Virus record (IMG/VR): IMGVR_UViG_3300010346_000749
Location: 1-64,000 of that record
Length of the DNA stretch: 64,000 nucleotides
Direction: 5' to 3' (one strand)
Origin: a virus
The notes beneath the pieces are model-generated. The model was not told the origin of the DNA. It searched no databases and saw only the letters and a list, made by a program, of their open reading frames with translations. A program made the translations under genes and the position numbers. Positions 1-64,000 of the stretch are shown here, piece by piece. Positions within the stretch are counted from its first letter, which is position 1. Each line of letters begins with the position of its first letter.

Positions 1-31
1 AATGAACAATATTTACCATGATTAATAAAAT

Positions 32-105
32 AGGGATATAGTTTAATGGTAAAACGAAAGCCTTTGGAGCTTTAGATTCTTGTTAAATTCAAGATATCCC
101 TGCCA
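32..105 (+). tRNA. tRNA-Gln (anticodon TTG), CCA encoded
   Basis: Hand-folded cloverleaf: acceptor AGGGATA/TATCCCT, D stem GTTT/AAAC, anticodon stem AAAGC/GCTTT with loop CTTTGGA, T stem TCTTG/CAAGA (loop TTAAATT, lacks usual C56), G then CCA. Confidence 0.8.
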
Positions 106-168
106 TTTACTGGAATTTCTTCGTTTTGTCTCTTTCAATATTAAATCTTTTCATAAATTTGTTAAGGC

Positions 169-197
169 TTGACAATCCACTTCTGATATGATATACT
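169..197 (+). promoter_or_regulatory. sigma70-type promoter (TTGACA-17 nt-TATACT)
   Basis: TTGACA at 169-174, 17-nt spacer, TATACT at 192-197; one of four similar modules in the tRNA region. Confidence 0.7.
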
Positions 198-288
198 TGT
201 CTTAGATAGGAAAGATATTTAACTATCTAAAATGACGGCCTCCAAATCCGTAGAACATGGGGAAGCACCATGAAGGCCCACCAAAAAT

Positions 289-425
289 AAATTTGAGCCG
301 ATGAATCTTGGTTCTCGTTTAAATTAAACGATGTAGCTTAATTGTGGTTAAAGCGTCTGACCTAGGTCAGAAGATGTTGGTTCGAGCCCAACCATACAAC
401 CCGAGATTCCTAACATGTTCAAATT
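289..425 (+). ncRNA. tRNA-like structured RNA, copy 1 (canonical D and T arms, palindromic anticodon-position arm, long closing helix)
   Basis: D arm GCTT/AAGC and T arm GTTGG-TTCGAGC-CCAAC are canonical. Only 3 bp of acceptor pairing. 16-nt palindrome TCTGACCTAGGTCAGA (356-371) replaces the anticodon arm. Extra hairpin CGTTT-AAATT-AAACG. Outer pairings GAATCTTGG/CCGAGATTC and AATTTGAG/GTTCAAATT. Confidence 0.4.
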
Positions 426-447
426 TTCATTTCGAAAAAGTTTCTGC

Positions 448-476
448 TTGACAAGTTAGATCATGTGTGGTAGAAT
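448..476 (+). promoter_or_regulatory. sigma70-type promoter with extended -10 (TTGACA-17 nt-TGG-TAGAAT)
   Basis: TTGACA 448-453, TAGAAT 471-476 preceded by TG; the block GCTTGACAAGTTAGATCAT(G/A)TGTGGTAGAATGGTTCTTGT recurs at 2546-2574 with one mismatch. Confidence 0.75.
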
Positions 477-530
477 GGTTCTTGTTAGTTAGGAAGTCTG
501 AAGCAAACTTTCTAAAAGTTATTGTAATAT

Positions 531-606
531 CGGGAGTTAGTGAAGTCTGGTCTATCACACCTACCTTGGGCGTAGGTAATCATTGGTTCAAATCCAATAC
601 TTCCGA
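531..606 (+). tRNA. tRNA-Pro (anticodon TGG)
   Basis: Acceptor CGGGAGT/ACTTCCG (one G-T), D stem GTGA/TCAC, anticodon stem CCTAC/GTAGG loop CTTGGGC, T arm ATTGG-TTCAAAT-CCAAT, discriminator A. Confidence 0.85.
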
Positions 607-607
607 G

Positions 608-643
608 TCCTTCAATGATAATCTACTTCCACGTAGTGAAGGA
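608..643 (+). repeat. tRNA-trailing hairpin motif, copy a
   Basis: TCCTTCA...CACGTAGTGAAGGA directly after tRNA-Pro; related to 860-893, 1032-1065 and 7450-7483. Confidence 0.5.
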
Positions 644-699
644 TGGTAATTGACTAATAGGCAAGCTAAATGATTATCAATATATGTTTGACTGATTAT

Positions 700-771
700 T
701 TCTGAAATAGTTTGGACCAAACTATTAAGTTTGTAATTGGTCGGATGAAAATTAATTTTCATGCTCCACCA
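700..771 (+). mobile_element. relic of endonuclease cassette end plus orphan RNA 3' end
   Basis: TAGTTTGGACCAAACTATTAAGTTTGTAATT resembles the ends of both cassettes (1862-1895, 7390-7425). As there, an orphan 3' end follows (hairpin ATGAAAA/TTTTCAT, then GCTCC-A-CCA). No ORF retained. Confidence 0.4.
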
Positions 772-786
772 GGCACACAATAATTC

Positions 787-858
787 GGGATTGTGATGAA
801 ATCGTTATCATAACGGACTTTTAATCCGTCTTTTAGAGTTAAAATCTCTACAATCCCA
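787..858 (+). tRNA. tRNA-Lys (anticodon TTT)
   Basis: Acceptor GGGATTG/CAATCCC, D stem ATGA/TCAT, anticodon stem ACGGA/TCCGT loop CTTTTAA, T stem TAGAG/CTCTA (loop TTAAAAT), discriminator A. Confidence 0.8.
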
Positions 859-859
859 G

Positions 860-893
860 TCCTTCAGAGAAGAAGCCTTTACGTGGCGAAGGA
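860..893 (+). repeat. tRNA-trailing hairpin motif, copy b
   Basis: CCTTC-AGAGAAGAAGCCTTTACGTGGC-GAAGG immediately after tRNA-Lys; near-identical to 7450-7483. Confidence 0.5.
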
Positions 894-943
894 TATAAGT
901 AGCTTCAATAGGAAGTGAAACTAATTCTTTTAAATTTTAATAT

Positions 944-1029
944 GGAAAATACCGCTGAATGGTCGGCAACCGGACTTGAAATCCGGGGTTTCCCTTATAA
1001 GGAAAGAGGTTCGATTCCTCTATTTTCCG
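944..1029 (+). tRNA. tRNA-Ser (anticodon TGA), long variable arm
   Basis: Acceptor GGAAAAT/ATTTTCC, anticodon stem CCGGA/TCCGG loop CTTGAAA, extra arm GGTTTCCCTTATAAGGAAAG, T arm AGAGG-TTCGATT-CCTCT, discriminator G (followed by CAT, not CCA). Confidence 0.85.
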
Positions 1030-1031
1030 CA

Positions 1032-1065
1032 TCTATCATGATAAATGCCTCTACGTGGCGATAGA
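1032..1065 (+). repeat. tRNA-trailing hairpin motif, copy c (divergent)
   Basis: TCTATC...GCCTCTACGTGGC-GATAGA just after tRNA-Ser; shares the CTACGTGGCGA core with the other copies. Confidence 0.4.
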
Positions 1066-1104
1066 CAGAAACGTATAGTAAAATATACGGCTAAATTTAT
1101 CAAT

Positions 1105-1854
1105 CTAATTTAATTGTTCAATTCTTTTATCAATAACAAAACAAATGGCGTCAACAAATTTTTGAGAAGATTTAACTGTAAACTTCTTTTGAGAAGAAAC
1201 ATCAATGATGCAAAGATTAATATTTTTCTCTTGACAGAGTTGATGTTTTCTAGCATCTTTATCTAAAATGTTTTGAAATTTGGAATCCTTTTCTTCACTT
1301 GTTTTACCAAAAACAGGTTGATAATGAAAAATACCATTCAATTCAAATGCCAAATTTAAAGATGGAATGTAAATATCAAGTTCCAGACCATCGAGAGTTT
1401 TTCTATCATTGTATTCAATATTTAAATTCAAATATTTTTCTTGAAGAGTGTTTTGAAGATAAAGTTCCAATTTGCTTCTTCGATATCCAGAAGTTTTGTG
1501 TGTGTTATTATATGTGGCGGCACAAGAACGAGAACAGAAATCGTTCCCGGATTTTGAAAGTTCAGAATTTTTCTTTTTAATTTCTTTTCCACATTGGGCA
1601 CATTGAATGATTTTAGATGTTGAACGAAATTGTCCATGGCAAGAATGGGAACAAAAAATTTTAAATCCCCTTTTGATTTTGGTTTGAATTTCGTTTTTTG
1701 GAACATAAAATGTTTCACCACAATTGAGACATTTAATAGGAAGTTTGTCTCTTGAACCTGTATTTATAAATTCCCATTCGGAAAATAGAAATTGTTCATT
1801 GTCCATAAAATGGCCATATTCTTCATAATTCTTTTTACACATTTTAAAAATCAC
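1105..1854 (-). CDS. putative homing endonuclease: N-terminal CxxC zinc-ribbon repeats plus C-terminal PD-(D/E)XK (Vsr/DUF559-like) nuclease
   Basis: 249-aa ORF. Motifs CLNCGETF and CAQCGKE. C-terminal RSKLELYL...LELDIYIPSLNLAFELNGIFHY matches the S-x-L-E...D-x-Y-I-P...A-I-E-x-x-G pattern of that nuclease family (from memory). Paralog at 6647-7381. Confidence 0.6.
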   Translation of the reverse strand: MIFKMCKKNYEEYGHFMDNEQFLFSEWEFINTGSRDKLPIKCLNCGETFYVPKNEIQTKIKRGFKIFCSHSCHGQFRSTSKIIQCAQCGKEIKKKNSELSKSGNDFCSRSCAATYNNTHKTSGYRRSKLELYLQNTLQEKYLNLNIEYNDRKTLDGLELDIYIPSLNLAFELNGIFHYQPVFGKTSEEKDSKFQNILDKDARKHQLCQEKNINLCIIDVSSQKKFTVKSSQKFVDAICFVIDKRIEQLN

Positions 1855-1898
1855 TCCTTAATAGTTTTGGTTCTACTATTAAGTTTGGAATTTTTATT

Positions 1899-1921
1899 TT
1901 CGATTCCTCTATTTTCCGCCA
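1899..1921 (+). repeat. orphan duplicate of tRNA-Ser(TGA) T-loop-to-CCA end
   Basis: TTCGATTCCTCTATTTTCCG-CCA; identical over 21 nt to 1010-1030, and this copy carries the CCA. Confidence 0.8.
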
Positions 1922-1963
1922 GTAAAAATAAATGATTGGAGAATACGACAACACTCTCCAATC
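1921..1963 (-). terminator. minus-strand intrinsic terminator-like hairpin
   Basis: GATTGGAGA...TCTCCAATC stem followed on the minus strand by ATTTATTTTTACT; homologous hairpin at 6583-6625 lies just downstream of the second endonuclease ORF. Confidence 0.45.
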
Positions 1964-1992
1964 AAATCATCCTAATTATAATTTTATCAAAC

Positions 1993-2145
1993 TGGAAAAC
2001 TACCATCTTTAGGTGGTAGATAAAAATGAGTTAATTATTTGATATTAAGAAAAGCAACTGGAATTGGCAATTTACCTGCAGGTAAAGGGTTTTGTAGAAA
2101 TCAAACTTTTCAAGAATCTCATTCTTTTAGGATGAGAGTATCAAT
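1993..2145 (+). ncRNA. conserved structured intergenic element, copy 1 (compact form)
   Basis: Modules GGAAAACTACCATCTTTAGGTGGTAG, GAGTTAATTATTTGATATT, AAGCAACTGGAATTGGC, AAAGGG and CAAACTTTTCAAGAATCTCATTC(C)TTTAGGATGAGAGTATCAAT (one C fewer in this copy) are shared with 12154-13 and partly 8813-8940. Confidence 0.55.
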
Positions 2146-2189
2146 TGGTTGTTCAAATTTTTAAATTCTAACGGAAAGAAGATGGAAAA

Positions 2190-2463
2190 ATGATTGTTGA
2201 TATGTATGGAAGGGAAATTCGAGTAGGCGATACTGTTAAGATTCAGAATCATGATGATGGTGGATGGTGGATGGCGAATTGCTCACATTATCAAAATTAA
2301 AATTGATATTCGATCTAAACAAAATATAACACAATTGACTACACTCATTTTACCCGAAGATCAAACCTATTATCTTCACTATTATCGTTATCGAAATCCT
2401 TTTATTTCTTGGATGAATCTGGATTCCAACAGAATTGCAAATTGCAATTCTGAATCGGTTTGA
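2190..2463 (+). other. small gene split over two frames (2190-2300 frame A, 2251-2463 frame +1)
   Basis: ATG 2190 after GAAAGAAG gives MIVDMYGREIRVGDTVKIQNHDDGGWW... ending at 2300. The +1 frame continues ...GGWRIAHIIKIKID...YYLHYYRYRNPFISW. The overlap lies on the repeat GGATGGTGGATGGTGGATGG. Paralogous locus at 3363-3729. Confidence 0.3.
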
Positions 2464-2545
2464 TGGCAATGTTCAGAAATTAATTTCTGATTGTTCACGA
2501 GCAAAAAGAAAAGAATTTTAGGAATTTAACCAAAAAATTTGGTGC

Positions 2546-2574
2546 TTGACAAGTTAGATCATATGTGGTAGAAT
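2546..2574 (+). promoter_or_regulatory. sigma70-type promoter with extended -10
   Basis: TTGACA 2546-2551, 17-nt spacer, TGG-TAGAAT 2566-2574; one mismatch (A for G in the spacer) from 448-476. Confidence 0.75.
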
Positions 2575-2605
2575 GGTTCTTGTCAGTGAGAGAAGTTAGG
2601 AAATG

Positions 2606-2743
2606 AATTTGAGCCGATGAATCTTGGTTCTCATTTAAATTAAACGATGTCTTAATTGGGGTTAAAGCGTCTGACTATATAGGTCAGAAGATGTTGGTTC
2701 GAGCCCAACCATACAAAACCGAGATTCCTAACATGTTCAAATT
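2606..2743 (+). ncRNA. tRNA-like structured RNA, copy 2
   Basis: Same architecture and flanking helices as 289-425. The central arm is TCTGAC-TATATAG-GTCAGA instead of TCTGAC-CTAG-GTCAGA, and the D-loop differs. Confidence 0.4.
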
Positions 2744-2748
2744 TATAT

Positions 2749-2786
2749 TCCGTCGTAGCTTAATTGGCAAAGCACCTTCCTGTTAA
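2749..2786 (+). pseudogene. tRNA 5' portion with Asn-type anticodon loop (GTT), no matching 3' portion
   Basis: TCCGTCG-TA-GCTT-AATTGGCA-AAGC-A-CCTTC-CTGTTAA is canonical up to the anticodon loop. No GAAGG strand or T arm follows. A partial acceptor complement AGACGGA lies about 70 nt downstream. Confidence 0.35.
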
Positions 2787-2883
2787 TGATATTTCGTGGT
2801 CAATTCTAGATAGAACCGGGAACTCTATCATTAGAGGAAAGACGGAGAGAAAAGAGGACTCTCCCACCGACAATTTTTTAAAT

Positions 2884-2930
2884 GCCTCTATAGCTCAAGT
2901 GGAAGAGCAATTGCCTTGTAAGCAATAGGT
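2884..2930 (+). pseudogene. 5' two-thirds of a canonical tRNA-Thr(TGT), truncated after the variable loop
   Basis: GCCTCTA-TA-GCTC-AAGTGGAA-GAGC-A-ATTGC-CTTGTAA-GCAAT-AGGT, then no T arm or TAGAGGC strand; second copy at 8457-8505. Confidence 0.4.
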
Positions 2931-2938
2931 TCCCTTAT

Positions 2939-3013
2939 GCCGAATTAGTATATCACCTATTATGCCTGTCTTGTAAACAGGAGAAAGCCGGGGAGCACGG
3001 CTATTCGGCTCCA
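2939..3013 (+). tRNA. non-canonical tRNA-like gene, anticodon TGT (Thr), CCA encoded
   Basis: Perfect acceptor GCCGAAT/ATTCGGC, then T and CCA. Anticodon arm CCTGT-CTTGTAA-ACAGG. T arm AGCCG-GGGAGCA-CGGCT lacks TTC. D arm irregular. Confidence 0.4.
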
Positions 3014-3239
3014 ATAATCACTCACTTTTCTGAAGGTTGTAGTTTTTAAGCTTTCTAAAAAATTTCTTTTTGGTATGTTGAAATTGAACCGAACAATCAA
3101 GATTATCAAATTCCGACTGAATTAATAGGTTATTGTCCAAAAGACAACTAATTGCCAATCAAATCCAGATATGATTGGTTTATATCAAATTGAATTAAAT
3201 AATGTGTCTTGGTTGGTAAACATGTTCAATTTGCTTTAT

Positions 3240-3335
3240 GGCCTCTTCGTTTAATTGGTAAGACACCACTCTTATAATGTGGCAATGGCGGCAGATTACC
3301 GCAAGATATCCGTTCAAGTCGGATAGGGGCTACCA
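3240..3335 (+). tRNA. tRNA with anticodon TAT and a long extra arm, CCA encoded
   Basis: Acceptor GGCCTCT/AGGGGCT (two G-T), anticodon arm CCACT-CTTATAA-TGTGG (T-T at 31:39), about 25-nt extra arm with GCGG/CCGC helix, T arm ATCCG-TTCAAGT-CGGAT. Confidence 0.5.
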
Positions 3336-3362
3336 AAACTTAATAAAAAACCGGAAAGGAAG

Positions 3363-3509
3363 ATGGAAATGAGTAGGGCAGAACAATTTGAAAAACTGTC
3401 GAAACCAATTGAAGGACAATCATCTATTCTTAGTGATCGAAATGGAAAAAGTTTTTCTGTTGGCGATAAGGTTGAATATACCACCAATGAAGTAGAATAT
3501 GATTCATAA
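3363..3509 (+). CDS. small hypothetical protein (paralog of the 2190 ORF N-part)
   Basis: ATG after GGAAAGGAAG; 48 codons MEMSRAEQ...GKSFSVGDKVEYTTNEVEYDS then TAA; GDKV motif parallels GDTV of the 2190 ORF. Confidence 0.35.
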   Translation: MEMSRAEQFEKLSKPIEGQSSILSDRNGKSFSVGDKVEYTTNEVEYDS

Positions 3510-3543
3510 GGTATGCCATTTTTTGTAAAGAAAATATATACGG

Positions 3544-3729
3544 TTGAATCTATTAGAAATTACCTTAAAACATTTTATATTCCATCGCGATGGAATTCAA
3601 ACTCCCAAAATCATAACTTCAATAACACTTCTTTATGAAAGCCGTTATCATTATGAAAACTATCGTCGTGGGGTTCGATGGACAGAATTAATTAAGGGCA
3701 GATTAGAAGTCCTATCGTCAATTGATTAA
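3544..3729 (+). CDS. hypothetical ORF (paralog of 2251-2463 C-part)
   Basis: 61-aa ORF in the +1 frame relative to 3363-3509; LLYESRYHYENYRRGVRW resembles YYLHYYRYRNPFISW of 2251-2463; non-ATG start. Confidence 0.3.
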   Translation: MNLLEITLKHFIFHRDGIQTPKIITSITLLYESRYHYENYRRGVRWTELIKGRLEVLSSID

Positions 3730-3744
3730 GAGGAGGATAATTCA

Positions 3745-3942
3745 ATGAGTAAAATTTTGGAAAATGGATATTATCTCATGTCCCTTCCTAATAAGGAACA
3801 ATTTGAAGTTGTCCAGATTGGAAAAGATGATGATGGAAATAATGTAATGGTTCGTCTTGGCAAGAGTGAAGATGCTTATGACCCTTGGGAATTTAAGATT
3901 CTTGGATATGAATTTGAAAGGCTGGACTTTATTATTAATTAA
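3745..3942 (+). CDS. hypothetical protein
   Basis: 65-aa ORF with strong RBS AAGAGGAGG upstream of the ATG. Confidence 0.65.
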   Translation: MSKILENGYYLMSLPNKEQFEVVQIGKDDDGNNVMVRLGKSEDAYDPWEFKILGYEFERLDFIIN

Positions 3943-4021
3943 AATTTTGAAAGGAGTTTTTCAAATGTTGATTTTGGATGGCCTCTAGGATAGTTAATCT
4001 AAACTAGGGGAGAGTTTAAAA

Positions 4022-4774
4022 TTGAAAAACAAGTTTTGGATTTATCAATATGAGAAATGGCAGGAATATTCTTATGTTGATTTGATGATTTTGATTTATG
4101 ATGATGTTTCTTTGGAACCTAGAAATCTCTGGTGGGATTATGATACATTGGATGATTCTTGTCGCATTGAAAAGAATGGGAAATGGTTTTATACCAGAGC
4201 ACTTCGAAAGTTTGCTCATTCTGTAAATGAACAGAAACAAAATCCTCATAGAAAAATTGTTATGGATAATCTTGACCGAATTGTTAATATGAGAGATTTT
4301 ATCTTTGAGAATTTCGAAGTCATTTATAAGGCCATTCTTGCCGCCAGACGTGCCCCCAAAAATGCATTTGGAATGAATCTTAAAACTTTTAAATTTTACA
4401 GATCATCTTTTTTCAATATCAGAAAATATCTGGAAGGGAAAAAGGAGAAGGTAAGATTTAACCCAACTCCGGGAAGCGGGCATGTCAATGCTGGTTCACA
4501 CTGTTTCAGAAATTTCAAATACAAACATACTTGGGTAAACTATATTCCCGATGGTGATGATTTGGATTATGTTAATCGTAATGCCTTTAAAATCAAATCA
4601 ACGGATAAATTAGACGTATGGGACGATGATCCCTATGCCCGATACAAGAGTTGGAAACATAATACCAAATGCCGTAAACAATATGAAATTCATTTGAAAA
4701 AACATCAGGAAACAATTAATACATGGGAAGAAAATCTTCCCTTTAAATGTGGAAGTAGTTTAAAGGTAAAATAG
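4022..4774 (+). CDS. hypothetical protein
   Basis: 250-aa ORF, TTG start preceded by GGGGAGAG; ends with TAG and a TGA follows four sense codons later. Confidence 0.6.
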   Translation: MKNKFWIYQYEKWQEYSYVDLMILIYDDVSLEPRNLWWDYDTLDDSCRIEKNGKWFYTRALRKFAHSVNEQKQNPHRKIVMDNLDRIVNMRDFIFENFEVIYKAILAARRAPKNAFGMNLKTFKFYRSSFFNIRKYLEGKKEKVRFNPTPGSGHVNAGSHCFRNFKYKHTWVNYIPDGDDLDYVNRNAFKIKSTDKLDVWDDDPYARYKSWKHNTKCRKQYEIHLKKHQETINTWEENLPFKCGSSLKVK

Positions 4775-4795
4775 TCGGTGTCCAACTGATAGATA

Positions 4796-4824
4796 CAGAC
4801 TTCAAACGTTTGTCTTCCGCTCCA
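4796..4824 (+). other. orphan tRNA 3'-end-like fragment (T-arm-like hairpin plus CCA-like end)
   Basis: CAGAC-TTCAAAC-GTTTG-TCTTCCG-C-TCCA; no complementary 5' acceptor strand upstream. Confidence 0.35.
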
Positions 4825-4840
4825 AAAAAGAAAGGTTGTC

Positions 4841-5656
4841 TTGATATTGAAAAATACTTTAATCTCAAAAAAAGACAATCTGGATAGATTTTACACTTCA
4901 AATGAATTGGCTAAAAAATGTGTTCAATATGTTAAAGATTCTTGTAAAGATATTGAATTGTTTTTAGAACCATCTGCGGGAAAAGGTTCTTTTTTAAATC
5001 ATTTTGACAAAGACTTTGTTGCTTATGACATTGATAAATCTTTAAAAGATGATAGAATCATTAAGAAAGATTTCTTTTCTATTCTTTTATTTCCTTTAAA
5101 AATAACATGTTGTATTGGCAATCCACCATTCGGGACATGTTCGACATTAGCTATCAAGTTTTTTAATCATTGTGCTTTTAATGATCATACGAAATATATA
5201 GCTTTCATTTTACCAAAAACATTTCGAAAAATATCCGTTCAAAATAAGTTATCACTTGAATTTACTCTTTTAAAAGACTTTGAAATTAAAAAAGATGATA
5301 GTTATTTTGATTGTCAGGGTGAAATGATTTATGTTCCTGTTTGTTTTCAAATATGGGAACGTCAGAAAAGAATGATTCATAAGATTCCAAAGAATATTTA
5401 CTTTGAAAAAGTTAATAAAGAAACTGCTGATATTGCCATTAGGCGTGTTGGTGGGAATGCTGGAAAGATTAGTCATGATATTCAAAATCAAAATGAAAAT
5501 TCAAATTATTTTCTAAAGATTATCCATCCAAAGTTTTTTGAGATTTATAATTTAATTGATTTTGATACGGTAAGAAATAACACATCTGGCATTAGAAGCA
5601 TCTCACTGAATGAGTTAATCATTCTTTTCTCGGAAAACGAAGGGAAGTTAAAATGA
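4841..5656 (+). CDS. N6-adenine DNA methyltransferase
   Basis: 271-aa ORF with SAM-binding motif I LEPSAGKGSF and catalytic motif IV GNPPF in that order. Confidence 0.8.
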   Translation: MILKNTLISKKDNLDRFYTSNELAKKCVQYVKDSCKDIELFLEPSAGKGSFLNHFDKDFVAYDIDKSLKDDRIIKKDFFSILLFPLKITCCIGNPPFGTCSTLAIKFFNHCAFNDHTKYIAFILPKTFRKISVQNKLSLEFTLLKDFEIKKDDSYFDCQGEMIYVPVCFQIWERQKRMIHKIPKNIYFEKVNKETADIAIRRVGGNAGKISHDIQNQNENSNYFLKIIHPKFFEIYNLIDFDTVRNNTSGIRSISLNELIILFSENEGKLK

Positions 5657-6126
5657 CATTTGAATTTGATAATACCTATTGCCTTCAAATTAAGCCAGAG
5701 GATTTGAAAATACCTTTTCTATCATTTGAGGAATCTCTAAACTTTCTTAGAAATGGTAGAGTTGGTGGGTTCTTGGTTGAACAAATGTTAAAGAATATGT
5801 TTGGATTTAAATTGACACAAAACAATAGTATGTATGATGCTGAATTTAATGGTAAAAAGATTGAAATTCGAACAATCAATAAAACAGGTTCTAATTTAAT
5901 TCCTTCAAATATGATCGGTGCCAGTAGGAAATATGATGAAAAGAAATATCTACAGAAACTTGGTTCAATTGATTATTTTTGTTTTGTTGATATGAGAAAT
6001 TTGCCAAACATATTTATCTTTTGTTATCCTTCGAAAAGGTTCTATCAGAATGGTGTAATGAAGACTTTGCCGAAAGAATTGATGACAAAAAAATTAACTG
6101 CAAAAATTGAAATGGTGAACGCTTGA
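5653..6126 (+). CDS. hypothetical protein, possible PD-(D/E)XK nuclease partner of the methylase
   Basis: 157-aa ORF overlapping the methylase stop by 4 nt (ATGA); YDAEFNGKKIEIRT could be a D...E-x-(K/R) nuclease core. Confidence 0.3.
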   Translation: MTFEFDNTYCLQIKPEDLKIPFLSFEESLNFLRNGRVGGFLVEQMLKNMFGFKLTQNNSMYDAEFNGKKIEIRTINKTGSNLIPSNMIGASRKYDEKKYLQKLGSIDYFCFVDMRNLPNIFIFCYPSKRFYQNGVMKTLPKELMTKKLTAKIEMVNA

Positions 6127-6151
6127 CAGACTGACCGAGATATGGTATACT
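6123..6151 (+). promoter_or_regulatory. sigma70-type promoter with extended -10
   Basis: TTGACA 6123-6128, 17-nt spacer ending TGG, TATACT 6146-6151, followed by TGTTCTTGTCAG as in the other modules. Confidence 0.7.
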
Positions 6152-6253
6152 TGTTCTTGTCAGGGAAGTCTACTTAAAGAATTGGGCGAACAACGATTGA
6201 CAGGGTTGTTCATGGAACAGAAAGGGATGGGGTTCTGTTCCAATATAAATAAT

Positions 6254-6343
6254 GGAATGTTGTTAGAGTGGTCGAATAGGCAGATTTGCTAAATCTTGAC
6301 TGTGGTAAAACACACAAACGTTCGAATCGTTTACATTCCGCCA
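6254..6343 (+). tRNA. tRNA-Ser (anticodon GCT), long variable arm, CCA encoded
   Basis: Acceptor GGAATGT/ACATTCC, anticodon loop TTGCTAA on AGAT/ATCT stem, long extra arm, T arm AAACG-TTCGAAT-CGTTT, G then CCA. Confidence 0.8.
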
Positions 6344-6374
6344 GTATTTTAAATGGAGCCGTAGAAATACTATT

Positions 6375-6459
6375 CTCTCAAGTTCTTGGTTGAAGGTTCA
6401 AATCCTTTATTTCCCTTAAAAGGGAAATTAGCTCAATTGGTAGAGCTAGAACTCTCAAT
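6375..6459 (+). other. two halves of one tRNA in 3'-half-then-5'-half order
   Basis: 6382-6416 is GTTCT-TGGTT-GAAGG-TTCAAAT-CCTTT-ATTTCCC-T. After TAAAA, 6422-6452 is GGGAAAT-TA-GCTC-AATTGGTA-GAGC-T-AGAAC. Acceptor pairs 7/7 and anticodon stem 5/5 across the halves. Both copies share CTCTCAA at the loop. Confidence 0.5.
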
Positions 6460-6499
6460 GGTGTTTCGATTCCATGTTCCATTTATTTTTTGTAATAAT

Positions 6500-6576
6500 G
6501 GCCCTGTAGCCCAATTGGCAGAGGCAAGGGACTTAAAATCCCTCAGGTATGGATTCGAATTCCATCAGGGCCACCA
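6500..6576 (+). tRNA. class-I tRNA with anticodon TAA (Leu by anticodon, no long extra arm), CCA encoded
   Basis: Acceptor GGCCCTG/CAGGGCC, anticodon stem AGGGA/TCCCT loop CTTAAAA, 5-nt variable loop, T arm ATGGA-TTCGAAT-TCCAT, A then CCA. Confidence 0.75.
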
Positions 6577-6582
6577 ACACCA

Positions 6583-6625
6583 GTAAAAATAAATGATTGG
6601 AGAATGTTGGCCGCATTCTCCAATC
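6583..6625 (-). terminator. intrinsic terminator of the endonuclease gene (minus strand)
   Basis: Stem GATTGGAGAAT/ATTCTCCAATC followed on the minus strand by a T-rich run; lies about 20 nt beyond the stop of 6647-7381. Confidence 0.6.
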
Positions 6626-6646
6626 AAATCATCCTAATCTATTTAA

Positions 6647-7381
6647 TTATTCCAATCTCTTGTCTATAACGAAACAAATAGCATCAACAAATTTCTGTGA
6701 TGATTTGATAGTAAATTTCTTTTGGGAAGAAATATCTATAACACAAAGATCAATCTTTTTTTCCTGACATAACTGTTGTTTTTTAAAGTCTTTGCCTAAA
6801 ATATTTTGGAATTTAGAATCTCGTTCTTCATCAGATTTTCCGAATACTGGTTGATAATGAAAAATACCATTCAGTTCAAATGCTAAGTTAAGTGATGGAA
6901 TATAAATATCTAATTCTAGTCCATCTAAAGTTTCTCTGTCGTTATACTCAATATTTAGATTTGTATATTTTTCTTCGAGAACATTTTGTAGATAAGTTTC
7001 AAGTTTGCTTCTTCTATATCCAGATATTTTGTGAGTATTGTTATATTTGGCGGCACAAGAACTAGAGCAGAAATTATTTCCTGATTTTGATTTTTTAATC
7101 TGGCTTAAAAGTTTTTTACATTCTTTTCCACATTGGGTGCATTTAACAATTTGAGTTTTATTTTTGGTTTGAAATTCTTTACGACATTCAGAGGAACAAA
7201 ACATGTTTTCACGGTTCTTTCTAAGAAATACATGTATTTTTATTTTTGATCTGTAAAATGTTTCACCACAATTGAAACATTTAATAGGAAATTCTTCTTT
7301 ATATGAAGAATCATAATATTCCCATTCTGAAAAAAGAAATTGTTCATTATTCATAAAATGTTTACACATTTTAAAAATCAC
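6647..7381 (-). CDS. putative homing endonuclease, paralog of 1105-1854
   Basis: 244-aa ORF; same MIFKMCK...NEQFLFSEWE start, CxxC ribbons and C-terminal LELDIYIPSLNLAFELNGIFHYQPVFGK block. Confidence 0.6.
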   Translation of the reverse strand: MIFKMCKHFMNNEQFLFSEWEYYDSSYKEEFPIKCFNCGETFYRSKIKIHVFLRKNRENMFCSSECRKEFQTKNKTQIVKCTQCGKECKKLLSQIKKSKSGNNFCSSSCAAKYNNTHKISGYRRSKLETYLQNVLEEKYTNLNIEYNDRETLDGLELDIYIPSLNLAFELNGIFHYQPVFGKSDEERDSKFQNILGKDFKKQQLCQEKKIDLCVIDISSQKKFTIKSSQKFVDAICFVIDKRLE

Positions 7382-7427
7382 TCCTTAATAGTTTGGTGGT
7401 TCTACTATTAAGTTTGGAATTTTTATT

Positions 7428-7447
7428 TTCGAATTCCATCAGGGCCA
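7428..7447 (+). repeat. orphan duplicate of the 3' end of the tRNA at 6500-6576
   Basis: TTCGAATTCCATCAGGGCCA identical to 6554-6573. Confidence 0.8.
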
Positions 7448-7449
7448 AC

Positions 7450-7483
7450 CTTTCACAGAAGAAGCCTTTACGTGGCGAAAGGT
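7450..7483 (+). repeat. tRNA-trailing hairpin motif, copy d
   Basis: CCTTTC-ACAGAAGAAGCCTTTACGTGGC-GAAAGG right after the orphan tRNA end. Confidence 0.5.
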
Positions 7484-7602
7484 ATAAGTAATCCTATCAG
7501 GATGATTAATCCTTTGGGATGAAACCAATTCTCTTAAATTAAGAATGAAAGGAGATAAATCATAATGGATAATAGTCCGCCGTGGTATTCCTTTTTTCAT
7601 AT

Positions 7603-7672
7603 CGCTCTTTAGTTTAATGATAAAACACATCTTTCATAAGGATGAATTTTCGGATTCCGAAAAGAGCGACCA
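7603..7672 (+). tRNA. tRNA-like gene with anticodon CAT (Met/Ile2 type), atypical T arm
   Basis: 5' side is canonical: CGCTCTT-TA-GTTT-AATGATA-AAAC-A-CATCT-TTCATAA-GGATG. 3' end is AAGAGCG-A-CCA. The T arm is a compact palindrome TTTTCGGATTCCGAAAA rather than 5+7+5. Confidence 0.5.
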
Positions 7673-7887
7673 TTTACCGGATTTGACCAACTTAAATCTT
7701 TAACACTGCAAAAACCAACGGGGGTTGAAGTGCGGAAAAGTCAAATATAAAATGAAATTCCTAAATGACGATTTAGGATACTTTCACTTCTATAATGGAT
7801 GAGTAGAGAAGCCGTTTGTTGGTTTTGCCGCTTCCACAAGAGTTTCATTACAGGAGTAGGGGCAATTACCCTTCCGGTATTTTTAAT

Positions 7888-7961
7888 GGCTCTGTAGCCC
7901 AAAGCAGAGGCAACAGTCTCAAACACTGTCAAGTATCGGGTCGAACCGATCAGAGCCACCA
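7888..7961 (+). tRNA. class-I tRNA with anticodon CAA (Leu by anticodon, no long extra arm), CCA encoded
   Basis: Acceptor GGCTCTG/CAGAGCC, anticodon stem ACAGT/ACTGT loop CTCAAAC, 5-nt variable loop, T arm ATCGG-GTCGAA-CCGAT with only a 6-nt loop. Acceptor and D region resemble the tRNA at 6500. Confidence 0.65.
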
Positions 7962-7995
7962 ATACCAATAAAAATCACATAATGGAGGAATCGTG

Positions 7996-8367
7996 ATGAA
8001 AGCTGTTCAAATCAATAAAGACTGGTGGTTTGTCCCGGAACGAGGTGGAAAGTTTTTCTGGAGCAATGATTCTGGCTATGTGTATGTTGAAGCTGGTGGA
8101 GATAAAGGTTTGACAATTGGAAGGATTGAAGACTTCGAAGAATTTCTAATTAAATGTGGATATACTCTTGTTCGATCCCAAGAAGATTCCTTTCAAACTA
8201 AAAAAATGTTGGTCGATGAAACTGGAATTTATTATCGTGAAGAAGATATTAATTCTGATAAGAAACATATTGGTTATTATTATAATAGATTTGGAGATCA
8301 ACAGTTTGTTCCTCGCACTTCCATTTTTGGTCAATCTTTGATTAAAATGGTTAAAAATAATAAATAA
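7996..8367 (+). CDS. hypothetical protein
   Basis: ORF with GGAGG 7 nt upstream of ATG 7996 (track start GTG 7993). Confidence 0.65.
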   Translation: MKAVQINKDWWFVPERGGKFFWSNDSGYVYVEAGGDKGLTIGRIEDFEEFLIKCGYTLVRSQEDSFQTKKMLVDETGIYYREEDINSDKKHIGYYYNRFGDQQFVPRTSIFGQSLIKMVKNNK

Positions 8368-8377
8368 TTTTTAAAAG

Positions 8378-8454
8378 GCCAACTGACCGAGCTATTGAAC
8401 GGCGATGACTGCAAATCATTTGTTTGTAGGGTGAAATTCCCTAAGTTGGCTCCA
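8378..8454 (+). tRNA. tRNA-Cys (anticodon GCA), CCA encoded
   Basis: Acceptor GCCAACT/AGTTGGC, anticodon stem GATGA/TCATT loop CTGCAAA, T stem TAGGG/CCCTA (loop TGAAATT, non-canonical), T then CCA. Confidence 0.7.
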
Positions 8455-8456
8455 TT

Positions 8457-8505
8457 GCCTTTATAGCTCAAGTGGTAGAGCAGTTGTCTTGTAAACCATA
8501 GGTTT
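8457..8505 (+). pseudogene. second copy of the truncated canonical tRNA-Thr(TGT) 5' portion
   Basis: GCCTTTA-TA-GCTC-AAGTGGTA-GAGC-A-GTTGT-CTTGTAA-ACCAT-AGGT; no T arm or acceptor 3' strand. Confidence 0.35.
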
Positions 8506-8512
8506 CGTTTAT

Positions 8513-8587
8513 GCCGAATTAGTATATCAGCTATTATTCCTGTTTTGTAATCAGGAGAAAGCCGGGCAGCACGGCTATTCGGCTCCA
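8513..8587 (+). tRNA. non-canonical tRNA-like gene, anticodon TGT, copy 2
   Basis: GCCGAAT...CCTGT-TTTGTAA-TCAGG...AGCCG-GGCAGCA-CGGCT-ATTCGGC-T-CCA; collinear with 2939-3013. Confidence 0.4.
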
Positions 8588-8812
8588 ATGTGGGAAGATC
8601 ACGGATGCAGATAATAGGCGTGGTCAAGAATTGGTGTGGTGGCGGGTTCTGCCAATTCACTTATTATATCTTTTTATATTTTCCGAGCGAGTTTAATAAA
8701 TAATTGATTTAATATTAAGACATTCAATATATTGAATGGGTTCCAAACAAAAAATTAATTGATATTAAATCATTAAAATTGTTTGTTAAATTCAAAAGAT
8801 TCAAAAGCTTCA

Positions 8813-8940
8813 AAAGCAACTGGAATTGGCTTAACGCCTGACCAGATAAAGGGCATTTTGGTGTTCCCATTAAAAATAAGGGTTTCCTAAAGAAACCAAA
8901 CTTTTTAAGAATCTCATTCCTTTAGGATGAGAGTATCAAT
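8813..8940 (+). ncRNA. conserved structured intergenic element, copy 2 (3' modules)
   Basis: AAGCAACTGGAATTGGCTTAACGCCTGACCAGATAAAGGG...GGGTTTC-CTAAA-GAAACC...AAGAATCTCATTCCTTTAGGATGAGAGTATCAAT closely matches 12296-12413. Confidence 0.55.
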
Positions 8941-9055
8941 CTTTTCATTCATGTCCTGATAGTTCTGGCCGACGAGGCAGGGCAAGGGAGAACATAAACA
9001 ATCCAAAAGGTTTTAAAATGGCCAGACCTTTTTGTATATACGTTTCCCTTTTATT

Positions 9056-9092
9056 CCCGTAGGATTGTGTCCGTCCTACGGGTTTTCTTTTT
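9056..9092 (+). terminator. intrinsic terminator
   Basis: CCCGTAGGA-TTGTGTCCG-TCCTACGGG followed by TTTTCTTTTT. Confidence 0.75.
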
Positions 9093-9368
9093 ATCATTGT
9101 ATTTAAAATGGGTTCTAATAAAAATATGGTAAAAAGTTTTTTGACGTCGAAATGCTCCGGGTGGGAGAGTTAGGAGTATCAAAATTCAAAATCCTTATTT
9201 TTATTGAGCACGTTATTCTTTAATGATTTCGTTAAAGTATAGGAAAAATATAGATCAAACATTATTTTTCATTTCATCCACCCCATGCCCAATTGGGTAT
9301 CCGAAATTCAAATCCCTTATTTTATCTAAGTTAATTTTAAATATAATAAATTTCAAAAGAAAGTGAAT

Positions 9369-9863
9369 ATGATGAAGAAATTTATAAAAATTATGCCAAG
9401 AATGGTAATTGAAAATATTGATTTTAATAAACTATCAAAGGATGATCTTGAATCACTTTTGATTATTTCAATAACAACTCCCGGTGATCCGATGGCAAGT
9501 TTCAAGAATCTGGATGGTGTGCCAGTTCTACATCTCTAGTTTGATGATCTTAAAGAGAAGGACAATTTAGAGCAGGTTATTTCCTTTTATTTGGAGAGGA
9601 TGGGTAGAAGACCCGTCTTTTTTGGATGGGAGATAGCCGAGAGAATTGTTTCCTTTGTTCTGAAATTCAAGGACAAATCAATTATTTTAATTCATTGTGA
9701 TGCCGGAATTTCTAGATCAGCTGCTGTTGCCAAGGCATTGTCCTTGTGGTATCATAAAGATGGTTCGAGATTCGACAATCTCTATTTGCCAAATCCAATG
9801 ATTTTTAAAATTATGAATCAAACAATTGAAAGGATGGATAAAAATGAAGAATCAAAACATTGA
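9369..9863 (+). CDS. Cys-based protein phosphatase-like protein, interrupted by an in-frame TAG at 9537-9539
   Basis: Hand translation from ATG 9369 gives ...GVPVLHL-TAG-FDDLKEKD... and runs in frame into track ORF 9591-9863 with the CX5R P-loop HCDAGISRS. The L-x-F-D-D block just N-terminal of the P-loop is typical of this family (from memory). Confidence 0.6.
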
Positions 9864-10038
9864 AATTTTCTTTTCTAGGAAGTGTTCAAAGACGGGACAT
9901 GTAAAAACTGTTTATTCTTATAATGAAATGATATATCAGGTCATTTATGATGAAGTCAAGGGAATGATTTCTTTTGGGAAGTATCTTCCAAAAGAAGATA
10001 GGGAACAACTTGGGATTCCCGATGTTGTTCATTTTTAA
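9844..10038 (+). CDS. hypothetical protein
   Basis: ATG 9844 in frame within track ORF 9826-10038, preceded by AAAGGATGG. Confidence 0.5.
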   Translation: MKNQNIEIFFSRKCSKTGHVKTVYSYNEMIYQVIYDEVKGMISFGKYLPKEDREQLGIPDVVHF

Positions 10039-10112
10039 ATAGAAGTATTGAATATAATGTTAAATTTTGATTTAATTGAAGAATTAAATAGATTTATGTT
10101 TGACATTTTAAA

Positions 10113-10364
10113 TTGTCCATCAGATACCCTACAAACGAAGAAGATCATGAATTAGTTAGAAATTCCTCTTCTCCTAGTGAAGCTAAACAACTAGGAAGAT
10201 ATATTAAATTAAGAAAAGATTGGGATTTAATAAAAGATCGTATAATGGAAAAAGGTATTCGAGCTAAATTTGAACAAAATAGGGGATTAAAAAAAGAATT
10301 CTTTGAAGTTAAAATTAAATCTCACACAGATAAATGGAGTGATAATTCAGATGTCATCAGTTAA
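10113..10364 (+). CDS. NADAR (YbiA-like) domain fragment, C-terminal half only
   Basis: SPSEAKQLGRYIKLRKDWDLIKDRIMEKGIRAKFEQNRGLKKEF resembles the central and C-terminal NADAR motifs (from memory); TTG start; TGA at 10101 in frame leaves no N-terminal half. Confidence 0.35.
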   Translation: MSIRYPTNEEDHELVRNSSSPSEAKQLGRYIKLRKDWDLIKDRIMEKGIRAKFEQNRGLKKEFFEVKIKSHTDKWSDNSDVIS

Positions 10365-11019
10365 AACAATTGTATTACATGGATTGTTCTCATATCCATC
10401 GTTATTCCAAACACCGGAAGATGTTTTATCTCATGTATTTTCAGTTATTGGAAATGCATATCAATGGAATGATAAGGGCGAAGTAGAAAGTGAGGACATA
10501 ACGATCAGTGATGATATCGACGTGTTATATAATGACGGTTTAACGAAATTAGAAATTGATAGACTGCAAACACTTGTTGATGTACATTCATTATTAAAGC
10601 AGGGAATCATACCAATAGATTCACCAAAGCATAAATCTGCTTTAAGAATAGTTAATCTTAGATATGATATGTATAGAGAACAGATAAATATGTATAGACG
10701 AGCGTCTGATAGGATGTTTGGTGAACACGGAGAATATACCATATTTGATCGGGTGTATAAGATGCAGTATACGGCATATAATATGTATCCATGTTGCACA
10801 GATTATGCATTAATGTTTAATATACCGCCTAACATATCTATTGATTGGGCTCTCACATGTAGTGACTGGATGACTTCTGTAATGTATAGTATTATGCAGA
10901 ATAATGATTTTATTGAAACTATGCAAGAGAAAAACCAAAGGTACTTGGAACATATTCCTGGCGCGTTAAATAAATGTCGTATAAAGATAGAGGAACAACT
11001 AACTGAAAGGACGAAATGA
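10351..11019 (+). CDS. hypothetical protein
   Basis: ATG 10351 (MSSVKTIVLHG...) in frame within track ORF 10303-11019, GGAG upstream. Confidence 0.6.
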   Translation: MSSVKTIVLHGLFSYPSLFQTPEDVLSHVFSVIGNAYQWNDKGEVESEDITISDDIDVLYNDGLTKLEIDRLQTLVDVHSLLKQGIIPIDSPKHKSALRIVNLRYDMYREQINMYRRASDRMFGEHGEYTIFDRVYKMQYTAYNMYPCCTDYALMFNIPPNISIDWALTCSDWMTSVMYSIMQNNDFIETMQEKNQRYLEHIPGALNKCRIKIEEQLTERTK

Positions 11020-11334
11020 TTAAACCAGAAGCCTTTCTTATGGATGAACATATAATGAAAAATATCGTGCAAAATATCTTGATTCAATTTCTCAAGAATT
11101 GCAAACACTAAAAGGTGAAATATATTTTAAAAATGCTAAAGAAATATCGATTCGACTGCATAATTGTTTGAGAAATATAATCTTTTTGATATTTTGTTGG
11201 CGGTCAATTGTGAATTGGTCAAAGACGGATGAAGTCTTATCGTATCGGAGGAAGAATGATTTAATGATCAAAGTGCAATGCAAACAAACTATATTCTCAA
11301 AGTTGCAACACCACTAAAGAGGGAGATTGATTAA

Positions 11335-12051
11335 ATGAAAGTTGTTATTATTGGAATGACAATGCCTGTGATTTATGATGAGATAGAAGATATTATTGAA
11401 GCTGATCTTTCAATGGATATCACTGATTTGGTTGCTGGTGCGGCGAATGTTTGTTATAATCCAATTGAGATTGGACAAATCTTTGAGAATCTTACTTCTG
11501 AAAAGAGAGCCAAATTAATTGATAGAACATTGAATGATAGGCACATGTCAATTTATGAACATGTCTCTTTCAATTTTGCCATTAGTGGTGTCAGTAGAGC
11601 ACTCTTGGCACAACTGACAAGACATAGAATAGCCAGTTTTTCTGTTCAGAGTCAACGGTATTGTAAACTATCAGAACCTGATTATATCACTCCTGATTCC
11701 ATTATGAATCATCCAGAAGCATTGTCAGAATATGATGGTTTGATGGAATTGATTTGGGAAACCTATAATCAGTTAGTTGATTCTGGTATTCCAAAGGAGG
11801 ATGCTAGAATGGTTCTCCCGAATGCTTGCACCACTCAATTGATTATGACGATGAATATTAGGGAGTTATTTCATTTTTTTAAACTTCGGATGTGTAAACA
11901 TGCTCAGTGGGAGATTCAAGAATTGGCAACCCGAATTTTTGAACAGGTTGAAATAACGGCACCTCATATCTTTTCTTATGTCAATAAACAATGTGAACAT
12001 GAAAAGTGTTATAATGCCTGTGGTGGCTGTGTTATTCGTCAATATGTCTAA
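11335..12051 (+). CDS. thyX: flavin-dependent thymidylate synthase ThyX
   Basis: 238-aa ORF containing the ThyX signature RHRxxSxxxxSxR as RHRIASFSVQSQR; RBS AGAGGGAG. Confidence 0.9.
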   Translation: MKVVIIGMTMPVIYDEIEDIIEADLSMDITDLVAGAANVCYNPIEIGQIFENLTSEKRAKLIDRTLNDRHMSIYEHVSFNFAISGVSRALLAQLTRHRIASFSVQSQRYCKLSEPDYITPDSIMNHPEALSEYDGLMELIWETYNQLVDSGIPKEDARMVLPNACTTQLIMTMNIRELFHFFKLRMCKHAQWEIQELATRIFEQVEITAPHIFSYVNKQCEHEKCYNACGGCVIRQYV

Positions 12052-12153
12052 TCTAAAAAGAGTTTAGAAATAAGAAATTAATATGTGAAATTGAGGAAGA
12101 AACCTTTACTGATGTTGCTAAAATTTTCTATCTTAAAGAAAATTATAATTTTA

Positions 12154-12413
12154 GCGAACGGGAAAACTACCATCTTTAGGTGGTAGATGAAAGTGAGTTA
12201 ATTATTTGATATTCAGACTGTCAAACGACAGGGTTTCAAACACACAAATTTAATAAATATCAAATAATAATTAATTCACATCCTAATAAAGCAACTGGAA
12301 TTGGCTTAACGCCTGACCAGATAAAGGGTATTTTGGTATACCCATTGAAAATAAGGGTTTCTACGAAACCAAACTTTTCAAGAATCTCATTCCTTTAGGA
12401 TGAGAGTATCAAT
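12154..12413 (+). ncRNA. conserved structured intergenic element, copy 3 (expanded form)
   Basis: Same 5' and 3' modules as 1993-2145, plus an inserted long hairpin (GTTAATTATTTGATATT pairs with AATATCAAATAATAATTAA) and an extra helix; ends 45 nt before the ATG at 12459. Confidence 0.55.
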
Positions 12414-12458
12414 GCCAAAAATAGATGAATTCAGTAAATAAGAAAGGTATGATATGAA

Positions 12459-12644
12459 ATGGCAGTAATTCAAAAGTGTAAGAATGCTGAAAATGGAACA
12501 TGTAAGAGTCAGTATCAAGATGATAAGTATGGAAAGAATATGAGAGTTTTTAATGATGGAGTAAAAGAATTTCATTGCACTGTTTGTGGTGCTTCTGGTG
12601 GTTCTATTGGAAATGCTTCAACGAAGGCTTCTGAAAAGAAATAA
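12459..12644 (+). CDS. small hypothetical protein with a CxxC pair
   Basis: 61-aa ORF with CTVCG; followed by a terminator. Confidence 0.5.
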   Translation: MAVIQKCKNAENGTCKSQYQDDKYGKNMRVFNDGVKEFHCTVCGASGGSIGNASTKASEKK

Positions 12645-12658
12645 TTGATCGTATAAAT

Positions 12659-12706
12659 TAAGCCGTATGGAAAGCCGAGAGGCAACTATACGGCTTAAAC
12701 TTTTTT
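12659..12706 (+). terminator. intrinsic terminator
   Basis: TAAGCCGTAT...ATACGGCTTA stem followed by AACTTTTTT. Confidence 0.75.
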
Positions 12707-12722
12707 AAAGGGTGATAAATAA

Positions 12723-13538
12723 ATGAAGAAAGTTGTAGATTTGAATTTCTTGACTTGTCCAAAAGAAGAATTGGAATTGCCAAGTAAAGGCAAGTTTTAT
12801 AAAGAAATGACATATAACAATATTCCAACGGGATTGGAAAAAGGTGTGATTCACATAAGACCTCTTTCTACAAAAGAAGAAAGAAATATGGAAAGAATTA
12901 ACTCAACTAATTTCTATAATATTTGGGCTGAAATAATTGCTTCCGTCACGGCAGAACAATTTGATCCTATGGATTTGACAATTTCTGATTTGTTTTATCT
13001 TATTTATTGGCTTCGTGCTAGAACATTTGGCCCTACTTATGAGATTAAAGCCGAATGTCCTAATTGTGGTGAAGAATATAATGATAGGGTAAATATTCCC
13101 GATTTTGGAACTGTTTATCTTGAAGATGATATTATTGAACCATTTGAATTGACCATGCCAAATTCTGGCGTCAGGGTCATTTTTAGATATCCAAGGGTCA
13201 AAGATTTGGTGGATGCATCCAAGAGAAACTATTCCGAGAAAAAGAAAAAGGGTGTCAAAATATCGCCAACAATTTACCAGAAGGTTCTTTGCACTCAAGA
13301 AATGGTTTTGCCAGATTCTACGGTTCTGACAAATGAAGAAGATTCAGAATTGATGATTGATATTTATTCTCGTATGCAAGCAGCTGATACTATGATGATT
13401 GATGAAGAATATGCCAAGTATGATCATGGATTGCTTGAACCTGTTATGAAGACGTGTCCAATGTGTGAAACTGTTTATGAACAGTTTCCAGTGATTTCCC
13501 CAGACTTTTTTCGCCCGAATTTTAGAAAGCCCAGATAA
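12723..13538 (+). CDS. putative tail assembly chaperone-like protein (by position), two CxxC pairs
   Basis: 271-aa ORF immediately upstream of the tape-measure gene; CPNCGEEY and CPMCETVY; 3' end overlaps an ATG-less open frame. Confidence 0.45.
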   Translation: MKKVVDLNFLTCPKEELELPSKGKFYKEMTYNNIPTGLEKGVIHIRPLSTKEERNMERINSTNFYNIWAEIIASVTAEQFDPMDLTISDLFYLIYWLRARTFGPTYEIKAECPNCGEEYNDRVNIPDFGTVYLEDDIIEPFELTMPNSGVRVIFRYPRVKDLVDASKRNYSEKKKKGVKISPTIYQKVLCTQEMVLPDSTVLTNEEDSELMIDIYSRMQAADTMMIDEEYAKYDHGLLEPVMKTCPMCETVYEQFPVISPDFFRPNFRKPR

Positions 13539-13761
13539 TGCAAAATTATTAAAAATATTTTATAGTTTCTTAACACCTTATGAACCAACTTCAATTGCTA
13601 ATTCAATAAGATCAGAAATATTGTTTCTTTCAAAGTTTGGTCATTTTGATGCTTTTCACATCTATTCAATGACACCACAAGATCGAAGATATTATATTGA
13701 AGAATTGAAAAGAATGTTGGATAAATCAGGTGGTCAAAATATTGAAGATGTTGATTTATAA
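13495..13761 (+). CDS. ATG-less +1-frame extension of 12723-13538 (G/GT-type frameshift product candidate)
   Basis: Frame +1 is open from 13495 to TAA 13759-13761 (FPQTFFARILESPDNAKLLKIFYSF...GGQNIEDVDL) with no start codon. It overlaps the T-run GAC-TTT-TTT-CGC (13503-13514) of the upstream ORF. Confidence 0.4.
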   Translation, partial: FPQTFFARILESPDNAKLLKIFYSFLTPYEPTSIANSIRSEILFLSKFGHFDAFHIYSMTPQDRRYYIEELKRMLDKSGGQNIEDVDL

Positions 13762-13762
13762 A

Positions 13763-13792
13763 ATAGAGCCTGAAAATAGGCTCTATTTTTTT
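13763..13792 (+). terminator. intrinsic terminator-like hairpin
   Basis: ATAGAGCC-TGAAAAT-AGGCTCTAT followed by TTTTTTT. Confidence 0.65.
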
Positions 13793-13846
13793 ATCTTCAA
13801 GAAATTAACATAGATAATATCCTCATGTCATAAAAGAGGGGTTTAA

Positions 13847-16800
13847 ATGGATAAGAAAAATATTCGTAAGGAAGATTTGGAACTTCTTCAATCTATGATG
13901 GGAAATAAAAAGAAAGAGCCTTTGCAATACAAGGTTGGTGGCAAAAAAGGTAATGAAAATGAAAAGATTGGAAAAGATGTTGATACTTCCAAATTATTGT
14001 CATTTATTGAAAAAACATTGACCAAAGATTTGGTTAAAAAGTTTAAAAAATTAGGAATTGAAACGAATAAAACATACGAAGAATCAATTGAACAAATGGA
14101 ACTTCTTTTAGAAACGATGGATGAATTATTTTCCATTTCTAAAAAAGGAGCTCCACAATTGGCTTCTGCAGTGGCTTCTCTTGGAAAAGCTCAGAATCAA
14201 TTAATTCAAAGTGTTGAACAAACTTCCAATTCTTTTAAGAACATGCCAAAATCAATTGGTTCTAGTATTGATATGATTACGAATTCTGTCGGAAAACTTG
14301 GCAAGAATTTGAACAACATGAAAAAGAATGCCATTGAATCTTTTGATACTGCTGTTTCAAATAGTATGAATGCATTGGTTCGTGGAACAAAGAATCTTGC
14401 CATGGCAATTCCTGGCGTTAGAATGTTTATTGATATTTCAAAATCCATTGGTGGAATCTTTCAAAAAATAGGAACAAGTGTTCAAATATTTTCAGGAATG
14501 TTTCTTAAATTTGGAAGCAGTCTTTCAAATGGTATTAAGAGTATTGGAAAATTATTTGGTTTTGGTGGAAAGAAAGATGGAATTGAAAAGCCTGGATTAA
14601 CAAATGCTACTCCAAAATCATTAAGTGAACAATTCGTATTAAGAAAAACAGAAGTCGGTATGTCAATTTTCTGGTTGTGGAAACAAATGGAAGATCAAGG
14701 AAGGAAAAAGGAAAAAGGATTTCTTGCTAGTTTATTAGATAATCCTTTTATGTTGGCAATTGCTGCTATTGCTGGAGCCATATGGGGATTTGCTTTAGGT
14801 GCCATCAAATATATTAGAACAATGGGAATGATTCTTAAAGGAATGGGAATTGTAGATTTATTTCTGTGGCCATTTAAAATAATTAAAAACATTTTTATTT
14901 CAACTGTTGAGATTCTTAAAGGAACAGAATGGGGTCAAAAGATAATTGGTTTCTTTAAGAATATTGGAATTACATTTATGGATAAGTTTGATGATGTTGC
15001 CAAAGTTATTAAGAATTTTAAATTGGCAGATAAATTTCCTTTTGTTGGAAAGATTATGGAAATTGTTAAAGGATTATTTGGGCCAGTCTTTAAAATTTTT
15101 AAAGGATTAGGTAATGGCATTTTTAAACTCATTGGTGGAATTGGTAAAATTTTTAGTGGTGGTGTAGGATTATTTGGTAAAGTTTTCAAAACATTTGCTA
15201 GATTTGGTGGAGCCGTCTTTAAGGTTATTGCTTGGCCAATTACTGTTATTATGGGATTGATGGATTTCTTTACTGGATTTTCAGATGATAAAGCTGCTGA
15301 ATTGATAGGGAAATCAAAAGAAAATTTGACAATGTTTGATAAAATAACTTCTGGTGTTTGTAGTGTTATATCCGGTCTTTTGATTGGATTAATTTCACCA
15401 GAAGAAATTTACAATGGATTCAAAAGAGTTTATGATTTTATTGCAGGATTCTTTGGTATTTTTGGTAATGTCTTGGATTTCTTTGCTGGTAAGATATCTT
15501 TTACTGAAATGATTGAAAAAATGGGCAATAACATTAAAAAGATGTGGGATGCTTTTTCTGGTGCTATTTCATTTATATTTAATAAGGTCGGTAGCTGGTT
15601 GGAAACAATTGCAGGATGGTTGGGTTTTGGCCCTGAATGGAATTCATTTATTACAAGTATTAAAAGTGCTTGGGATTCAACCGTCGGTGTTATAACAGGC
15701 CTTTTTGATTGGATAGTTAATGCTTTCAATTGGATTACAAATTGGTTTACTGGTGAAATGAATAATTTAAAAGCTGAAGAACAAATTACAAAAACAACTC
15801 TACAAGCTAAACAAGGGAAAGATGGAACATATAATCTCAGAGATGCTGAAGAAGGTAAAGCTTTTGGCATTGGTGATCAACGATTTATAAAAAGAAATAA
15901 TGAAATATTTAGAATGGAAGCCTATGAAGTCAATCTTGGCAAAGGTGATAAAGAAACAAGATGGACAGAACAATCAACGGGTCTTAAAGTAGACGAACTT
16001 GGAAATTTGATAAATGAACAAGGTGTAAAACAATTAGACATTTCTAAAGCTACAGAAGAAAATATGGCTGATTTATTGTATCATGCTACAGAAAAGAATT
16101 CAATTTATACACATGATACTCATATGGAAGAATTATTAAATATCATGATTAAGAATCAACAAGAAGATTTACAATTACAATATGAGTCTCAAAAATGGAA
16201 TGAAGAAAACTTACCATCTTTACTTGGTGCACCAAATATCAATGTTGCTGTTGGTGGGCCAAATAGTAGCCAAATCAGCACTGTTCCTACTGGCAATGTC
16301 AATGTTGGAGATGGTTCTGCTTTGGGTGCTGTCATCGCTAATGAAGGTTGGTATGGTTCTGTTAATAAAAATGATAATGGTAAAGGTGCTTCTATTGGTA
16401 AATTGCAATGGAACAGTGGAAGGGCTAGAGACATTCTTTTACGTGTTAGGGAAGCTGATAGGGCTAAATTTGATCAAATGTTGCCACAGGTTGCTGCCTC
16501 TTTAGCAAATGAACAATTATGGGCTAGTGGAAAACGTTCTTTTACTACGGCTGAAGCTCAAGCATTTAATTCATATATGAAAGATAATACAAAAGCTCAA
16601 GCTATTATGGATGCAAAGGCCAGAGAAGATTTTGCTGGTTATATTCAAACAGGTCAAAGACGTGGCATTACTGATGAAAAGGCACTTGCCTTTTATGCAG
16701 ACCTTGCTAATCAATATGGTCATGGTAAAGAAGGTGGCACAAAGGGTGCAATTCAATTTATCAATAAAGCTCGTAGAATGCCTGGCGGGTTGACATTAGA

Positions 16801-17365
16801 AAATCTTTATGAAGCCACAAGAGGAACAGAAACAGAATATTTCAAGAGAAGAACAAAGATGTATGAAGTATTAAAAAATCTTCCTGCTGGATCAATGATG
16901 CCAACAATGGAAACGAATGCTGTTCCAAAAGCTGAATCATTAGATTTAACAAAAATTGTAGAAGGATTGGAAACATCTTCTGGCATGGTATTAAATCCAA
17001 TGGATTCTATAGCTCAAAGAATAATTAGTGAAAAAGGAATGAATACAAATTCGATTCGTGAAATTTTATCATCAATTCCTCTTTCACAAACACCTCCACA
17101 GGGCGATATGAAACAATTATTGAGTTCTCAATTTGAACAAGAGAAAAAATTTAAGGAAGAATTGGCACAAGCTGTTTCTAGTGGTGTTAAACAATCAATG
17201 CCAAAAAAAGAAACGACAGAAGTGCCAACAACAAAGAATACAACACCATCAACAAGTGCTGTAAATATGTCATCTCCAACAGATATGAATTTAATTCCAA
17301 TTTATGTTTTAGACTATTATTTTGGATTAAATATTTCATCTGGTGGCATCAAGTCTGTCATTTAA
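13847..17365 (+). CDS. tail tape measure protein with C-terminal putative muralytic-type domain
   Basis: 1172 aa. Coiled-coil N-part, then Gly/hydrophobic-rich central segments (AIAAIAGAIWGFALGAI). Position is between chaperone and baseplate genes. RBS AGAGGGG. Confidence 0.7.
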   Translation: MDKKNIRKEDLELLQSMMGNKKKEPLQYKVGGKKGNENEKIGKDVDTSKLLSFIEKTLTKDLVKKFKKLGIETNKTYEESIEQMELLLETMDELFSISKKGAPQLASAVASLGKAQNQLIQSVEQTSNSFKNMPKSIGSSIDMITNSVGKLGKNLNNMKKNAIESFDTAVSNSMNALVRGTKNLAMAIPGVRMFIDISKSIGGIFQKIGTSVQIFSGMFLKFGSSLSNGIKSIGKLFGFGGKKDGIEKPGLTNATPKSLSEQFVLRKTEVGMSIFWLWKQMEDQGRKKEKGFLASLLDNPFMLAIAAIAGAIWGFALGAIKYIRTMGMILKGMGIVDLFLWPFKIIKNIFISTVEILKGTEWGQKIIGFFKNIGITFMDKFDDVAKVIKNFKLADKFPFVGKIMEIVKGLFGPVFKIFKGLGNGIFKLIGGIGKIFSGGVGLFGKVFKTFARFGGAVFKVIAWPITVIMGLMDFFTGFSDDKAAELIGKSKENLTMFDKITSGVCSVISGLLIGLISPEEIYNGFKRVYDFIAGFFGIFGNVLDFFAGKISFTEMIEKMGNNIKKMWDAFSGAISFIFNKVGSWLETIAGWLGFGPEWNSFITSIKSAWDSTVGVITGLFDWIVNAFNWITNWFTGEMNNLKAEEQITKTTLQAKQGKDGTYNLRDAEEGKAFGIGDQRFIKRNNEIFRMEAYEVNLGKGDKETRWTEQSTGLKVDELGNLINEQGVKQLDISKATEENMADLLYHATEKNSIYTHDTHMEELLNIMIKNQQEDLQLQYESQKWNEENLPSLLGAPNINVAVGGPNSSQISTVPTGNVNVGDGSALGAVIANEGWYGSVNKNDNGKGASIGKLQWNSGRARDILLRVREADRAKFDQMLPQVAASLANEQLWASGKRSFTTAEAQAFNSYMKDNTKAQAIMDAKAREDFAGYIQTGQRRGITDEKALAFYADLANQYGHGKEGGTKGAIQFINKARRMPGGLTLENLYEATRGTETEYFKRRTKMYEVLKNLPAGSMMPTMETNAVPKAESLDLTKIVEGLETSSGMVLNPMDSIAQRIISEKGMNTNSIREILSSIPLSQTPPQGDMKQLLSSQFEQEKKFKEELAQAVSSGVKQSMPKKETTEVPTTKNTTPSTSAVNMSSPTDMNLIPIYVLDYYFGLNISSGGIKSVI

Positions 17366-17378
17366 GGAGTGAGATTAA

Positions 17379-19697
17379 ATGGGCTATAATGAAAAAGACA
17401 GAGATATGCCAACTACCCCAATTGTTAAACAACCAGAAAACCCTAGAACAAAAGATGTTGCTGGGTCAACAAATAAAACAAGTCCTAAGAAACCAGAACC
17501 AATTGCAGCTAAACCAGAACAACAAAATCAAAATAAACAATCTCCATCATCAGAAGCTCAGGCTTCTGGTGGTGGGGGTTCATGGAATCAATTTATTTTT
17601 GAAGACCCAACATCAAACAATTTTGGTAATTTTGCTAAGATTACCATTAGTGTTAATCAAACCATAACGATGAATTTTCAAACATCTTTATTCAGTGCTT
17701 TTACTTCAACAGGTTTGGATGGTTGTAAAATTGAATTACCATTGGACTCATCACAAACTATGAGTGATAGTGTTTCTGTTTCTTGGGCAAGAAAATCCGA
17801 TTCTACAACAGTGACACAAGCAGTTGAATATATGACAAATGATGATTCTGTTAATAAAGGAACACGGGCATTAGAAAGTGTTGGTATTAGTGGTATGAGT
17901 GGGGAATCAATTCGTAGATTTATGACCGAAGATTATAGTATGGGTTCCCTAATGAAATCTATTGATGTTCCATTTGTTATTTGGCAAAATAAATCAATGA
18001 CACCATCAAGGATAAAAGAAGGTTTAGGTTTATTACAAGGATTGATTTATCCCGGATTAATTGGTTTTATGTATCCACCATCTTTAACATTGAGTGTTGG
18101 CAATCTTTATAGAAAAATGAAAGGTAATCTTGCAAGTGTTGATTTACAATTTGATGATGGATGGCGTTCATTAAATCCAGGCACATCAGGCATCAATTTA
18201 AATGATGATGCTTTCCCAATGATAATTAGAGGAAAATTAAAATTTGTAAATCTCTTTATGTATATGTGGGACGCTTTGACGGAAGAATTAACACTGAAAG
18301 GAAAACCATGGATATTATTTGGTGATGAAAAAGAATCCCACTCTGGTGGATCATCAAATAGTGGTGGTGGAAGTGGCCAATCAAATGCACCAGACGATAA
18401 AAAACTTGGAACACCATCTGATAAGGTTGGTTCAACTTTAGGAAAAGCTGCTCCAACAATGGGATTGCCAACTGATGGAAATATGGGCCCAACAGCGATG
18501 AATCCAAATATGTTGCCTGGTGATGCCAATTTTGGTAATACTGGAATTGGTGGTGCCTTGAGTGGAATGACTGGCATAGGTGATAATATTGAAGGAATTC
18601 CTGAAATTGGTGGAGGCCTTGATGGAAGTGGTGTGGGTTCTATTTTTGGAGGGGATGATTCTAACCCCTTTGGAGCTGGGAATGACCCATTTTCAAAAAT
18701 CTTTGGTGGTGTCAATGACATTCTGAATGGTGGTATGGCTACAACGTGGGATTTTGCAAATGCTGTTCAAGGTGGTGGCCTGTTGAATGGTATGATGAAT
18801 ATGGACATGTCATCAATATCTTCTATTCAGGGAAATTTGCCAAATTTAATGAATATGAGTAATGGTCTTGGAAATTTATTGCCGTCAACATTAAATAATT
18901 TTAGTGGAAATTTAGGAATTGGTTCACTTGGACAAATAAGTTCATTTGGTAATTCTGGGGATGTTTTAAAAAATATTATGGGAAATTTAGATTCAAAAAT
19001 TAATAATTTGGGAGGTTTGGATAAATTTACATCCAATTTGCAGTCTTCGGGCAGTCTGCCAAAATTATTAAATCTCTCATCTGATAATGCTACAATGTTA
19101 AAAAATACTCTTCAAATGAGACAAGACTTATCAAAAGTTTCAGGAGTTTTAAAAGATTTGAGCAATAATACTTTATTAAAATCAACACCAACATCATCTA
19201 TTATTAATTCATTAAATGGTGGATTAGAAAATGTTGTTGGACTGATTGACAATATTAAAGATGGAAAATCGCCTGTAAATCCTTCAGAAGTCAAAAGATT
19301 ATTGGGAGGAACATTAGCTGCATCAAATAGTTCTGTTAATACTCTTGATAAAGTAGGTTCTATTATTGGTCAAACTTGTGAAAAAGTTCAAGAAAATAAA
19401 GGATTGGCTCCTGGAGCTGTTATTAAAAATGGTATCGTGTCATCTTTAATGAATGGTTCTGTTGCAAAAGATACAAAACAAATCGTATCAGCACTTAAAG
19501 GAATTTCGACCATTTTGGAAAATTCAAAAGAACAAATCGCTTCAAATAAAGAAGAAAAATTTGTTTGTCAACAAATTGCTGACACCATAAAAAGAAATGC
19601 CAGTAAGATCGAAACAAAAGCAACTTTGGTTGAATCACAATCAAATAATATTTTAAAAAGATCATCTGAATTATTTAGAAAAGGACTTGGGGAATAA
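17379..19697 (+). CDS. virion (tail/baseplate-associated) protein, function unassigned
   Basis: 772 aa, RBS AAGGAG, long Gly/Asn/Ser-rich low-complexity centre; located between tape measure and LysM protein. Confidence 0.55.
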   Translation: MGYNEKDRDMPTTPIVKQPENPRTKDVAGSTNKTSPKKPEPIAAKPEQQNQNKQSPSSEAQASGGGGSWNQFIFEDPTSNNFGNFAKITISVNQTITMNFQTSLFSAFTSTGLDGCKIELPLDSSQTMSDSVSVSWARKSDSTTVTQAVEYMTNDDSVNKGTRALESVGISGMSGESIRRFMTEDYSMGSLMKSIDVPFVIWQNKSMTPSRIKEGLGLLQGLIYPGLIGFMYPPSLTLSVGNLYRKMKGNLASVDLQFDDGWRSLNPGTSGINLNDDAFPMIIRGKLKFVNLFMYMWDALTEELTLKGKPWILFGDEKESHSGGSSNSGGGSGQSNAPDDKKLGTPSDKVGSTLGKAAPTMGLPTDGNMGPTAMNPNMLPGDANFGNTGIGGALSGMTGIGDNIEGIPEIGGGLDGSGVGSIFGGDDSNPFGAGNDPFSKIFGGVNDILNGGMATTWDFANAVQGGGLLNGMMNMDMSSISSIQGNLPNLMNMSNGLGNLLPSTLNNFSGNLGIGSLGQISSFGNSGDVLKNIMGNLDSKINNLGGLDKFTSNLQSSGSLPKLLNLSSDNATMLKNTLQMRQDLSKVSGVLKDLSNNTLLKSTPTSSIINSLNGGLENVVGLIDNIKDGKSPVNPSEVKRLLGGTLAASNSSVNTLDKVGSIIGQTCEKVQENKGLAPGAVIKNGIVSSLMNGSVAKDTKQIVSALKGISTILENSKEQIASNKEEKFVCQQIADTIKRNASKIETKATLVESQSNNILKRSSELFRKGLGE

Positions 19698-20068
19698 TGT
19701 GGAGTAAAGACATAAATCCAAAACCTTTAATTATTGTTGATGAATTAGAACATTCAAGAGACGAATCTAAACATCATCTTTCGTCTTATTGTAAACGATA
19801 TAAATTTGAAACTAAAATAAATATGTTTCAGAAATCATTATTTGTGCCAGAATATGTCAATGGAGAAAAAGCTCATATTGTTTTAAAGGCTGATATTAAT
19901 AGATTAGATTTAATATCATGGCAATATTATGCCACTCCTGAATTGTGGTGGGTGATTGCAGAAGTTAATAACATTGACCCATTCGAAATGTTTGAAGGTC
20001 AACTTTTAAGAATTTTACCATCACAATATTTGTTGTTGCAAGTTTTAAGATATACAAACAACAATTAA
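19697..20068 (+). CDS. LysM-like tail protein (P2 gpX-like)
   Basis: C-terminal LDLISWQYYATPELWWVIAEVNNIDPFEMFEGQLLRILP fits the LysM pattern; ATG overlaps the upstream TAA (TAATG). Confidence 0.6.
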   Translation: MWSKDINPKPLIIVDELEHSRDESKHHLSSYCKRYKFETKINMFQKSLFVPEYVNGEKAHIVLKADINRLDLISWQYYATPELWWVIAEVNNIDPFEMFEGQLLRILPSQYLLLQVLRYTNNN

Positions 20069-20081
20069 AGGAAGATTTTAA

Positions 20082-21860
20082 ATGGCACAAACATCAGATT
20101 TACTATTGAAAAAGTTTCAAACATTTATTGAATTTTCATGGTATAAGACAAATGAAGGGGATGAAACAAAGGTTGCTGAATTTAAGTATTCATTAACCCA
20201 ATATTCCCCTTCTGTCTATGCCACGATTGCCTGTTATATTCATGAAAGTTATCTTGAAAAATTTTCTGACATTGAAAAACTTCCTATTGAACAAAGAAAG
20301 GTTGAAATAAATTGTTTGCCTGAATTGTTCAGATGTGGAGATAATAAGAAAATGTTTTCAGGCCCTTGGAAATTTATTGTTATGAATTATCGAATTACAC
20401 CAAGGCAGGTTCATTTAAATACCGCTTATGGTCAAAATCCTGAATCCGATGCTATAAAGGGTGGAAATCATTATTTAGTTGAACTACAATGTTTGGATAA
20501 AGTTTTTTATAAAATGTCTATTAATGAAAAGTATAAATCATATCCTGGCAAAATATCTGACAATATTTCAAAAATCATTTCTGAAAATGGTGGTAAGCCA
20601 CAAATAACATCTACTGTTGGTGAATATGATTGGAATCAAACAAGGGAAACTGATTATACTTTTATTCGTCGAATGTTGCCTTATGCTAAAGATGGTTCTG
20701 GCAATGTTGGATTTGCTTTTTATTGTTATAATGAAGAAGGATTCTTTAAACCAATTGATGAATCAAAAAAGAATCCGACAAAAATATTTGTTGGTAATAA
20801 TCCAACAATTGTAGACAATAAACGATCACAAACAATAAAATCATTAATTGAAAAATTTGGAAGTCTGGATAATCTAAAGATAGTTGGGCCTGGCTTTAGA
20901 GATTTTGATGAAAAGAATCCTAAAAAGATGATTACTCAAGCCTATCAAATTGATAAAGTGCCTGGTCAAATGCATGATACCAAATCAAAAAAGATTATTC
21001 AGATTCCAATTGAAAAACAAGAAATGATGGAAACATTTGCTACTTCATTGAGGAAAGCTGTTCATAGATTTTCAAGAATCATTCAAGTTGACATTTATCT
21101 TGATACTGAAATTACACCATTGTCTTGTATTGAGATTATCAATACTGATAAAGATTATGAAAAAGAAAAATTGTTGGATGGTCTTTATTATGTAATTGAA
21201 GTTTGTCATAGAATTGGACTAGACCCAATGCAACCATTTTTTCCAATGACAAGATTGACATTATCATCTGATGTTGATTTTAAAGGAATGAAAACTCCAG
21301 AAGGCAAACCATTAGACAAAGAACAATCAAATACATCTTCTAAACCAAAAGAACCAGAAAAACCGAAGGAGCCAGAGAAACCAAAAGAAGAACCAAAAGA
21401 AAAGTCAGAAGAAGATAAAAAGAAAGAGTGTGAGGAAAAGAGAAGAAAAGAAATGAATGGAACTGAACAAAAATTCAAAAAGCCAATTAAAAGTAAACAA
21501 GGTCATACTTATACTTCTATGGCATCAAATGTTCCATTGAAAGGCACAGATTACAATTTTAGTGGTTGTGTTTCAGATAAAAAGACTGCCAAAGGGAATA
21601 ATATTTTGGATGGATACCAAACGGATTCATCTGGAAATGTCATGAAAATGTGTGAAGGTGGCACAACGCCCCCATGTGTTTATGATGTTCAAACAGGACA
21701 ATGTACTGATTTTGATGGTAATCCGATTGATAGGCCAGATGATTTAGACCCTTCATATACAAAAGATAATCCAAATCTTCAAAATGATTTGAATAAAAAG
21801 TATGAAGAATATGAAGATACTTATGAAAAGAAACAATATAAAACACCATGTCCAGATTAA
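20082..21860 (+). CDS. baseplate hub protein (gpD/gp27-like, by position) with KPE-repeat linker
   Basis: 592 aa following the gpX-like gene as in P2-type modules; contains KPKEPEKPKEPEKPKEEPKEK. Confidence 0.45.
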   Translation: MAQTSDLLLKKFQTFIEFSWYKTNEGDETKVAEFKYSLTQYSPSVYATIACYIHESYLEKFSDIEKLPIEQRKVEINCLPELFRCGDNKKMFSGPWKFIVMNYRITPRQVHLNTAYGQNPESDAIKGGNHYLVELQCLDKVFYKMSINEKYKSYPGKISDNISKIISENGGKPQITSTVGEYDWNQTRETDYTFIRRMLPYAKDGSGNVGFAFYCYNEEGFFKPIDESKKNPTKIFVGNNPTIVDNKRSQTIKSLIEKFGSLDNLKIVGPGFRDFDEKNPKKMITQAYQIDKVPGQMHDTKSKKIIQIPIEKQEMMETFATSLRKAVHRFSRIIQVDIYLDTEITPLSCIEIINTDKDYEKEKLLDGLYYVIEVCHRIGLDPMQPFFPMTRLTLSSDVDFKGMKTPEGKPLDKEQSNTSSKPKEPEKPKEPEKPKEEPKEKSEEDKKKECEEKRRKEMNGTEQKFKKPIKSKQGHTYTSMASNVPLKGTDYNFSGCVSDKKTAKGNNILDGYQTDSSGNVMKMCEGGTTPPCVYDVQTGQCTDFDGNPIDRPDDLDPSYTKDNPNLQNDLNKKYEEYEDTYEKKQYKTPCPD

Positions 21861-21867
21861 AGGATGA

Positions 21868-22161
21868 TTGAAAATGAAATATCAAAAATTTGTTAATCAT
21901 CCCGTTTTTGAAGATGGGATTGAAATTGGCAGATTTACAGGCCATATTTATGAAAATGGTATTAAAGATGGTGTTGTTTTTAAAATTGTAGAAGATGATG
22001 GTGAATGGATTGAACAATATGTCATTATCTATTTGAAAGACAATTTTGAAAGACCATATTATTTAAGAAATGATAAATGTTATCTTCAATTAACAAATGA
22101 AGAAGTAGATTTTATAAAACCATTACACATTAAAGCATTTCTACAATCAAGCAAAAGGTAG
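21868..22161 (+). CDS. hypothetical protein
   Basis: 97-aa ORF in the baseplate block; TAG stop backed by TAA two codons later. Confidence 0.55.
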   Translation: MKMKYQKFVNHPVFEDGIEIGRFTGHIYENGIKDGVVFKIVEDDGEWIEQYVIIYLKDNFERPYYLRNDKCYLQLTNEEVDFIKPLHIKAFLQSSKR

Positions 22162-22170
22162 GTGATATAA

Positions 22171-22800
22171 TTGCCAAATTTTTATGGTGTCTACGTTGGG
22201 AAAGTAGAAGACAACGAAGACCCTCTTAAAATAGGAAGATTGAAAGTAAGAGTGCCTTCCATATTTGGTGAAGAATCAGAAATACCAACAGATAAATTAC
22301 CTTGGGCTGATCCAAATTTTCCTTATGGTGGTTCTGATGATGTTGGATTCTTTTTTGTTCCTGAAAAGGAAGCCACTGTTAATGTTCTCTTTATTGGGGG
22401 AGATTCTAATAAACCTGTTTGGATAGGGTGTAATTATTCTCAATTTGAAACTTATGGAACGCCAAAACCGCCTGGTGAAGCGATGAGTAAATATCCAAAA
22501 AGAAAAGTTCTTAAAACAAAAGCTGGATATATTTGTTTTGATGATGAAGAAAAAAGTATTACAATCAAATCAGGTGGGAATAGTTCTTATTTTGGTATGT
22601 CTGAAAGAGAAATCGAAATTGTTCATGCTTCAGGAGCACATGCCACTATTAAACAAGATGGATCAATTGCAATGGAATCTCCAGAACAAATTAGACAACG
22701 TGATCCAAATACAAAAGCTCAATGGAATCTCATAAAACAAATTTGTCAGAAATTGGATATTCCAACGTCTTCTGCTGAACCATTTAAGGCCAAGACTTGA
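22171..22800 (+). CDS. baseplate spike OB-fold protein (gp5 N-terminal / P2 gpV-like)
   Basis: GVYVGKVEDNEDPLKIGRLKVRVPSIFG...LPWADPNFPYGG...VNVLFIGGDSNKPVWIG matches the gpV/gp5 OB-fold signature; TTG start; ends at the first of three in-frame TGAs. Confidence 0.8.
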   Translation: MPNFYGVYVGKVEDNEDPLKIGRLKVRVPSIFGEESEIPTDKLPWADPNFPYGGSDDVGFFFVPEKEATVNVLFIGGDSNKPVWIGCNYSQFETYGTPKPPGEAMSKYPKRKVLKTKAGYICFDDEEKSITIKSGGNSSYFGMSEREIEIVHASGAHATIKQDGSIAMESPEQIRQRDPNTKAQWNLIKQICQKLDIPTSSAEPFKAKT

Positions 22801-23007
22801 GGGGGCCCAAAAAGCACACCAAGCTGTAAAACCGAAATGCCTAAACCTATTAAATTTACAGGTGGGTGAGGGGGTTCACCGGGGCAAGTCTTGCCCAATA
22901 CTGGTGGCGGTTGACCGGCTGGTGGCGTATCCTCTGGATGGGGATATCCAAATGCACCAGAAATTCCAAAAGGAATTGCAGATAAATCTCAAGAATTAGT
23001 AAAAAAT

Positions 23008-23730
23008 ATGATTGATGCTGGAGCATGCGCTCCTGAAATGGATGGCATATTACAGAAAGCATTAAACGGAGAAAAAGAAGTGCCATTAGAATTGGGTGGC
23101 ATGTTTAATGGTATGTTAGATATGGGAAATAAATCATCTGGTGGATTATCAATTCCTGGATTTGAAGGTGATTTTGTTTCAAGTTCTGTTGATACGGCAT
23201 CAGATGCAAGTCAACAAATTGCACAAGGTGGTTTCCCATTACAATTCTTTGCTTCAAAATTAAGCATTTCTCCAAAATACGGAACCTTGATTGTTCAGGC
23301 AATGAATGAAACCATTAAATATAAGAATGAGGGATTATTTAAAAAGGATGAAATATTAAATCCTGATTTAATTCCCGATCTTACTCCTGAACTCTGTAAA
23401 AAATATACTGCACAATTAAAAACAGTTGAAATTGATGATGATACAAAAGACATAATGAGAAGTTTAGTTAAAAGAGTTGATCGTTATGAAAATGGTGATT
23501 CAGAATTAGGAATAGATAATAATGATCAAAATACAGGTGATATGCTTTATAAGGGAGATAAATACAAAATTTATCGTCAAGAGGGATTGACACAACTCAT
23601 TGAAGATAGTGATTCTGGCGATGATGATTCGGACAATGATGACGATGATACTACGCCAACGCCAGATTCAGGGTCTTCGACGTCTCTCAAAGATATGATT
23701 GTCATGGCATTAATTTTTGGAAGAAATTAA
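23008..23730 (+). CDS. hypothetical virion protein, acidic C-terminus; same frame as the spike ORF
   Basis: Frame is open upstream to the TGA at 22912-22914 and is the frame of 22171-22800; first ATG at 23008. Confidence 0.55.
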   Translation: MIDAGACAPEMDGILQKALNGEKEVPLELGGMFNGMLDMGNKSSGGLSIPGFEGDFVSSSVDTASDASQQIAQGGFPLQFFASKLSISPKYGTLIVQAMNETIKYKNEGLFKKDEILNPDLIPDLTPELCKKYTAQLKTVEIDDDTKDIMRSLVKRVDRYENGDSELGIDNNDQNTGDMLYKGDKYKIYRQEGLTQLIEDSDSGDDDSDNDDDDTTPTPDSGSSTSLKDMIVMALIFGRN

Positions 23731-23744
23731 CTTGGGTGATAAAA

Positions 23745-24167
23745 ATGAGCTATCCTTATAATTACATGTGGCCTATAGATCAATCAGTGGCGGGGCCAAT
23801 TGGCCCCGTCAATGGAATATTACCACCAGACGGACAGAATTATGCCAGTGTTCATGATACAAAATCGCCAAGTGAGGTCATTAAACAATCTATTCGAAGA
23901 ATATTGATGACTGTTCCAGGTGAAAGAGTTATGCAGCCTGAATTTGGATGTAAATTAAAAAGCCTTGTATTTGAACCAAATGATTCTGTTTTAGTTGGCG
24001 ATATTCATTATATTTGTAAAGAAGCTATTAAAAGATGGGAACCAAGAGTCATTGTTGAATTTATTGATATACAACAATATCCAGATCAACATGAAGTAGT
24101 AATTACAATAAAATATCTAAATAAGTTTGATAATGCAAGAGATATAGTCAGTCTTATGATAAGATAA
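23745..24167 (+). CDS. baseplate wedge protein, gp25/gpW family
   Basis: SIRRILMTVPGERVMQPEFGCKLKSLVFEPND...AIKRWEPRVIVEFIDI is the classic GPW/gp25 signature. Confidence 0.85.
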   Translation: MSYPYNYMWPIDQSVAGPIGPVNGILPPDGQNYASVHDTKSPSEVIKQSIRRILMTVPGERVMQPEFGCKLKSLVFEPNDSVLVGDIHYICKEAIKRWEPRVIVEFIDIQQYPDQHEVVITIKYLNKFDNARDIVSLMIR

Positions 24168-24187
24168 GGTAAGTGGTGAGATAAAAT

Positions 24188-26278
24188 ATGACAGTCCCAT
24201 TTTCCAATCAAGAAAATGTTCAGGAATTTAAGGAGTTGCAATTAGTCCCTTCTGATTTTGAAGAGATAATGGAAGTATTAATTGCACGTGTTAAAAGTCG
24301 ATTGCCAAATAAATGGCAAGATTTTTTAACTTCAAACTTTGGTATTGAGTTAGCTGAAGTCTTTTCGTATGAAGCAGCCCAATTAGTTTATCTTATTAAT
24401 AGAAATGTTAATGAAGTTTATATGCCAACTGCTAGAACAAGATATGGTGTTTATAATCTTGCTCGAAATATCGGATATATGTCTAGACCACCAGCACCAG
24501 CTCGAACAACTTGTCTATTAACAATTCCTTTTGATAATCCAAATAGAAACAATATTGCCATTCCTAAATATACTAAACTGTCAACACAAGATGGTAAAAT
24601 GTTTTATATTGAGAAAGATTACATATTGCCGAGTGGTCAATCACAAATTGAAGTTGATGTTGTTGCGGGAACAATTATTTCTGACACATTTATTGCCAAT
24701 GGAATTGCTAGGTATCCTTATCAAACAAATTATTATCCAGTTTCTTTTGTTGAATCCGTAAAAGTAAATGATTCCCCATGGGAATATTCTGAATATCTTG
24801 ATATGATAGGCCCAGAAATGGTTTATACAATTGAGAATGATAAAGACTTTAGAGCTAAAATCATTTTTGGTGATGGTATTTATGGGATGAATCCATTAAA
24901 AGATTCTGAAATTGAAGTTCTTTATAATGTTAATCTTGGAGAAAATTCAAATACTTCTGCTTATTCCATAAATAAAATTGTTGATCCAATTTATGATACT
25001 GATGGAAGAAAAGTCAATTTTACTATTACGAATCCAAATGCGGCAATTGGTGGAGATAGAGAAGAAACAGTTAATGAAATTCGTAGAAATGCACCAAGTA
25101 TTTTTAGAACACAGTGGAGAACAGTGACGAAACAGGATTTTAAAGATACTTTAAGAGCTGAACCGGGGATTGAAAAGTTGATTGTCCTTGACAGATATGA
25201 TATGGATGAAATTGGTATTTATGGTGTTAAAATTGGAATCATTCCAACTGAAGGCGGATATATTGATGATGCTTTTAAGAATCATATTTTAGAAGTATTG
25301 GAAAATAGAAGGCTTCTGACTACTGATATTCAATTTATACAACCAGAATATGTTCCAATCAATCTTGACATAACTATTAGTAAAAGAGATAATGTAAATG
25401 CTCATATTGTTCAAACAAGGTTAAAAGCTGAGTTGTTCAATTATCTAAATTGGAAAAATAGGGATTTTGGCAATGATGTGACGGCAATAGATTTGTATAG
25501 AATTATTGGGAATGTCGAGGGTGTAGCATTTGCTGATAATCTTGTAATTGAACCAAAAAAATATACATATATTGCAAAATCATTGAAAGTTGGTAGAACA
25601 GAAAAGAAGACGATTCAAGTCATTGATTCAATGTCAATTCTTAAACCCAATATGGAAGTTGTAATTTTGAACAATCAAGGGGAAACCATCTGTCAAAATA
25701 AAATTGATAAGATTCAAGGTTCTTCGATTACGATGAAATATGACATGAATTATGATTTTGAATATGGAAATAATATTTATCCAGTTTTAACAGTTAAGAA
25801 TGATATTAATGAAGGTTCTAAGACAGTGGCTTTTGAAACAGATTATGCCAATCTTAATGATACAGTAATTTATTTTGCAAATAAACCTGATAAGTATTAT
25901 ACCATTCGATTTAAAACTATCAATGGTTATTATCTGGATGAAGAAATTAAGTATGATGTTCCTACTGGCACGAAAGTGTATGTCATGAGTAAGGATATTT
26001 TTTCAAGAACTGAATTTTTCCACAATAAAGGTGCTGTTTCATTGACATTTACAAATACACCAAGATTTGTTGTTGGAGCTGTCCTATATAAAGAATCAAA
26101 TCCAGATGTTAAATATTATGTCAAATCTGTTGAAAATAATACAGCATTTATAACGCCAACGTTAGTTGAAGATGTTAGAGAATATGAAAAGTTTATTGTT
26201 GAATCTGATTCATTAAATCTTTATAAATATGAGATTGCGGATTGTGGAAAAATTAATATAAACATTGTTAATGCTTAA
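24188..26278 (+). CDS. baseplate J-like protein (gpJ/gp6 family)
   Basis: 696 aa directly after the gp25-like gene, the conserved order in P2/Mu/PBSX-type baseplate modules. Confidence 0.6.
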   Translation: MTVPFSNQENVQEFKELQLVPSDFEEIMEVLIARVKSRLPNKWQDFLTSNFGIELAEVFSYEAAQLVYLINRNVNEVYMPTARTRYGVYNLARNIGYMSRPPAPARTTCLLTIPFDNPNRNNIAIPKYTKLSTQDGKMFYIEKDYILPSGQSQIEVDVVAGTIISDTFIANGIARYPYQTNYYPVSFVESVKVNDSPWEYSEYLDMIGPEMVYTIENDKDFRAKIIFGDGIYGMNPLKDSEIEVLYNVNLGENSNTSAYSINKIVDPIYDTDGRKVNFTITNPNAAIGGDREETVNEIRRNAPSIFRTQWRTVTKQDFKDTLRAEPGIEKLIVLDRYDMDEIGIYGVKIGIIPTEGGYIDDAFKNHILEVLENRRLLTTDIQFIQPEYVPINLDITISKRDNVNAHIVQTRLKAELFNYLNWKNRDFGNDVTAIDLYRIIGNVEGVAFADNLVIEPKKYTYIAKSLKVGRTEKKTIQVIDSMSILKPNMEVVILNNQGETICQNKIDKIQGSSITMKYDMNYDFEYGNNIYPVLTVKNDINEGSKTVAFETDYANLNDTVIYFANKPDKYYTIRFKTINGYYLDEEIKYDVPTGTKVYVMSKDIFSRTEFFHNKGAVSLTFTNTPRFVVGAVLYKESNPDVKYYVKSVENNTAFITPTLVEDVREYEKFIVESDSLNLYKYEIADCGKININIVNA

Positions 26279-26287
26279 AGGTCGTGT

Positions 26288-27652
26288 ATGTCCATGAGAA
26301 ATCATAATTATTTATATGAAAGACTTCCTGAATATACACGAGAATTAACGGATATCATGTTTGATGTTAATTCATCTGGTGAGGAAGTTAAGATACTTCA
26401 AGAATTTTTGAAATCAGTAGATGAAACTACATTACAGCCGTTAAAAGAATATATCAATGAAATCATAACACTTCAAGATATTGATGCAATTAGAGATGAA
26501 TTGTTGCCATATTTTGGATTTCTTTATGGATATGTTTGGGATGAAAAGTTAAGTGTATCTATTCAAAGAAGTCTTCTAAAAAATATTGTTCAATTATACA
26601 AAAGAAAAGGAACACCTTACTCACTTTACTATCAACTATATTTTCATGATAACGCTGTTAAATTAATTGAACCACATAAATACATTTGGATATTAAATGT
26701 TAGAGGTAAGTTGTCTGGTATCTATAAATTGCCATCAGAAGATTATTACAGCCGAGGTTTATTTGTTGTTGAAACTTCGGCTGATATTCCAACTGTCCGA
26801 GATATTATTGAAACCGTTAGACCAATTGGAACAGTTGGAATAATTACTTCTATTAGTGGGAATTTGGTTAATCTGAATCCATTATGTGAAGGATATAATG
26901 ATATTGAAATTCCATCAATGGGAAATATCTTTGAGGAATTTATCAATGGTCAAAATCATTTGCAAACCAGATTTGGATATTATCATGACAGTAGTTCCTT
27001 TGACCTAAAGTTAATTCTATCTAGTTATGTTCCAGAAGATTTGTATGCTTACTATGTTGGATATTATACTGGAGAATTGAGTTCAAGGAAAAGATTATTT
27101 GCAACAGAACATTTATCTATTCATGATTCTGTAATTATGGGTCAACAATTATTACCAACGAGTGCTCAATTTAAACTGCACGAATTATATTCTTTGAATT
27201 TAATTGATCCAATAAATCATGAGATGGAAGATTTTCAACTTAATGATAAGGATTCATTATTGAACAATAAAACTTATTTAGTTGAAAAAGCTAAAAAGTA
27301 TTATATGATGACAACTCAAAGAAACTTTTTACAAAAGGCTCAGGTAAGAACAAAAGGTAAATTAAAAGGGTTGTTCTTAAATAAAGTTGCAAGTTTATTG
27401 GGTGTTAATAATTGGTTCAATTGTGATAAAGCAGACCCGGAAGATTACAATAGAATTCATTGGGTTCTCAAAGATTATTGTAGTATGGGGAAACAAATAT
27501 TTGCTTCCTCAAATTATACATTTGAACAATTAAGCTCGATTACATTTAATGAAATGAATTCCCTGCCTAAAAAATCAACTGATGTTCTCGAAAATATGAA
27601 TATTACAAACATTATTCATCAGGAATTATCAGAAGAAAAAATTATGAATTGA
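26288..27652 (+). CDS. baseplate wedge/tail-fibre connector (gpI / XkdU position)
   Basis: 454 aa after the J-like gene; assignment by gene order only. Confidence 0.4.
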   Translation: MSMRNHNYLYERLPEYTRELTDIMFDVNSSGEEVKILQEFLKSVDETTLQPLKEYINEIITLQDIDAIRDELLPYFGFLYGYVWDEKLSVSIQRSLLKNIVQLYKRKGTPYSLYYQLYFHDNAVKLIEPHKYIWILNVRGKLSGIYKLPSEDYYSRGLFVVETSADIPTVRDIIETVRPIGTVGIITSISGNLVNLNPLCEGYNDIEIPSMGNIFEEFINGQNHLQTRFGYYHDSSSFDLKLILSSYVPEDLYAYYVGYYTGELSSRKRLFATEHLSIHDSVIMGQQLLPTSAQFKLHELYSLNLIDPINHEMEDFQLNDKDSLLNNKTYLVEKAKKYYMMTTQRNFLQKAQVRTKGKLKGLFLNKVASLLGVNNWFNCDKADPEDYNRIHWVLKDYCSMGKQIFASSNYTFEQLSSITFNEMNSLPKKSTDVLENMNITNIIHQELSEEKIMN

Positions 27653-27669
27653 TCTAAGGAGTGAAACTA

Positions 27670-28224
27670 ATGGCAACTACGCCAACAGTCAGCACATATA
27701 AATCACACGTTTCAAGGGCATGGTCATTTTATAATGATACGCCAAGAATCATGTTTGCAATTGGGAAAACAACACCGTGGACAAATGAAAATCAGCCGCC
27801 TAATCCAGTAATTGATAAAGATACATTAGATGAATTAATTGGATTTAAAAAAGTTGATAGAATGTTATTTGTTATTCCTGACCCTGTTAATGGGACAATT
27901 GTTATTGACAATGTAAGATGGACACCTATTGAACCTGATCCTGCAATTCCCGGAGATACATTGTATAATGCTATTCGAAGAGCCAATGCTAGATGGGTTT
28001 ATGTTGAAACAGTTTTGGAATCAACAGAATTTCCAAATACTACATATCGTGAAATTGGATTATATTCACGAATCCTTTTGAATGATGGTGTTTCAACATC
28101 TCAATTAACATATAACCCTTCTGAAATTCTCGATTCTGGTATTTTGGAAGCTTGGAAAACTAGACCACCTGTTTATAAAACGAGTAGTCAACGTGAAATG
28201 TTATCCTTTGTTCTTGAATTCTAA
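27670..28224 (+). CDS. hypothetical virion protein
   Basis: ATG 27670 eight nt after AAGGAG (track start GTG 27661). Confidence 0.6.
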   Translation: MATTPTVSTYKSHVSRAWSFYNDTPRIMFAIGKTTPWTNENQPPNPVIDKDTLDELIGFKKVDRMLFVIPDPVNGTIVIDNVRWTPIEPDPAIPGDTLYNAIRRANARWVYVETVLESTEFPNTTYREIGLYSRILLNDGVSTSQLTYNPSEILDSGILEAWKTRPPVYKTSSQREMLSFVLEF

Positions 28225-28243
28225 AATAAGTTGGTGTTAATAA

Positions 28244-31200
28244 ATGAAGCTAAATAAACAAGGATATCCATTTTATGATAAGGCTGAGCAAGATCGTGCT
28301 CAAAAAGGATATCAAGATGTTCTTTTTAATCCCGGCAGAAGTCTTCAACAAAGGGAATTAACAGAACTTGGGTCTTATCAATATGAAAGATTGAAGAGTT
28401 TTGTTCGTGAACAATTTGGTGGTAATCAAATTCTTAGTGGTGCTACTCTTTCAAATCTTAATTCTCAAACGAAACAGATTACCTTTAGTGGTGCCAAAAT
28501 TCTTTATGATGCTGATTTTTATACTGTTGATTCAACAACTCTTTCTTATGTCGGGTCTGGTGAAGAAGTTTTTTCTTTGGAATTGAAAGAACAGATTATT
28601 ACCGAAATTGAAGATGAAAGTTTGAATGATCCAACAGAAGGGTATGACAATTATAATCAACCAGGCGCTTTTAGAATTAAAAGATGGGTTGAATATGTAA
28701 AGAATACAACAGATACAAATGCTCTAAAAGTTTTGGTCATGAATAATGGAGTTATTACATTTCAAAGGAATGAGGCAACTCCTTCTAAAGAAACAAAGGT
28801 TCAAAATGAATCAGACATTATGGCTTTAATAGAACAAAGAACCTATGAAGAATCTGGCAATTATATTGCTTCAGGGTGTCGTTTGTTTAATAAACCTTGT
28901 CTAGACAATGAAAAAATTGGATTCTTTTTAGAGAGTGGCACAGTTTATATTGAAGGTCGCCGTATTGATGTATTGCCACAAGACTTGTTTATTAAAAAGT
29001 CATCATTGGTTGATAATGTCATTGGTGAAACACATATGACAAAAGCCATTTCTGATCCAATTTATACTTTAAGAGAATCTCCGGCTATCAAAATCAATAC
29101 ATTGTATTTGCCTATTTTAGCCACTGGTTCTATTACAAGAGGTTCTTCAAATCTTGACCCAATTGGTTTTAATTTAAACATTGTAGATATTAAAAAGGTT
29201 TATGTAAATGTTGGTAGTCCATTTGAAAAAAATGTTCATTATAAGCAAAATGGTAATTTTATTGAATGGTTAATAGCCCCACCAGAAGCACCTGCTGTTG
29301 GTTCAACATATACAGTAGAATATGTTTACAATAAAATCAATGGTGTAGAAAATGTTGATTATGAATTATTCTTGGGATTGCCAGTTAATGATAAAACATT
29401 AGCAACTACATTGCCTGCCAATGGCCAAATTGCAATTCCAATGGATGATGAAGTTGGCAATTTAATTGTTAAATCTGTTAAGGTTAATGGAACCAAATTA
29501 AATGATTATCAGTATATGATTAATCAGAATAAATTAACCATTCCTTATCTTACAAATAATCAAATTATTCGAAAATCTTTTCAGAAGAGTTCAAATGCTT
29601 CAGAAGTATTTCCAATTGATGCGACGATTAACAGAATTCTATATTATTCGTCATCTAATTTAAATCCTTATCTTGAAGGATTGCAGTATGTTCTCAATGG
29701 TCAGAATATTACCTTTTTAGATTCTGGAATAATGCCAAGTAAAGATTCATATTTAGTTGAATATCAATTGAATGCCCCAATCAATGCAACTTCCGGTGAT
29801 TCGGTTGAAATTATTTATGCTTATGAATCAAAAAGTCAATCTCAAGACTGGCAATCTCAAGTAGAATCTGTTTTAAAAATTCTGAATGTTAATCTTGCTG
29901 AAGGATATAATATTTTTGTTAATTATTCTTATGTTCCTACACAACATTATTATATTACGGTAGATAAAGATGGAAAAATTAATTCTAAATATCAACCTTC
30001 AAAGATTAAAGATTTAATGATTTCTTCAACAGAATTGTTAATTGCAGATGTTTATACAAAACATTATAGTATGATACCTTTTGTTCAACTCCAGAAAATT
30101 TTAAATGTTTCTATGGGTGAATTGAGAACAATGAAGACTGAAATTGAAAATCTAAAATATGATATTCAATTGTCAGATTTGGAAAAATTGGTTGAATTAA
30201 ATGAACCAGCTTCAAGTTTAAAAGGTGTATATACTGATGGATTCATAACAGATTCAAAAATAGATGATGGTTATTTGTCAATTAAATTGGGAGCTTCAAA
30301 TTATCAAAAAAGAACTCTTGTGCCAAATATTCCTAAGAAATTATTGAATTTGAATTTTACAATGACTGATACTATTTTGTCTCCAGACTGGAATGATCCA
30401 AAAACAACAGCCGGTAGATTTGACAAAATGGTTTTAATTTCTAAAGATTATACAGATGTTCTTTGGAAGAGTCAGCCATTAGCCAGTAATTACAGGTCAT
30501 TAGCAGAAGGGGCCGCTTGGGAAGCACAACCAAAAGTCAAAATCACTCCAGATAGTGATATGTTTATGGATAAAGAATCTTTGGAAAAACAATCAATTGT
30601 TTCCAAAATTGATTATACTTTGGCCAATGCCGGTGCGGCACCAGCTTTTAATAATAGTATTGTTCCTGTAGTTAATAATGGAACAGTTGGGGCAGGTTCT
30701 CAATCAACATCCACTATTGCCGGAGATTATCAAACAACCGTCGTGAAATGGTATGAAAAGAAAACTTCTGAAACTTCACAGAATCTAGGTGATTTTGTCA
30801 AGTCAATTGAAGCTGAAATGAATTTGAGACAAATTGAAATCAAACTATCGGCTGAAAATTTTCCAGACAATCAAGATTTAATTGAACTATTTTTTGATGG
30901 TATTAGATGTGAGTTAAGGCAAGACCCGGATAATTTAGTTGGCACACCAAGTCTATTATTGGATGGTGCTTTTAAAGCTAATTCGGATGGCAAATTTAAT
31001 GCTGTTTTTACTATTCCATCTGGTATTAGATATGGTAATAGAAAAGTTGAATTGATGGCACCAGGTAGTAAAACAGAAACAACTTTTTGGGGATTAGGAT
31101 TAAAACAACAAGTCCAAGAATTGACATATAATCAATCTATTACAAATTGGGAATTACAACAAAAAACAGTTAGCACTAAAATTTGTTCTTGTAGAACGAA

Positions 31201-33427
31201 TTGTAGTTGTAATGGTAGAACACCATGTAGTTGCAATGGGTATGTTCCACCTTCTTGTAGTTGTGATGCTAGAACTTCTTGCAGTTGTAATACCAGAACA
31301 CCAATAATTGCCTGTGAATGTAAAACACAATTGGCTTGTGGTTGCCATTCTAGAAATGTTTGTGAATGTAATTCAAGAACACATTGTAGTTGTAATTCTC
31401 GAACGCCTTGTAGTTGTGATGTTAGAACACCTTGTAGTTGTAATACTCGATATCCATGTATGTGTCAGGGTCGTGACAGTGGCAACAGAGACGGCGGCGG
31501 ATGTGGTGGAACAACACCAATTGGGCAAACGTTTGTCATCAATATGGAAGATGAAAGAACCTTTAGCCCAATTCAAAAGAAATTGATTGAATTGCCATCT
31601 AAATCAAATATTTTTGTATCGGCTGTTGATCTTTGCTTCCATCGTCCAGGCAATATTGATCCTATGTTTGTTATGTTCTCACCTCTTGGTGATCAAGGAC
31701 TACCATTGTATTTTGATATGGCAAGTCCAAATTATGAAGAATATTCATATTTGGATATTTTAAATTCAAATGCTTATTCTGATATTGCTGATAAATGGTT
31801 CCATAAAAAATTCTCCACACCAATGTCATTAGTTGGCAATTCTAGATATGCTATGATTTTAGGTTCTCACGATATTGAATGTAAACATTGGGTTGCTAAA
31901 CTTGGAGAGAAAAACGTTAAGACAAATGAAATAATTACCACTGAACCAGACAGAGGCGTTTTCATTGCAGCACCGAATGGTGATACATGGCAAACTGACA
32001 TTCAGAGTGATTTGACACATCAAATTTATATCGCTGATTTTTCTACTGACCCAAAAATTGAATTATTTGATTTTAATAATTCTACCATGTATCGTAGTTA
32101 TCTTTATTACCCAACGGTTGTTTTTAATGATGTTCTTAATTCTACTTGCCAAAAAGCTAATTTTATATTGGCAAGAATTCAAGGAGAAGAATCAACCGAT
32201 GGATTGGCTTATTTGAGATATGAATATTCAACAAATGCTGGCCAAACTTGGGTTGAATTTATCCCCGAAAGTCTCATTGAATTTGATGAGGCTGTTTCAA
32301 ATGTTCAATTTAGGGTAATTTTTGAATCAACTAATAAATATGGTTCACCAATGTTGAAAGATTCAAAATTGTATCTATCTTTTGGTAGATATGAAAAAGA
32401 TGGTTTTTATGTTTCAAGAAGTTCTAAGATTGGTGAATATAAATATGTCAATACCTATCTTGATAAGTTTAATGATCCTTCTCTTTCAACCATTGATATT
32501 TATTATTCACCTGACAATGGATATTCTTGGAGATCAATGCCACAAATGAAATCTGAAATGTTGTGGGTAGATTATCAAAAGGAAGCTTATCAAGTATATT
32601 GTGAAACGAAAAATAAATTAATTGATCCTGAAATTTTAAGTCATAATATTTCAGGTGTTGGATCATTAACAGGTAATAAATATTATTCAATTGTTTATCA
32701 TACTTTAAATGACGGAAGAACATTGGCCTCTAATAAATATCAAGTTTCTGGATTGTCAAATAATAAAGTTGATTTGTCCATCAAATTTGATCCAAATAGT
32801 TCATACTTCAAAATCTACAGAAGTAATACTATTGATGGGGATTATCATTTGATTTATAATTCAGGAGTCATGACAACATTAACAAATAATGTCCTTTCTA
32901 CTGATAATGTTTTACCTGTTAATTCCACGGTAGAATTTCCTGAAAGTGGATTCTTAATCATAAATAATGAATTTATTTCTTATAGTGGCAAAACATTAAA
33001 TTCATTTACTGGATGTGTCAGAGGTCAGACCGATTTAAATCAATTTGTGACAGTTGCATCAAACCATAATCTTGGAAATAGTGTAATTCTTATGAGTTAT
33101 CCTTCAACAGACTTGCCACTTTGTTCAGATGTTCAGGGTGCAAGTGGCAAAATACCGGATGACTTCGAAGTTCTTGGAACATTGCCAAATATTTATTGCC
33201 AAATGGTATTTACTGATGAAGGATTGAATGATTTAACTCCTGTATTAGTTGCCGAAACTGTTGTTCCAGAAGATGATGAAGCTGTTTTTGATTCTTCATT
33301 CTTGAAGATGATGATTCACATGAAAATTGATGGTGCCACGGAAAATGAAATTCAATCCAATTTGGACAATTCTAAATCATGGCCACAATGTGGTAGATTG
33401 ATGGTAAGTGCAAAAATGATTGATTAA
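28244..33427 (+). CDS. giant distal baseplate/fibre protein, paralog family member 1, with embedded CxC-xx-RT repeat block
   Basis: 1727 aa. N-module KGYQDVLFNPGRSLQQRELTEL and NYNQPGAFRIK are shared with 38999 and 34109/33512. 12 CxC units at aa 981-1076. Confidence 0.7.
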   Translation: MKLNKQGYPFYDKAEQDRAQKGYQDVLFNPGRSLQQRELTELGSYQYERLKSFVREQFGGNQILSGATLSNLNSQTKQITFSGAKILYDADFYTVDSTTLSYVGSGEEVFSLELKEQIITEIEDESLNDPTEGYDNYNQPGAFRIKRWVEYVKNTTDTNALKVLVMNNGVITFQRNEATPSKETKVQNESDIMALIEQRTYEESGNYIASGCRLFNKPCLDNEKIGFFLESGTVYIEGRRIDVLPQDLFIKKSSLVDNVIGETHMTKAISDPIYTLRESPAIKINTLYLPILATGSITRGSSNLDPIGFNLNIVDIKKVYVNVGSPFEKNVHYKQNGNFIEWLIAPPEAPAVGSTYTVEYVYNKINGVENVDYELFLGLPVNDKTLATTLPANGQIAIPMDDEVGNLIVKSVKVNGTKLNDYQYMINQNKLTIPYLTNNQIIRKSFQKSSNASEVFPIDATINRILYYSSSNLNPYLEGLQYVLNGQNITFLDSGIMPSKDSYLVEYQLNAPINATSGDSVEIIYAYESKSQSQDWQSQVESVLKILNVNLAEGYNIFVNYSYVPTQHYYITVDKDGKINSKYQPSKIKDLMISSTELLIADVYTKHYSMIPFVQLQKILNVSMGELRTMKTEIENLKYDIQLSDLEKLVELNEPASSLKGVYTDGFITDSKIDDGYLSIKLGASNYQKRTLVPNIPKKLLNLNFTMTDTILSPDWNDPKTTAGRFDKMVLISKDYTDVLWKSQPLASNYRSLAEGAAWEAQPKVKITPDSDMFMDKESLEKQSIVSKIDYTLANAGAAPAFNNSIVPVVNNGTVGAGSQSTSTIAGDYQTTVVKWYEKKTSETSQNLGDFVKSIEAEMNLRQIEIKLSAENFPDNQDLIELFFDGIRCELRQDPDNLVGTPSLLLDGAFKANSDGKFNAVFTIPSGIRYGNRKVELMAPGSKTETTFWGLGLKQQVQELTYNQSITNWELQQKTVSTKICSCRTNCSCNGRTPCSCNGYVPPSCSCDARTSCSCNTRTPIIACECKTQLACGCHSRNVCECNSRTHCSCNSRTPCSCDVRTPCSCNTRYPCMCQGRDSGNRDGGGCGGTTPIGQTFVINMEDERTFSPIQKKLIELPSKSNIFVSAVDLCFHRPGNIDPMFVMFSPLGDQGLPLYFDMASPNYEEYSYLDILNSNAYSDIADKWFHKKFSTPMSLVGNSRYAMILGSHDIECKHWVAKLGEKNVKTNEIITTEPDRGVFIAAPNGDTWQTDIQSDLTHQIYIADFSTDPKIELFDFNNSTMYRSYLYYPTVVFNDVLNSTCQKANFILARIQGEESTDGLAYLRYEYSTNAGQTWVEFIPESLIEFDEAVSNVQFRVIFESTNKYGSPMLKDSKLYLSFGRYEKDGFYVSRSSKIGEYKYVNTYLDKFNDPSLSTIDIYYSPDNGYSWRSMPQMKSEMLWVDYQKEAYQVYCETKNKLIDPEILSHNISGVGSLTGNKYYSIVYHTLNDGRTLASNKYQVSGLSNNKVDLSIKFDPNSSYFKIYRSNTIDGDYHLIYNSGVMTTLTNNVLSTDNVLPVNSTVEFPESGFLIINNEFISYSGKTLNSFTGCVRGQTDLNQFVTVASNHNLGNSVILMSYPSTDLPLCSDVQGASGKIPDDFEVLGTLPNIYCQMVFTDEGLNDLTPVLVAETVVPEDDEAVFDSSFLKMMIHMKIDGATENEIQSNLDNSKSWPQCGRLMVSAKMID
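31184..31472 (+). repeat. coding tandem repeat: about 12 units of C-x-C-x-x-R-T
   Basis: CSCRTNCSCNGRTPCSCNGYVPPSCSCDARTSCSCNTRTPIIACECKTQLACGCHSRNVCECNSRTHCSCNSRTPCSCDVRTPCSCNTRYPCMCQGR; reiterated TGTAGTTGTAAT...AGAACA at the DNA level. Confidence 0.9.
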
Positions 33428-33451
33428 GATTTTTTGTTTGGTAAAATTAAT

Positions 33452-33486
33452 GGAGAGGCTGATAAAGTTGGCCTCTCCATTTTCTC
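33452..33486 (+). terminator. intrinsic terminator
   Basis: GGAGAGGC-TGATAAAGTTG-GCCTCTCC followed by ATTTTCTC. Confidence 0.7.
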
Positions 33487-33511
33487 TATTTTGTTTTATG
33501 AGGTGAATTGA

Positions 33512-33802
33512 ATGAAAACGAATTTAAATCAATCGCCCTATTTTGCTGATCCAGATAAAGAATATTTTGAAAAACATTATCGAAAGATTATTGCCCTTCC
33601 TGCTAGAGTATTACAGTCGAGAGAAATAACAAATCTTTCCTTTTTTCCATTGATGGCAATAAAAGAATTCTCTGATATATATCATTACAATACAAAAATT
33701 ATTAAGGGAATTTCAAATCAAGTGGACAAAAAGATTAATGAAAATTCTTTGATCCTGAATACAGTAAACACGACGGTCGAATTGTTTGAGGGTGATTTAT
33801 AG
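33512..33802 (+). CDS. stand-alone N-terminal module of the giant-protein family
   Basis: 96 aa; PYFADPDKEYFEKHYRKIIALPARVLQSREITNL aligns with the N-termini of 28244 and 38999; TAG stop followed immediately by TGA. Confidence 0.55.
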   Translation: MKTNLNQSPYFADPDKEYFEKHYRKIIALPARVLQSREITNLSFFPLMAIKEFSDIYHYNTKIIKGISNQVDKKINENSLILNTVNTTVELFEGDL

Positions 33803-34116
33803 TGATTAATGATCCGATCATTAGAATGATTCCAAATGATTATTATGATAAAATTAAGAAGAAGTTAAAAGGTCAGAAACGTTGCCATGGTTTAATTGTT
33901 CCAAATGATTTTGGAAGAACTCTAACATCTTTTGATGTAGAATTGTTGCAATCTATTCCAATTGATCTTTTAAAAGAAGTAGGCGAATCTCTTAATATGA
34001 AACCATTAATGGTTGTTGATGGGTTATTTAATAATTCATTTTCAATCAAAAAAGATTTGGTTTTTTTAAATGATTTGTCAAATTGCCAAGTAGTGGAGGA
34101 AAACTTTCATGGCTAA
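33802..34116 (+). CDS. hypothetical protein
   Basis: 104 aa, GTG start sharing one nt with the preceding TAG; overlaps the next ATG. Confidence 0.45.
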   Translation: MINDPIIRMIPNDYYDKIKKKLKGQKRCHGLIVPNDFGRTLTSFDVELLQSIPIDLLKEVGESLNMKPLMVVDGLFNNSFSIKKDLVFLNDLSNCQVVEENFHG

Positions 34117-37100
34117 GTATTTGAAATTAGCAAGTTTAACAGGAAATCCATTGTATGTGTATGATTCAAGATATCAATCAGATACTTCACATTATGAAGC
34201 TGATTTGATTAAACTATCTGGTATTGACAAATATGTTTTTATGGATGATGATGAAACAAAAGTATTTTCTGTTTTTGCAAATTGGATTCCGACAACTTGC
34301 AGTATCAGTTTGAAATTGCAATTTAACCCTCTTTTGTTAAGTAAAGATTTTAGTTTGTTTGGATATGGAAATGATTTAAATCTTAGTAATTCATGGGGTC
34401 TTTTTGTAAAAGAAAATAAATTTCAATTATTGATTTCCAATGGATTGAATTATTTAACAGTAGTTTTCCCATCTTTTACGTTTGACAATAATTTTGACTT
34501 TGCAAAGAAATATAATTTGACATTCATTCAGAATGCTAAAACAGCTACAATTTATCTTGACAATAAAAAGATTGATTCTATTGAATTGCCTTTTTCATTG
34601 GTATCATCACAGATCAATTCAAAAATCTTTATTGGTTCTCTTGGTGATATTACAAGATATGATGCATTTATGGGAAAAATTTTTGAGGTTGGTATCTGGG
34701 ATAGAGAGCTATTTAATGAAGAAATTCAAGATTTGACCAATTTTAGAATTCAAGATAATCCAGCTCTTCAAACAAATGTAAAGAAGATTAAGATTTATCA
34801 AGGTAAGATTTATTATGAAGGCATTTTTCATAATGTGCCAGAATCATCTGTTTATATTCAATGTCAAGGACTTGAAACAGTTGATCTTTGCATCAATGAA
34901 AAAATAATCACTGAAAATGATGATCCTGATTTATTGGATTCATCAGTTGATTATTTCAATTTCAATCGACCCGGCGCTCATAGGTTGTCTTATGAATATC
35001 AAGTAGTCAGAAATGCCAATCCTCAAAATTATGACATTGTCATTACACTGTTAAAATTCCTTGATGGCGTTAAAATCTTTGATTTACTTGAGGAACAAAA
35101 TGGCAAAACGGAATCAAATGTAGTTGTCCCAACTCCTGAAAGTTTGCCAGACAACCTTGCTGAAATTGTCATGGATATTACTGGCAATTTTATTGTTGAA
35201 GGATTGGATGTTTCTATGGTTCAGGGAGTGGATAAATATACCCTTACATTAAATCCCGGTAAATACTATCTGAATGGCAAGAAATATCAACTATCTTCAC
35301 AAAGAACATTTGATATCCCAAAACAATTCCAGACACAGAAAGTTTATGGGGAACCAGTCAAATATATTGAAAATGATACTTATCGTATAAATAAACAACC
35401 TTTGACAAAATCATCAACACCTGAAATTGTTATTCCTGTTGTTGAAAGAAATGTTATGATAACAAAGGGTATTCCGGGTGGACAGGACAGTATTCAAGGA
35501 TTTGGAAATATTATCAAACTCTTGAAAGTTCAAGATACCACAACATATCTCGAAGAGGGAAATACTTCAATCACCCCTTCTTGCCAATTGACAGGAAATA
35601 AAATTGACTGGTCATTACCTGGCAATGAACCATCAGAAGGATCAACATATACGGCTAATTTTATTTACAATAAGCTTTTAATTGAAGGAAAAGATTATTA
35701 TAGATGTTTAGGAAATAAGGTGCAAAAAGAAATTGTTTCTTATAATGCCAGTAATCTCTATCCTGTTTATTATGAACCCGAATTCATTGTTAGAATTAAG
35801 AATGGTTCAATGATTTTTGACAATGATGATGTTGTGATTACTGGAAAAACAATTTCTTTCAAGAATCATTCTTCATTAAATAATACACAACCAATTGAAA
35901 TTATTTACTCCTTTAGTTCACATTCATTCTTTAAGAATAAGTGGTCTATTTATTTTGATCCAACTTCTAATGAATTCAATGCAAACTATTGGGGATACAT
36001 TAATTATGACTATGATCTTGCTGACATTTATACATTGGCTATTTTTGGAAATAATTCAATTGGATTGGTAAAAGGATTGTCTGGAAATTTGGATACGGTT
36101 TCAAAGGCCAATATTGACAAAAATTCATTGCCAATAACTGATATTTTGATTGATTCTTCTTCTTTCTCGGAAAACAATTCAATTAAAAAATATGAATGGA
36201 ATAGAACACCTATATCACAAGTTGTTGAAAATTTAAGAAGAACGGAAAGACTTGAGGAACGAGTTATTTTGAGTTCCTTAGAAACTGAAGCTTCATCTTA
36301 TGCTAGTGCTGATATTCTTAAAGGAACATTTACTGATAGTTTGGCCGATTATAATTATTCAAATATTTATCATCCTGAATTTACTGGCCATATTGATATG
36401 ATTGATTCTCTTGGCAATCTTTGTTCTGGACTAGAAAAAAAAGTCTTTCAAACTGTTGGAAATGCAAATGCAAGATTTAAAGAATTTGGATACATGCCAA
36501 TTGTTTCTCAACAGAATAATGAAACAATCCAGATTTCCGATGTATTGAAATTTGGTTCCAATACGGAATCAACATTTAAATCTATCAGTGTTTACAATGA
36601 TTATGATTATATCAGTGAATCAAATGATCAATGGCCACAAAAATTTGTTGATAACATTCTTTTCAATCGTAGACCAATTATTCCATCAACGATAAATACA
36701 CAATCAACAAATGGAATGGACATTCAAAATCAGTCTTATTTGAAATCAATCACTGAAAAATTAAATAAGATGGTTCAATGGTCTTCTTTTAAAATGACCA
36801 ATAAAGAATTAATTCTCGTTGGTATTAATCACAATTCATCGGAGTCCAATCTTTCTGTTTTGGTTGGCAATAAAGAAGTTCAATTGGAACAGGTTTCATT
36901 GTTGTTTGACAATATTAAACAACAATTTTATGTTCCAAATGTTCAAACAACAACGTCAACAAATAAAACTGTTTATATTTATGAACCAATCCAAAGTGGC
37001 TCCGGTTGGATAGTTCAAGACAATAAAATAACCTGTAATCTCAATGGGGAATTTGTTGTTAAGGTAAAACTGGAAGGATTAAATATTTCAACTGGATTGG

Positions 37101-38980
37101 TTGAATTAAAGGTTGTTGATGCATCACAAAATAAATCCACAATCACTTTGAATTGTAGTGGCATCAATAATAAGATTAGAAACATTTTAGTCAACAATAA
37201 AAGAATGGATGATAGTATTTTTGGTATTTCACCATTCATGAATCAGTCCAATCCTTTTTATGTTCAACCTTTTAAAGTAAATGAATCCAGAATTCTGAAC
37301 AATGTTTCGATTCTTTCAACATTTCTTGATTTTTCGAGGCCAATTGTTATTAGTATTCAAGAATTTGAAAATGGTAAGCCTGGTAAAATTCTTACTCAAA
37401 AAATCATTTCAAAGGAATCTGATGTTTCAATTACCAATGTCATTAATAGTTTAACACCGATACAAAAGATGAATGTCATTTTTAATCAACCTGTAATTTT
37501 AAGACCTGATCAAACATATTGTATTGGTATTAATTCTAGTTCACCTTTGTTGAATATTGGTATCATCCAAAAAGGTCAACCATCAATTTTTAATAATTTG
37601 ATGATTACTAATCTGACACAAAATTATCCTCTTCGTCAATTGTTAGATGAGGATTCTTATAAGGTTCTTGAGAATATGGAATTGTCATTTAATCTTGGAG
37701 TAAGTTCTGTGAGTGCTCCTGTTGTTAATGGATTTTATCAATCAGAAATTGTTTTTAAGGAAATCGAATTTCAGCCATCAGATAGAGGATATCATTTCTC
37801 TGTATTGATTGATGATTTGAATTATTTTGACAACCAAACAAAAGTTGATTATTATTACACCGTTGAAACTGAAAGCACTCCTGCTGGTGTGTATGGAACA
37901 ATTTGGGAACAATTTTTGCCGTATACTGTAATTCAGAATAATTCAAAAATCATTAAACTTCAGATTAAAGCTGTATTAAAAACAAAGAACATTAATTATT
38001 CTCCAAGTGTTCACTTGTATCCATCTGTGGTAATTTATAAATATAAATCATCTTCTAACTATATTTCAAAAGCTTTTGAATTGTTTGAAAATAATGCTGA
38101 CAACGTTAAAATTTACTTTGATGCTTATTTGCCAACTGATAACCTTTTAAAGATTTACGTGTCTCCAAATGATTCAAGTGATTGGAGAGAAATTGATTAT
38201 TCAAATGAAATTTCAAAATCAAATGGAACATTTGCCAAGTTTACATATCTGACAAAATTGTCATTGTTGAAACCAAACATTTTAGAAATTTCAAAAGATG
38301 GTTCGGGTAGTTTAACGGGTAAGTATTATTATCGAGTGGCTTTGTTAGATAGGGATGGATTTGAAATTGGTTCTGAATTAGTAGAAATTAATGGATGTTC
38401 GAATAATTCAGTGAAGTTAAAAATACAACCAGATAAAAACATGTATGGTTTTAAAGTTTATAGGGGAATTACTTCTATTCAATTGAATCAGATTTATGAT
38501 TCAACATCACATGCACTGTTAATACAAAATCTGGATAATCAATCAACAACAGTATTCTTAGATACAAATAAACTCATTGATTTCCCAAATTCTGGTAAAA
38601 TTAGAATTGACAATGAAATTATGACATTTACAAAATCTGGAAATGCTTTAACAGTTGTTCGTGGGTCTGATTCAACCAGAATTGAAAAACATGATGCCAA
38701 TGGTGTCAGAGAAGCTTATTTGTGGGATCACGGAACAATTATTCAGGAATCATTAAATGGTCAATGTCCATCATTAATACAAGATGGAAATATATTCTAT
38801 TTCAATTTTGTTGATAATGGTTCAAAATATTCTACTAATACTACAAAGGTATTTGTTCCTTCATCTACAAACCAAACTTCTATTTATCCCAAGTATATTT
38901 TGGTGAAGATTCAAATGATTAATAATTTGTTAAAAGATACTCCTTTAATCAAGAACTTGATTGTCAATGCCTTGGTTTAA
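34109..38980 (+). CDS. giant distal protein, family member 2, N-terminal LamG-like lectin domain
   Basis: 1623 aa. LamG-type pattern (IYLDNKKIDSIELPF...IFIGSLGD...GKIFEVGIWDRELFNEEIQDL), then family motifs NFNRPGAHRLSYEY, SLETEA and LKGTFTDSLADY. Confidence 0.7.
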   Translation: MAKYLKLASLTGNPLYVYDSRYQSDTSHYEADLIKLSGIDKYVFMDDDETKVFSVFANWIPTTCSISLKLQFNPLLLSKDFSLFGYGNDLNLSNSWGLFVKENKFQLLISNGLNYLTVVFPSFTFDNNFDFAKKYNLTFIQNAKTATIYLDNKKIDSIELPFSLVSSQINSKIFIGSLGDITRYDAFMGKIFEVGIWDRELFNEEIQDLTNFRIQDNPALQTNVKKIKIYQGKIYYEGIFHNVPESSVYIQCQGLETVDLCINEKIITENDDPDLLDSSVDYFNFNRPGAHRLSYEYQVVRNANPQNYDIVITLLKFLDGVKIFDLLEEQNGKTESNVVVPTPESLPDNLAEIVMDITGNFIVEGLDVSMVQGVDKYTLTLNPGKYYLNGKKYQLSSQRTFDIPKQFQTQKVYGEPVKYIENDTYRINKQPLTKSSTPEIVIPVVERNVMITKGIPGGQDSIQGFGNIIKLLKVQDTTTYLEEGNTSITPSCQLTGNKIDWSLPGNEPSEGSTYTANFIYNKLLIEGKDYYRCLGNKVQKEIVSYNASNLYPVYYEPEFIVRIKNGSMIFDNDDVVITGKTISFKNHSSLNNTQPIEIIYSFSSHSFFKNKWSIYFDPTSNEFNANYWGYINYDYDLADIYTLAIFGNNSIGLVKGLSGNLDTVSKANIDKNSLPITDILIDSSSFSENNSIKKYEWNRTPISQVVENLRRTERLEERVILSSLETEASSYASADILKGTFTDSLADYNYSNIYHPEFTGHIDMIDSLGNLCSGLEKKVFQTVGNANARFKEFGYMPIVSQQNNETIQISDVLKFGSNTESTFKSISVYNDYDYISESNDQWPQKFVDNILFNRRPIIPSTINTQSTNGMDIQNQSYLKSITEKLNKMVQWSSFKMTNKELILVGINHNSSESNLSVLVGNKEVQLEQVSLLFDNIKQQFYVPNVQTTTSTNKTVYIYEPIQSGSGWIVQDNKITCNLNGEFVVKVKLEGLNISTGLVELKVVDASQNKSTITLNCSGINNKIRNILVNNKRMDDSIFGISPFMNQSNPFYVQPFKVNESRILNNVSILSTFLDFSRPIVISIQEFENGKPGKILTQKIISKESDVSITNVINSLTPIQKMNVIFNQPVILRPDQTYCIGINSSSPLLNIGIIQKGQPSIFNNLMITNLTQNYPLRQLLDEDSYKVLENMELSFNLGVSSVSAPVVNGFYQSEIVFKEIEFQPSDRGYHFSVLIDDLNYFDNQTKVDYYYTVETESTPAGVYGTIWEQFLPYTVIQNNSKIIKLQIKAVLKTKNINYSPSVHLYPSVVIYKYKSSSNYISKAFELFENNADNVKIYFDAYLPTDNLLKIYVSPNDSSDWREIDYSNEISKSNGTFAKFTYLTKLSLLKPNILEISKDGSGSLTGKYYYRVALLDRDGFEIGSELVEINGCSNNSVKLKIQPDKNMYGFKVYRGITSIQLNQIYDSTSHALLIQNLDNQSTTVFLDTNKLIDFPNSGKIRIDNEIMTFTKSGNALTVVRGSDSTRIEKHDANGVREAYLWDHGTIIQESLNGQCPSLIQDGNIFYFNFVDNGSKYSTNTTKVFVPSSTNQTSIYPKYILVKIQMINNLLKDTPLIKNLIVNALV

Positions 38981-38998
38981 TAAAGAGAGGTATATTAA

Positions 38999-41900
38999 AT
39001 GAAATCAATTATGGATGCTACTAGGAAGCCGTATTATGATTCATCGGCTGAAGAAATAAGTAAAGGATATGTCAAATTATTGTCAGTTCCCGGAAGAACA
39101 TTACAAAATAGAGAATTGAATGTAATGACCGGATTGACAATGGAACATATCAAAAATATTGGGGATAACATTTTAACAAATGGAACGGTTGTGTCTGGAT
39201 GCTCTTTCTTTCTCCGAGAAGATATAGGGAGAGCATCCCTTTCCAATGGTAAAATTTATGTTGATGGATATATCATTGATATTCCGAATGCTGAATGGCC
39301 CATTGAAGATGTTATTGAAGGTGTCAAATTTATTTGTGTTGAAATCCATCAAATGGCAATTACCGAAGAAGATGACCCATTATTAAAAGACCCTGCTGAA
39401 AAGTATGAAAACTATGGTGAACCAGGCGCTCATAGATTGAAAATTATTTCTGTTCCATTAATCTTTACGGAAGAGGAATTGAAAATTGCTCAGTCTGGTT
39501 CCAGAAGAATCATTGATATTTTGAAATTGATTAATGGGCGTCTTATTGGCCCAACTAAACCAAAACCTGCTTTTGGTAAAATGTATGATTATCTTGCTCA
39601 TAGAACATTTGATGAAGTTGGCAATTTTATTGTCAAGGGAATGAAAGTTTCCTGTTCTTCTGATGAATCAACGATTGAAAGATACAAGATCAATATTACT
39701 CCCGGCAGAGCTTATGTAATGGGATATGAATACAGTTATGATAATCAAAATATCAAAAATAAATCTGCCATTGATAGTAAAAATTCAACAGTTGATGAAG
39801 TGAGAACATTTACTTCTTCGGTTAAAGAATATAAACTGTTTAAACCAAATGTCAAGCTTATTGAAAAAATTCAATGTCAAGTTCGAAATAATAACTTCCA
39901 AGTTATTCGATCAGTTTCAGGCTCCATGTCTGATATTTTGAAACTTGATTCTGTAAAAGAAATTCATCAGATTTTTCAAGGGAATAATGTTTATGTAAAT
40001 GGAAGAGATTGGACAAGGGATGGTAATTCAATTGTGTGGTTATCATCAAATAGACCTGCTTCTGGTTCAACATTCTTTGTTGATATTTCCTATATAAGAA
40101 GATATTATGAAGGTGTTGATTATTCTCTTTCTGTTGATGATGACAATTATACCATCATAATGTTTCAAGTTGATCCAGAAGAAAATTCGGATTTTACCAT
40201 TACTTATACTTGGTATCTTTCACGTTATGATTTAGTTTATATTGACATTTCTGGTGAGTTAAAAGTAATTTCTGGTATTGCTGGTGAAGAGTGGGAAATA
40301 ACAGTTCCACAAATTCCAATTAATACTCTTCCATTGGCTTATATCTATGTCAAACCAGGCAAACAACCATCAAGTTATTCAGTTCAAATGTTTAATATTT
40401 ATAGAGTTTCGGTTGTTGATCAAAGAGCCAATATTGATAGACTTAACAATTTGGAATTCAATTTAGCTATGACAGCACTTGAAACAGAAGCCCAAAAGAT
40501 ACATGAACAGAAAGATGAATCACAATCAAGTGGTAATTTAAAAGGTATTTATGTTGATTCATTTGCTGATTTTTCAAGATCAGACTATTATCATCCTGAT
40601 TATAGAGCAGGCATTAATATCTTTGAACAAGAATTAAGATTACCACTGGTTTCTGAAATTCTTGGTGTTAAGGAAATTGAAAACAATCAAATCATTGATA
40701 CATCCTCTACTACATTCAATAATGATTATATGATTTCTCTTCCTTATTCTGAAATGGCAATTGACTGGCAAAGATATGCAACAGATTCAATTGATTTGAA
40801 TCCTTATAATTTGATTCCATTGAAACCAATCTTGGAAGTTAAACCGCCATATTCAGTAAAGATTGAAGAACGTATTGCTAGAGATACAGAAGTTATTTTA
40901 CCATTAAAGACATTTATGTCAAGTTCAACAATTCGAAATTCTACATCAAGAACCGTTAGCACATCAACAACGGTTGGAAGTGGAAATACTGTTATTAGTA
41001 GTTGGAGTTCTGTTTCAACATCATCAACAACTTCAACATCAACTTCAAGATCAGTTAAAAATGAAACATTTAAAAATATTTCAATGAAATTTCTTGAGGA
41101 TTTAGATACTGGATTGATGCCACAAGAAACATTGAGAATCAAGGGAAGGAATTTTATTCCATTTTCAGAAGTGCGATTGAATTTTAATGATGTTTTAATT
41201 ACTTCTTTCAATCTCTTGCCAAATATGGGCACTGTCGGAAGTTTGCCATATCAGATTAAAACAAATAGTCGTGGGGAATTCGAATTAGATTTCAAAACGC
41301 CTGTTGCAACATCAACTGGAACAAAGTTGATTATGGTGGCTGAATATAAACAAATCAACAATGTATGGCAATCAACTGACACTGTTGCCATTACTTCTTA
41401 TACTGGACTTTCTTTTATTCGTGAAATGGAAAGAATTACAGAAGTTCAGAACATTCAAAGAATCTACGATACTATGTATATCAACACTTTGAATACTACA
41501 ACTGTTAGTGTTGTTAATCAATTAGGATGGACATGGCGAGGCGATCCATTGGCACAATCTTTCTGGTTTGATGAAGATACATTCATTTCAAGTTTTGATT
41601 TGTTCTTTGAATCAAAGCCTGAAAATCCAGAGATTAAAGAAATTTGGTATATGATTAGGGAAATATCTGGTGGGGAACCAAATGGCCCAATTCTTTATAG
41701 ATCAACTTTGCGATGGGAAGATATTAAAACTTCGCCAGATGCAACAATTCCAACAAACTTTAAATTCAATTTCCCAATATATTGTCAACCTTCAAAAGAA
41801 TACGCTTTGATTGTTGGCTGTGATAGGCCGGGATATAAGATTTATTTTGCTAAGATGAGTAATAAAGATATCATGACAAATACTTTATTACAGTCTCAAA

Positions 41901-42331
41901 CACATAAGGGAACAATGTTTACATCTTCAAATAATGTTTCATGGACGACACATCAAGACCAAGACTTAACATTTACACTCTATCGTGCTAAATTCAATCC
42001 GATTGGAACATTGCTATTTAAACCATTGTCATTATCTCTTGGGAAATTTTCACTCATGAATATTTCATTTGATTCTATCGTTTTGGAAGAGACAGAAATC
42101 AAAACAACATACCAAATTAATAATAAAGAATGGTATATTTGTCCATTGTCCGAATCAATTTCAATAGAATCGAATTATGATGACAGACAAGATATCATTT
42201 TTAAATTCGAATTGTCAACTTCTGATGATAGAAAGACACCATTTATCAATTTAAATACTCTTTCAATGTTGTTTGCTAAATATGGATTGACTGGGTCTTA
42301 TATTATGAGAAGCATGGAAATTCCAAATTAA
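38999..42331 (+). CDS. giant distal protein, family member 3, with Ser/Thr-rich linker
   Basis: 1110 aa; KGYVKLLSVPGRTLQNRELNVM, NYGEPGAHRLK, ALETEA, LKGIYVDSFADF; STSRTVSTSTTVGSGNTVISSWSSVSTSSTTSTSTSRS linker. Confidence 0.7.
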   Translation: MKSIMDATRKPYYDSSAEEISKGYVKLLSVPGRTLQNRELNVMTGLTMEHIKNIGDNILTNGTVVSGCSFFLREDIGRASLSNGKIYVDGYIIDIPNAEWPIEDVIEGVKFICVEIHQMAITEEDDPLLKDPAEKYENYGEPGAHRLKIISVPLIFTEEELKIAQSGSRRIIDILKLINGRLIGPTKPKPAFGKMYDYLAHRTFDEVGNFIVKGMKVSCSSDESTIERYKINITPGRAYVMGYEYSYDNQNIKNKSAIDSKNSTVDEVRTFTSSVKEYKLFKPNVKLIEKIQCQVRNNNFQVIRSVSGSMSDILKLDSVKEIHQIFQGNNVYVNGRDWTRDGNSIVWLSSNRPASGSTFFVDISYIRRYYEGVDYSLSVDDDNYTIIMFQVDPEENSDFTITYTWYLSRYDLVYIDISGELKVISGIAGEEWEITVPQIPINTLPLAYIYVKPGKQPSSYSVQMFNIYRVSVVDQRANIDRLNNLEFNLAMTALETEAQKIHEQKDESQSSGNLKGIYVDSFADFSRSDYYHPDYRAGINIFEQELRLPLVSEILGVKEIENNQIIDTSSTTFNNDYMISLPYSEMAIDWQRYATDSIDLNPYNLIPLKPILEVKPPYSVKIEERIARDTEVILPLKTFMSSSTIRNSTSRTVSTSTTVGSGNTVISSWSSVSTSSTTSTSTSRSVKNETFKNISMKFLEDLDTGLMPQETLRIKGRNFIPFSEVRLNFNDVLITSFNLLPNMGTVGSLPYQIKTNSRGEFELDFKTPVATSTGTKLIMVAEYKQINNVWQSTDTVAITSYTGLSFIREMERITEVQNIQRIYDTMYINTLNTTTVSVVNQLGWTWRGDPLAQSFWFDEDTFISSFDLFFESKPENPEIKEIWYMIREISGGEPNGPILYRSTLRWEDIKTSPDATIPTNFKFNFPIYCQPSKEYALIVGCDRPGYKIYFAKMSNKDIMTNTLLQSQTHKGTMFTSSNNVSWTTHQDQDLTFTLYRAKFNPIGTLLFKPLSLSLGKFSLMNISFDSIVLEETEIKTTYQINNKEWYICPLSESISIESNYDDRQDIIFKFELSTSDDRKTPFINLNTLSMLFAKYGLTGSYIMRSMEIPN

Positions 42332-42343
42332 AGGTGATTAAAT

Positions 42344-44866
42344 ATGGTTGTTCAAAATCCTGTTCAAAATCAAATTCAAACTAGTGAATTTATGAATAAA
42401 ATTAGAGTTGTATGGAAGGAGAGTGTGGATAGATCAATTCACACTCTTTCACCAAGTTTATCATTTGATGGTGGGTTGTATTGGATTTCATTGAGTGAAA
42501 ATGTAAATGCAATGAGACAACAAGAAGTTGTTTCAACTGATACAATGGAAAGAAAATCATTAGGTGATAATTATTATCAAATGGATGTTTGTATTAGTCC
42601 AACTCCTGTTGTTATTCCATTCATTGAAAGAGTTGAAATTAAAAATTCAGCTTTTGGCTTTGCAAGTGGTAAGAAATGGTATTTTGCGGTTGCATCGGAA
42701 TCTTATGATGTTCCGAATATCTCAAAAGAAGATGGATCAATTAGAAATACCTATTTCCATTCACCACTATCTAAAATTGAATGTGTTGATTTGACTAATA
42801 AAACTGGAAATTTTGAAATTGATCTTTTTGTAAAATACCCTGATTTTATCAATGGTATTCTTGTTTACGTTGGAGAATCGCCAGAATCAATGGTTCTTTA
42901 TCAACATACAAATATGGCTACTGAAATTTTTGACAATGGATCAACACAATCTCCTTATTTCATTACGGAAAGTGATAATATTATCTATTTGAGAAATGCT
43001 GATTATTTTCCGAAAACTAACGGGGTTATTAAAATTGATTCCGAATATATTCAATACTCTCTTCTTGAGTCCGTAGAAAATGTTTTAACCACTGGAATAC
43101 CCGGTTATAAAATGACTGTTGCTCAAAGGGGATATTGGGGAACAAAACCGGAAAAACACTATTCCATGAATCAAAATCCTGTTCTGTTAGCTAATCACAG
43201 GTTTGGTGGACAATATGGTGAGATTGCACCAAAGATTTGGCCTAAGCTTCAAATGGTGCCAAATTTGATCCAATATCTTCCTTTTGATAATAGCGATTAT
43301 TCAAATTATTTGATAAAAGACCCAGATACAACTTCTGAAGTTCTTATGCAAGATGTTTTGGAAGTTCCAGCAAATCAAAATGGATTATCTTTTTCAAAAG
43401 AAATTTCCATTACACAATTTGGGCAATCATTAAAAATGAACAGTATTTCTTGTTTGAATCCAAATATTGCTTGGACAAAGATTAATTCTGCTGGCGAAAC
43501 GGAAGTTGTAAATGGTTTGCCTGCTAGTGGAACAATTCATTTTTATGTTGCTCTTGATTCTTTGCCAAAGCCATCAGAGAATGGAATATTTGAAGAGGAC
43601 AAATTCTTATTTGGAGAAGATTCAAAACTTTGGATGAGAGTATCAAATAAAACAATGAAACCATATCTTGGATTTGGTGTAAAAGAGAATGGATTATTTA
43701 CCGATAAGAATCTTTCTTTGGAAAATGATTCAAGTGTTCCTTCATTGAAAATTGGTCAATTTACGGAAATTGCTGTTGCATGGGACACTGAGATTGATTC
43801 TTCAAATAAAGCTGTCAAACAAATTTATTTTTATGTAGACAATGAATTGATTGACACATATTCAATTCCAAATGATCCTAATTTGGGTGCACCTTTCTTA
43901 GGTGCCTGTAAGCAAACTAAAAATAGTAATATTCCTCTTCATATTTTCAAAGGCTATATTGATGAGTGGAGAGTATTTAATCGTTGTTTAGATCAAGATG
44001 ATTTAATTGAATTGAGTCAATTTGTCAAAACATCAAATAGAGATTATTGTGGCAAATATAGTTTATTTGATGATTCCCAGTATAAATTTTTAGCTAAACC
44101 ATATTTTGAAATCAGTGCATCACCAATTGCAACAATTTCTTTAACAAAAGATCAATATCCAAATATTTTTAATGATTTTAATGATTTTAATGATGATTGT
44201 GTGTGTATTTATTTTGGAAATGTTAAACAAACAAATGGGTATACAGTTTCAAAAGATACGAATCAAATTACAATCACATTTAGCCCAACTGTTCCGGTTA
44301 ATACCAGAGTTGGTGTTTTTTCAAATAGTATTAACAAATATGAACCAAAATATAAACTCTTGGTAAATGGATTATTGAACGATACTCATAATAGTATTTC
44401 TCCTTCATATTCAAAATTAGTTGTTGAAAATGTGCAAGGAGAATTATTGCCAAGTGGTATGGATTTAGGTAAATTGGAAAACGTTTTTATTGATGCCATG
44501 TCTAAAAAAGATTTGTATATTTATGAAAGAACTGGCACAAGCCCAAATTATGTTTATACACTCTATTCAAATTGGGATGTAGAACCGTTAAATGGTGTTC
44601 AAGATAAATATAAATTTACTTTTGGAAATGCTTCATCCAAAACATTAGTATTTTATTTTTCACCACAAACAGACGTATCTTTACAATTAAATAATTGGGC
44701 CCTTGAACTTGGATATGATTATGACAATCAACAAATTCCATACCCAATTAAATCAAATAATTTGAAATTGAAAATGGATATGTCTTCCTTGAGTATTTTT
44801 AGCACTCCGAAGGTAAAAGAGCTCTTTTTGATTGTGTCAAAAACATCTATGCCTGATATGTTATAA
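42344..44866 (+). CDS. virion protein with LamG-like lectin domain
   Basis: 840 aa; ...IYFYVDNELIDTYSIPN...FKGYIDEWRVFNRCLDQDDL fits the concanavalin/LamG pattern. Confidence 0.6.
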   Translation: MVVQNPVQNQIQTSEFMNKIRVVWKESVDRSIHTLSPSLSFDGGLYWISLSENVNAMRQQEVVSTDTMERKSLGDNYYQMDVCISPTPVVIPFIERVEIKNSAFGFASGKKWYFAVASESYDVPNISKEDGSIRNTYFHSPLSKIECVDLTNKTGNFEIDLFVKYPDFINGILVYVGESPESMVLYQHTNMATEIFDNGSTQSPYFITESDNIIYLRNADYFPKTNGVIKIDSEYIQYSLLESVENVLTTGIPGYKMTVAQRGYWGTKPEKHYSMNQNPVLLANHRFGGQYGEIAPKIWPKLQMVPNLIQYLPFDNSDYSNYLIKDPDTTSEVLMQDVLEVPANQNGLSFSKEISITQFGQSLKMNSISCLNPNIAWTKINSAGETEVVNGLPASGTIHFYVALDSLPKPSENGIFEEDKFLFGEDSKLWMRVSNKTMKPYLGFGVKENGLFTDKNLSLENDSSVPSLKIGQFTEIAVAWDTEIDSSNKAVKQIYFYVDNELIDTYSIPNDPNLGAPFLGACKQTKNSNIPLHIFKGYIDEWRVFNRCLDQDDLIELSQFVKTSNRDYCGKYSLFDDSQYKFLAKPYFEISASPIATISLTKDQYPNIFNDFNDFNDDCVCIYFGNVKQTNGYTVSKDTNQITITFSPTVPVNTRVGVFSNSINKYEPKYKLLVNGLLNDTHNSISPSYSKLVVENVQGELLPSGMDLGKLENVFIDAMSKKDLYIYERTGTSPNYVYTLYSNWDVEPLNGVQDKYKFTFGNASSKTLVFYFSPQTDVSLQLNNWALELGYDYDNQQIPYPIKSNNLKLKMDMSSLSIFSTPKVKELFLIVSKTSMPDML

Positions 44867-45086
44867 TGAAAGGAAATTCAAGAGGGAAGTTAAGAAAAGA
44901 GACCCTATTAGTGGGGCTATCATATATGAACAGACGGCTGAAGAGAAATTAACAGAGAATTTAAGATTAGAGATTAAAACATTAAAAAAAGAAGTTTCCA
45001 ATCTTAAAGACTTTCGGGTTCAATCCATAGCTTTGATACAACAATTGACTGAACGAATTGATAAATTGGAAAATGGGGGTAATTAA
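44832..45086 (+). CDS. coiled-coil ORF without an ATG, overlapping the end of 42344-44866 in the +1 frame
   Basis: 84-codon open frame; no in-frame ATG (TTG at 44832); the start or a frameshift origin is unresolved. Confidence 0.3.
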   Translation: MCQKHLCLICYNERKFKREVKKRDPISGAIIYEQTAEEKLTENLRLEIKTLKKEVSNLKDFRVQSIALIQQLTERIDKLENGGN

Positions 45087-45254
45087 ATGCCCAATTATCA
45101 TGGCAATTTTAAAATTGATGATTTGAACATTGCTCAATTTTTAAATGAATTGGAAATTGTTCTGTTAGAACTAATGGATAAAAATGGGATTGATCCTAAA
45201 GACTTTAAATTATTTAAACAAATAGGTGCACATTATACGGTCAAAAAAGATTGA
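45087..45254 (+). CDS. small hypothetical protein (55 aa, below track cutoff)
   Basis: ATG overlaps the upstream TAA (TAAATG), GGGGG upstream; MPNYHGNFKIDDLNIAQFLNELE...; terminator follows. Confidence 0.45.
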   Translation: MPNYHGNFKIDDLNIAQFLNELEIVLLELMDKNGIDPKDFKLFKQIGAHYTVKKD

Positions 45255-45284
45255 TCCTATAAATAAAAAGAGAATAAAATTAAA

Positions 45285-45316
45285 TTGGTGGTGGAGATTC
45301 TGCCGCCAATTTTTTC
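45285..45316 (+). terminator. intrinsic terminator
   Basis: TTGGTGGTGG...GCCGCCAA stem (with G-T pairs) followed by TTTTTTC. Confidence 0.6.
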
Positions 45317-45331
45317 ATAGGGAGTGCTATT

Positions 45332-47107
45332 ATGGCTGAAATTGTAAAAGTTTCAAATACAATGGAAGAATTACGACTTCTATTAAATAAATTCTTTGGT
45401 AATTATTTTAATGATTCGACATTCCCATTAGACGACGGGATTATGACAATTACTTATAATCCAACATCCAAATTAGCTGAATTGAAAATCAATATTAATG
45501 GAACTCCTGTTTCTTTAATTCAAAAAAATGTTGAAAATAATACAATTGAATTTCCATTTCCAATCAAGGCTGAAGAATTGGAAGTTGATAGATTAGTTGT
45601 TAAAGAACAGATCAATCAAAAAGAAGTTGAATTTTTAAAAATACAAGATAAAGAAATTATTCTAAACGATGGATTAACAGGAAATAATGATTTGAGTGCC
45701 ATTGGTAATGCTATGATTTCTGTTAATCGTGGTTCATTACCAAAAGTAAGTATGAAATGGAATGAAATTACAAACACTTTTGAATTTACCAATGATGGTG
45801 TTAATTTCAGTCCTTTCTTAACAAAAAATGCTAATGGATATGATTTTACAAAATCCAATGGTATTGTTCTCAAGATTGACACTGGATTGAAAATTGAGAA
45901 TACGTCTTTTCAATTGGTTTTCAAAAGTGGTCAATGGTATATCACTGATAATGTTAATGGTGAATTTCCGTTAGTCCCTTCTGCATCACAAAAGTTTGCT
46001 ACACAACAAGAAGTAAATACAGGTGTTGTAAATGATAAATCTGTTGCACCAAACACACTAAAAGTTTATGTTCAAAATCAAATTCAAACTGCTGTAGATA
46101 ATCTACCTGATCCTCCTACAGTTCCAACATTTGCTGATAATGCAGAATCTTTGGCGGGAACAGTAGATAATAAAATTATTTCTCCAAAGACATTGAAACA
46201 TGTTCTTGACAATACGGTTGTATCTGGTGGTGGCGGAAGTTCATATATTACTCTTCTTCATACTTCTAATACGTTGGAAACATTGTCTAATGAATATAAT
46301 ATCATGGCTGTTGGCTATTTCATTTCTCAAAAGTCTAGACATTCACAGACATTAAAATTGTATCTTGAAAGATTTAATACATTCAAACGTTCGAATCGTT
46401 TACATTCCGATGGAGCCGTTACTTCATCAACTCCAGTGCCACAATCTGATATTAAAATTACTGTTGAAGATTCTGATGGCCATATTATTACAGTGGAAGA
46501 AAACAATATTGACATAATGAGTGGTTCAGATTTAATCTATAAGATTTATGAATTGAATTGTAATACTTTGAATGATAAAGATTTGTGGACTATTAAAATT
46601 TATGGCAAAACTAATAATTCACTTTCTGAAACAATCTATCTAAATATTGCTAGATGTAAATTGTATTCAGTTCCTTCTTATGACTGTTCTGTCAATGGTA
46701 TGATAACCGTATCTCCTAAAATTGATTTCAATAATGTTGGTTCATATCAATTAGTAGATACAAAATATGTTTTAGCACATCAATTTTTTGGTGATGCAAA
46801 TGCTGCTCTTGAATTTGTCTGTAAATTGAATTATTATATCAGTCATGTTCTTTCTAACGATACACAATTTGATCCTATTGTGAAAGTTCTTGTTAAAGCT
46901 GAACATCCAGCTACAAAAGAAATAATTATAGAATCAATTGAAATGAATGTGAAAAATAATAAATCAGGCAAAATTTCTATTGGTAGAATACCATATCCTG
47001 ATGCTCCTGCTTCATATTTAACAGTTGAAATATATGTTAAAAATAATATTTTGCCATTACAAGGGTATGTCGAATTGGAGCATTATGAATTAAGGATGTT
47101 GAGTTAA
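45332..47107 (+). CDS. tail fibre protein
   Basis: 591 aa with two copies of the fibre-type repeat (ATQQEVNTGVVNDKSVAPNTLK and ADNAESLAGTVDNKIISPKTLK); RBS GGGAG. Confidence 0.65.
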   Translation: MAEIVKVSNTMEELRLLLNKFFGNYFNDSTFPLDDGIMTITYNPTSKLAELKININGTPVSLIQKNVENNTIEFPFPIKAEELEVDRLVVKEQINQKEVEFLKIQDKEIILNDGLTGNNDLSAIGNAMISVNRGSLPKVSMKWNEITNTFEFTNDGVNFSPFLTKNANGYDFTKSNGIVLKIDTGLKIENTSFQLVFKSGQWYITDNVNGEFPLVPSASQKFATQQEVNTGVVNDKSVAPNTLKVYVQNQIQTAVDNLPDPPTVPTFADNAESLAGTVDNKIISPKTLKHVLDNTVVSGGGGSSYITLLHTSNTLETLSNEYNIMAVGYFISQKSRHSQTLKLYLERFNTFKRSNRLHSDGAVTSSTPVPQSDIKITVEDSDGHIITVEENNIDIMSGSDLIYKIYELNCNTLNDKDLWTIKIYGKTNNSLSETIYLNIARCKLYSVPSYDCSVNGMITVSPKIDFNNVGSYQLVDTKYVLAHQFFGDANAALEFVCKLNYYISHVLSNDTQFDPIVKVLVKAEHPATKEIIIESIEMNVKNNKSGKISIGRIPYPDAPASYLTVEIYVKNNILPLQGYVELEHYELRMLS

Positions 47108-48184
47108 ATGAGTAATAGTAATGGATTCTTAGAATTAACAGATTTTAATTATTATAATATGATGAGACTGGGGCAGGCGAACTCCATCTGCAACAGGCGG
47201 GTGCATGCGCCGGCGCAGGTGTTCGGCGTTATGGACACAGGGACGCGCAGCGTCAACGGAGCCGGTTTGGAGTGGATCGACGAAAACGGAAACATCATCA
47301 CGCTGACCAAGGCGGACTTCGACGCACACCCCGCATTCAACTTCCCAGAGGTAATTGTGGGCGGAAACAGTTTCCGAAGCATTCCCATCGCCTACTGGAA
47401 GCGCGGCATAGGGCCGATCGGAAGCCACGCGGCTGGCAAATGGTGTATGTGGATCTCCGACGTTCCCCTCGACGGCTTCACCGCGAATCCGGGGGCGTTT
47501 AAGAGAAATGGGTCATGGCTCGATCGGTTCTTGTTGGGAACCTACAGGGCATTCAATAACGGCGGCGCGCCCGGTAGTCAGCCGGGAAAAACGCATTGGG
47601 GCAACGTGAGTTGGCAGGCGTTTAAAGACGCGGCCGCTGGGATCGGCGAAGGTCATCACATGATCAGTCTCCAGGAATGGCACGAGATCCTCGGCAGAGC
47701 CGTAATTGAGCAAAAAACCTTCCAGCTCGTACCGGAGGCAAGCCGCCAGAACGCTTCGCTGTGCAAGTATAGAGGCATAGAAGAATTTGCGTTTGACGGC
47801 TCGTACGGCTCGACGCACGCCGAATGGATGGACGGTGCGCGAACAGACGCAAGTGGGAAGTACGAGCTTTGGACTGAAGCAGGCGGGGATTACTCCTCGA
47901 CCGGAGTGACGTGCCCGCAGGACAGCGCGAGCGAAGCGACCTACTACAATCAAGGGCTTGTCACCGGCGGACTTTTCGATCATCTTTTCCTTGGGGCCTC
48001 CCTCGGTCCGGCATCTACGAGCTTTATCCCGGACTTCTCTGGGCGGAATCCGGGGCTCGTCGGCCGCATTTGCCGCTCGCACTTCTACGTCGGTCACGCG
48101 AGCAACGGTGCTTTCCACTCGTACTTCAGCGACTTGCCGTCGCTCGTCGACGCGAAGATCGGGTCCCGCCTCGCGAAGTGGTAA
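47108..48184 (+). CDS. receptor-binding-type protein with C-type-lectin/FGE-like fold, encoded by a G+C-rich insert
   Basis: 358 aa. The first 19 codons are AT-rich like the phage and the rest is abruptly G+C-rich. VSWQAFKDAAAGIGEGHHMISLQEWHEIL fits the FGE/CLec core W-x-x-A-x(7)-G-x-x-L-x-x-x-x-EW. The C-terminal IGSRLAKW resembles the GFR ending of DGR variable proteins. Confidence 0.6.
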   Translation: MSNSNGFLELTDFNYYNMMRLGQANSICNRRVHAPAQVFGVMDTGTRSVNGAGLEWIDENGNIITLTKADFDAHPAFNFPEVIVGGNSFRSIPIAYWKRGIGPIGSHAAGKWCMWISDVPLDGFTANPGAFKRNGSWLDRFLLGTYRAFNNGGAPGSQPGKTHWGNVSWQAFKDAAAGIGEGHHMISLQEWHEILGRAVIEQKTFQLVPEASRQNASLCKYRGIEEFAFDGSYGSTHAEWMDGARTDASGKYELWTEAGGDYSSTGVTCPQDSASEATYYNQGLVTGGLFDHLFLGASLGPASTSFIPDFSGRNPGLVGRICRSHFYVGHASNGAFHSYFSDLPSLVDAKIGSRLAKW

Positions 48185-48417
48185 TTCGGCCTTGGGATCT
48201 CGACTTTCTTTCCACCATTCTGCCGCTCGTCGTACATGAGATTGGACATTGGCTCGTGGCCCGGACACAGGCTGTGCTTCCATTTCGGTTGGGGCGCCTG
48301 CTCGGCGTGAGGCCTGCCACGTGTCCTGTGGACGATGCCGCCATGACCGTCACAGACGTGGAAGCGATGCATACAGCGGGGCACAATCATATAAGTAATA
48401 TAAAAATTTATAATTTT

Positions 48418-48437
48418 AACGAACGGGAAAACTACCA
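48418..48437 (+). repeat. copy of the 5' end of the structured intergenic element at the right edge of the G+C-rich insert
   Basis: ATAATTTTAACGAACGGGAAAACTACCA (48410-48437) matches ATAATTTTAGCGAACGGGAAAACTACCA at 12146-12173. Confidence 0.6.
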
Positions 48438-48448
48438 CATTTTGGCAC

Positions 48449-48685
48449 GTGAGTACATCTCCAGTGGCGGCCACAGTCTGGCTATCTGTTTATCGGGCTA
48501 CGACATTCGCCACAAACAAGGTTCGATTACAAACAAGAAATGCATACCCCGAGTGGCGGTTTATAAATGCAGAATTGTCAGTGAGTGTAAATACGACAAA
48601 TGGCATAGATGGTGATTGGATTACTATAAAAACAGGTATATCCATGAATGCGACGGCTGGTGGATGGATTGATATAGACATTTGA
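48449..48685 (+). CDS. beta-sandwich-like gene fragment (possible displaced C-terminus)
   Basis: 78-codon frame with GTG start, intermediate G+C; ...YPEWRFINAELSVSVNTTNGIDGDWITIKTG...GGWIDIDI resembles the end of a discoidin-type domain. Confidence 0.35.
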   Translation: MSTSPVAATVWLSVYRATTFATNKVRLQTRNAYPEWRFINAELSVSVNTTNGIDGDWITIKTGISMNATAGGWIDIDI

Positions 48686-48777
48686 TTAAATTTAGAAATA
48701 GACCCTTAAACATTGTTATCGTAAAATCTTAAAAATGAGAATTTTTAAACTGTATAATCAAAGGAGGTTGATTAAAA

Positions 48778-49290
48778 ATGTCAATTCGTGATGGTTTTAT
48801 TTCATCTTCTGTGATGGAGGTGTTGTTGCGGCAACCGAAGGTGGATGTTTCGAAGGTGGAAGTTTCATCTGTTTTTCCCCCTGTTATTGATTTTCAATTT
48901 TACTGCACTGGTGCATCCAGAACTTCTAATTATTGTGTAGAGTGTAGTCATGATGGTATCAACTGGACAAACATCAGCGGAGACAAAACGAGTCTTGTTC
49001 CTCTGACGTGGGCCTGGGCGGGGACTGGTGGCTTCCCCGCGACTTCGGCTCGTTTTTGGAGGTTAAGGGTTAAAGGATCACCCGTTTTAGGCGGGACTTG
49101 GAAAACAGAACTACGATTGCTATTGGAAGATGGGAATGGCTATACGCCAACCTTGGCACAATTATCAGAAGTAGGGATTACATATAACACTGGGTTCAAT
49201 AAATCACATCTAGTGAATGGAAACTTGGACGAAAATGTGTTTTATACTGGAACAACCAATATGACTATCACCATTGATTTAGAAGCATAA
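48778..49290 (+). CDS. discoidin (F5/8 type C)-like carbohydrate-binding protein
   Basis: 170 aa, RBS AAAGGAGG; ...SHDGINWTNISGD...SARFWRLRVKG... is the pattern also seen as NLNWSLAAG...KYWRFRVE in 49431-52871. Confidence 0.5.
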   Translation: MSIRDGFISSSVMEVLLRQPKVDVSKVEVSSVFPPVIDFQFYCTGASRTSNYCVECSHDGINWTNISGDKTSLVPLTWAWAGTGGFPATSARFWRLRVKGSPVLGGTWKTELRLLLEDGNGYTPTLAQLSEVGITYNTGFNKSHLVNGNLDENVFYTGTTNMTITIDLEA

Positions 49291-49370
49291 AGGGAGCGTG
49301 AAAACATGGCACGAGTTTCAAACGTTTCAACCACGGTTATCAGCGCCATCAAAAACTATTCATTCATCTG

Positions 49371-49407
49371 ATATAGGCATCAAATATTGGTGCCTATATC
49401 AATTTTT
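49371..49407 (+). terminator. intrinsic terminator-like hairpin
   Basis: ATATAGGCA-TCAAATATTGG-TGCCTATAT followed by CAATTTTT. Confidence 0.55.
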
Positions 49408-49430
49408 AACAAAATGAAAGAAGTGATAAA

Positions 49431-52400
49431 ATGAATTTAAATGGATTAAAATTCTATGATCATTCACCAGATAAATTGAATTCATTTTTACGTGAAAATT
49501 ATTTACATGGGAAAAATATTGAACATGATATTCCCATTGTAGAAGATGATCCCTATAAGATAACGAGCGATACAGTTTTTCTTTTGAAGTTGAATAACAC
49601 AAGAACAGATGAATGTGGAAATATTTGGACATTTTCTGTTCCACAAACATTTGCCGCAACCCCGTTGCCACCTATTAGTGGGATTACTCATGTATTAAAT
49701 TATTCAACATTCAATAGTAGCTATGTTGAATGTACAAGTTTAGCAGGAAATGCTATTGGAACAGGTGATTTCACTGTTGATTTTTGGGCATATACTTCTG
49801 GCCAAACTCCGGATTTTTACCCTTTTACCTGTATTGGTCATTATAGTGGACCAAATCATAGTGGATCATTAGTAAATAGATTTGGTTCAGTATTTTATTC
49901 TAATGGATATGGTCTTTGGTGTGAACGTACAAAAGCAAAAAATCTTAATCATTGGAGGATGTTGTCAGGATGGCATCATTATGCTATTGTCAGAAGATCA
50001 GGAGTCGGATATCTCTATAGAGATGGAATTGAACTAGAACAAATTGCTGATTATACTTTTTCGGCTTTATCTGGATTTTCGTTCGGAGCTTATTCAACCG
50101 ATGTTCTTGAACCTGTTTTATTAAGTCATTATCGTCTTTCTAGAACAGCATTATGGAATGCCAATTTTGTTCCTCCTGGCGTTAAGGTTCAAGGAAAAGA
50201 ATATGCTCCTACTAAATTCGGAATGTCATATAGTGGCAGTTCAACTGCAAATGAAGTTTGGTGTGTTGAATATTCGGATGATAATCTAAATTGGTCTTTA
50301 GCTGCAGGAAGATTTAAACCAAATCAAGCTGGTTGGAATTACATAACATGTCCTAATTATGGGAATAAGAAATACTGGAGATTTAGAGTGGAAACACAAT
50401 CGAATGGTGAATATCTGAATGAGGTTTCAATTGGAAACGGACAGAAAAAACAACATGTGAATAAAAGAGGGCCATGGAAAGCTTTTAAGATTGTTGGTAT
50501 GTCTCAATATCATACCACCAACAACTGTTATTATATTCAAAACGGAGAAACGCAATGGATAGAAACCGCTGGTGGAACTACTCAATGCACAGGTGGAACT
50601 CCTTTTGCTTCTAGTAATGATAAATATGATCCAATTGCAAAAGCATTTGACTCATACATATCAACGTATTGGTTAACACAAGCCTCAGCTTCACCATCAG
50701 AAATTACGGCAGGATATATTCTCTCAACACCAAAGAAACTTTATTCGATCAAGCTATACCCGAGGGGTAACTGCTCTTGTATGAATTGGAAAAATTTTAG
50801 TATTTATGGAAGTAATGATACAACAAACGGAACTGATGGGACGTGGTATTTATTATTAGATAATCAAACAACTTCATCGACAGTCGATGAATGGTCGGAA
50901 CACATTATTCCTGATGTTATTATTCCTGATGTTATTGGCTTTACCTATTCTCTTTCAACAGACTGGATAACATCAAATATTTCTGGAACTCTAGCAAATC
51001 TAATAGATGGAACAACTGGAACAACACAGGCGGTTTGTCAAAATCAGCCCGTTAATACCCACATAACATTTGATTTTTCTCAACAAATTTTTCCAACTGA
51101 AGCAACAATTACAGAATGGAGTAAACTGAAACACACGAACAAACTCAAATACTGGTGGCCATTGAATGATAAACCAGACGAGGTTATGCAATATCTAAGG
51201 TGTCTGGTTCATGGGACTGTTCCATTTGATCAAGATTATGGTGCTCAATTTTCAAATGAAACCTGTATCACTACTGATATTTTAACGATGCCAACAAAAC
51301 TAACACTTCTCTGGTGGATGAGACCAGATTCAACAATGTTCAATTCTGGCAATATTACCGATCCTATTGGTGCACCATCTGGAAGTGCTACAACTGGTTA
51401 TCATTGGGGCCCAAGGTATGAAGCAGCAGGAAATCTTGTTCAATTCAATGGTGGCACTTCATGGCCTACAAATTCATCCGAATTTAACACAACAAACTAT
51501 CCTACAACTAGACTAACACTTTGTGCCTTGGTCTTGAATAGAAACGGGTCATCTTCGACAGTTTCATACTATCGAGCTAATTCAACAAATACTGCTATGG
51601 TTCAAGTAGGATCAACTACTACTTACACTGATGCTACTCCTAGAACTCTCTTTTCTATTGGGATGTCAGAAAGACTAGCTGTAAATCTTGTAGATCAAGT
51701 TAAACATTTCAATGGATATATTAGAGATGTCAGAATTTATGAAAGAATTCTTTCCTTGGCCGACATTGAACTGATACGAGCTGCTGGCCCAGTAAATGAT
51801 TTCATTTCAGAAACAGAAGAACCATTAGATTCATATAAGTGTATTAAATTTCTTGGGACGTATAATACAACTAATGATGGTTGTGGAATGAATGAAATTG
51901 AAATTCTTCCTGTAGTTGGTGGTACTGATCAGTGTGAAGGTGGAACTATTTTAAGTAGTGGAGATTTACCAAATTATAGTAAAGAATTCACATTTGATGA
52001 TTTGATAGGATCGCCAACACAAGTTTGGTATGGCCCGAATAGTGGAACTTCTGCCTGGATTGCATATAAAAAAGATGCCGGTATTATTCCAAAAGTTATA
52101 AGATTTTATGGTGAAAACTGGGGCGACCCAACAAGATACCAATTCAAGAATATGCAAATCCTTGGAAGTAATAACACGACGACTGGTTATGATGGAGATT
52201 GGGAAATACTTGGGAATACTGGTAAAGTATATCATCAAGAATGGAAGAATTACACTATTATTAAAAGAAAAACATTAGCATTTTCTTTTGATTCCTTTTT
52301 AATTCACAAATGGTTATTGACAAACAATGGTAATGATGCTATTGGTAATTGGAATTTTCCTAGGAATTTTGTTAATAATGGAGCAGTCTCTTTTGGTAGT

Positions 52401-52871
52401 GATGGTGCTGTATTTAGTGGATCAAATTATTTAAATCTAGCTTCTATTACATTGCCAACAGCTTTTACAATTTGTGGATGGGTTAAAATTAATACATCTG
52501 CCACTTACAATAATATATTCGGATTAGTTGATTCTCGAGAAATGACTTATGCATTTGAAAATGGCGTTGCAAGACACCAATGTTGTGGCATTGAAGTTAA
52601 TACGACAGGCACAATAACTCTTTCAAATTGGACATTTATAGCTATGGGAACTAATGGAACAAATTTAACATTTAAATTTTTCAATGGTTCATATTGGTCT
52701 TCAACTTCTGTTGGTGCAATAAGAACATATTCAAATTGGCAAGTTGGTCGAGGTTTTTGGGTTGCTAATGATTATTTAAGAGGAAATGTAAAAGACCTTC
52801 GAATATATTCATCTTGTCTTACATCAGACAACTTAATACAGATACTATTAGCTGGCCCAAGTTTAAATTAA
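49431..52871 (+). CDS. multi-lectin-domain fibre/receptor-binding protein (LamG-like and discoidin-like modules)
   Basis: 1146 aa; three LamG-type segments (for example FTVDFWAYTS...WHHYAIVRRSGVGYLYRDG, and GYIRDVRIYERILSLADIELI) interleaved with discoidin-type segments. Confidence 0.6.
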   Translation: MNLNGLKFYDHSPDKLNSFLRENYLHGKNIEHDIPIVEDDPYKITSDTVFLLKLNNTRTDECGNIWTFSVPQTFAATPLPPISGITHVLNYSTFNSSYVECTSLAGNAIGTGDFTVDFWAYTSGQTPDFYPFTCIGHYSGPNHSGSLVNRFGSVFYSNGYGLWCERTKAKNLNHWRMLSGWHHYAIVRRSGVGYLYRDGIELEQIADYTFSALSGFSFGAYSTDVLEPVLLSHYRLSRTALWNANFVPPGVKVQGKEYAPTKFGMSYSGSSTANEVWCVEYSDDNLNWSLAAGRFKPNQAGWNYITCPNYGNKKYWRFRVETQSNGEYLNEVSIGNGQKKQHVNKRGPWKAFKIVGMSQYHTTNNCYYIQNGETQWIETAGGTTQCTGGTPFASSNDKYDPIAKAFDSYISTYWLTQASASPSEITAGYILSTPKKLYSIKLYPRGNCSCMNWKNFSIYGSNDTTNGTDGTWYLLLDNQTTSSTVDEWSEHIIPDVIIPDVIGFTYSLSTDWITSNISGTLANLIDGTTGTTQAVCQNQPVNTHITFDFSQQIFPTEATITEWSKLKHTNKLKYWWPLNDKPDEVMQYLRCLVHGTVPFDQDYGAQFSNETCITTDILTMPTKLTLLWWMRPDSTMFNSGNITDPIGAPSGSATTGYHWGPRYEAAGNLVQFNGGTSWPTNSSEFNTTNYPTTRLTLCALVLNRNGSSSTVSYYRANSTNTAMVQVGSTTTYTDATPRTLFSIGMSERLAVNLVDQVKHFNGYIRDVRIYERILSLADIELIRAAGPVNDFISETEEPLDSYKCIKFLGTYNTTNDGCGMNEIEILPVVGGTDQCEGGTILSSGDLPNYSKEFTFDDLIGSPTQVWYGPNSGTSAWIAYKKDAGIIPKVIRFYGENWGDPTRYQFKNMQILGSNNTTTGYDGDWEILGNTGKVYHQEWKNYTIIKRKTLAFSFDSFLIHKWLLTNNGNDAIGNWNFPRNFVNNGAVSFGSDGAVFSGSNYLNLASITLPTAFTICGWVKINTSATYNNIFGLVDSREMTYAFENGVARHQCCGIEVNTTGTITLSNWTFIAMGTNGTNLTFKFFNGSYWSSTSVGAIRTYSNWQVGRGFWVANDYLRGNVKDLRIYSSCLTSDNLIQILLAGPSLN

Positions 52872-52893
52872 TTATTAAGGTGGTATAATAAAA

Positions 52894-53334
52894 ATGTCAA
52901 GAATTTCAATTTCAAATATAAATATGATTGCTCCTGCAGGATCAACGGTAAACAAATCTATTGCAACAAACAATAGTTCTGCTTTACAGTATATTGCTTC
53001 TAGTGATGGCCCCTCTTTGGATATTTCTGATGTTGTGAGTGGGTGTTTAAATATTGGATTTCAATTTAGTGTCGCTCCTACTGCTGATTCAAAATTAACA
53101 TTTTATGCTTTATATTCTAATGATGATGTCCATTATGACAATAGTGCAAATGTTGCCAATTTGGTGAAACTTGGAGAAATTGTTTTGGCTGCAAATACAA
53201 ATCAAATTTATACAGTAATTCCTTTGGATGGTAAACTTTTTAATAAGAATATGAGATTGGTATTTACGTGTAATGCTACTGCTGGCACGGGCGTTATTAA
53301 TAGGTTAATTGCAACTCTTAAAAAATTGATTTAA
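52894..53334 (+). CDS. hypothetical protein
   Basis: 146-aa ORF, RBS AAGGTGG. Confidence 0.6.
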   Translation: MSRISISNINMIAPAGSTVNKSIATNNSSALQYIASSDGPSLDISDVVSGCLNIGFQFSVAPTADSKLTFYALYSNDDVHYDNSANVANLVKLGEIVLAANTNQIYTVIPLDGKLFNKNMRLVFTCNATAGTGVINRLIATLKKLI

Positions 53335-53346
53335 GGATATGGTATC

Positions 53347-53859
53347 ATGTCCAATGAAATTGCTTTCAGAACAGAAGTATTCTTTAATAGAGGATACAGT
53401 AATAAAATAGAATTTACAAAAGAAGAATTTGAACAATTATCTCAACAATATCCTGATGCTTTTAAACCAATTGAATTACCACCAGAACAACCATCTATTG
53501 AAGTTTTAATAAATAGAAAAATGGAAGAGATTATGAGTGGTTTTCAAAATGAAATAGAAAATGTTGGTGTTATGACTTCACTTGGTATTAGAATGAAATT
53601 TAGAGAGGTTGACATATCAGCCGTTGATGGAATGGTAAGATATTCACAAAAGATTGGAATGGATAAATGTTTAATGATTGTAGATGCAGATGGAAAAGAA
53701 TATCACAATCATTTTACATTACAAGAAGGGGAATTATTAAATATTGAAATGTTTACAGCTCAATTAAAGGCTTATCAAAAGTTGAAGGAAATTAAAAGTT
53801 TAATTGGTCAAATTCAACAAACTGGTGATATAAAAGAACTTAATAAAATAAAGTGGTAA
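53347..53859 (+). CDS. hypothetical protein
   Basis: 170-aa ORF followed by a strong terminator. Confidence 0.6.
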   Translation: MSNEIAFRTEVFFNRGYSNKIEFTKEEFEQLSQQYPDAFKPIELPPEQPSIEVLINRKMEEIMSGFQNEIENVGVMTSLGIRMKFREVDISAVDGMVRYSQKIGMDKCLMIVDADGKEYHNHFTLQEGELLNIEMFTAQLKAYQKLKEIKSLIGQIQQTGDIKELNKIKW

Positions 53860-53863
53860 TAGA

Positions 53864-53893
53864 AGACGGCTCAATGAGCCGTCTTTTTATTTT
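53864..53893 (+). terminator. intrinsic terminator closing the virion module
   Basis: AGACGGCTC-AAT-GAGCCGTCT followed by TTTTATTTT. Confidence 0.8.
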
Positions 53894-53940
53894 ATAACTT
53901 AATAATAGAGATTCCGACATGAAAAGAGGAGAAATAATGA

Positions 53941-56082
53941 ATGTTATGGATTAGTCTATTTGTTGTTATTAGTATTGTGTTGTTTATCTTTCTAATTATT
54001 TTAAATGTGGGGAATATACAAAAGACCAATCATAAAATAGATGATTTAGAACAACTTGAAAAGAAAAAACTTGAAATGAAAGAATTAGAAGACCATCTTA
54101 AAAAATTAGCTGAAATCAATATATCTTACTCTAAAGAATTGGATACATTTACTGAATTTCATGAAACCGTTTTAAAAAAATCATCTGATTTAGAGTTGCA
54201 ATTCAAAACTCTTTTTAATAATTCTCCAATTGGAATATGCCGAGTGTCTATAAGTGGAAAATATATTTACGCAAATTCTGCTTTAGCTAGAATGTTAGGC
54301 TATTTTGATGCCACTGAATTGACAAGTCTTGTTCAGAATACATCAGAACAAATATTTATGTTTCCAGATGAACGAAAAAGAGTTATTAAAAAACTTTCCA
54401 TTAAACCTTATGAACCAGTTTTAATTGAACATGAATTAAAAAAGAAAAATGGAACTTCCATATTTACAAGATGCAAGTATATGGGAGTATTAAATGAAAG
54501 AGAACAATTATCTTATATGGATGTTATAATAGAAGATATTTCTGATTTAAAGAAAAAAGAACAAGAGTTATATGATCAAAATGACATGATCATGGAATTA
54601 TTAAAAGAACAACAAGAAATGAATGATCATTTAGACAAACAGGTTAAAGAGAGAACAAAAGAATTAGAGAAAAAGAGATATGAATTAGAAAAGATGAATC
54701 ATGAATTATTAAAAATGAAAAATCTTTTTGAGAACATGTATAAGAAAGCTCCAATTGGATTATTTAGATCAAGTATTTCAACTGGCAAATTTCTTTCTTG
54801 CAATGATGCAACTGCTCATATATTTGATGTAAGAAATGCTGACGAATTTCTTAAAATAGTTAATGCTTTAGATATTTGGGGAAATAAAAAAAGAAGAGAT
54901 GAATTAATAGAACATTTTAAAAATCTTCCTTCAATGACTACCTATAATCATATTGATTATTGCCAAACACCAATATCTAAAAAAGAAAGATATGTATCTG
55001 TTTCAGAACTTGCCAATTTTGATGATGATTATTTTGAAGGAGCATTTATTGATGTCACGGAAGAGTATTTAGCTAAAAAGAAACTGGAAGAAATGAATAA
55101 AAATTTAGCTAAAATTGTTAATGAAAGAACACACAATCTAATTGAACAATATGCTTATACTCAACAATTAATATCAGAATTGGAAGAATCAAATAATCTT
55201 CTCAAAATAAAAACAAATAATCTTGAATTAAATCAATTAAAATTAAAATCTATCATAAAAACAATTCCTGACAGTATTATTGTTTGCAAAATAAATGGTA
55301 AAATAACCGAATCATATAATATTCCAATGAATTTATTTCATGGGGATCCAATCGATTCAATTTTATCTTTATTCAATTTAGATAATTCTTCTTATTTAAT
55401 AAAATGTTTTGAAAAAATTATTCAAGAACATCATCCTGAAATTCAAAGTGGTATGATAAAAGAATTATTTAATAATCAAATCAGTTGGTTTGAATATAAT
55501 ATTTTTAAAATGAATTCCGATCATGTTATTTTAGTTTTTAGAGATATTACTTCGAGAATGCAGACAAAAACATTATTAGATTCAATATTACAGTCAACAC
55601 AGATTCTTTTAACTAAGAAGCCTTTTGAATGTGCTTTGTATGAATCTCTTGAATGGTTTGGTAAACTCAACAATGTTCAACGGGTATTTGTTTATAAAAA
55701 TGAGGAAGATTCCTATATGAGTTCATTGGTATCAGAATATCATGAAGACCATCTTTTTGATTTAAACAAAGATCAAAATAGACAATTGGATTATCTAAAA
55801 ATGTCTAATGACCTTTCAATTTATAATCAATTAAAACAGGGGAAATGTGTTGAATTTATTATGAAAAATGAAGACCATGAAAAAATTCCAATAGTTGAGA
55901 GATTGAAACATAAAGGAGTTAAATCTATTTTATGTGTTCCTATTATTTTTCAATTGGATTTCTTAGGATATTTAGGAATTAGTGATTATGTATCAGATAG
56001 GATTTGGTCAGAGACTGAAAAACAAACATTATTGACATTTGCAACTAACATTGGTTTGATGATGGAAAAGGAGAATTTTTGA
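53941..56082 (+). CDS. membrane-anchored sensor protein: TM, coiled coil, three PAS-like domains, C-terminal GAF; no output domain
   Basis: 713 aa. N-terminal TM LWISLFVVISIVLFIFLIILNV. PAS starts at LFNNSPIGICRVSISGKYIYANSALARMLGY, MYKKAPIGLFRSS and IIKTIPDSIIVCK. GAF-type ending CVPIIFQLDFLGYLGISDYVSDRIWSETEKQTLLTFATNIG. Confidence 0.7.
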   Translation: MLWISLFVVISIVLFIFLIILNVGNIQKTNHKIDDLEQLEKKKLEMKELEDHLKKLAEINISYSKELDTFTEFHETVLKKSSDLELQFKTLFNNSPIGICRVSISGKYIYANSALARMLGYFDATELTSLVQNTSEQIFMFPDERKRVIKKLSIKPYEPVLIEHELKKKNGTSIFTRCKYMGVLNEREQLSYMDVIIEDISDLKKKEQELYDQNDMIMELLKEQQEMNDHLDKQVKERTKELEKKRYELEKMNHELLKMKNLFENMYKKAPIGLFRSSISTGKFLSCNDATAHIFDVRNADEFLKIVNALDIWGNKKRRDELIEHFKNLPSMTTYNHIDYCQTPISKKERYVSVSELANFDDDYFEGAFIDVTEEYLAKKKLEEMNKNLAKIVNERTHNLIEQYAYTQQLISELEESNNLLKIKTNNLELNQLKLKSIIKTIPDSIIVCKINGKITESYNIPMNLFHGDPIDSILSLFNLDNSSYLIKCFEKIIQEHHPEIQSGMIKELFNNQISWFEYNIFKMNSDHVILVFRDITSRMQTKTLLDSILQSTQILLTKKPFECALYESLEWFGKLNNVQRVFVYKNEEDSYMSSLVSEYHEDHLFDLNKDQNRQLDYLKMSNDLSIYNQLKQGKCVEFIMKNEDHEKIPIVERLKHKGVKSILCVPIIFQLDFLGYLGISDYVSDRIWSETEKQTLLTFATNIGLMMEKENF

Positions 56083-57137
56083 TGAAATGTTGTAAACATC
56101 TAACAATTAGACAAAAATTATATTTTAGTTTGGTATTTACTTTTTTCATTTCATTCTTGTTAATCTTTGTTATTGGAAATCTTTATATTGAATTATCCTT
56201 TAAAGAATCTGATGAAAAATTACTTCAAAAAGAAATGAATTTGGCATCTCTTATCATTGGAAATTTTCAAGATAAAATTGATAGTTTTGTATATGATTAT
56301 GCGCATTGGGAAGAAACATATAAATATACTTCTAATGATAATAAAGAATTTGTTAATAGGGAATTGTTAAATAATTTTACTATTTCATCAAATTATATTG
56401 ACATATTACAAATCATTTCTGTGAATGGAGATATTCTTTTTCAATATGATTACACAATATTGAAAACTGGAATACCAAAAGAATTCTTAACAGTTAATAA
56501 ACAATTCATTAATAATAAAAACGATAGTTCTATTTCTGGATATTATTTTGTGGAATCAAGAAATGAAATGTATTATATTGTTTCATATCCAATTGTTTGC
56601 CCAAAACATAAAGAATATCCAACTAAAGCTAGTTTGGTTGGTATTGGTAAATTGAATTGGAATAAAATATTTCCAAGAGGCTTTTCACTTTTTGATTCAA
56701 CAATTGATTTTCAATTTAAACCTCCATTTGATTTGAAACAAAACATGAAAATTCAAAATACACAAGGTCAATTATTTTCAGAATATATTTTAAAAGATGT
56801 TCAGGATAGACCCGTTGGTAAAATTCAATTAACAAAATCATTTGAAATCAAAAATACTTTAGATTCATTTTTTACCTTAATAATGTTTATTTTCTTAATA
56901 GTTTTTATTTTTTTTCTAACACTTCTTTTTTACTTTTTCATTTCCATTTTTAGGAAAATTAATCAGGTTTGTCTCATCATATATGAAATTAATAATATGG
57001 GATCATTAGATGAAATTGAAAATCTAAATATTCAAGAAAAACAATGTCAGTTCGACAATAAAAATGAATTTGAATTTTTAGATTGCCAACTTTATAAAAT
57101 GATTAATAAATATTTCAATAAGGGAAGACATATCTAA
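56082..57137 (+). CDS. membrane protein with CHASE4-like extracytoplasmic sensor domain
   Basis: Two TM segments flank a domain beginning ...FQDKIDSFVYDYAHWEETYKY, the D-Y-A-x-W-[DE]-x-x-Y hallmark of CHASE4 (from memory); ATG overlaps the upstream TGA. Confidence 0.5.
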   Translation: MKCCKHLTIRQKLYFSLVFTFFISFLLIFVIGNLYIELSFKESDEKLLQKEMNLASLIIGNFQDKIDSFVYDYAHWEETYKYTSNDNKEFVNRELLNNFTISSNYIDILQIISVNGDILFQYDYTILKTGIPKEFLTVNKQFINNKNDSSISGYYFVESRNEMYYIVSYPIVCPKHKEYPTKASLVGIGKLNWNKIFPRGFSLFDSTIDFQFKPPFDLKQNMKIQNTQGQLFSEYILKDVQDRPVGKIQLTKSFEIKNTLDSFFTLIMFIFLIVFIFFLTLLFYFFISIFRKINQVCLIIYEINNMGSLDEIENLNIQEKQCQFDNKNEFEFLDCQLYKMINKYFNKGRHI

Positions 57138-57138
57138 A

Positions 57139-57930
57139 ATGAGCGATAGATTTTGGGAATTTTTAGAAACGGTTCTTAAAAAGGATAAGGATGTTTTTCT
57201 AGCGATAATCTTTTTGGCAATCCCCCTTGGTTTATTAGGTTTTGGGATTATTACACCTGATCATTTTTTCAGTTTAGAAAAACCAGTCATAATCTTTTTT
57301 ATCATATCATTTATTCTAATACTATTCTTTTTCATTTTCGTTAGAATAAATAAAATTTTAAAAGTTGTTGGAGAAGGTTCATCATCAAGTCGAGCCTCAT
57401 CACCTGAATATACACAAATTGTACAATTAATGACTGAAATCTCAAAATACTTAAATGATCGACATGATGAAAATTTAAAATTGGTCACACAAATGATTCA
57501 AGTTCAACAGGCTCTTAAAAAGATGCCTAGTAAAAAACAAATCATTATGATGGTCGAATATGGATTAATGACACTAACATTTAACCTAATAGAAACCTTA
57601 ATAGCTTTTTCAAGACAAAATGTGAATCTTATACAAAATCAAAATACTCAACAAAATTTAATTCGAAAAGCAGAATTAGACATTAGTGATGCAAAAAATG
57701 AATTTTTAAAAATCATTAATGTTCATTTAAACAGGTTGGTATCACCTGAAATATATTCACAAATGGAATATGAATTAGATCAATATTTAACGGACACTGT
57801 TAGAATTATTTTACGTGATCAAGCAAATCTTGAAGATAAAATTATAAATATCAATCTTCTTGCAAGAACTCTCTCAAACAATATTTTAGGTTTAATTGCA
57901 AATAATTTGAAATGGCCTGACGAGGATTGA
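57139..57930 (+). CDS. membrane protein, helical C-terminal domain
   Basis: 263 aa, two N-terminal TM segments; one nt after the upstream stop. Confidence 0.55.
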   Translation: MSDRFWEFLETVLKKDKDVFLAIIFLAIPLGLLGFGIITPDHFFSLEKPVIIFFIISFILILFFFIFVRINKILKVVGEGSSSSRASSPEYTQIVQLMTEISKYLNDRHDENLKLVTQMIQVQQALKKMPSKKQIIMMVEYGLMTLTFNLIETLIAFSRQNVNLIQNQNTQQNLIRKAELDISDAKNEFLKIINVHLNRLVSPEIYSQMEYELDQYLTDTVRIILRDQANLEDKIININLLARTLSNNILGLIANNLKWPDED

Positions 57931-58946
57931 TGGTTATGACTTCGACAAATTTATTAATAATCTTGTGTGTTGTAATAATTGTTCTTTTAATTATTGGCTA
58001 TAATTCCAATGAAGACAATAATTTTAACAAAAAGAAAAAGAACATTGAGGAAAAAAAGAAAAGAAAGGATGACCTCAATGTTATTAAGAACCTAACAAAA
58101 GAAATAGCTCAAAAGGATGAACAATCAACTCAATTAATTCAAGAATTTCTCAAAAGAGAAACTGCTTCAATCATAATGAGTGAAGAGAAAAATAGATTTT
58201 ACGAATCAATTATGGATCACACATCTTCACCAATTTATGTTCAGGATATGAAAGGAAAATTTATTTTAATAAATAAAGCTTTTACAGAAATGTTTAAAAT
58301 AAATAAATCAGAACTTGATCTACAAAAATATAACAATACTAATTTTCTAAATAGGCTTCTTACGGATTTTGACATGCATGAAAATCTTTTGTCTGATGCT
58401 TTTGTATTTGATTATAAAGAACCAACTTCTTGTTTATTTCAATTGACAAATGGAAAGGTTATTACCATTAAAAAAACCTATTATCAAAATTCTGTGATGG
58501 AATCTTTTCTAATTGGTATTATTAGTGATATTTCAGAACTACACAAAGAAAAGGAAGCTGTTTCTTATGAAAAGAATATGTTAGAACTGATTCTAGATTC
58601 ATTACCATTACCAATTTTCGTGACAGATGAAAACCTCATTGTTCTTAAAGTTAATAAAACACTGTGTGAATTATTTGGAAAAGAAAAGTCTGATTTCATC
58701 AATACGAAATATTGTTGTAAAGATATGTTTCAGTGTGGCCAATGTAATCCTTGCCAAATTGATGAAAAACAAGAATTTTCTGAGAAGATATTTTTAAATG
58801 GTCAATTAATAGAACAAAAGAGATATGTTATTATTATTAGTAAAGCATTTTTATTGAATGAAAACAAACATTTTGTAATTTCAATGTTTGATAAAAAACA
58901 CGAGTATGGACTTTTTCAGAATTGCGGTGATTCAAACCATGATTAA
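57930..58946 (+). CDS. membrane-anchored double PAS-like protein with Cys cluster
   Basis: TM, then PAS starts at IMDHTSSPIYVQDMKGKFILINKAFTEMF and ILDSLPLPIFVTDENLIVLKVNKTLCELFG; cluster YCCKDMFQCGQCNPC; ATG overlaps the upstream TGA. Confidence 0.6.
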   Translation: MVMTSTNLLIILCVVIIVLLIIGYNSNEDNNFNKKKKNIEEKKKRKDDLNVIKNLTKEIAQKDEQSTQLIQEFLKRETASIIMSEEKNRFYESIMDHTSSPIYVQDMKGKFILINKAFTEMFKINKSELDLQKYNNTNFLNRLLTDFDMHENLLSDAFVFDYKEPTSCLFQLTNGKVITIKKTYYQNSVMESFLIGIISDISELHKEKEAVSYEKNMLELILDSLPLPIFVTDENLIVLKVNKTLCELFGKEKSDFINTKYCCKDMFQCGQCNPCQIDEKQEFSEKIFLNGQLIEQKRYVIIISKAFLLNENKHFVISMFDKKHEYGLFQNCGDSNHD

Positions 58947-59547
58947 GTATCTTAGAGAAAAAATATCATTCTTATTTTTGATCATCATTTCAATATCTTT
59001 TTTATTGTTGAATGGAATGAATCATATTGAAGCTTATAATAAGTATGCTAAATCAGTTTGGAAAAACAATTATTCCTTTATTTTAGAATCAACTTCTAAG
59101 AACATTTCAAATTACATTCAACTCAATAAAAACATTAAACCATTTAATGAAAGTCTTAAAGAAGCTTTAATATATTATGTCAAAAGTTTTTCTCTTCATG
59201 ATTCATATACAAATTTCTTTTTTTATGAAACACAAGAGAATGATTTGATAAATGATTCTTTTATTGATCAATTCAAAGATAAGATTTATTATAAATTAGA
59301 AAATGATCCAAATGATATTATCAAAATGTCATCAATAGAAAATTATCTAATACTAACACAAAAATTTATGTTATTGGAAAATAAAACTGTCTTATTGGGT
59401 ATCTTAATTACACAATCAGATTTAATTGAATATTCAAATACTTATCTTTTTATTGATAGAGAAATCAATAATATTTTCTTCTTTGGAATATTTATTATTT
59501 TGTTAATTCTCTATGATTATTATCTATATGTGAAAAATGAGGGATAA
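58939..59547 (+). CDS. bitopic membrane protein
   Basis: In-frame ATG 58939 (MIKYLREKISFLFLIIISISFLLL) overlaps the upstream stop region; second TM at the C-terminus; track start 58888 is a TTG. Confidence 0.5.
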   Translation: MIKYLREKISFLFLIIISISFLLLNGMNHIEAYNKYAKSVWKNNYSFILESTSKNISNYIQLNKNIKPFNESLKEALIYYVKSFSLHDSYTNFFFYETQENDLINDSFIDQFKDKIYYKLENDPNDIIKMSSIENYLILTQKFMLLENKTVLLGILITQSDLIEYSNTYLFIDREINNIFFFGIFIILLILYDYYLYVKNEG

Positions 59548-59550
59548 TGA

Positions 59551-59880
59551 ATGGCAGATTTTAAACTAGAATTACTTGTTCAAGTAGCATTAAATCAAGA
59601 ATCAACTGTTTTATATACTGTTCCAAATGGAAAAACCTGTATTATAACAGAATGTATTTTATGTAATACTTCACCGAATGATGTAAATATTTATCAGTCT
59701 TTCGTTAAAAGGGCTGAAGGACTTAGCACTAAAAATACAATTATTAAAGATTTAACCCTTAAACCAAATGAAACTTATCGAATGACATTTAGCACATTTC
59801 TTGCCCCATATACGACAATTAGAATGCATGCAACAGAAGAGAATGTTGTCTCTTGCCAAATATCTGGAGTTCTGATATAA
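59551..59880 (+). CDS. hypothetical protein
   Basis: 109-aa ORF 3 nt after the previous stop. Confidence 0.55.
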   Translation: MADFKLELLVQVALNQESTVLYTVPNGKTCIITECILCNTSPNDVNIYQSFVKRAEGLSTKNTIIKDLTLKPNETYRMTFSTFLAPYTTIRMHATEENVVSCQISGVLI

Positions 59881-59895
59881 TAGGGAAGGCATAAT

Positions 59896-60192
59896 ATGTT
59901 TAGGTCAATAAATCAAAGATTATCAAATGATACAACAAGATTACAAGAACCTATTGTTATTGATCAAAATGTTCAGGGGATTAAAAAAGGTAATGGTTTG
60001 TTTGCTGGAAATAATTTAGAAACTGTAATTGCACATGGTTTGGGATATGCCCCAAAATACGTAAATGTAATTCCAATAAATAATCCTCAAGGGACTTTGG
60101 GCGAAATATGGACACGAATGGATCAAACAAATATTTATGTTGGGAATACTGGAACATTTACAGGTCAATTTGTTTGGATTGTAATTAAATAG
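59896..60192 (+). CDS. hypothetical protein
   Basis: 98-aa ORF, RBS GGGAAGG; TAG stop, second TAG two codons later. Confidence 0.55.
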   Translation: MFRSINQRLSNDTTRLQEPIVIDQNVQGIKKGNGLFAGNNLETVIAHGLGYAPKYVNVIPINNPQGTLGEIWTRMDQTNIYVGNTGTFTGQFVWIVIK

Positions 60193-60207
60193 AAGGAGTA
60201 GGATGAA

Positions 60208-61716
60208 ATGGATTTATCCACAGTTGAAAAAATATATCAACAAGATTATAAATCAGTTCCAATTATGAATTCGACATATATTATTACTGGTAAATGTAGT
60301 CTTGCATGTAAATATTGTTTTGAGAGAGGTATGCCTGCTTCAAAAAGAAAGGACATGTCCAGTCAAGTAGCTATTCAAGGAATGGAATTTCTTTTTGAAA
60401 ATTCAAAACATATGCCAAATAATAGATCAATTTCAATTATGTTGTTCGGCGGAGAACCAACAATGAATCCACGAACAATTATTAGTCTAATAAATCATTA
60501 TAAAAATAATATTAAACCAAGATATCCAAATAGAAATTTTAGCATGAATATTATCACGAATTGTTGTCAATTATCAGATGAACTTTATAATTGTTTTCTT
60601 GAGAATGCACAATTAATAAATCTTTCTTGCCAGGTGTCAATTGATGGCATGCCAGAGATTCAAGATTTAAATAGAATACAGCCAAATGGAAAAGGTTCTT
60701 CTCATTTAATTCCAGATACATTAAATAAATGGAAACATATTTTTAAACATGATCCAAAACGATTGAATGTTCATGGGTGTTGCTCACCTGAAACCATTTC
60801 TTATTTATATGAAAATTATTGTTATTTTAAAGATGTTTATGGAATTTCCCAAATTTGGTTTTTACCAGTTCCAGAATTGGATTGGAAACCAGAACATGTA
60901 AAGATTTATGATGAACAAATGAATAAAATTTACCATGATGTTCTCAATGACGTTAAAAAAACTGGCGATGTTAATCAAGCATTCTGTTATGCTCCTTTAG
61001 ATAGATTTATGTCATGTGATTTTCCAGATAAACCTTGTGGAGCTGGAACAGATTATTGCACAATAACACAAGATGGAGATTTATTTCCTTGCCATCAACT
61101 TTATTTTTGTGATAAAGAAAATGAGACATGCATGGGAAATATTTGGGATGGTGTTGATGATGACAAAAGAAGAATCTTTTTAGAGTATGATAGTTTTGAT
61201 TTAACCTGTCCATCTTCATGTGATCATGGAGCTTGTTATAGATGTTTTGCTTCCAATTATCAAAATCGTGGATCAATGTTATCTCAAATAAGAGGATATT
61301 ATTGTTCGATGATGAAAATAGATCAGAAATATGAAAGAATGTTAAAGGAGGAACTTTTTAAAATGGGACTATTAAATGGAGAAAATATGAACCACAATCC
61401 AAATTGTCTATGTGATTCTCGTGGCGATCAAAATGTTTGCCATAAAGAATGTAATGGAGAATGCCAGGGGGAATGTGGCAATGAATATTGCCAAGATGGT
61501 TGCCACGATTGCCATTGCGGAAGTGAAGATCAACATATTAAATCTCAATGGCAAGATAAAGTTTGTAATTCTGAATTTGAAATAGATACATTTACTGATG
61601 AACAGGGTAATGAAATTACAATTAAGAGGCGAAAGAAACAAACCAATATTGATGAAGCTATTAATATTTTGTCTCAAGCATTCAGTGAAGTTATTAAATT
61701 ACTTCAACAGAGGTAA
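60208..61716 (+). CDS. radical SAM enzyme with SPASM-type auxiliary cluster domain and Cys/His-rich C-terminal tail
   Basis: CSLACKYC (CxxxCxxC), LFGGEPT, SIDG. Then CGAGTDYCTITQDGDLFPCHQ and CPSSCDHGACYRC, typical of SPASM/anSME-like maturases. Tail CLCDSRGDQNVCHKECNGECQGECGNEYCQDGCHDCHCG. RBS AAGGAG. Confidence 0.85.
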   Translation: MDLSTVEKIYQQDYKSVPIMNSTYIITGKCSLACKYCFERGMPASKRKDMSSQVAIQGMEFLFENSKHMPNNRSISIMLFGGEPTMNPRTIISLINHYKNNIKPRYPNRNFSMNIITNCCQLSDELYNCFLENAQLINLSCQVSIDGMPEIQDLNRIQPNGKGSSHLIPDTLNKWKHIFKHDPKRLNVHGCCSPETISYLYENYCYFKDVYGISQIWFLPVPELDWKPEHVKIYDEQMNKIYHDVLNDVKKTGDVNQAFCYAPLDRFMSCDFPDKPCGAGTDYCTITQDGDLFPCHQLYFCDKENETCMGNIWDGVDDDKRRIFLEYDSFDLTCPSSCDHGACYRCFASNYQNRGSMLSQIRGYYCSMMKIDQKYERMLKEELFKMGLLNGENMNHNPNCLCDSRGDQNVCHKECNGECQGECGNEYCQDGCHDCHCGSEDQHIKSQWQDKVCNSEFEIDTFTDEQGNEITIKRRKKQTNIDEAINILSQAFSEVIKLLQQR

Positions 61717-61723
61717 TTTTTAA

Positions 61724-62632
61724 ATGATGAAACGAGTTGAAACGTATGTTGTATATGTATCCGGCAGATGTAATTGCAATTGTCATTATTGTTATCTTAA
61801 AACTGGTGGGTTGAACCCAAAACTCGATTATGATTTTGATACAGATATTAAACCATTATTGGACAACATCAAGAAATCTACTGAACCATTTGTAATTGAA
61901 TTTCTTGGTGGTGATCCGATTGTAGATGACTTATCTGTTTTAAATTTAATCAAAACGGTTAATTATTTTCCAACTGGTCAGCCTTTCATTATTACAACAA
62001 ATGGAACAAGGTTGCCAAATGAAATACTCGAATTGTTAAAATCAAATCCAAATATTTATTGGGCGGCTTCAATGGATGGAACAAAGTGGGCTAATCAATT
62101 GAGAATTACCAAAGATGGATATAATACTTATGATTTGGTAATGGAAAATATTAAGACTCTTAAAATGAATAATATTCCTGATAAACAAATTGGCATTCAC
62201 TTAATTACACATCCTTATAATATTGCTTTTCTGGAACAAAGTATTGATCATCTTTACAAAAAAGGCATTAGAAATTTTGGAATTGGAACAGTAGAATCTA
62301 CCATGAAGATAGGATATGAATATTGTTCTAGATTCATATATGAATTGAATCAAGTTTCTACCAATATTTGCAATGGTAAATATCCTGAAATTGGTATTGA
62401 TTTATTTAATGGTATTAAACCAAGAGAAGATATCAGGCAATATATACACGATGGTAATGGAAATATTATTGGTGAATCTTATGGAAGAAATAAAGATGAT
62501 TTTACACAAACTGATACTTTTAATGTTCAAAAATGTGATAATACAAAGAGAAATTTAATTCAAGAAATTCGTGAAGAAGTCTATTGGAATCATCAAGATA
62601 ATCTCAAAAAGAGGCTCTTTCATAATAAATAG
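61724..62632 (+). CDS. second radical SAM enzyme (no SPASM extension)
   Basis: CNCNCHYC (CxxxCxxC), FLGGDP, ITTNG, SMDG; 7 nt after the previous stop. Confidence 0.8.
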   Translation: MMKRVETYVVYVSGRCNCNCHYCYLKTGGLNPKLDYDFDTDIKPLLDNIKKSTEPFVIEFLGGDPIVDDLSVLNLIKTVNYFPTGQPFIITTNGTRLPNEILELLKSNPNIYWAASMDGTKWANQLRITKDGYNTYDLVMENIKTLKMNNIPDKQIGIHLITHPYNIAFLEQSIDHLYKKGIRNFGIGTVESTMKIGYEYCSRFIYELNQVSTNICNGKYPEIGIDLFNGIKPREDIRQYIHDGNGNIIGESYGRNKDDFTQTDTFNVQKCDNTKRNLIQEIREEVYWNHQDNLKKRLFHNK

Positions 62633-62643
62633 GGTGAATTTTA

Positions 62644-63897
62644 ATGGCAATTTTAATAGCAAATGAATTTTTTCTAAAACAAATTTTAGAAATGGCCAAA
62701 AGAAGAAAAGGACATACCATTTCGGATATAGATAACCAATGGGAGTCTTTGGATAAATTAAAAAACCTAATAAATAATATGGTTCAAAATAGAATTCAAA
62801 CACAAGATATCTGTCATTGCAATGTTAGAACATCTTCATGTGATTGTTTTAATAGAAGTTCAACAGTTTCAACATGTCTTTGTAATTTAAGAACAGTTGG
62901 ATGTGAATGTCAGGGGCGAATTATGGTTTGCCCCTCTCATTCACCAACACCATATTCTAATACTTCTATTAGTTTAAAAGAATTGCAAGATAAGGTAAAA
63001 TCATTAAGAGGTCAAACATTGAATAATTATCCATATCCCGGATGTTCTTGCCAAAATAGAACCAGCGACCCTATTTGCACTTGTCAAACTCGAACTGGAA
63101 CATGTAATTGTGTTTCTCGAACACCGTCTGCAGATATATGCATTTGTAATATTTATGCGTGTGTTTGTGTTTCTAGAACAAGTGTGCCGGGGCAATGGGG
63201 AGAACAATGTTATGAATATGCTCCAAGATATAAAGATTGGCCAACCAATTTTCCATCTGGAGGAAATCAAGGATGGGATAGTTCTTGGACTGTTAGTGGA
63301 CAATATATTTATGATGTTTGTCAATGTAAGGTTCGGACTATCCATCAACATGCATGTCATTGCAATTACAGAACTGGATTATGTCATGCTGTATCGACAT
63401 GCCCATCAGACAATATTAATGTTCCAGGTAGCACTTATTGTCAGTGTAATTGTTATCAATGGCCAAGTGGGCCACATTGTGAGTGTAAGTATCGTGTAAG
63501 TGGGTGTAGAGAACAAGAAAGATGCACGTGCAATATGAGATCACCCTGTTCAAAAGATTTAAAATTTCCAGGCACTGCAAGTCAGATCTGTTTAGTTTCC
63601 CCCTCGGCAACTTGCACAAATAGGTCGTATGATGGTGCACCATCATGCCCAAGTTTTATGCCAACTGGAACAGGTATTGGCGGATCAGATGATGAAGCAT
63701 CTTCTATGTGTAATACAGTTTCAAATAATAGTCCACGATGTGATTGCCAGTCAAGAACTCCAACAACACCAGTTTGTAATTGCAACTTACAAAATCCATG
63801 TGATTGTGTTTCAAGAACTTATACTGATCCACATATATGCAATACGAGATGTGGATGCAATGTTGTTTCAACATATGATACCATTATTAATGATTAA
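62644..63897 (+). CDS. Cys-repeat protein: about 18 units of C-x-C-(N/Q/V)-x-R-(T/S)
   Basis: 417 aa. Examples are CHCNVRT, CLCNLRT, CSCQNRT, CTCQTRT, CNCVSRT, CVCVSRT, CQCKVRT, CHCNYRT, CTCNMRS, CDCQSRT and CDCVSRT. Starts 11 nt after the radical SAM gene; terminator follows. Confidence 0.8.
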   Translation: MAILIANEFFLKQILEMAKRRKGHTISDIDNQWESLDKLKNLINNMVQNRIQTQDICHCNVRTSSCDCFNRSSTVSTCLCNLRTVGCECQGRIMVCPSHSPTPYSNTSISLKELQDKVKSLRGQTLNNYPYPGCSCQNRTSDPICTCQTRTGTCNCVSRTPSADICICNIYACVCVSRTSVPGQWGEQCYEYAPRYKDWPTNFPSGGNQGWDSSWTVSGQYIYDVCQCKVRTIHQHACHCNYRTGLCHAVSTCPSDNINVPGSTYCQCNCYQWPSGPHCECKYRVSGCREQERCTCNMRSPCSKDLKFPGTASQICLVSPSATCTNRSYDGAPSCPSFMPTGTGIGGSDDEASSMCNTVSNNSPRCDCQSRTPTTPVCNCNLQNPCDCVSRTYTDPHICNTRCGCNVVSTYDTIIND

Positions 63898-63907
63898 ACA
63901 ACTTAAA

Positions 63908-63939
63908 TTAGGCTAGGATAATTTCTAGCCTAATTTTTT
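63908..63939 (+). terminator. intrinsic terminator
   Basis: TTAGGCTAG-GATAATTT-CTAGCCTAA followed by TTTTTTA. Confidence 0.8.
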
Positions 63940-64000
63940 ATATTTGGTCGTGATAGTAATGATTAACAATGTTATGAAAACAATAAAAGTATCATTTCAG

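Follow-up and report, generated by a model that had tools for sequence, protein, structure and literature searches.

A coupled five-gene unit in the late region of a T4-like phage

We analyzed a window of 64,000 nucleotides from the 183,498-bp contig of an uncultured, T4-like phage of virulent type, found in metagenomes of sludge and anaerobic digesters. On the plus strand, positions 53941-59547 hold five consecutive ORFs, encoding protein 1 (713 aa, 53941-56082), protein 2 (351 aa, 56082-57137), protein 3 (263 aa, 57139-57930), protein 4 (336 aa, 57936-58946, or 338 aa if the ATG at 57930 is the start) and protein 5 (202 aa, 58939-59547). The ATG of gene 1 is preceded by a strong AGGAG ribosome-binding site. 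The genes that follow are translationally coupled, through a TGATG overlap between genes 1 and 2 (56080-56084), a 1-nt gap between genes 2 and 3 (57138), a second TGATG overlap between genes 3 and 4 (57928-57932) and a ATGATTAA overlap between genes 4 and 5 (58939-58946). An earlier note, drawn from the letters of this DNA, had described the same five ORFs and junctions, and the coordinates and all four junctions proved correct. The overlapping or abutting start and stop codons imply co-expression in fixed ratios. Hydropathy likewise recovered the N-terminal membrane segment that had been reported for all five proteins and predicted a second segment in proteins 2, 3 and 5.

The operon adjoins virion genes, and the unit to which it belongs lies in the late structural region. 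Upstream, an intrinsic terminator on the plus strand (53861-53887; a 12-pair stem with six GC pairs, followed by a T run) closes the tail-fibre genes, and the sensor unit begins 54 nt further on. The five genes had been placed between two strong terminators and the radical SAM block; the scan recovered a single terminator directly before the genes, and the next one is at 63905-63936 (plus strand, 14-pair stem followed by a T run), past the radical SAM genes. No terminator-like site of comparable strength occurs between 53887 and 63905. The sole other match of the terminator scan in that interval is a weak 7-pair stem at 61214-61231, inside the first radical SAM gene. The rest of the terminator-bounded unit, also on the plus strand, comprises two small proteins of 109 and 98 aa (59551-60192), which always follow the five genes, then a pair of radical SAM peptide maturases and a Cys-rich repeat protein of 417 aa (60208-63897). 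Both small proteins are very strongly conserved (dN/dS about 0), and their order is retained in a second phage lineage; the 109-aa protein weakly matches phrog_1276, a family of unknown function. The maturases match the PapB family (1.1e-45 and 1.7e-21), and the repeat protein contains 48 Cys and 13 C-x-C-x2-R-[TSV] repeats.

Comparison with a 93%-identical relative gave dN/dS ratios of 0.11-0.28 across the five genes (0.15 for protein 1, 0.12 for protein 4 and 0.11 for protein 5), indicating that they are under purifying selection. The second lineage carries the five genes in identical order at 35-53% protein identity (47% for protein 3, 53% for protein 4 and 36% for protein 5). Together, these ratios and the retained gene order argue that the operon is not a product of chance. 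One could still ask whether the block consists of decaying, functionless fragments of a captured host sensor gene, since both lineages show a higher AT content in the block than in its flanks, and the domain set resembles a CHASE4-PAS sensor minus the output. The selection ratios and the order conserved in the second lineage effectively refute this reading, to which we assign almost no weight; reading frames are moreover intact in relatives, and dozens of intact variants occur across samples.

Sensor-type domains in proteins 1, 2 and 4 and two orphan membrane proteins

Profile searches support the PAS, GAF and CHASE4 assignments made earlier by eye, with one exception in protein 1. This protein is predicted to consist of a membrane anchor (residues 2-25), a coiled coil, PAS1 (85-203), a signalling helix, PAS2 (258-375), a further signalling helix, a PAS3-like segment (434-540) and a GAF domain (about 545-713). 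PAS1 is matched by PAS_8 in Pfam (1.7e-11, 44 bits against a cut-off of 21.8) and by TIGR00229 in NCBIfam (6e-14, residues 86-210, 52.2 bits against 22.9), and the GAF domain by PF01590 (2.3e-5, residues 566-706, 25.3 bits with the cut-off at 22.4; 24.5 bits in the second lineage). Residues 258-375 are probably a second PAS domain: PAS_8 scores below its 21.8-bit cut-off in both the window copy (14.6 bits) and the second-lineage copy (21.6 bits), but hhalign pairs the segment with PAS1 at 93.9% probability (E 1.5e-7), and BLASTP aligns it with the PAS repeats of a kinase. Of the three PAS domains and GAF-like end that had been proposed for this ORF, PAS1 and the GAF domain are thus borne out by Pfam and PAS2 by profile-profile comparison, and PAS3 finds no sequence support. 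Residues 434-540 have no Pfam match, reach an hhalign probability of 0.1% against PAS1, and in a PDB profile search yielded only a 25-residue match to the FixL N-cap (E 0.5). In the structure model this segment shows two strands, helices and three strands, a PAS-like order, but at a pLDDT of 30-40. The model of protein 1 as a whole (mean pLDDT 42) matches PAS/LOV structures at E about 1e-7. Its closest cellular relatives share about 32% identity over one PAS domain only, so the protein gives no sign of imitating a specific host kinase.

Protein 4 has a predicted membrane anchor, a charged coiled coil and two PAS domains (PAS1, about 85-203; PAS2, about 210-320), as had been suggested; PAS_8 (3.5e-14, 52.5 bits), PAS (9e-13, 48.7 bits) and TIGR00229 (5.9e-13, 49.1 bits) each match two stretches, and both domains score above cut-off. 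Within PAS2 lies the cluster C261-x5-C267-x2-C270-x2-C273 (58716-58754, plus strand). It had been described as starting with a CC pair, the first residue of which, C260, is not conserved; the four cluster Cys and C244 are invariant in 15 of 15 sequences, the second lineage included. We regard the four Cys as a candidate site that probably binds a metal or an iron-sulfur cluster, zinc being equally possible, and their invariance within a PAS domain suggests that the input is redox state or a metal. The kinase NreB is an iron-sulfur PAS oxygen sensor with the Cys spacing C-x2-C-x11-C-x2-C. By analogy, the four Cys of this cytoplasmic PAS domain, spaced differently (C-x5-C-x2-C-x2-C), could hold an oxygen-labile cluster.

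Protein 2 matches CHASE4 (PF05228) both in the window (8.9e-11, 42.5 bits) and in the second lineage (2.8e-11, 44.2 bits), above the cut-off of 26.2 bits, and the DYAHWEETY motif that had suggested this domain does lie between its two membrane helices (residues 13-31 and 264-282). With its positively charged N-terminus, the protein is predicted to expose the CHASE4 domain outward and to end in a conserved cytoplasmic tail of 61 residues with the motif KNEFEFLDCQLxKM...GRxI. The tail resembles HAMP by eye only: Pfam gave no HAMP (PF00672) match at E <= 1, and an hhalign comparison with four HAMP sequences returned 0.2%.

Proteins 3 and 5 are orphans. In protein 3, two membrane helices (20-38 and 50-68) precede a predicted cytoplasmic domain, helical throughout, whose final part is a four-helix bundle (132-256). 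Its AlphaFold model (mean pLDDT 66, and 75-85 within the bundle) has no significant structural match in the PDB or BFVD, and as modelled the domain is a generic four-helix bundle without an enzymatic fold. Family searches, Pfam, NCBIfam, PHROGs and PADLOC among them, gave no match, and relatives were confined to one cluster among 1.84 billion representatives. In protein 5, helices at 9-27 and 179-197 are predicted to flank an outward-facing domain of about 150 residues, the C-terminus following about 5 residues on; it matches neither families nor the PDB.

Between the two lineages, the ectodomains are among the least conserved parts (36-38% identity, with 38% for that of protein 2), and the best-conserved segments are all cytoplasmic, namely PAS2 of protein 1 (75%, the highest value), the tail of protein 2 (56%) and the bundle of protein 3 (56%). 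The pattern fits changing inputs combined with a conserved transmission surface. The same domains might instead build a non-sensory membrane scaffold, in which PAS, GAF and coiled coils serve as oligomerisation modules for assembly, DNA entry or exit, or phage exclusion. PAS is a common dimerisation module, proteins 1 and 4 consist largely of long coiled coils and membrane anchors, and virion genes lie next to the operon. We nevertheless consider a scaffold improbable: the invariant four-Cys site suggests cofactor binding, ligand tracking accounts better than a scaffold for the rather low conservation of the ectodomains, and CHASE4 has an established role in extracytoplasmic sensing (PF05228; PMC12625894).

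The search for output domains

In the window copies, neither Pfam nor NCBIfam detected HisKA, HATPase, GGDEF, EAL, HD-GYP, MCPsignal or HTH at E <= 1, and Pfam detected none of these families in the second-lineage copies at the same threshold. Kinase, cyclase, phosphodiesterase, chemoreceptor and DNA-binding domains were thus missing from both lineages at E <= 1, in agreement with the motif inspection in the earlier note, nor did either lineage show signs of a degenerate kinase or cyclase. The NCBIfam kinase matches on the five proteins cover PAS regions only. Among PHROGs, no match was better than E 0.001. All of them are confined to coiled coils or membrane anchors and seem to reflect composition: the best, at exactly 0.001, links part of a coiled coil in protein 1 to a 'peptidase' family, and the charged coil of protein 4 has a likewise compositional Rz-like match (E 0.002).

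The premise that such input domains are normally fused to outputs proved softer than had been assumed. Some cellular relatives of protein 1 do carry HisKA_3/HATPase or GGDEF/EAL outputs, but the protein search also returned output-less cellular proteins with the same input domains. One is a 914-aa Methanospirillum protein that, like the phage set, combines CHASE4 with several PAS domains, and another a 681-aa PAS-only protein. The former is encoded by one gene rather than by a five-gene viral operon, and the output-less 'PAS domain S-box proteins' of cells, also PAS sensors without an effector, are single genes as well.

An output could also be encoded elsewhere in the 183-kb genome, as a phage kinase, cyclase or regulator that receives the signal; the operon would then be part of a split but self-contained phage signalling pathway. 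In favour of this, our inspection covered the 64 kb of the window and 10 kb downstream, so about 110 kb could encode a cognate output, and cellular relatives of protein 1 carry such outputs. Bacterial signalling partners are usually encoded side by side. No signalling output was found among the scanned ORFs of the window or in the 10 kb downstream, and the block conserved in both lineages contains no partner; we therefore give this possibility only a small chance.

Proteins with inputs and no output might, alternatively, act as ligand sinks, their GAF and PAS domains sequestering an immune signal or second messenger of the host. Many GAF domains are cyclic-nucleotide binders, and phages do encode sponge proteins such as Tad1, Tad2 and Acb2. 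The known sponges are small, soluble and abundant, whereas the present proteins are large, membrane-anchored and partly outward-facing, and none of the five matched a PADLOC model. We judge sequestration to be quite improbable.

A possible membrane-bound accessory sensor complex

The note had suggested that the proteins plug into host signalling proteins, or sense redox state or small molecules to time infection decisions. Neither finding that would have overturned its reading, a degenerate output domain or a failure of the domain assignments as a whole, emerged, and the proposed function is plausible, with indirect support from trans-acting accessory sensors known elsewhere, from the invariant Cys of protein 4 and from ectodomains that are less conserved than the best-conserved cytoplasmic segments. 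The reading we prefer, with a probability of about 40%, is that the products of the five genes form an accessory sensor complex in the membrane, with several inputs and no enzymatic or DNA-binding output of its own, which acts on host signalling by contact. On the outside would be the CHASE4 domain (protein 2) and the orphan ectodomain (protein 5); on the cytoplasmic side, the PAS-PAS-(PAS)-GAF array (protein 1), the four-helix bundle (protein 3) and the PAS-PAS pair (protein 4). Ligand or redox changes would pass through the membrane helices and coiled-coil signalling helices and be read out by direct protein-protein contact. The surroundings would thus probably be sensed via protein contacts and not by the phage's own enzymes. 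The most likely target would be a host membrane histidine kinase or c-di-GMP enzyme, re-tuned during infection; phage membrane proteins could be targeted instead.

Cellular systems offer partial precedents for action in trans. IsmP (PA2072) of Pseudomonas aeruginosa is a CHASE4 protein that inhibits the cyclase ImcA by binding, an inhibition relieved by iron on CHASE4 (PMC10904736). Like protein 2, it has a periplasmic CHASE4 domain between two membrane helices (PMC10904736, PMC12625894), and its CHASE4 ligand controls binding to a partner enzyme, as might by analogy be the case here. However, IsmP is a single polypeptide that keeps PAS-GGDEF-EAL, whereas the phage CHASE4 protein ends in its 61-residue tail and the PAS domains reside on separate proteins. 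Sequence similarity between the two is at family level only; the best match of the protein 2 profile in the PDB was a 9p50 chain ('Diguanylate cyclase', E 0.17, about 75 residues). YycH and YycI, two membrane-anchored proteins without outputs, expose domains to the outside, come from one operon and tune the histidine kinase WalK by direct contact (PMC7355866). The phage set resembles them in its anchoring, outward-facing domains, joint operon and missing outputs, and tuning by contact would be a further parallel. YycH and YycI are, however, cellular, have their partner kinase in the same operon and lack cytoplasmic PAS/GAF arrays; no sequence similarity to the phage proteins was found. The structures that best match the protein 1 model are those of short LOV proteins such as PpSB1-LOV. 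These, too, are stand-alone PAS sensors without an effector, but they are soluble, single-domain flavin photoreceptors, and the LOV-type NCRFL motif was not seen by eye in PAS1 of protein 1. Among phages, VqmA of vibriophage VP882 is a phage-encoded PAS receptor that reads a chemical cue (PMC8284805). It is soluble and has its own DNA-binding output, which none of the five proteins has.

If the target were the phage's own membrane proteins, for example the holin, the operon would be a module for lysis timing or superinfection sensing. In T4, a periplasmic signal is sensed by the antiholin RI, which has no classical output domain and itself binds holin T. All five proteins are membrane proteins, two with outward-facing domains, and protein 3 shares the two-helix, N-in, C-in topology of class II holins. 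The position of the unit is also suggestive, in the late structural region and ending at the 63905-63936 terminator, just past which the lysis cassette starts. This cassette, outside the window and read from locus L016, encodes a two-helix membrane protein (holin candidate), a glucosaminidase (endolysin) and spanin-like proteins. Yet the lysis genes lie about 4.4 kb away from the sensors, with five unrelated genes in between, nothing resembles lysis or antiholin families in PHROGs beyond the compositional Rz-like match, and five large multi-domain proteins far exceed the needs of known antiholins. We find such a module unlikely.

Phage environmental sensing has, to our knowledge, been documented mainly for temperate phages, through soluble receptors with their own DNA-binding outputs (VqmA, arbitrium). 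Our further proposal, put forward tentatively and with more doubt than confidence, is that a virulent T4-like phage carries its own multi-input sensory complex, which docks on host signalling enzymes or on the phage lysis machinery and couples environment or redox state to infection decisions. Assembled from five separate polypeptides, such a complex would represent a viral counterpart to three-component signalling. At the level of families, proteins 3 and 5 represent two new families of orphan membrane proteins, and PAS2 of protein 4 a new four-Cys PAS variant. If the accessory-complex reading is true, a conserved, output-less membrane sensor set in a large virulent-type phage would represent another sensing route, in which the phage imports only the input side of bacterial signalling and borrows the output side from its host.

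Conservation and genomic setting of the five genes

Five genes on the + strand (53941-56082, 56082-57137, 57139-57930, 57936-58946 and 58939-59547, encoding proteins 1 to 5) follow one another closely, stop codons overlapping or adjoining the next start codons, in exactly the layout that the earlier note had described. Compared with L010, a 93%-identical relative, dN/dS values are 0.15, 0.14, 0.28, 0.12 and 0.11 for proteins 1 to 5. All five ORFs are intact in L010 and essentially equal in length, except for protein 4, whose C-terminus is shorter. In a second lineage (L014 and the fragments L005-L008), gene content and order are retained over seven genes, namely the five and two small downstream genes, and the five proteins there are 35-53% identical to those of the window. 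DNA similarity between the two lineages extends into the first radical SAM gene. The gene upstream of the five differs from that of the window and encodes an RCC1-repeat protein in the second lineage, so the conserved unit starts at protein 1. In both lineages the five genes have a lower GC content than the DNA on either side (21-28% vs 29-36% at 53941-59547 in the window; 17.5-22.5% vs 25-30% at 1769-7336 in L014). The idea that these are captured genes in decay is refuted by the dN/dS range of 0.11-0.28, the intact ORFs, the order kept in the second lineage and the dozens of >90% identical variants present in public assemblies.

An intrinsic terminator at 53861-53887 precedes the genes, where two strong ones had been reported. 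Transcription probably continues, as judged from the terminator scan, to a terminator at 63905-63936, in which case the unit would take in two small proteins, two radical SAM maturases and a Cys-rich repeat protein of 417 aa. The small proteins (109 and 98 aa; 59551-60192) lie 3′ of the sensor genes in both lineages and have dN/dS near zero; the 109-aa protein weakly matches phrog_1276. At 60208-63897 lies a pair of PapB-like radical SAM peptide maturases, of which the second lacks the C-terminal SPASM portion of the profile. After them comes the 417-aa protein, which contains 48 Cys and 13 C-x-C-x2-R-[TSV] repeats and may be a very large phage-encoded thioether-crosslinked substrate. Judged by terminator positions, this block belongs to the same transcription unit as the sensor genes. 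An RNA-family search of the window returned tRNAs only, with no riboswitches or other regulatory RNA families.

Directly past the window end lies a lysis cassette, read at 4640-6572 of the locus L016. Its products are a membrane protein with two helices (149 aa), a glucosaminidase (188 aa), a protein with an anchor and a coiled coil (136 aa) and a coiled-coil protein with a signal peptide (167 aa). They include a spanin-like pair, a hint that the host has an outer membrane. Proximity to these lysis genes is the one observation in favor of a module that times lysis by acting on the phage holin, a role that we consider unlikely for the five proteins.

Domain content and membrane topology

Protein 1 (713 aa) comprises a membrane anchor, a coiled coil, PAS1, a helix, PAS2, a helix, a 107-residue segment and a C-terminal GAF domain. 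The matches of PAS1 and GAF exceed curated cut-offs, which bears out the GAF assignment made by eye. PAS2 falls slightly under the Pfam cut-off and is homologous to PAS1 in a profile-profile comparison. The structure model has a mean pLDDT of 42 and still matches PAS/LOV structures (E about 1e-7); the strands and helices of the 107-residue segment (residues 434-540) follow a PAS-like order in this low-confidence model only, and given the pLDDT a third PAS stays unverified. Of the five PAS domains that had been counted, PAS1 and the two of protein 4 hold, and PAS2 is a probable PAS domain through its homology to PAS1, while sequence support for the one at residues 434-540 was not found.

Protein 2 (351 aa) consists of a helix, a CHASE4 domain, a second helix and a conserved 61-residue cytoplasmic tail. 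A profile search recovered the CHASE4 domain that had been recognized by its motif. The tail looks HAMP-like by eye, and a HAMP domain was supported by neither Pfam nor hhalign. Protein 3 (263 aa) has two membrane helices and a cytoplasmic helical domain that ends in a four-helix bundle, predicted with pLDDT 75-85. An exhaustive HMMER search of 1.84 billion representatives found a single cluster of relatives, the sister-lineage copy. The predicted bundle has no significant match in the PDB or BFVD; below significance, the top PDB entries are generic four-helix bundles, for instance the ligand-binding domains of chemoreceptors.

Protein 4 (336 aa) carries an anchor, a charged coil and two PAS domains. 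Five of its cysteines do not vary across 15/15 sequences, second lineage included: C244 and the cluster C261, C267, C270 and C273, which is a probable metal or iron-sulfur site. C260, adjacent to C261, is variable. Protein 5 (202 aa) is made of a helix, ∼150 outward-facing residues and a second helix, shortly after which the protein ends. It matched no family, and homology of its ectodomain to CHASE4 was not supported. Sequence and profile searches of the PDB gave no significant match for any of proteins 1 to 5.

Going by the charged residues that flank the predicted helices, the CHASE4 domain of protein 2 and the protein 5 domain would face outward, and the cytoplasmic side would hold the PAS and GAF arrays together with the tail of protein 2 and the bundle of protein 3. 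Between lineages, identity is 38% in the CHASE4 ectodomain and 36% in that of protein 5, as compared with 75% in PAS2 of protein 1, 56% in both the protein 2 tail and the protein 3 bundle, and 53-56% in the PAS domains of protein 4. We infer from these alignments a pattern of variable inputs and a conserved cytoplasmic transmission surface. The five proteins could also form a non-sensory scaffold, which seems rather improbable, or act as a ligand sink, which is very unlikely.

The phage and its relatives

The phage is tailed, with a T4-type baseplate and tail-fiber module. The window encodes a tape measure, gp25, gp6-like and gp53-like baseplate proteins, a tail-fiber network protein, DUF4815 and LamG fiber proteins and ThyX, and carries a tRNA array. 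Its proteins were found on a 183,498-bp metagenomic contig and on many short contigs, some titled as activated-sludge metagenomes. DNA and protein searches with the sensor region, proteins 1 and 2 and the 109-aa neighbor found no relatives among GenBank phages, and neither did scans of IMG/VR in which the queries were proteins 1, 2 and 4 and the same neighbor. Searched against 5.8 billion proteins, proteins 2 and 3 matched this phage and one sister lineage only. By sequence comparison, the phage is remote from all GenBank and IMG/VR phages. Neither of two proteins compared identifies the host: for the baseplate protein, identity to known phages reaches 28% at most, and the sole match of the ThyX thymidylate synthase (11335-12051) among species-representative genomes is a Gastranaerophilales genome bin, at 46%.

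GC content rises to 42% at 46000-50000, against ∼32% window-wide, over tail-fiber-like genes at 45332-48184, which suggests recent exchange of a receptor-binding module. The first 13.8 kb (1-13800) are poor in long ORFs and hold a tRNA array, with nine tRNAs found by ARAGORN and two more by Rfam (331-395 and 7603-7669); no sign of stop-codon recoding was seen there. Two minus-strand ORFs in the tRNA region (1105-1854 and 6647-7381), the second of which overlaps it, have weak zinc-finger-type matches (TRASH, zf-FCS) and may be spurious.

Missing output domain and possible action in trans

Searches against Pfam and NCBIfam (E <= 1) found no kinase, ATPase, GGDEF, EAL, HD-GYP, chemoreceptor signaling or DNA-binding domain in the window copies of the five proteins. 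The second-lineage copies likewise lack an output domain in Pfam, and PADLOC and PHROGs added nothing further. The claim that these sensors have no output therefore survives profile search, with no degenerate kinase or cyclase uncovered and no failure of the PAS, GAF and CHASE4 assignments, and the earlier interpretation of a sensor operon is partly supported. A cognate output could be encoded in the 110 kb of the phage genome outside the inspected DNA, although we find this quite unlikely.

In cellular organisms, the relatives of protein 1 are multi-PAS kinases and GGDEF-EAL proteins whose similarity is confined to one PAS, at best with 32% identity over 150 residues. Input-only cellular proteins are also among the matches, such as a Methanospirillum protein with CHASE4 plus PAS, so a missing output is unusual but not unique. 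A recent origin by capture of some identifiable cellular gene was rejected, as the best match covers a single PAS and the Methanospirillum protein is only distantly similar.

The most likely explanation, to which we assign a probability of about 0.4, is a trans-acting accessory sensor complex. Signals would enter through the ectodomains and the PAS and GAF domains, including the probable metal or iron-sulfur site, and would be passed by direct contact to a host membrane signaling enzyme. Short LOV proteins, which are stand-alone PAS sensors, offer a precedent for sensing without an output of one's own. For control by contact, the CHASE4 protein IsmP binds and inhibits the cyclase ImcA in a ligand-controlled manner (PMC10904736), and WalK is tuned by YycH and YycI (PMC7355866). 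The five genes thus bring known kinds of signaling proteins together in an unusual carrier and arrangement, and several parts of the sensor system are open to biochemical testing.
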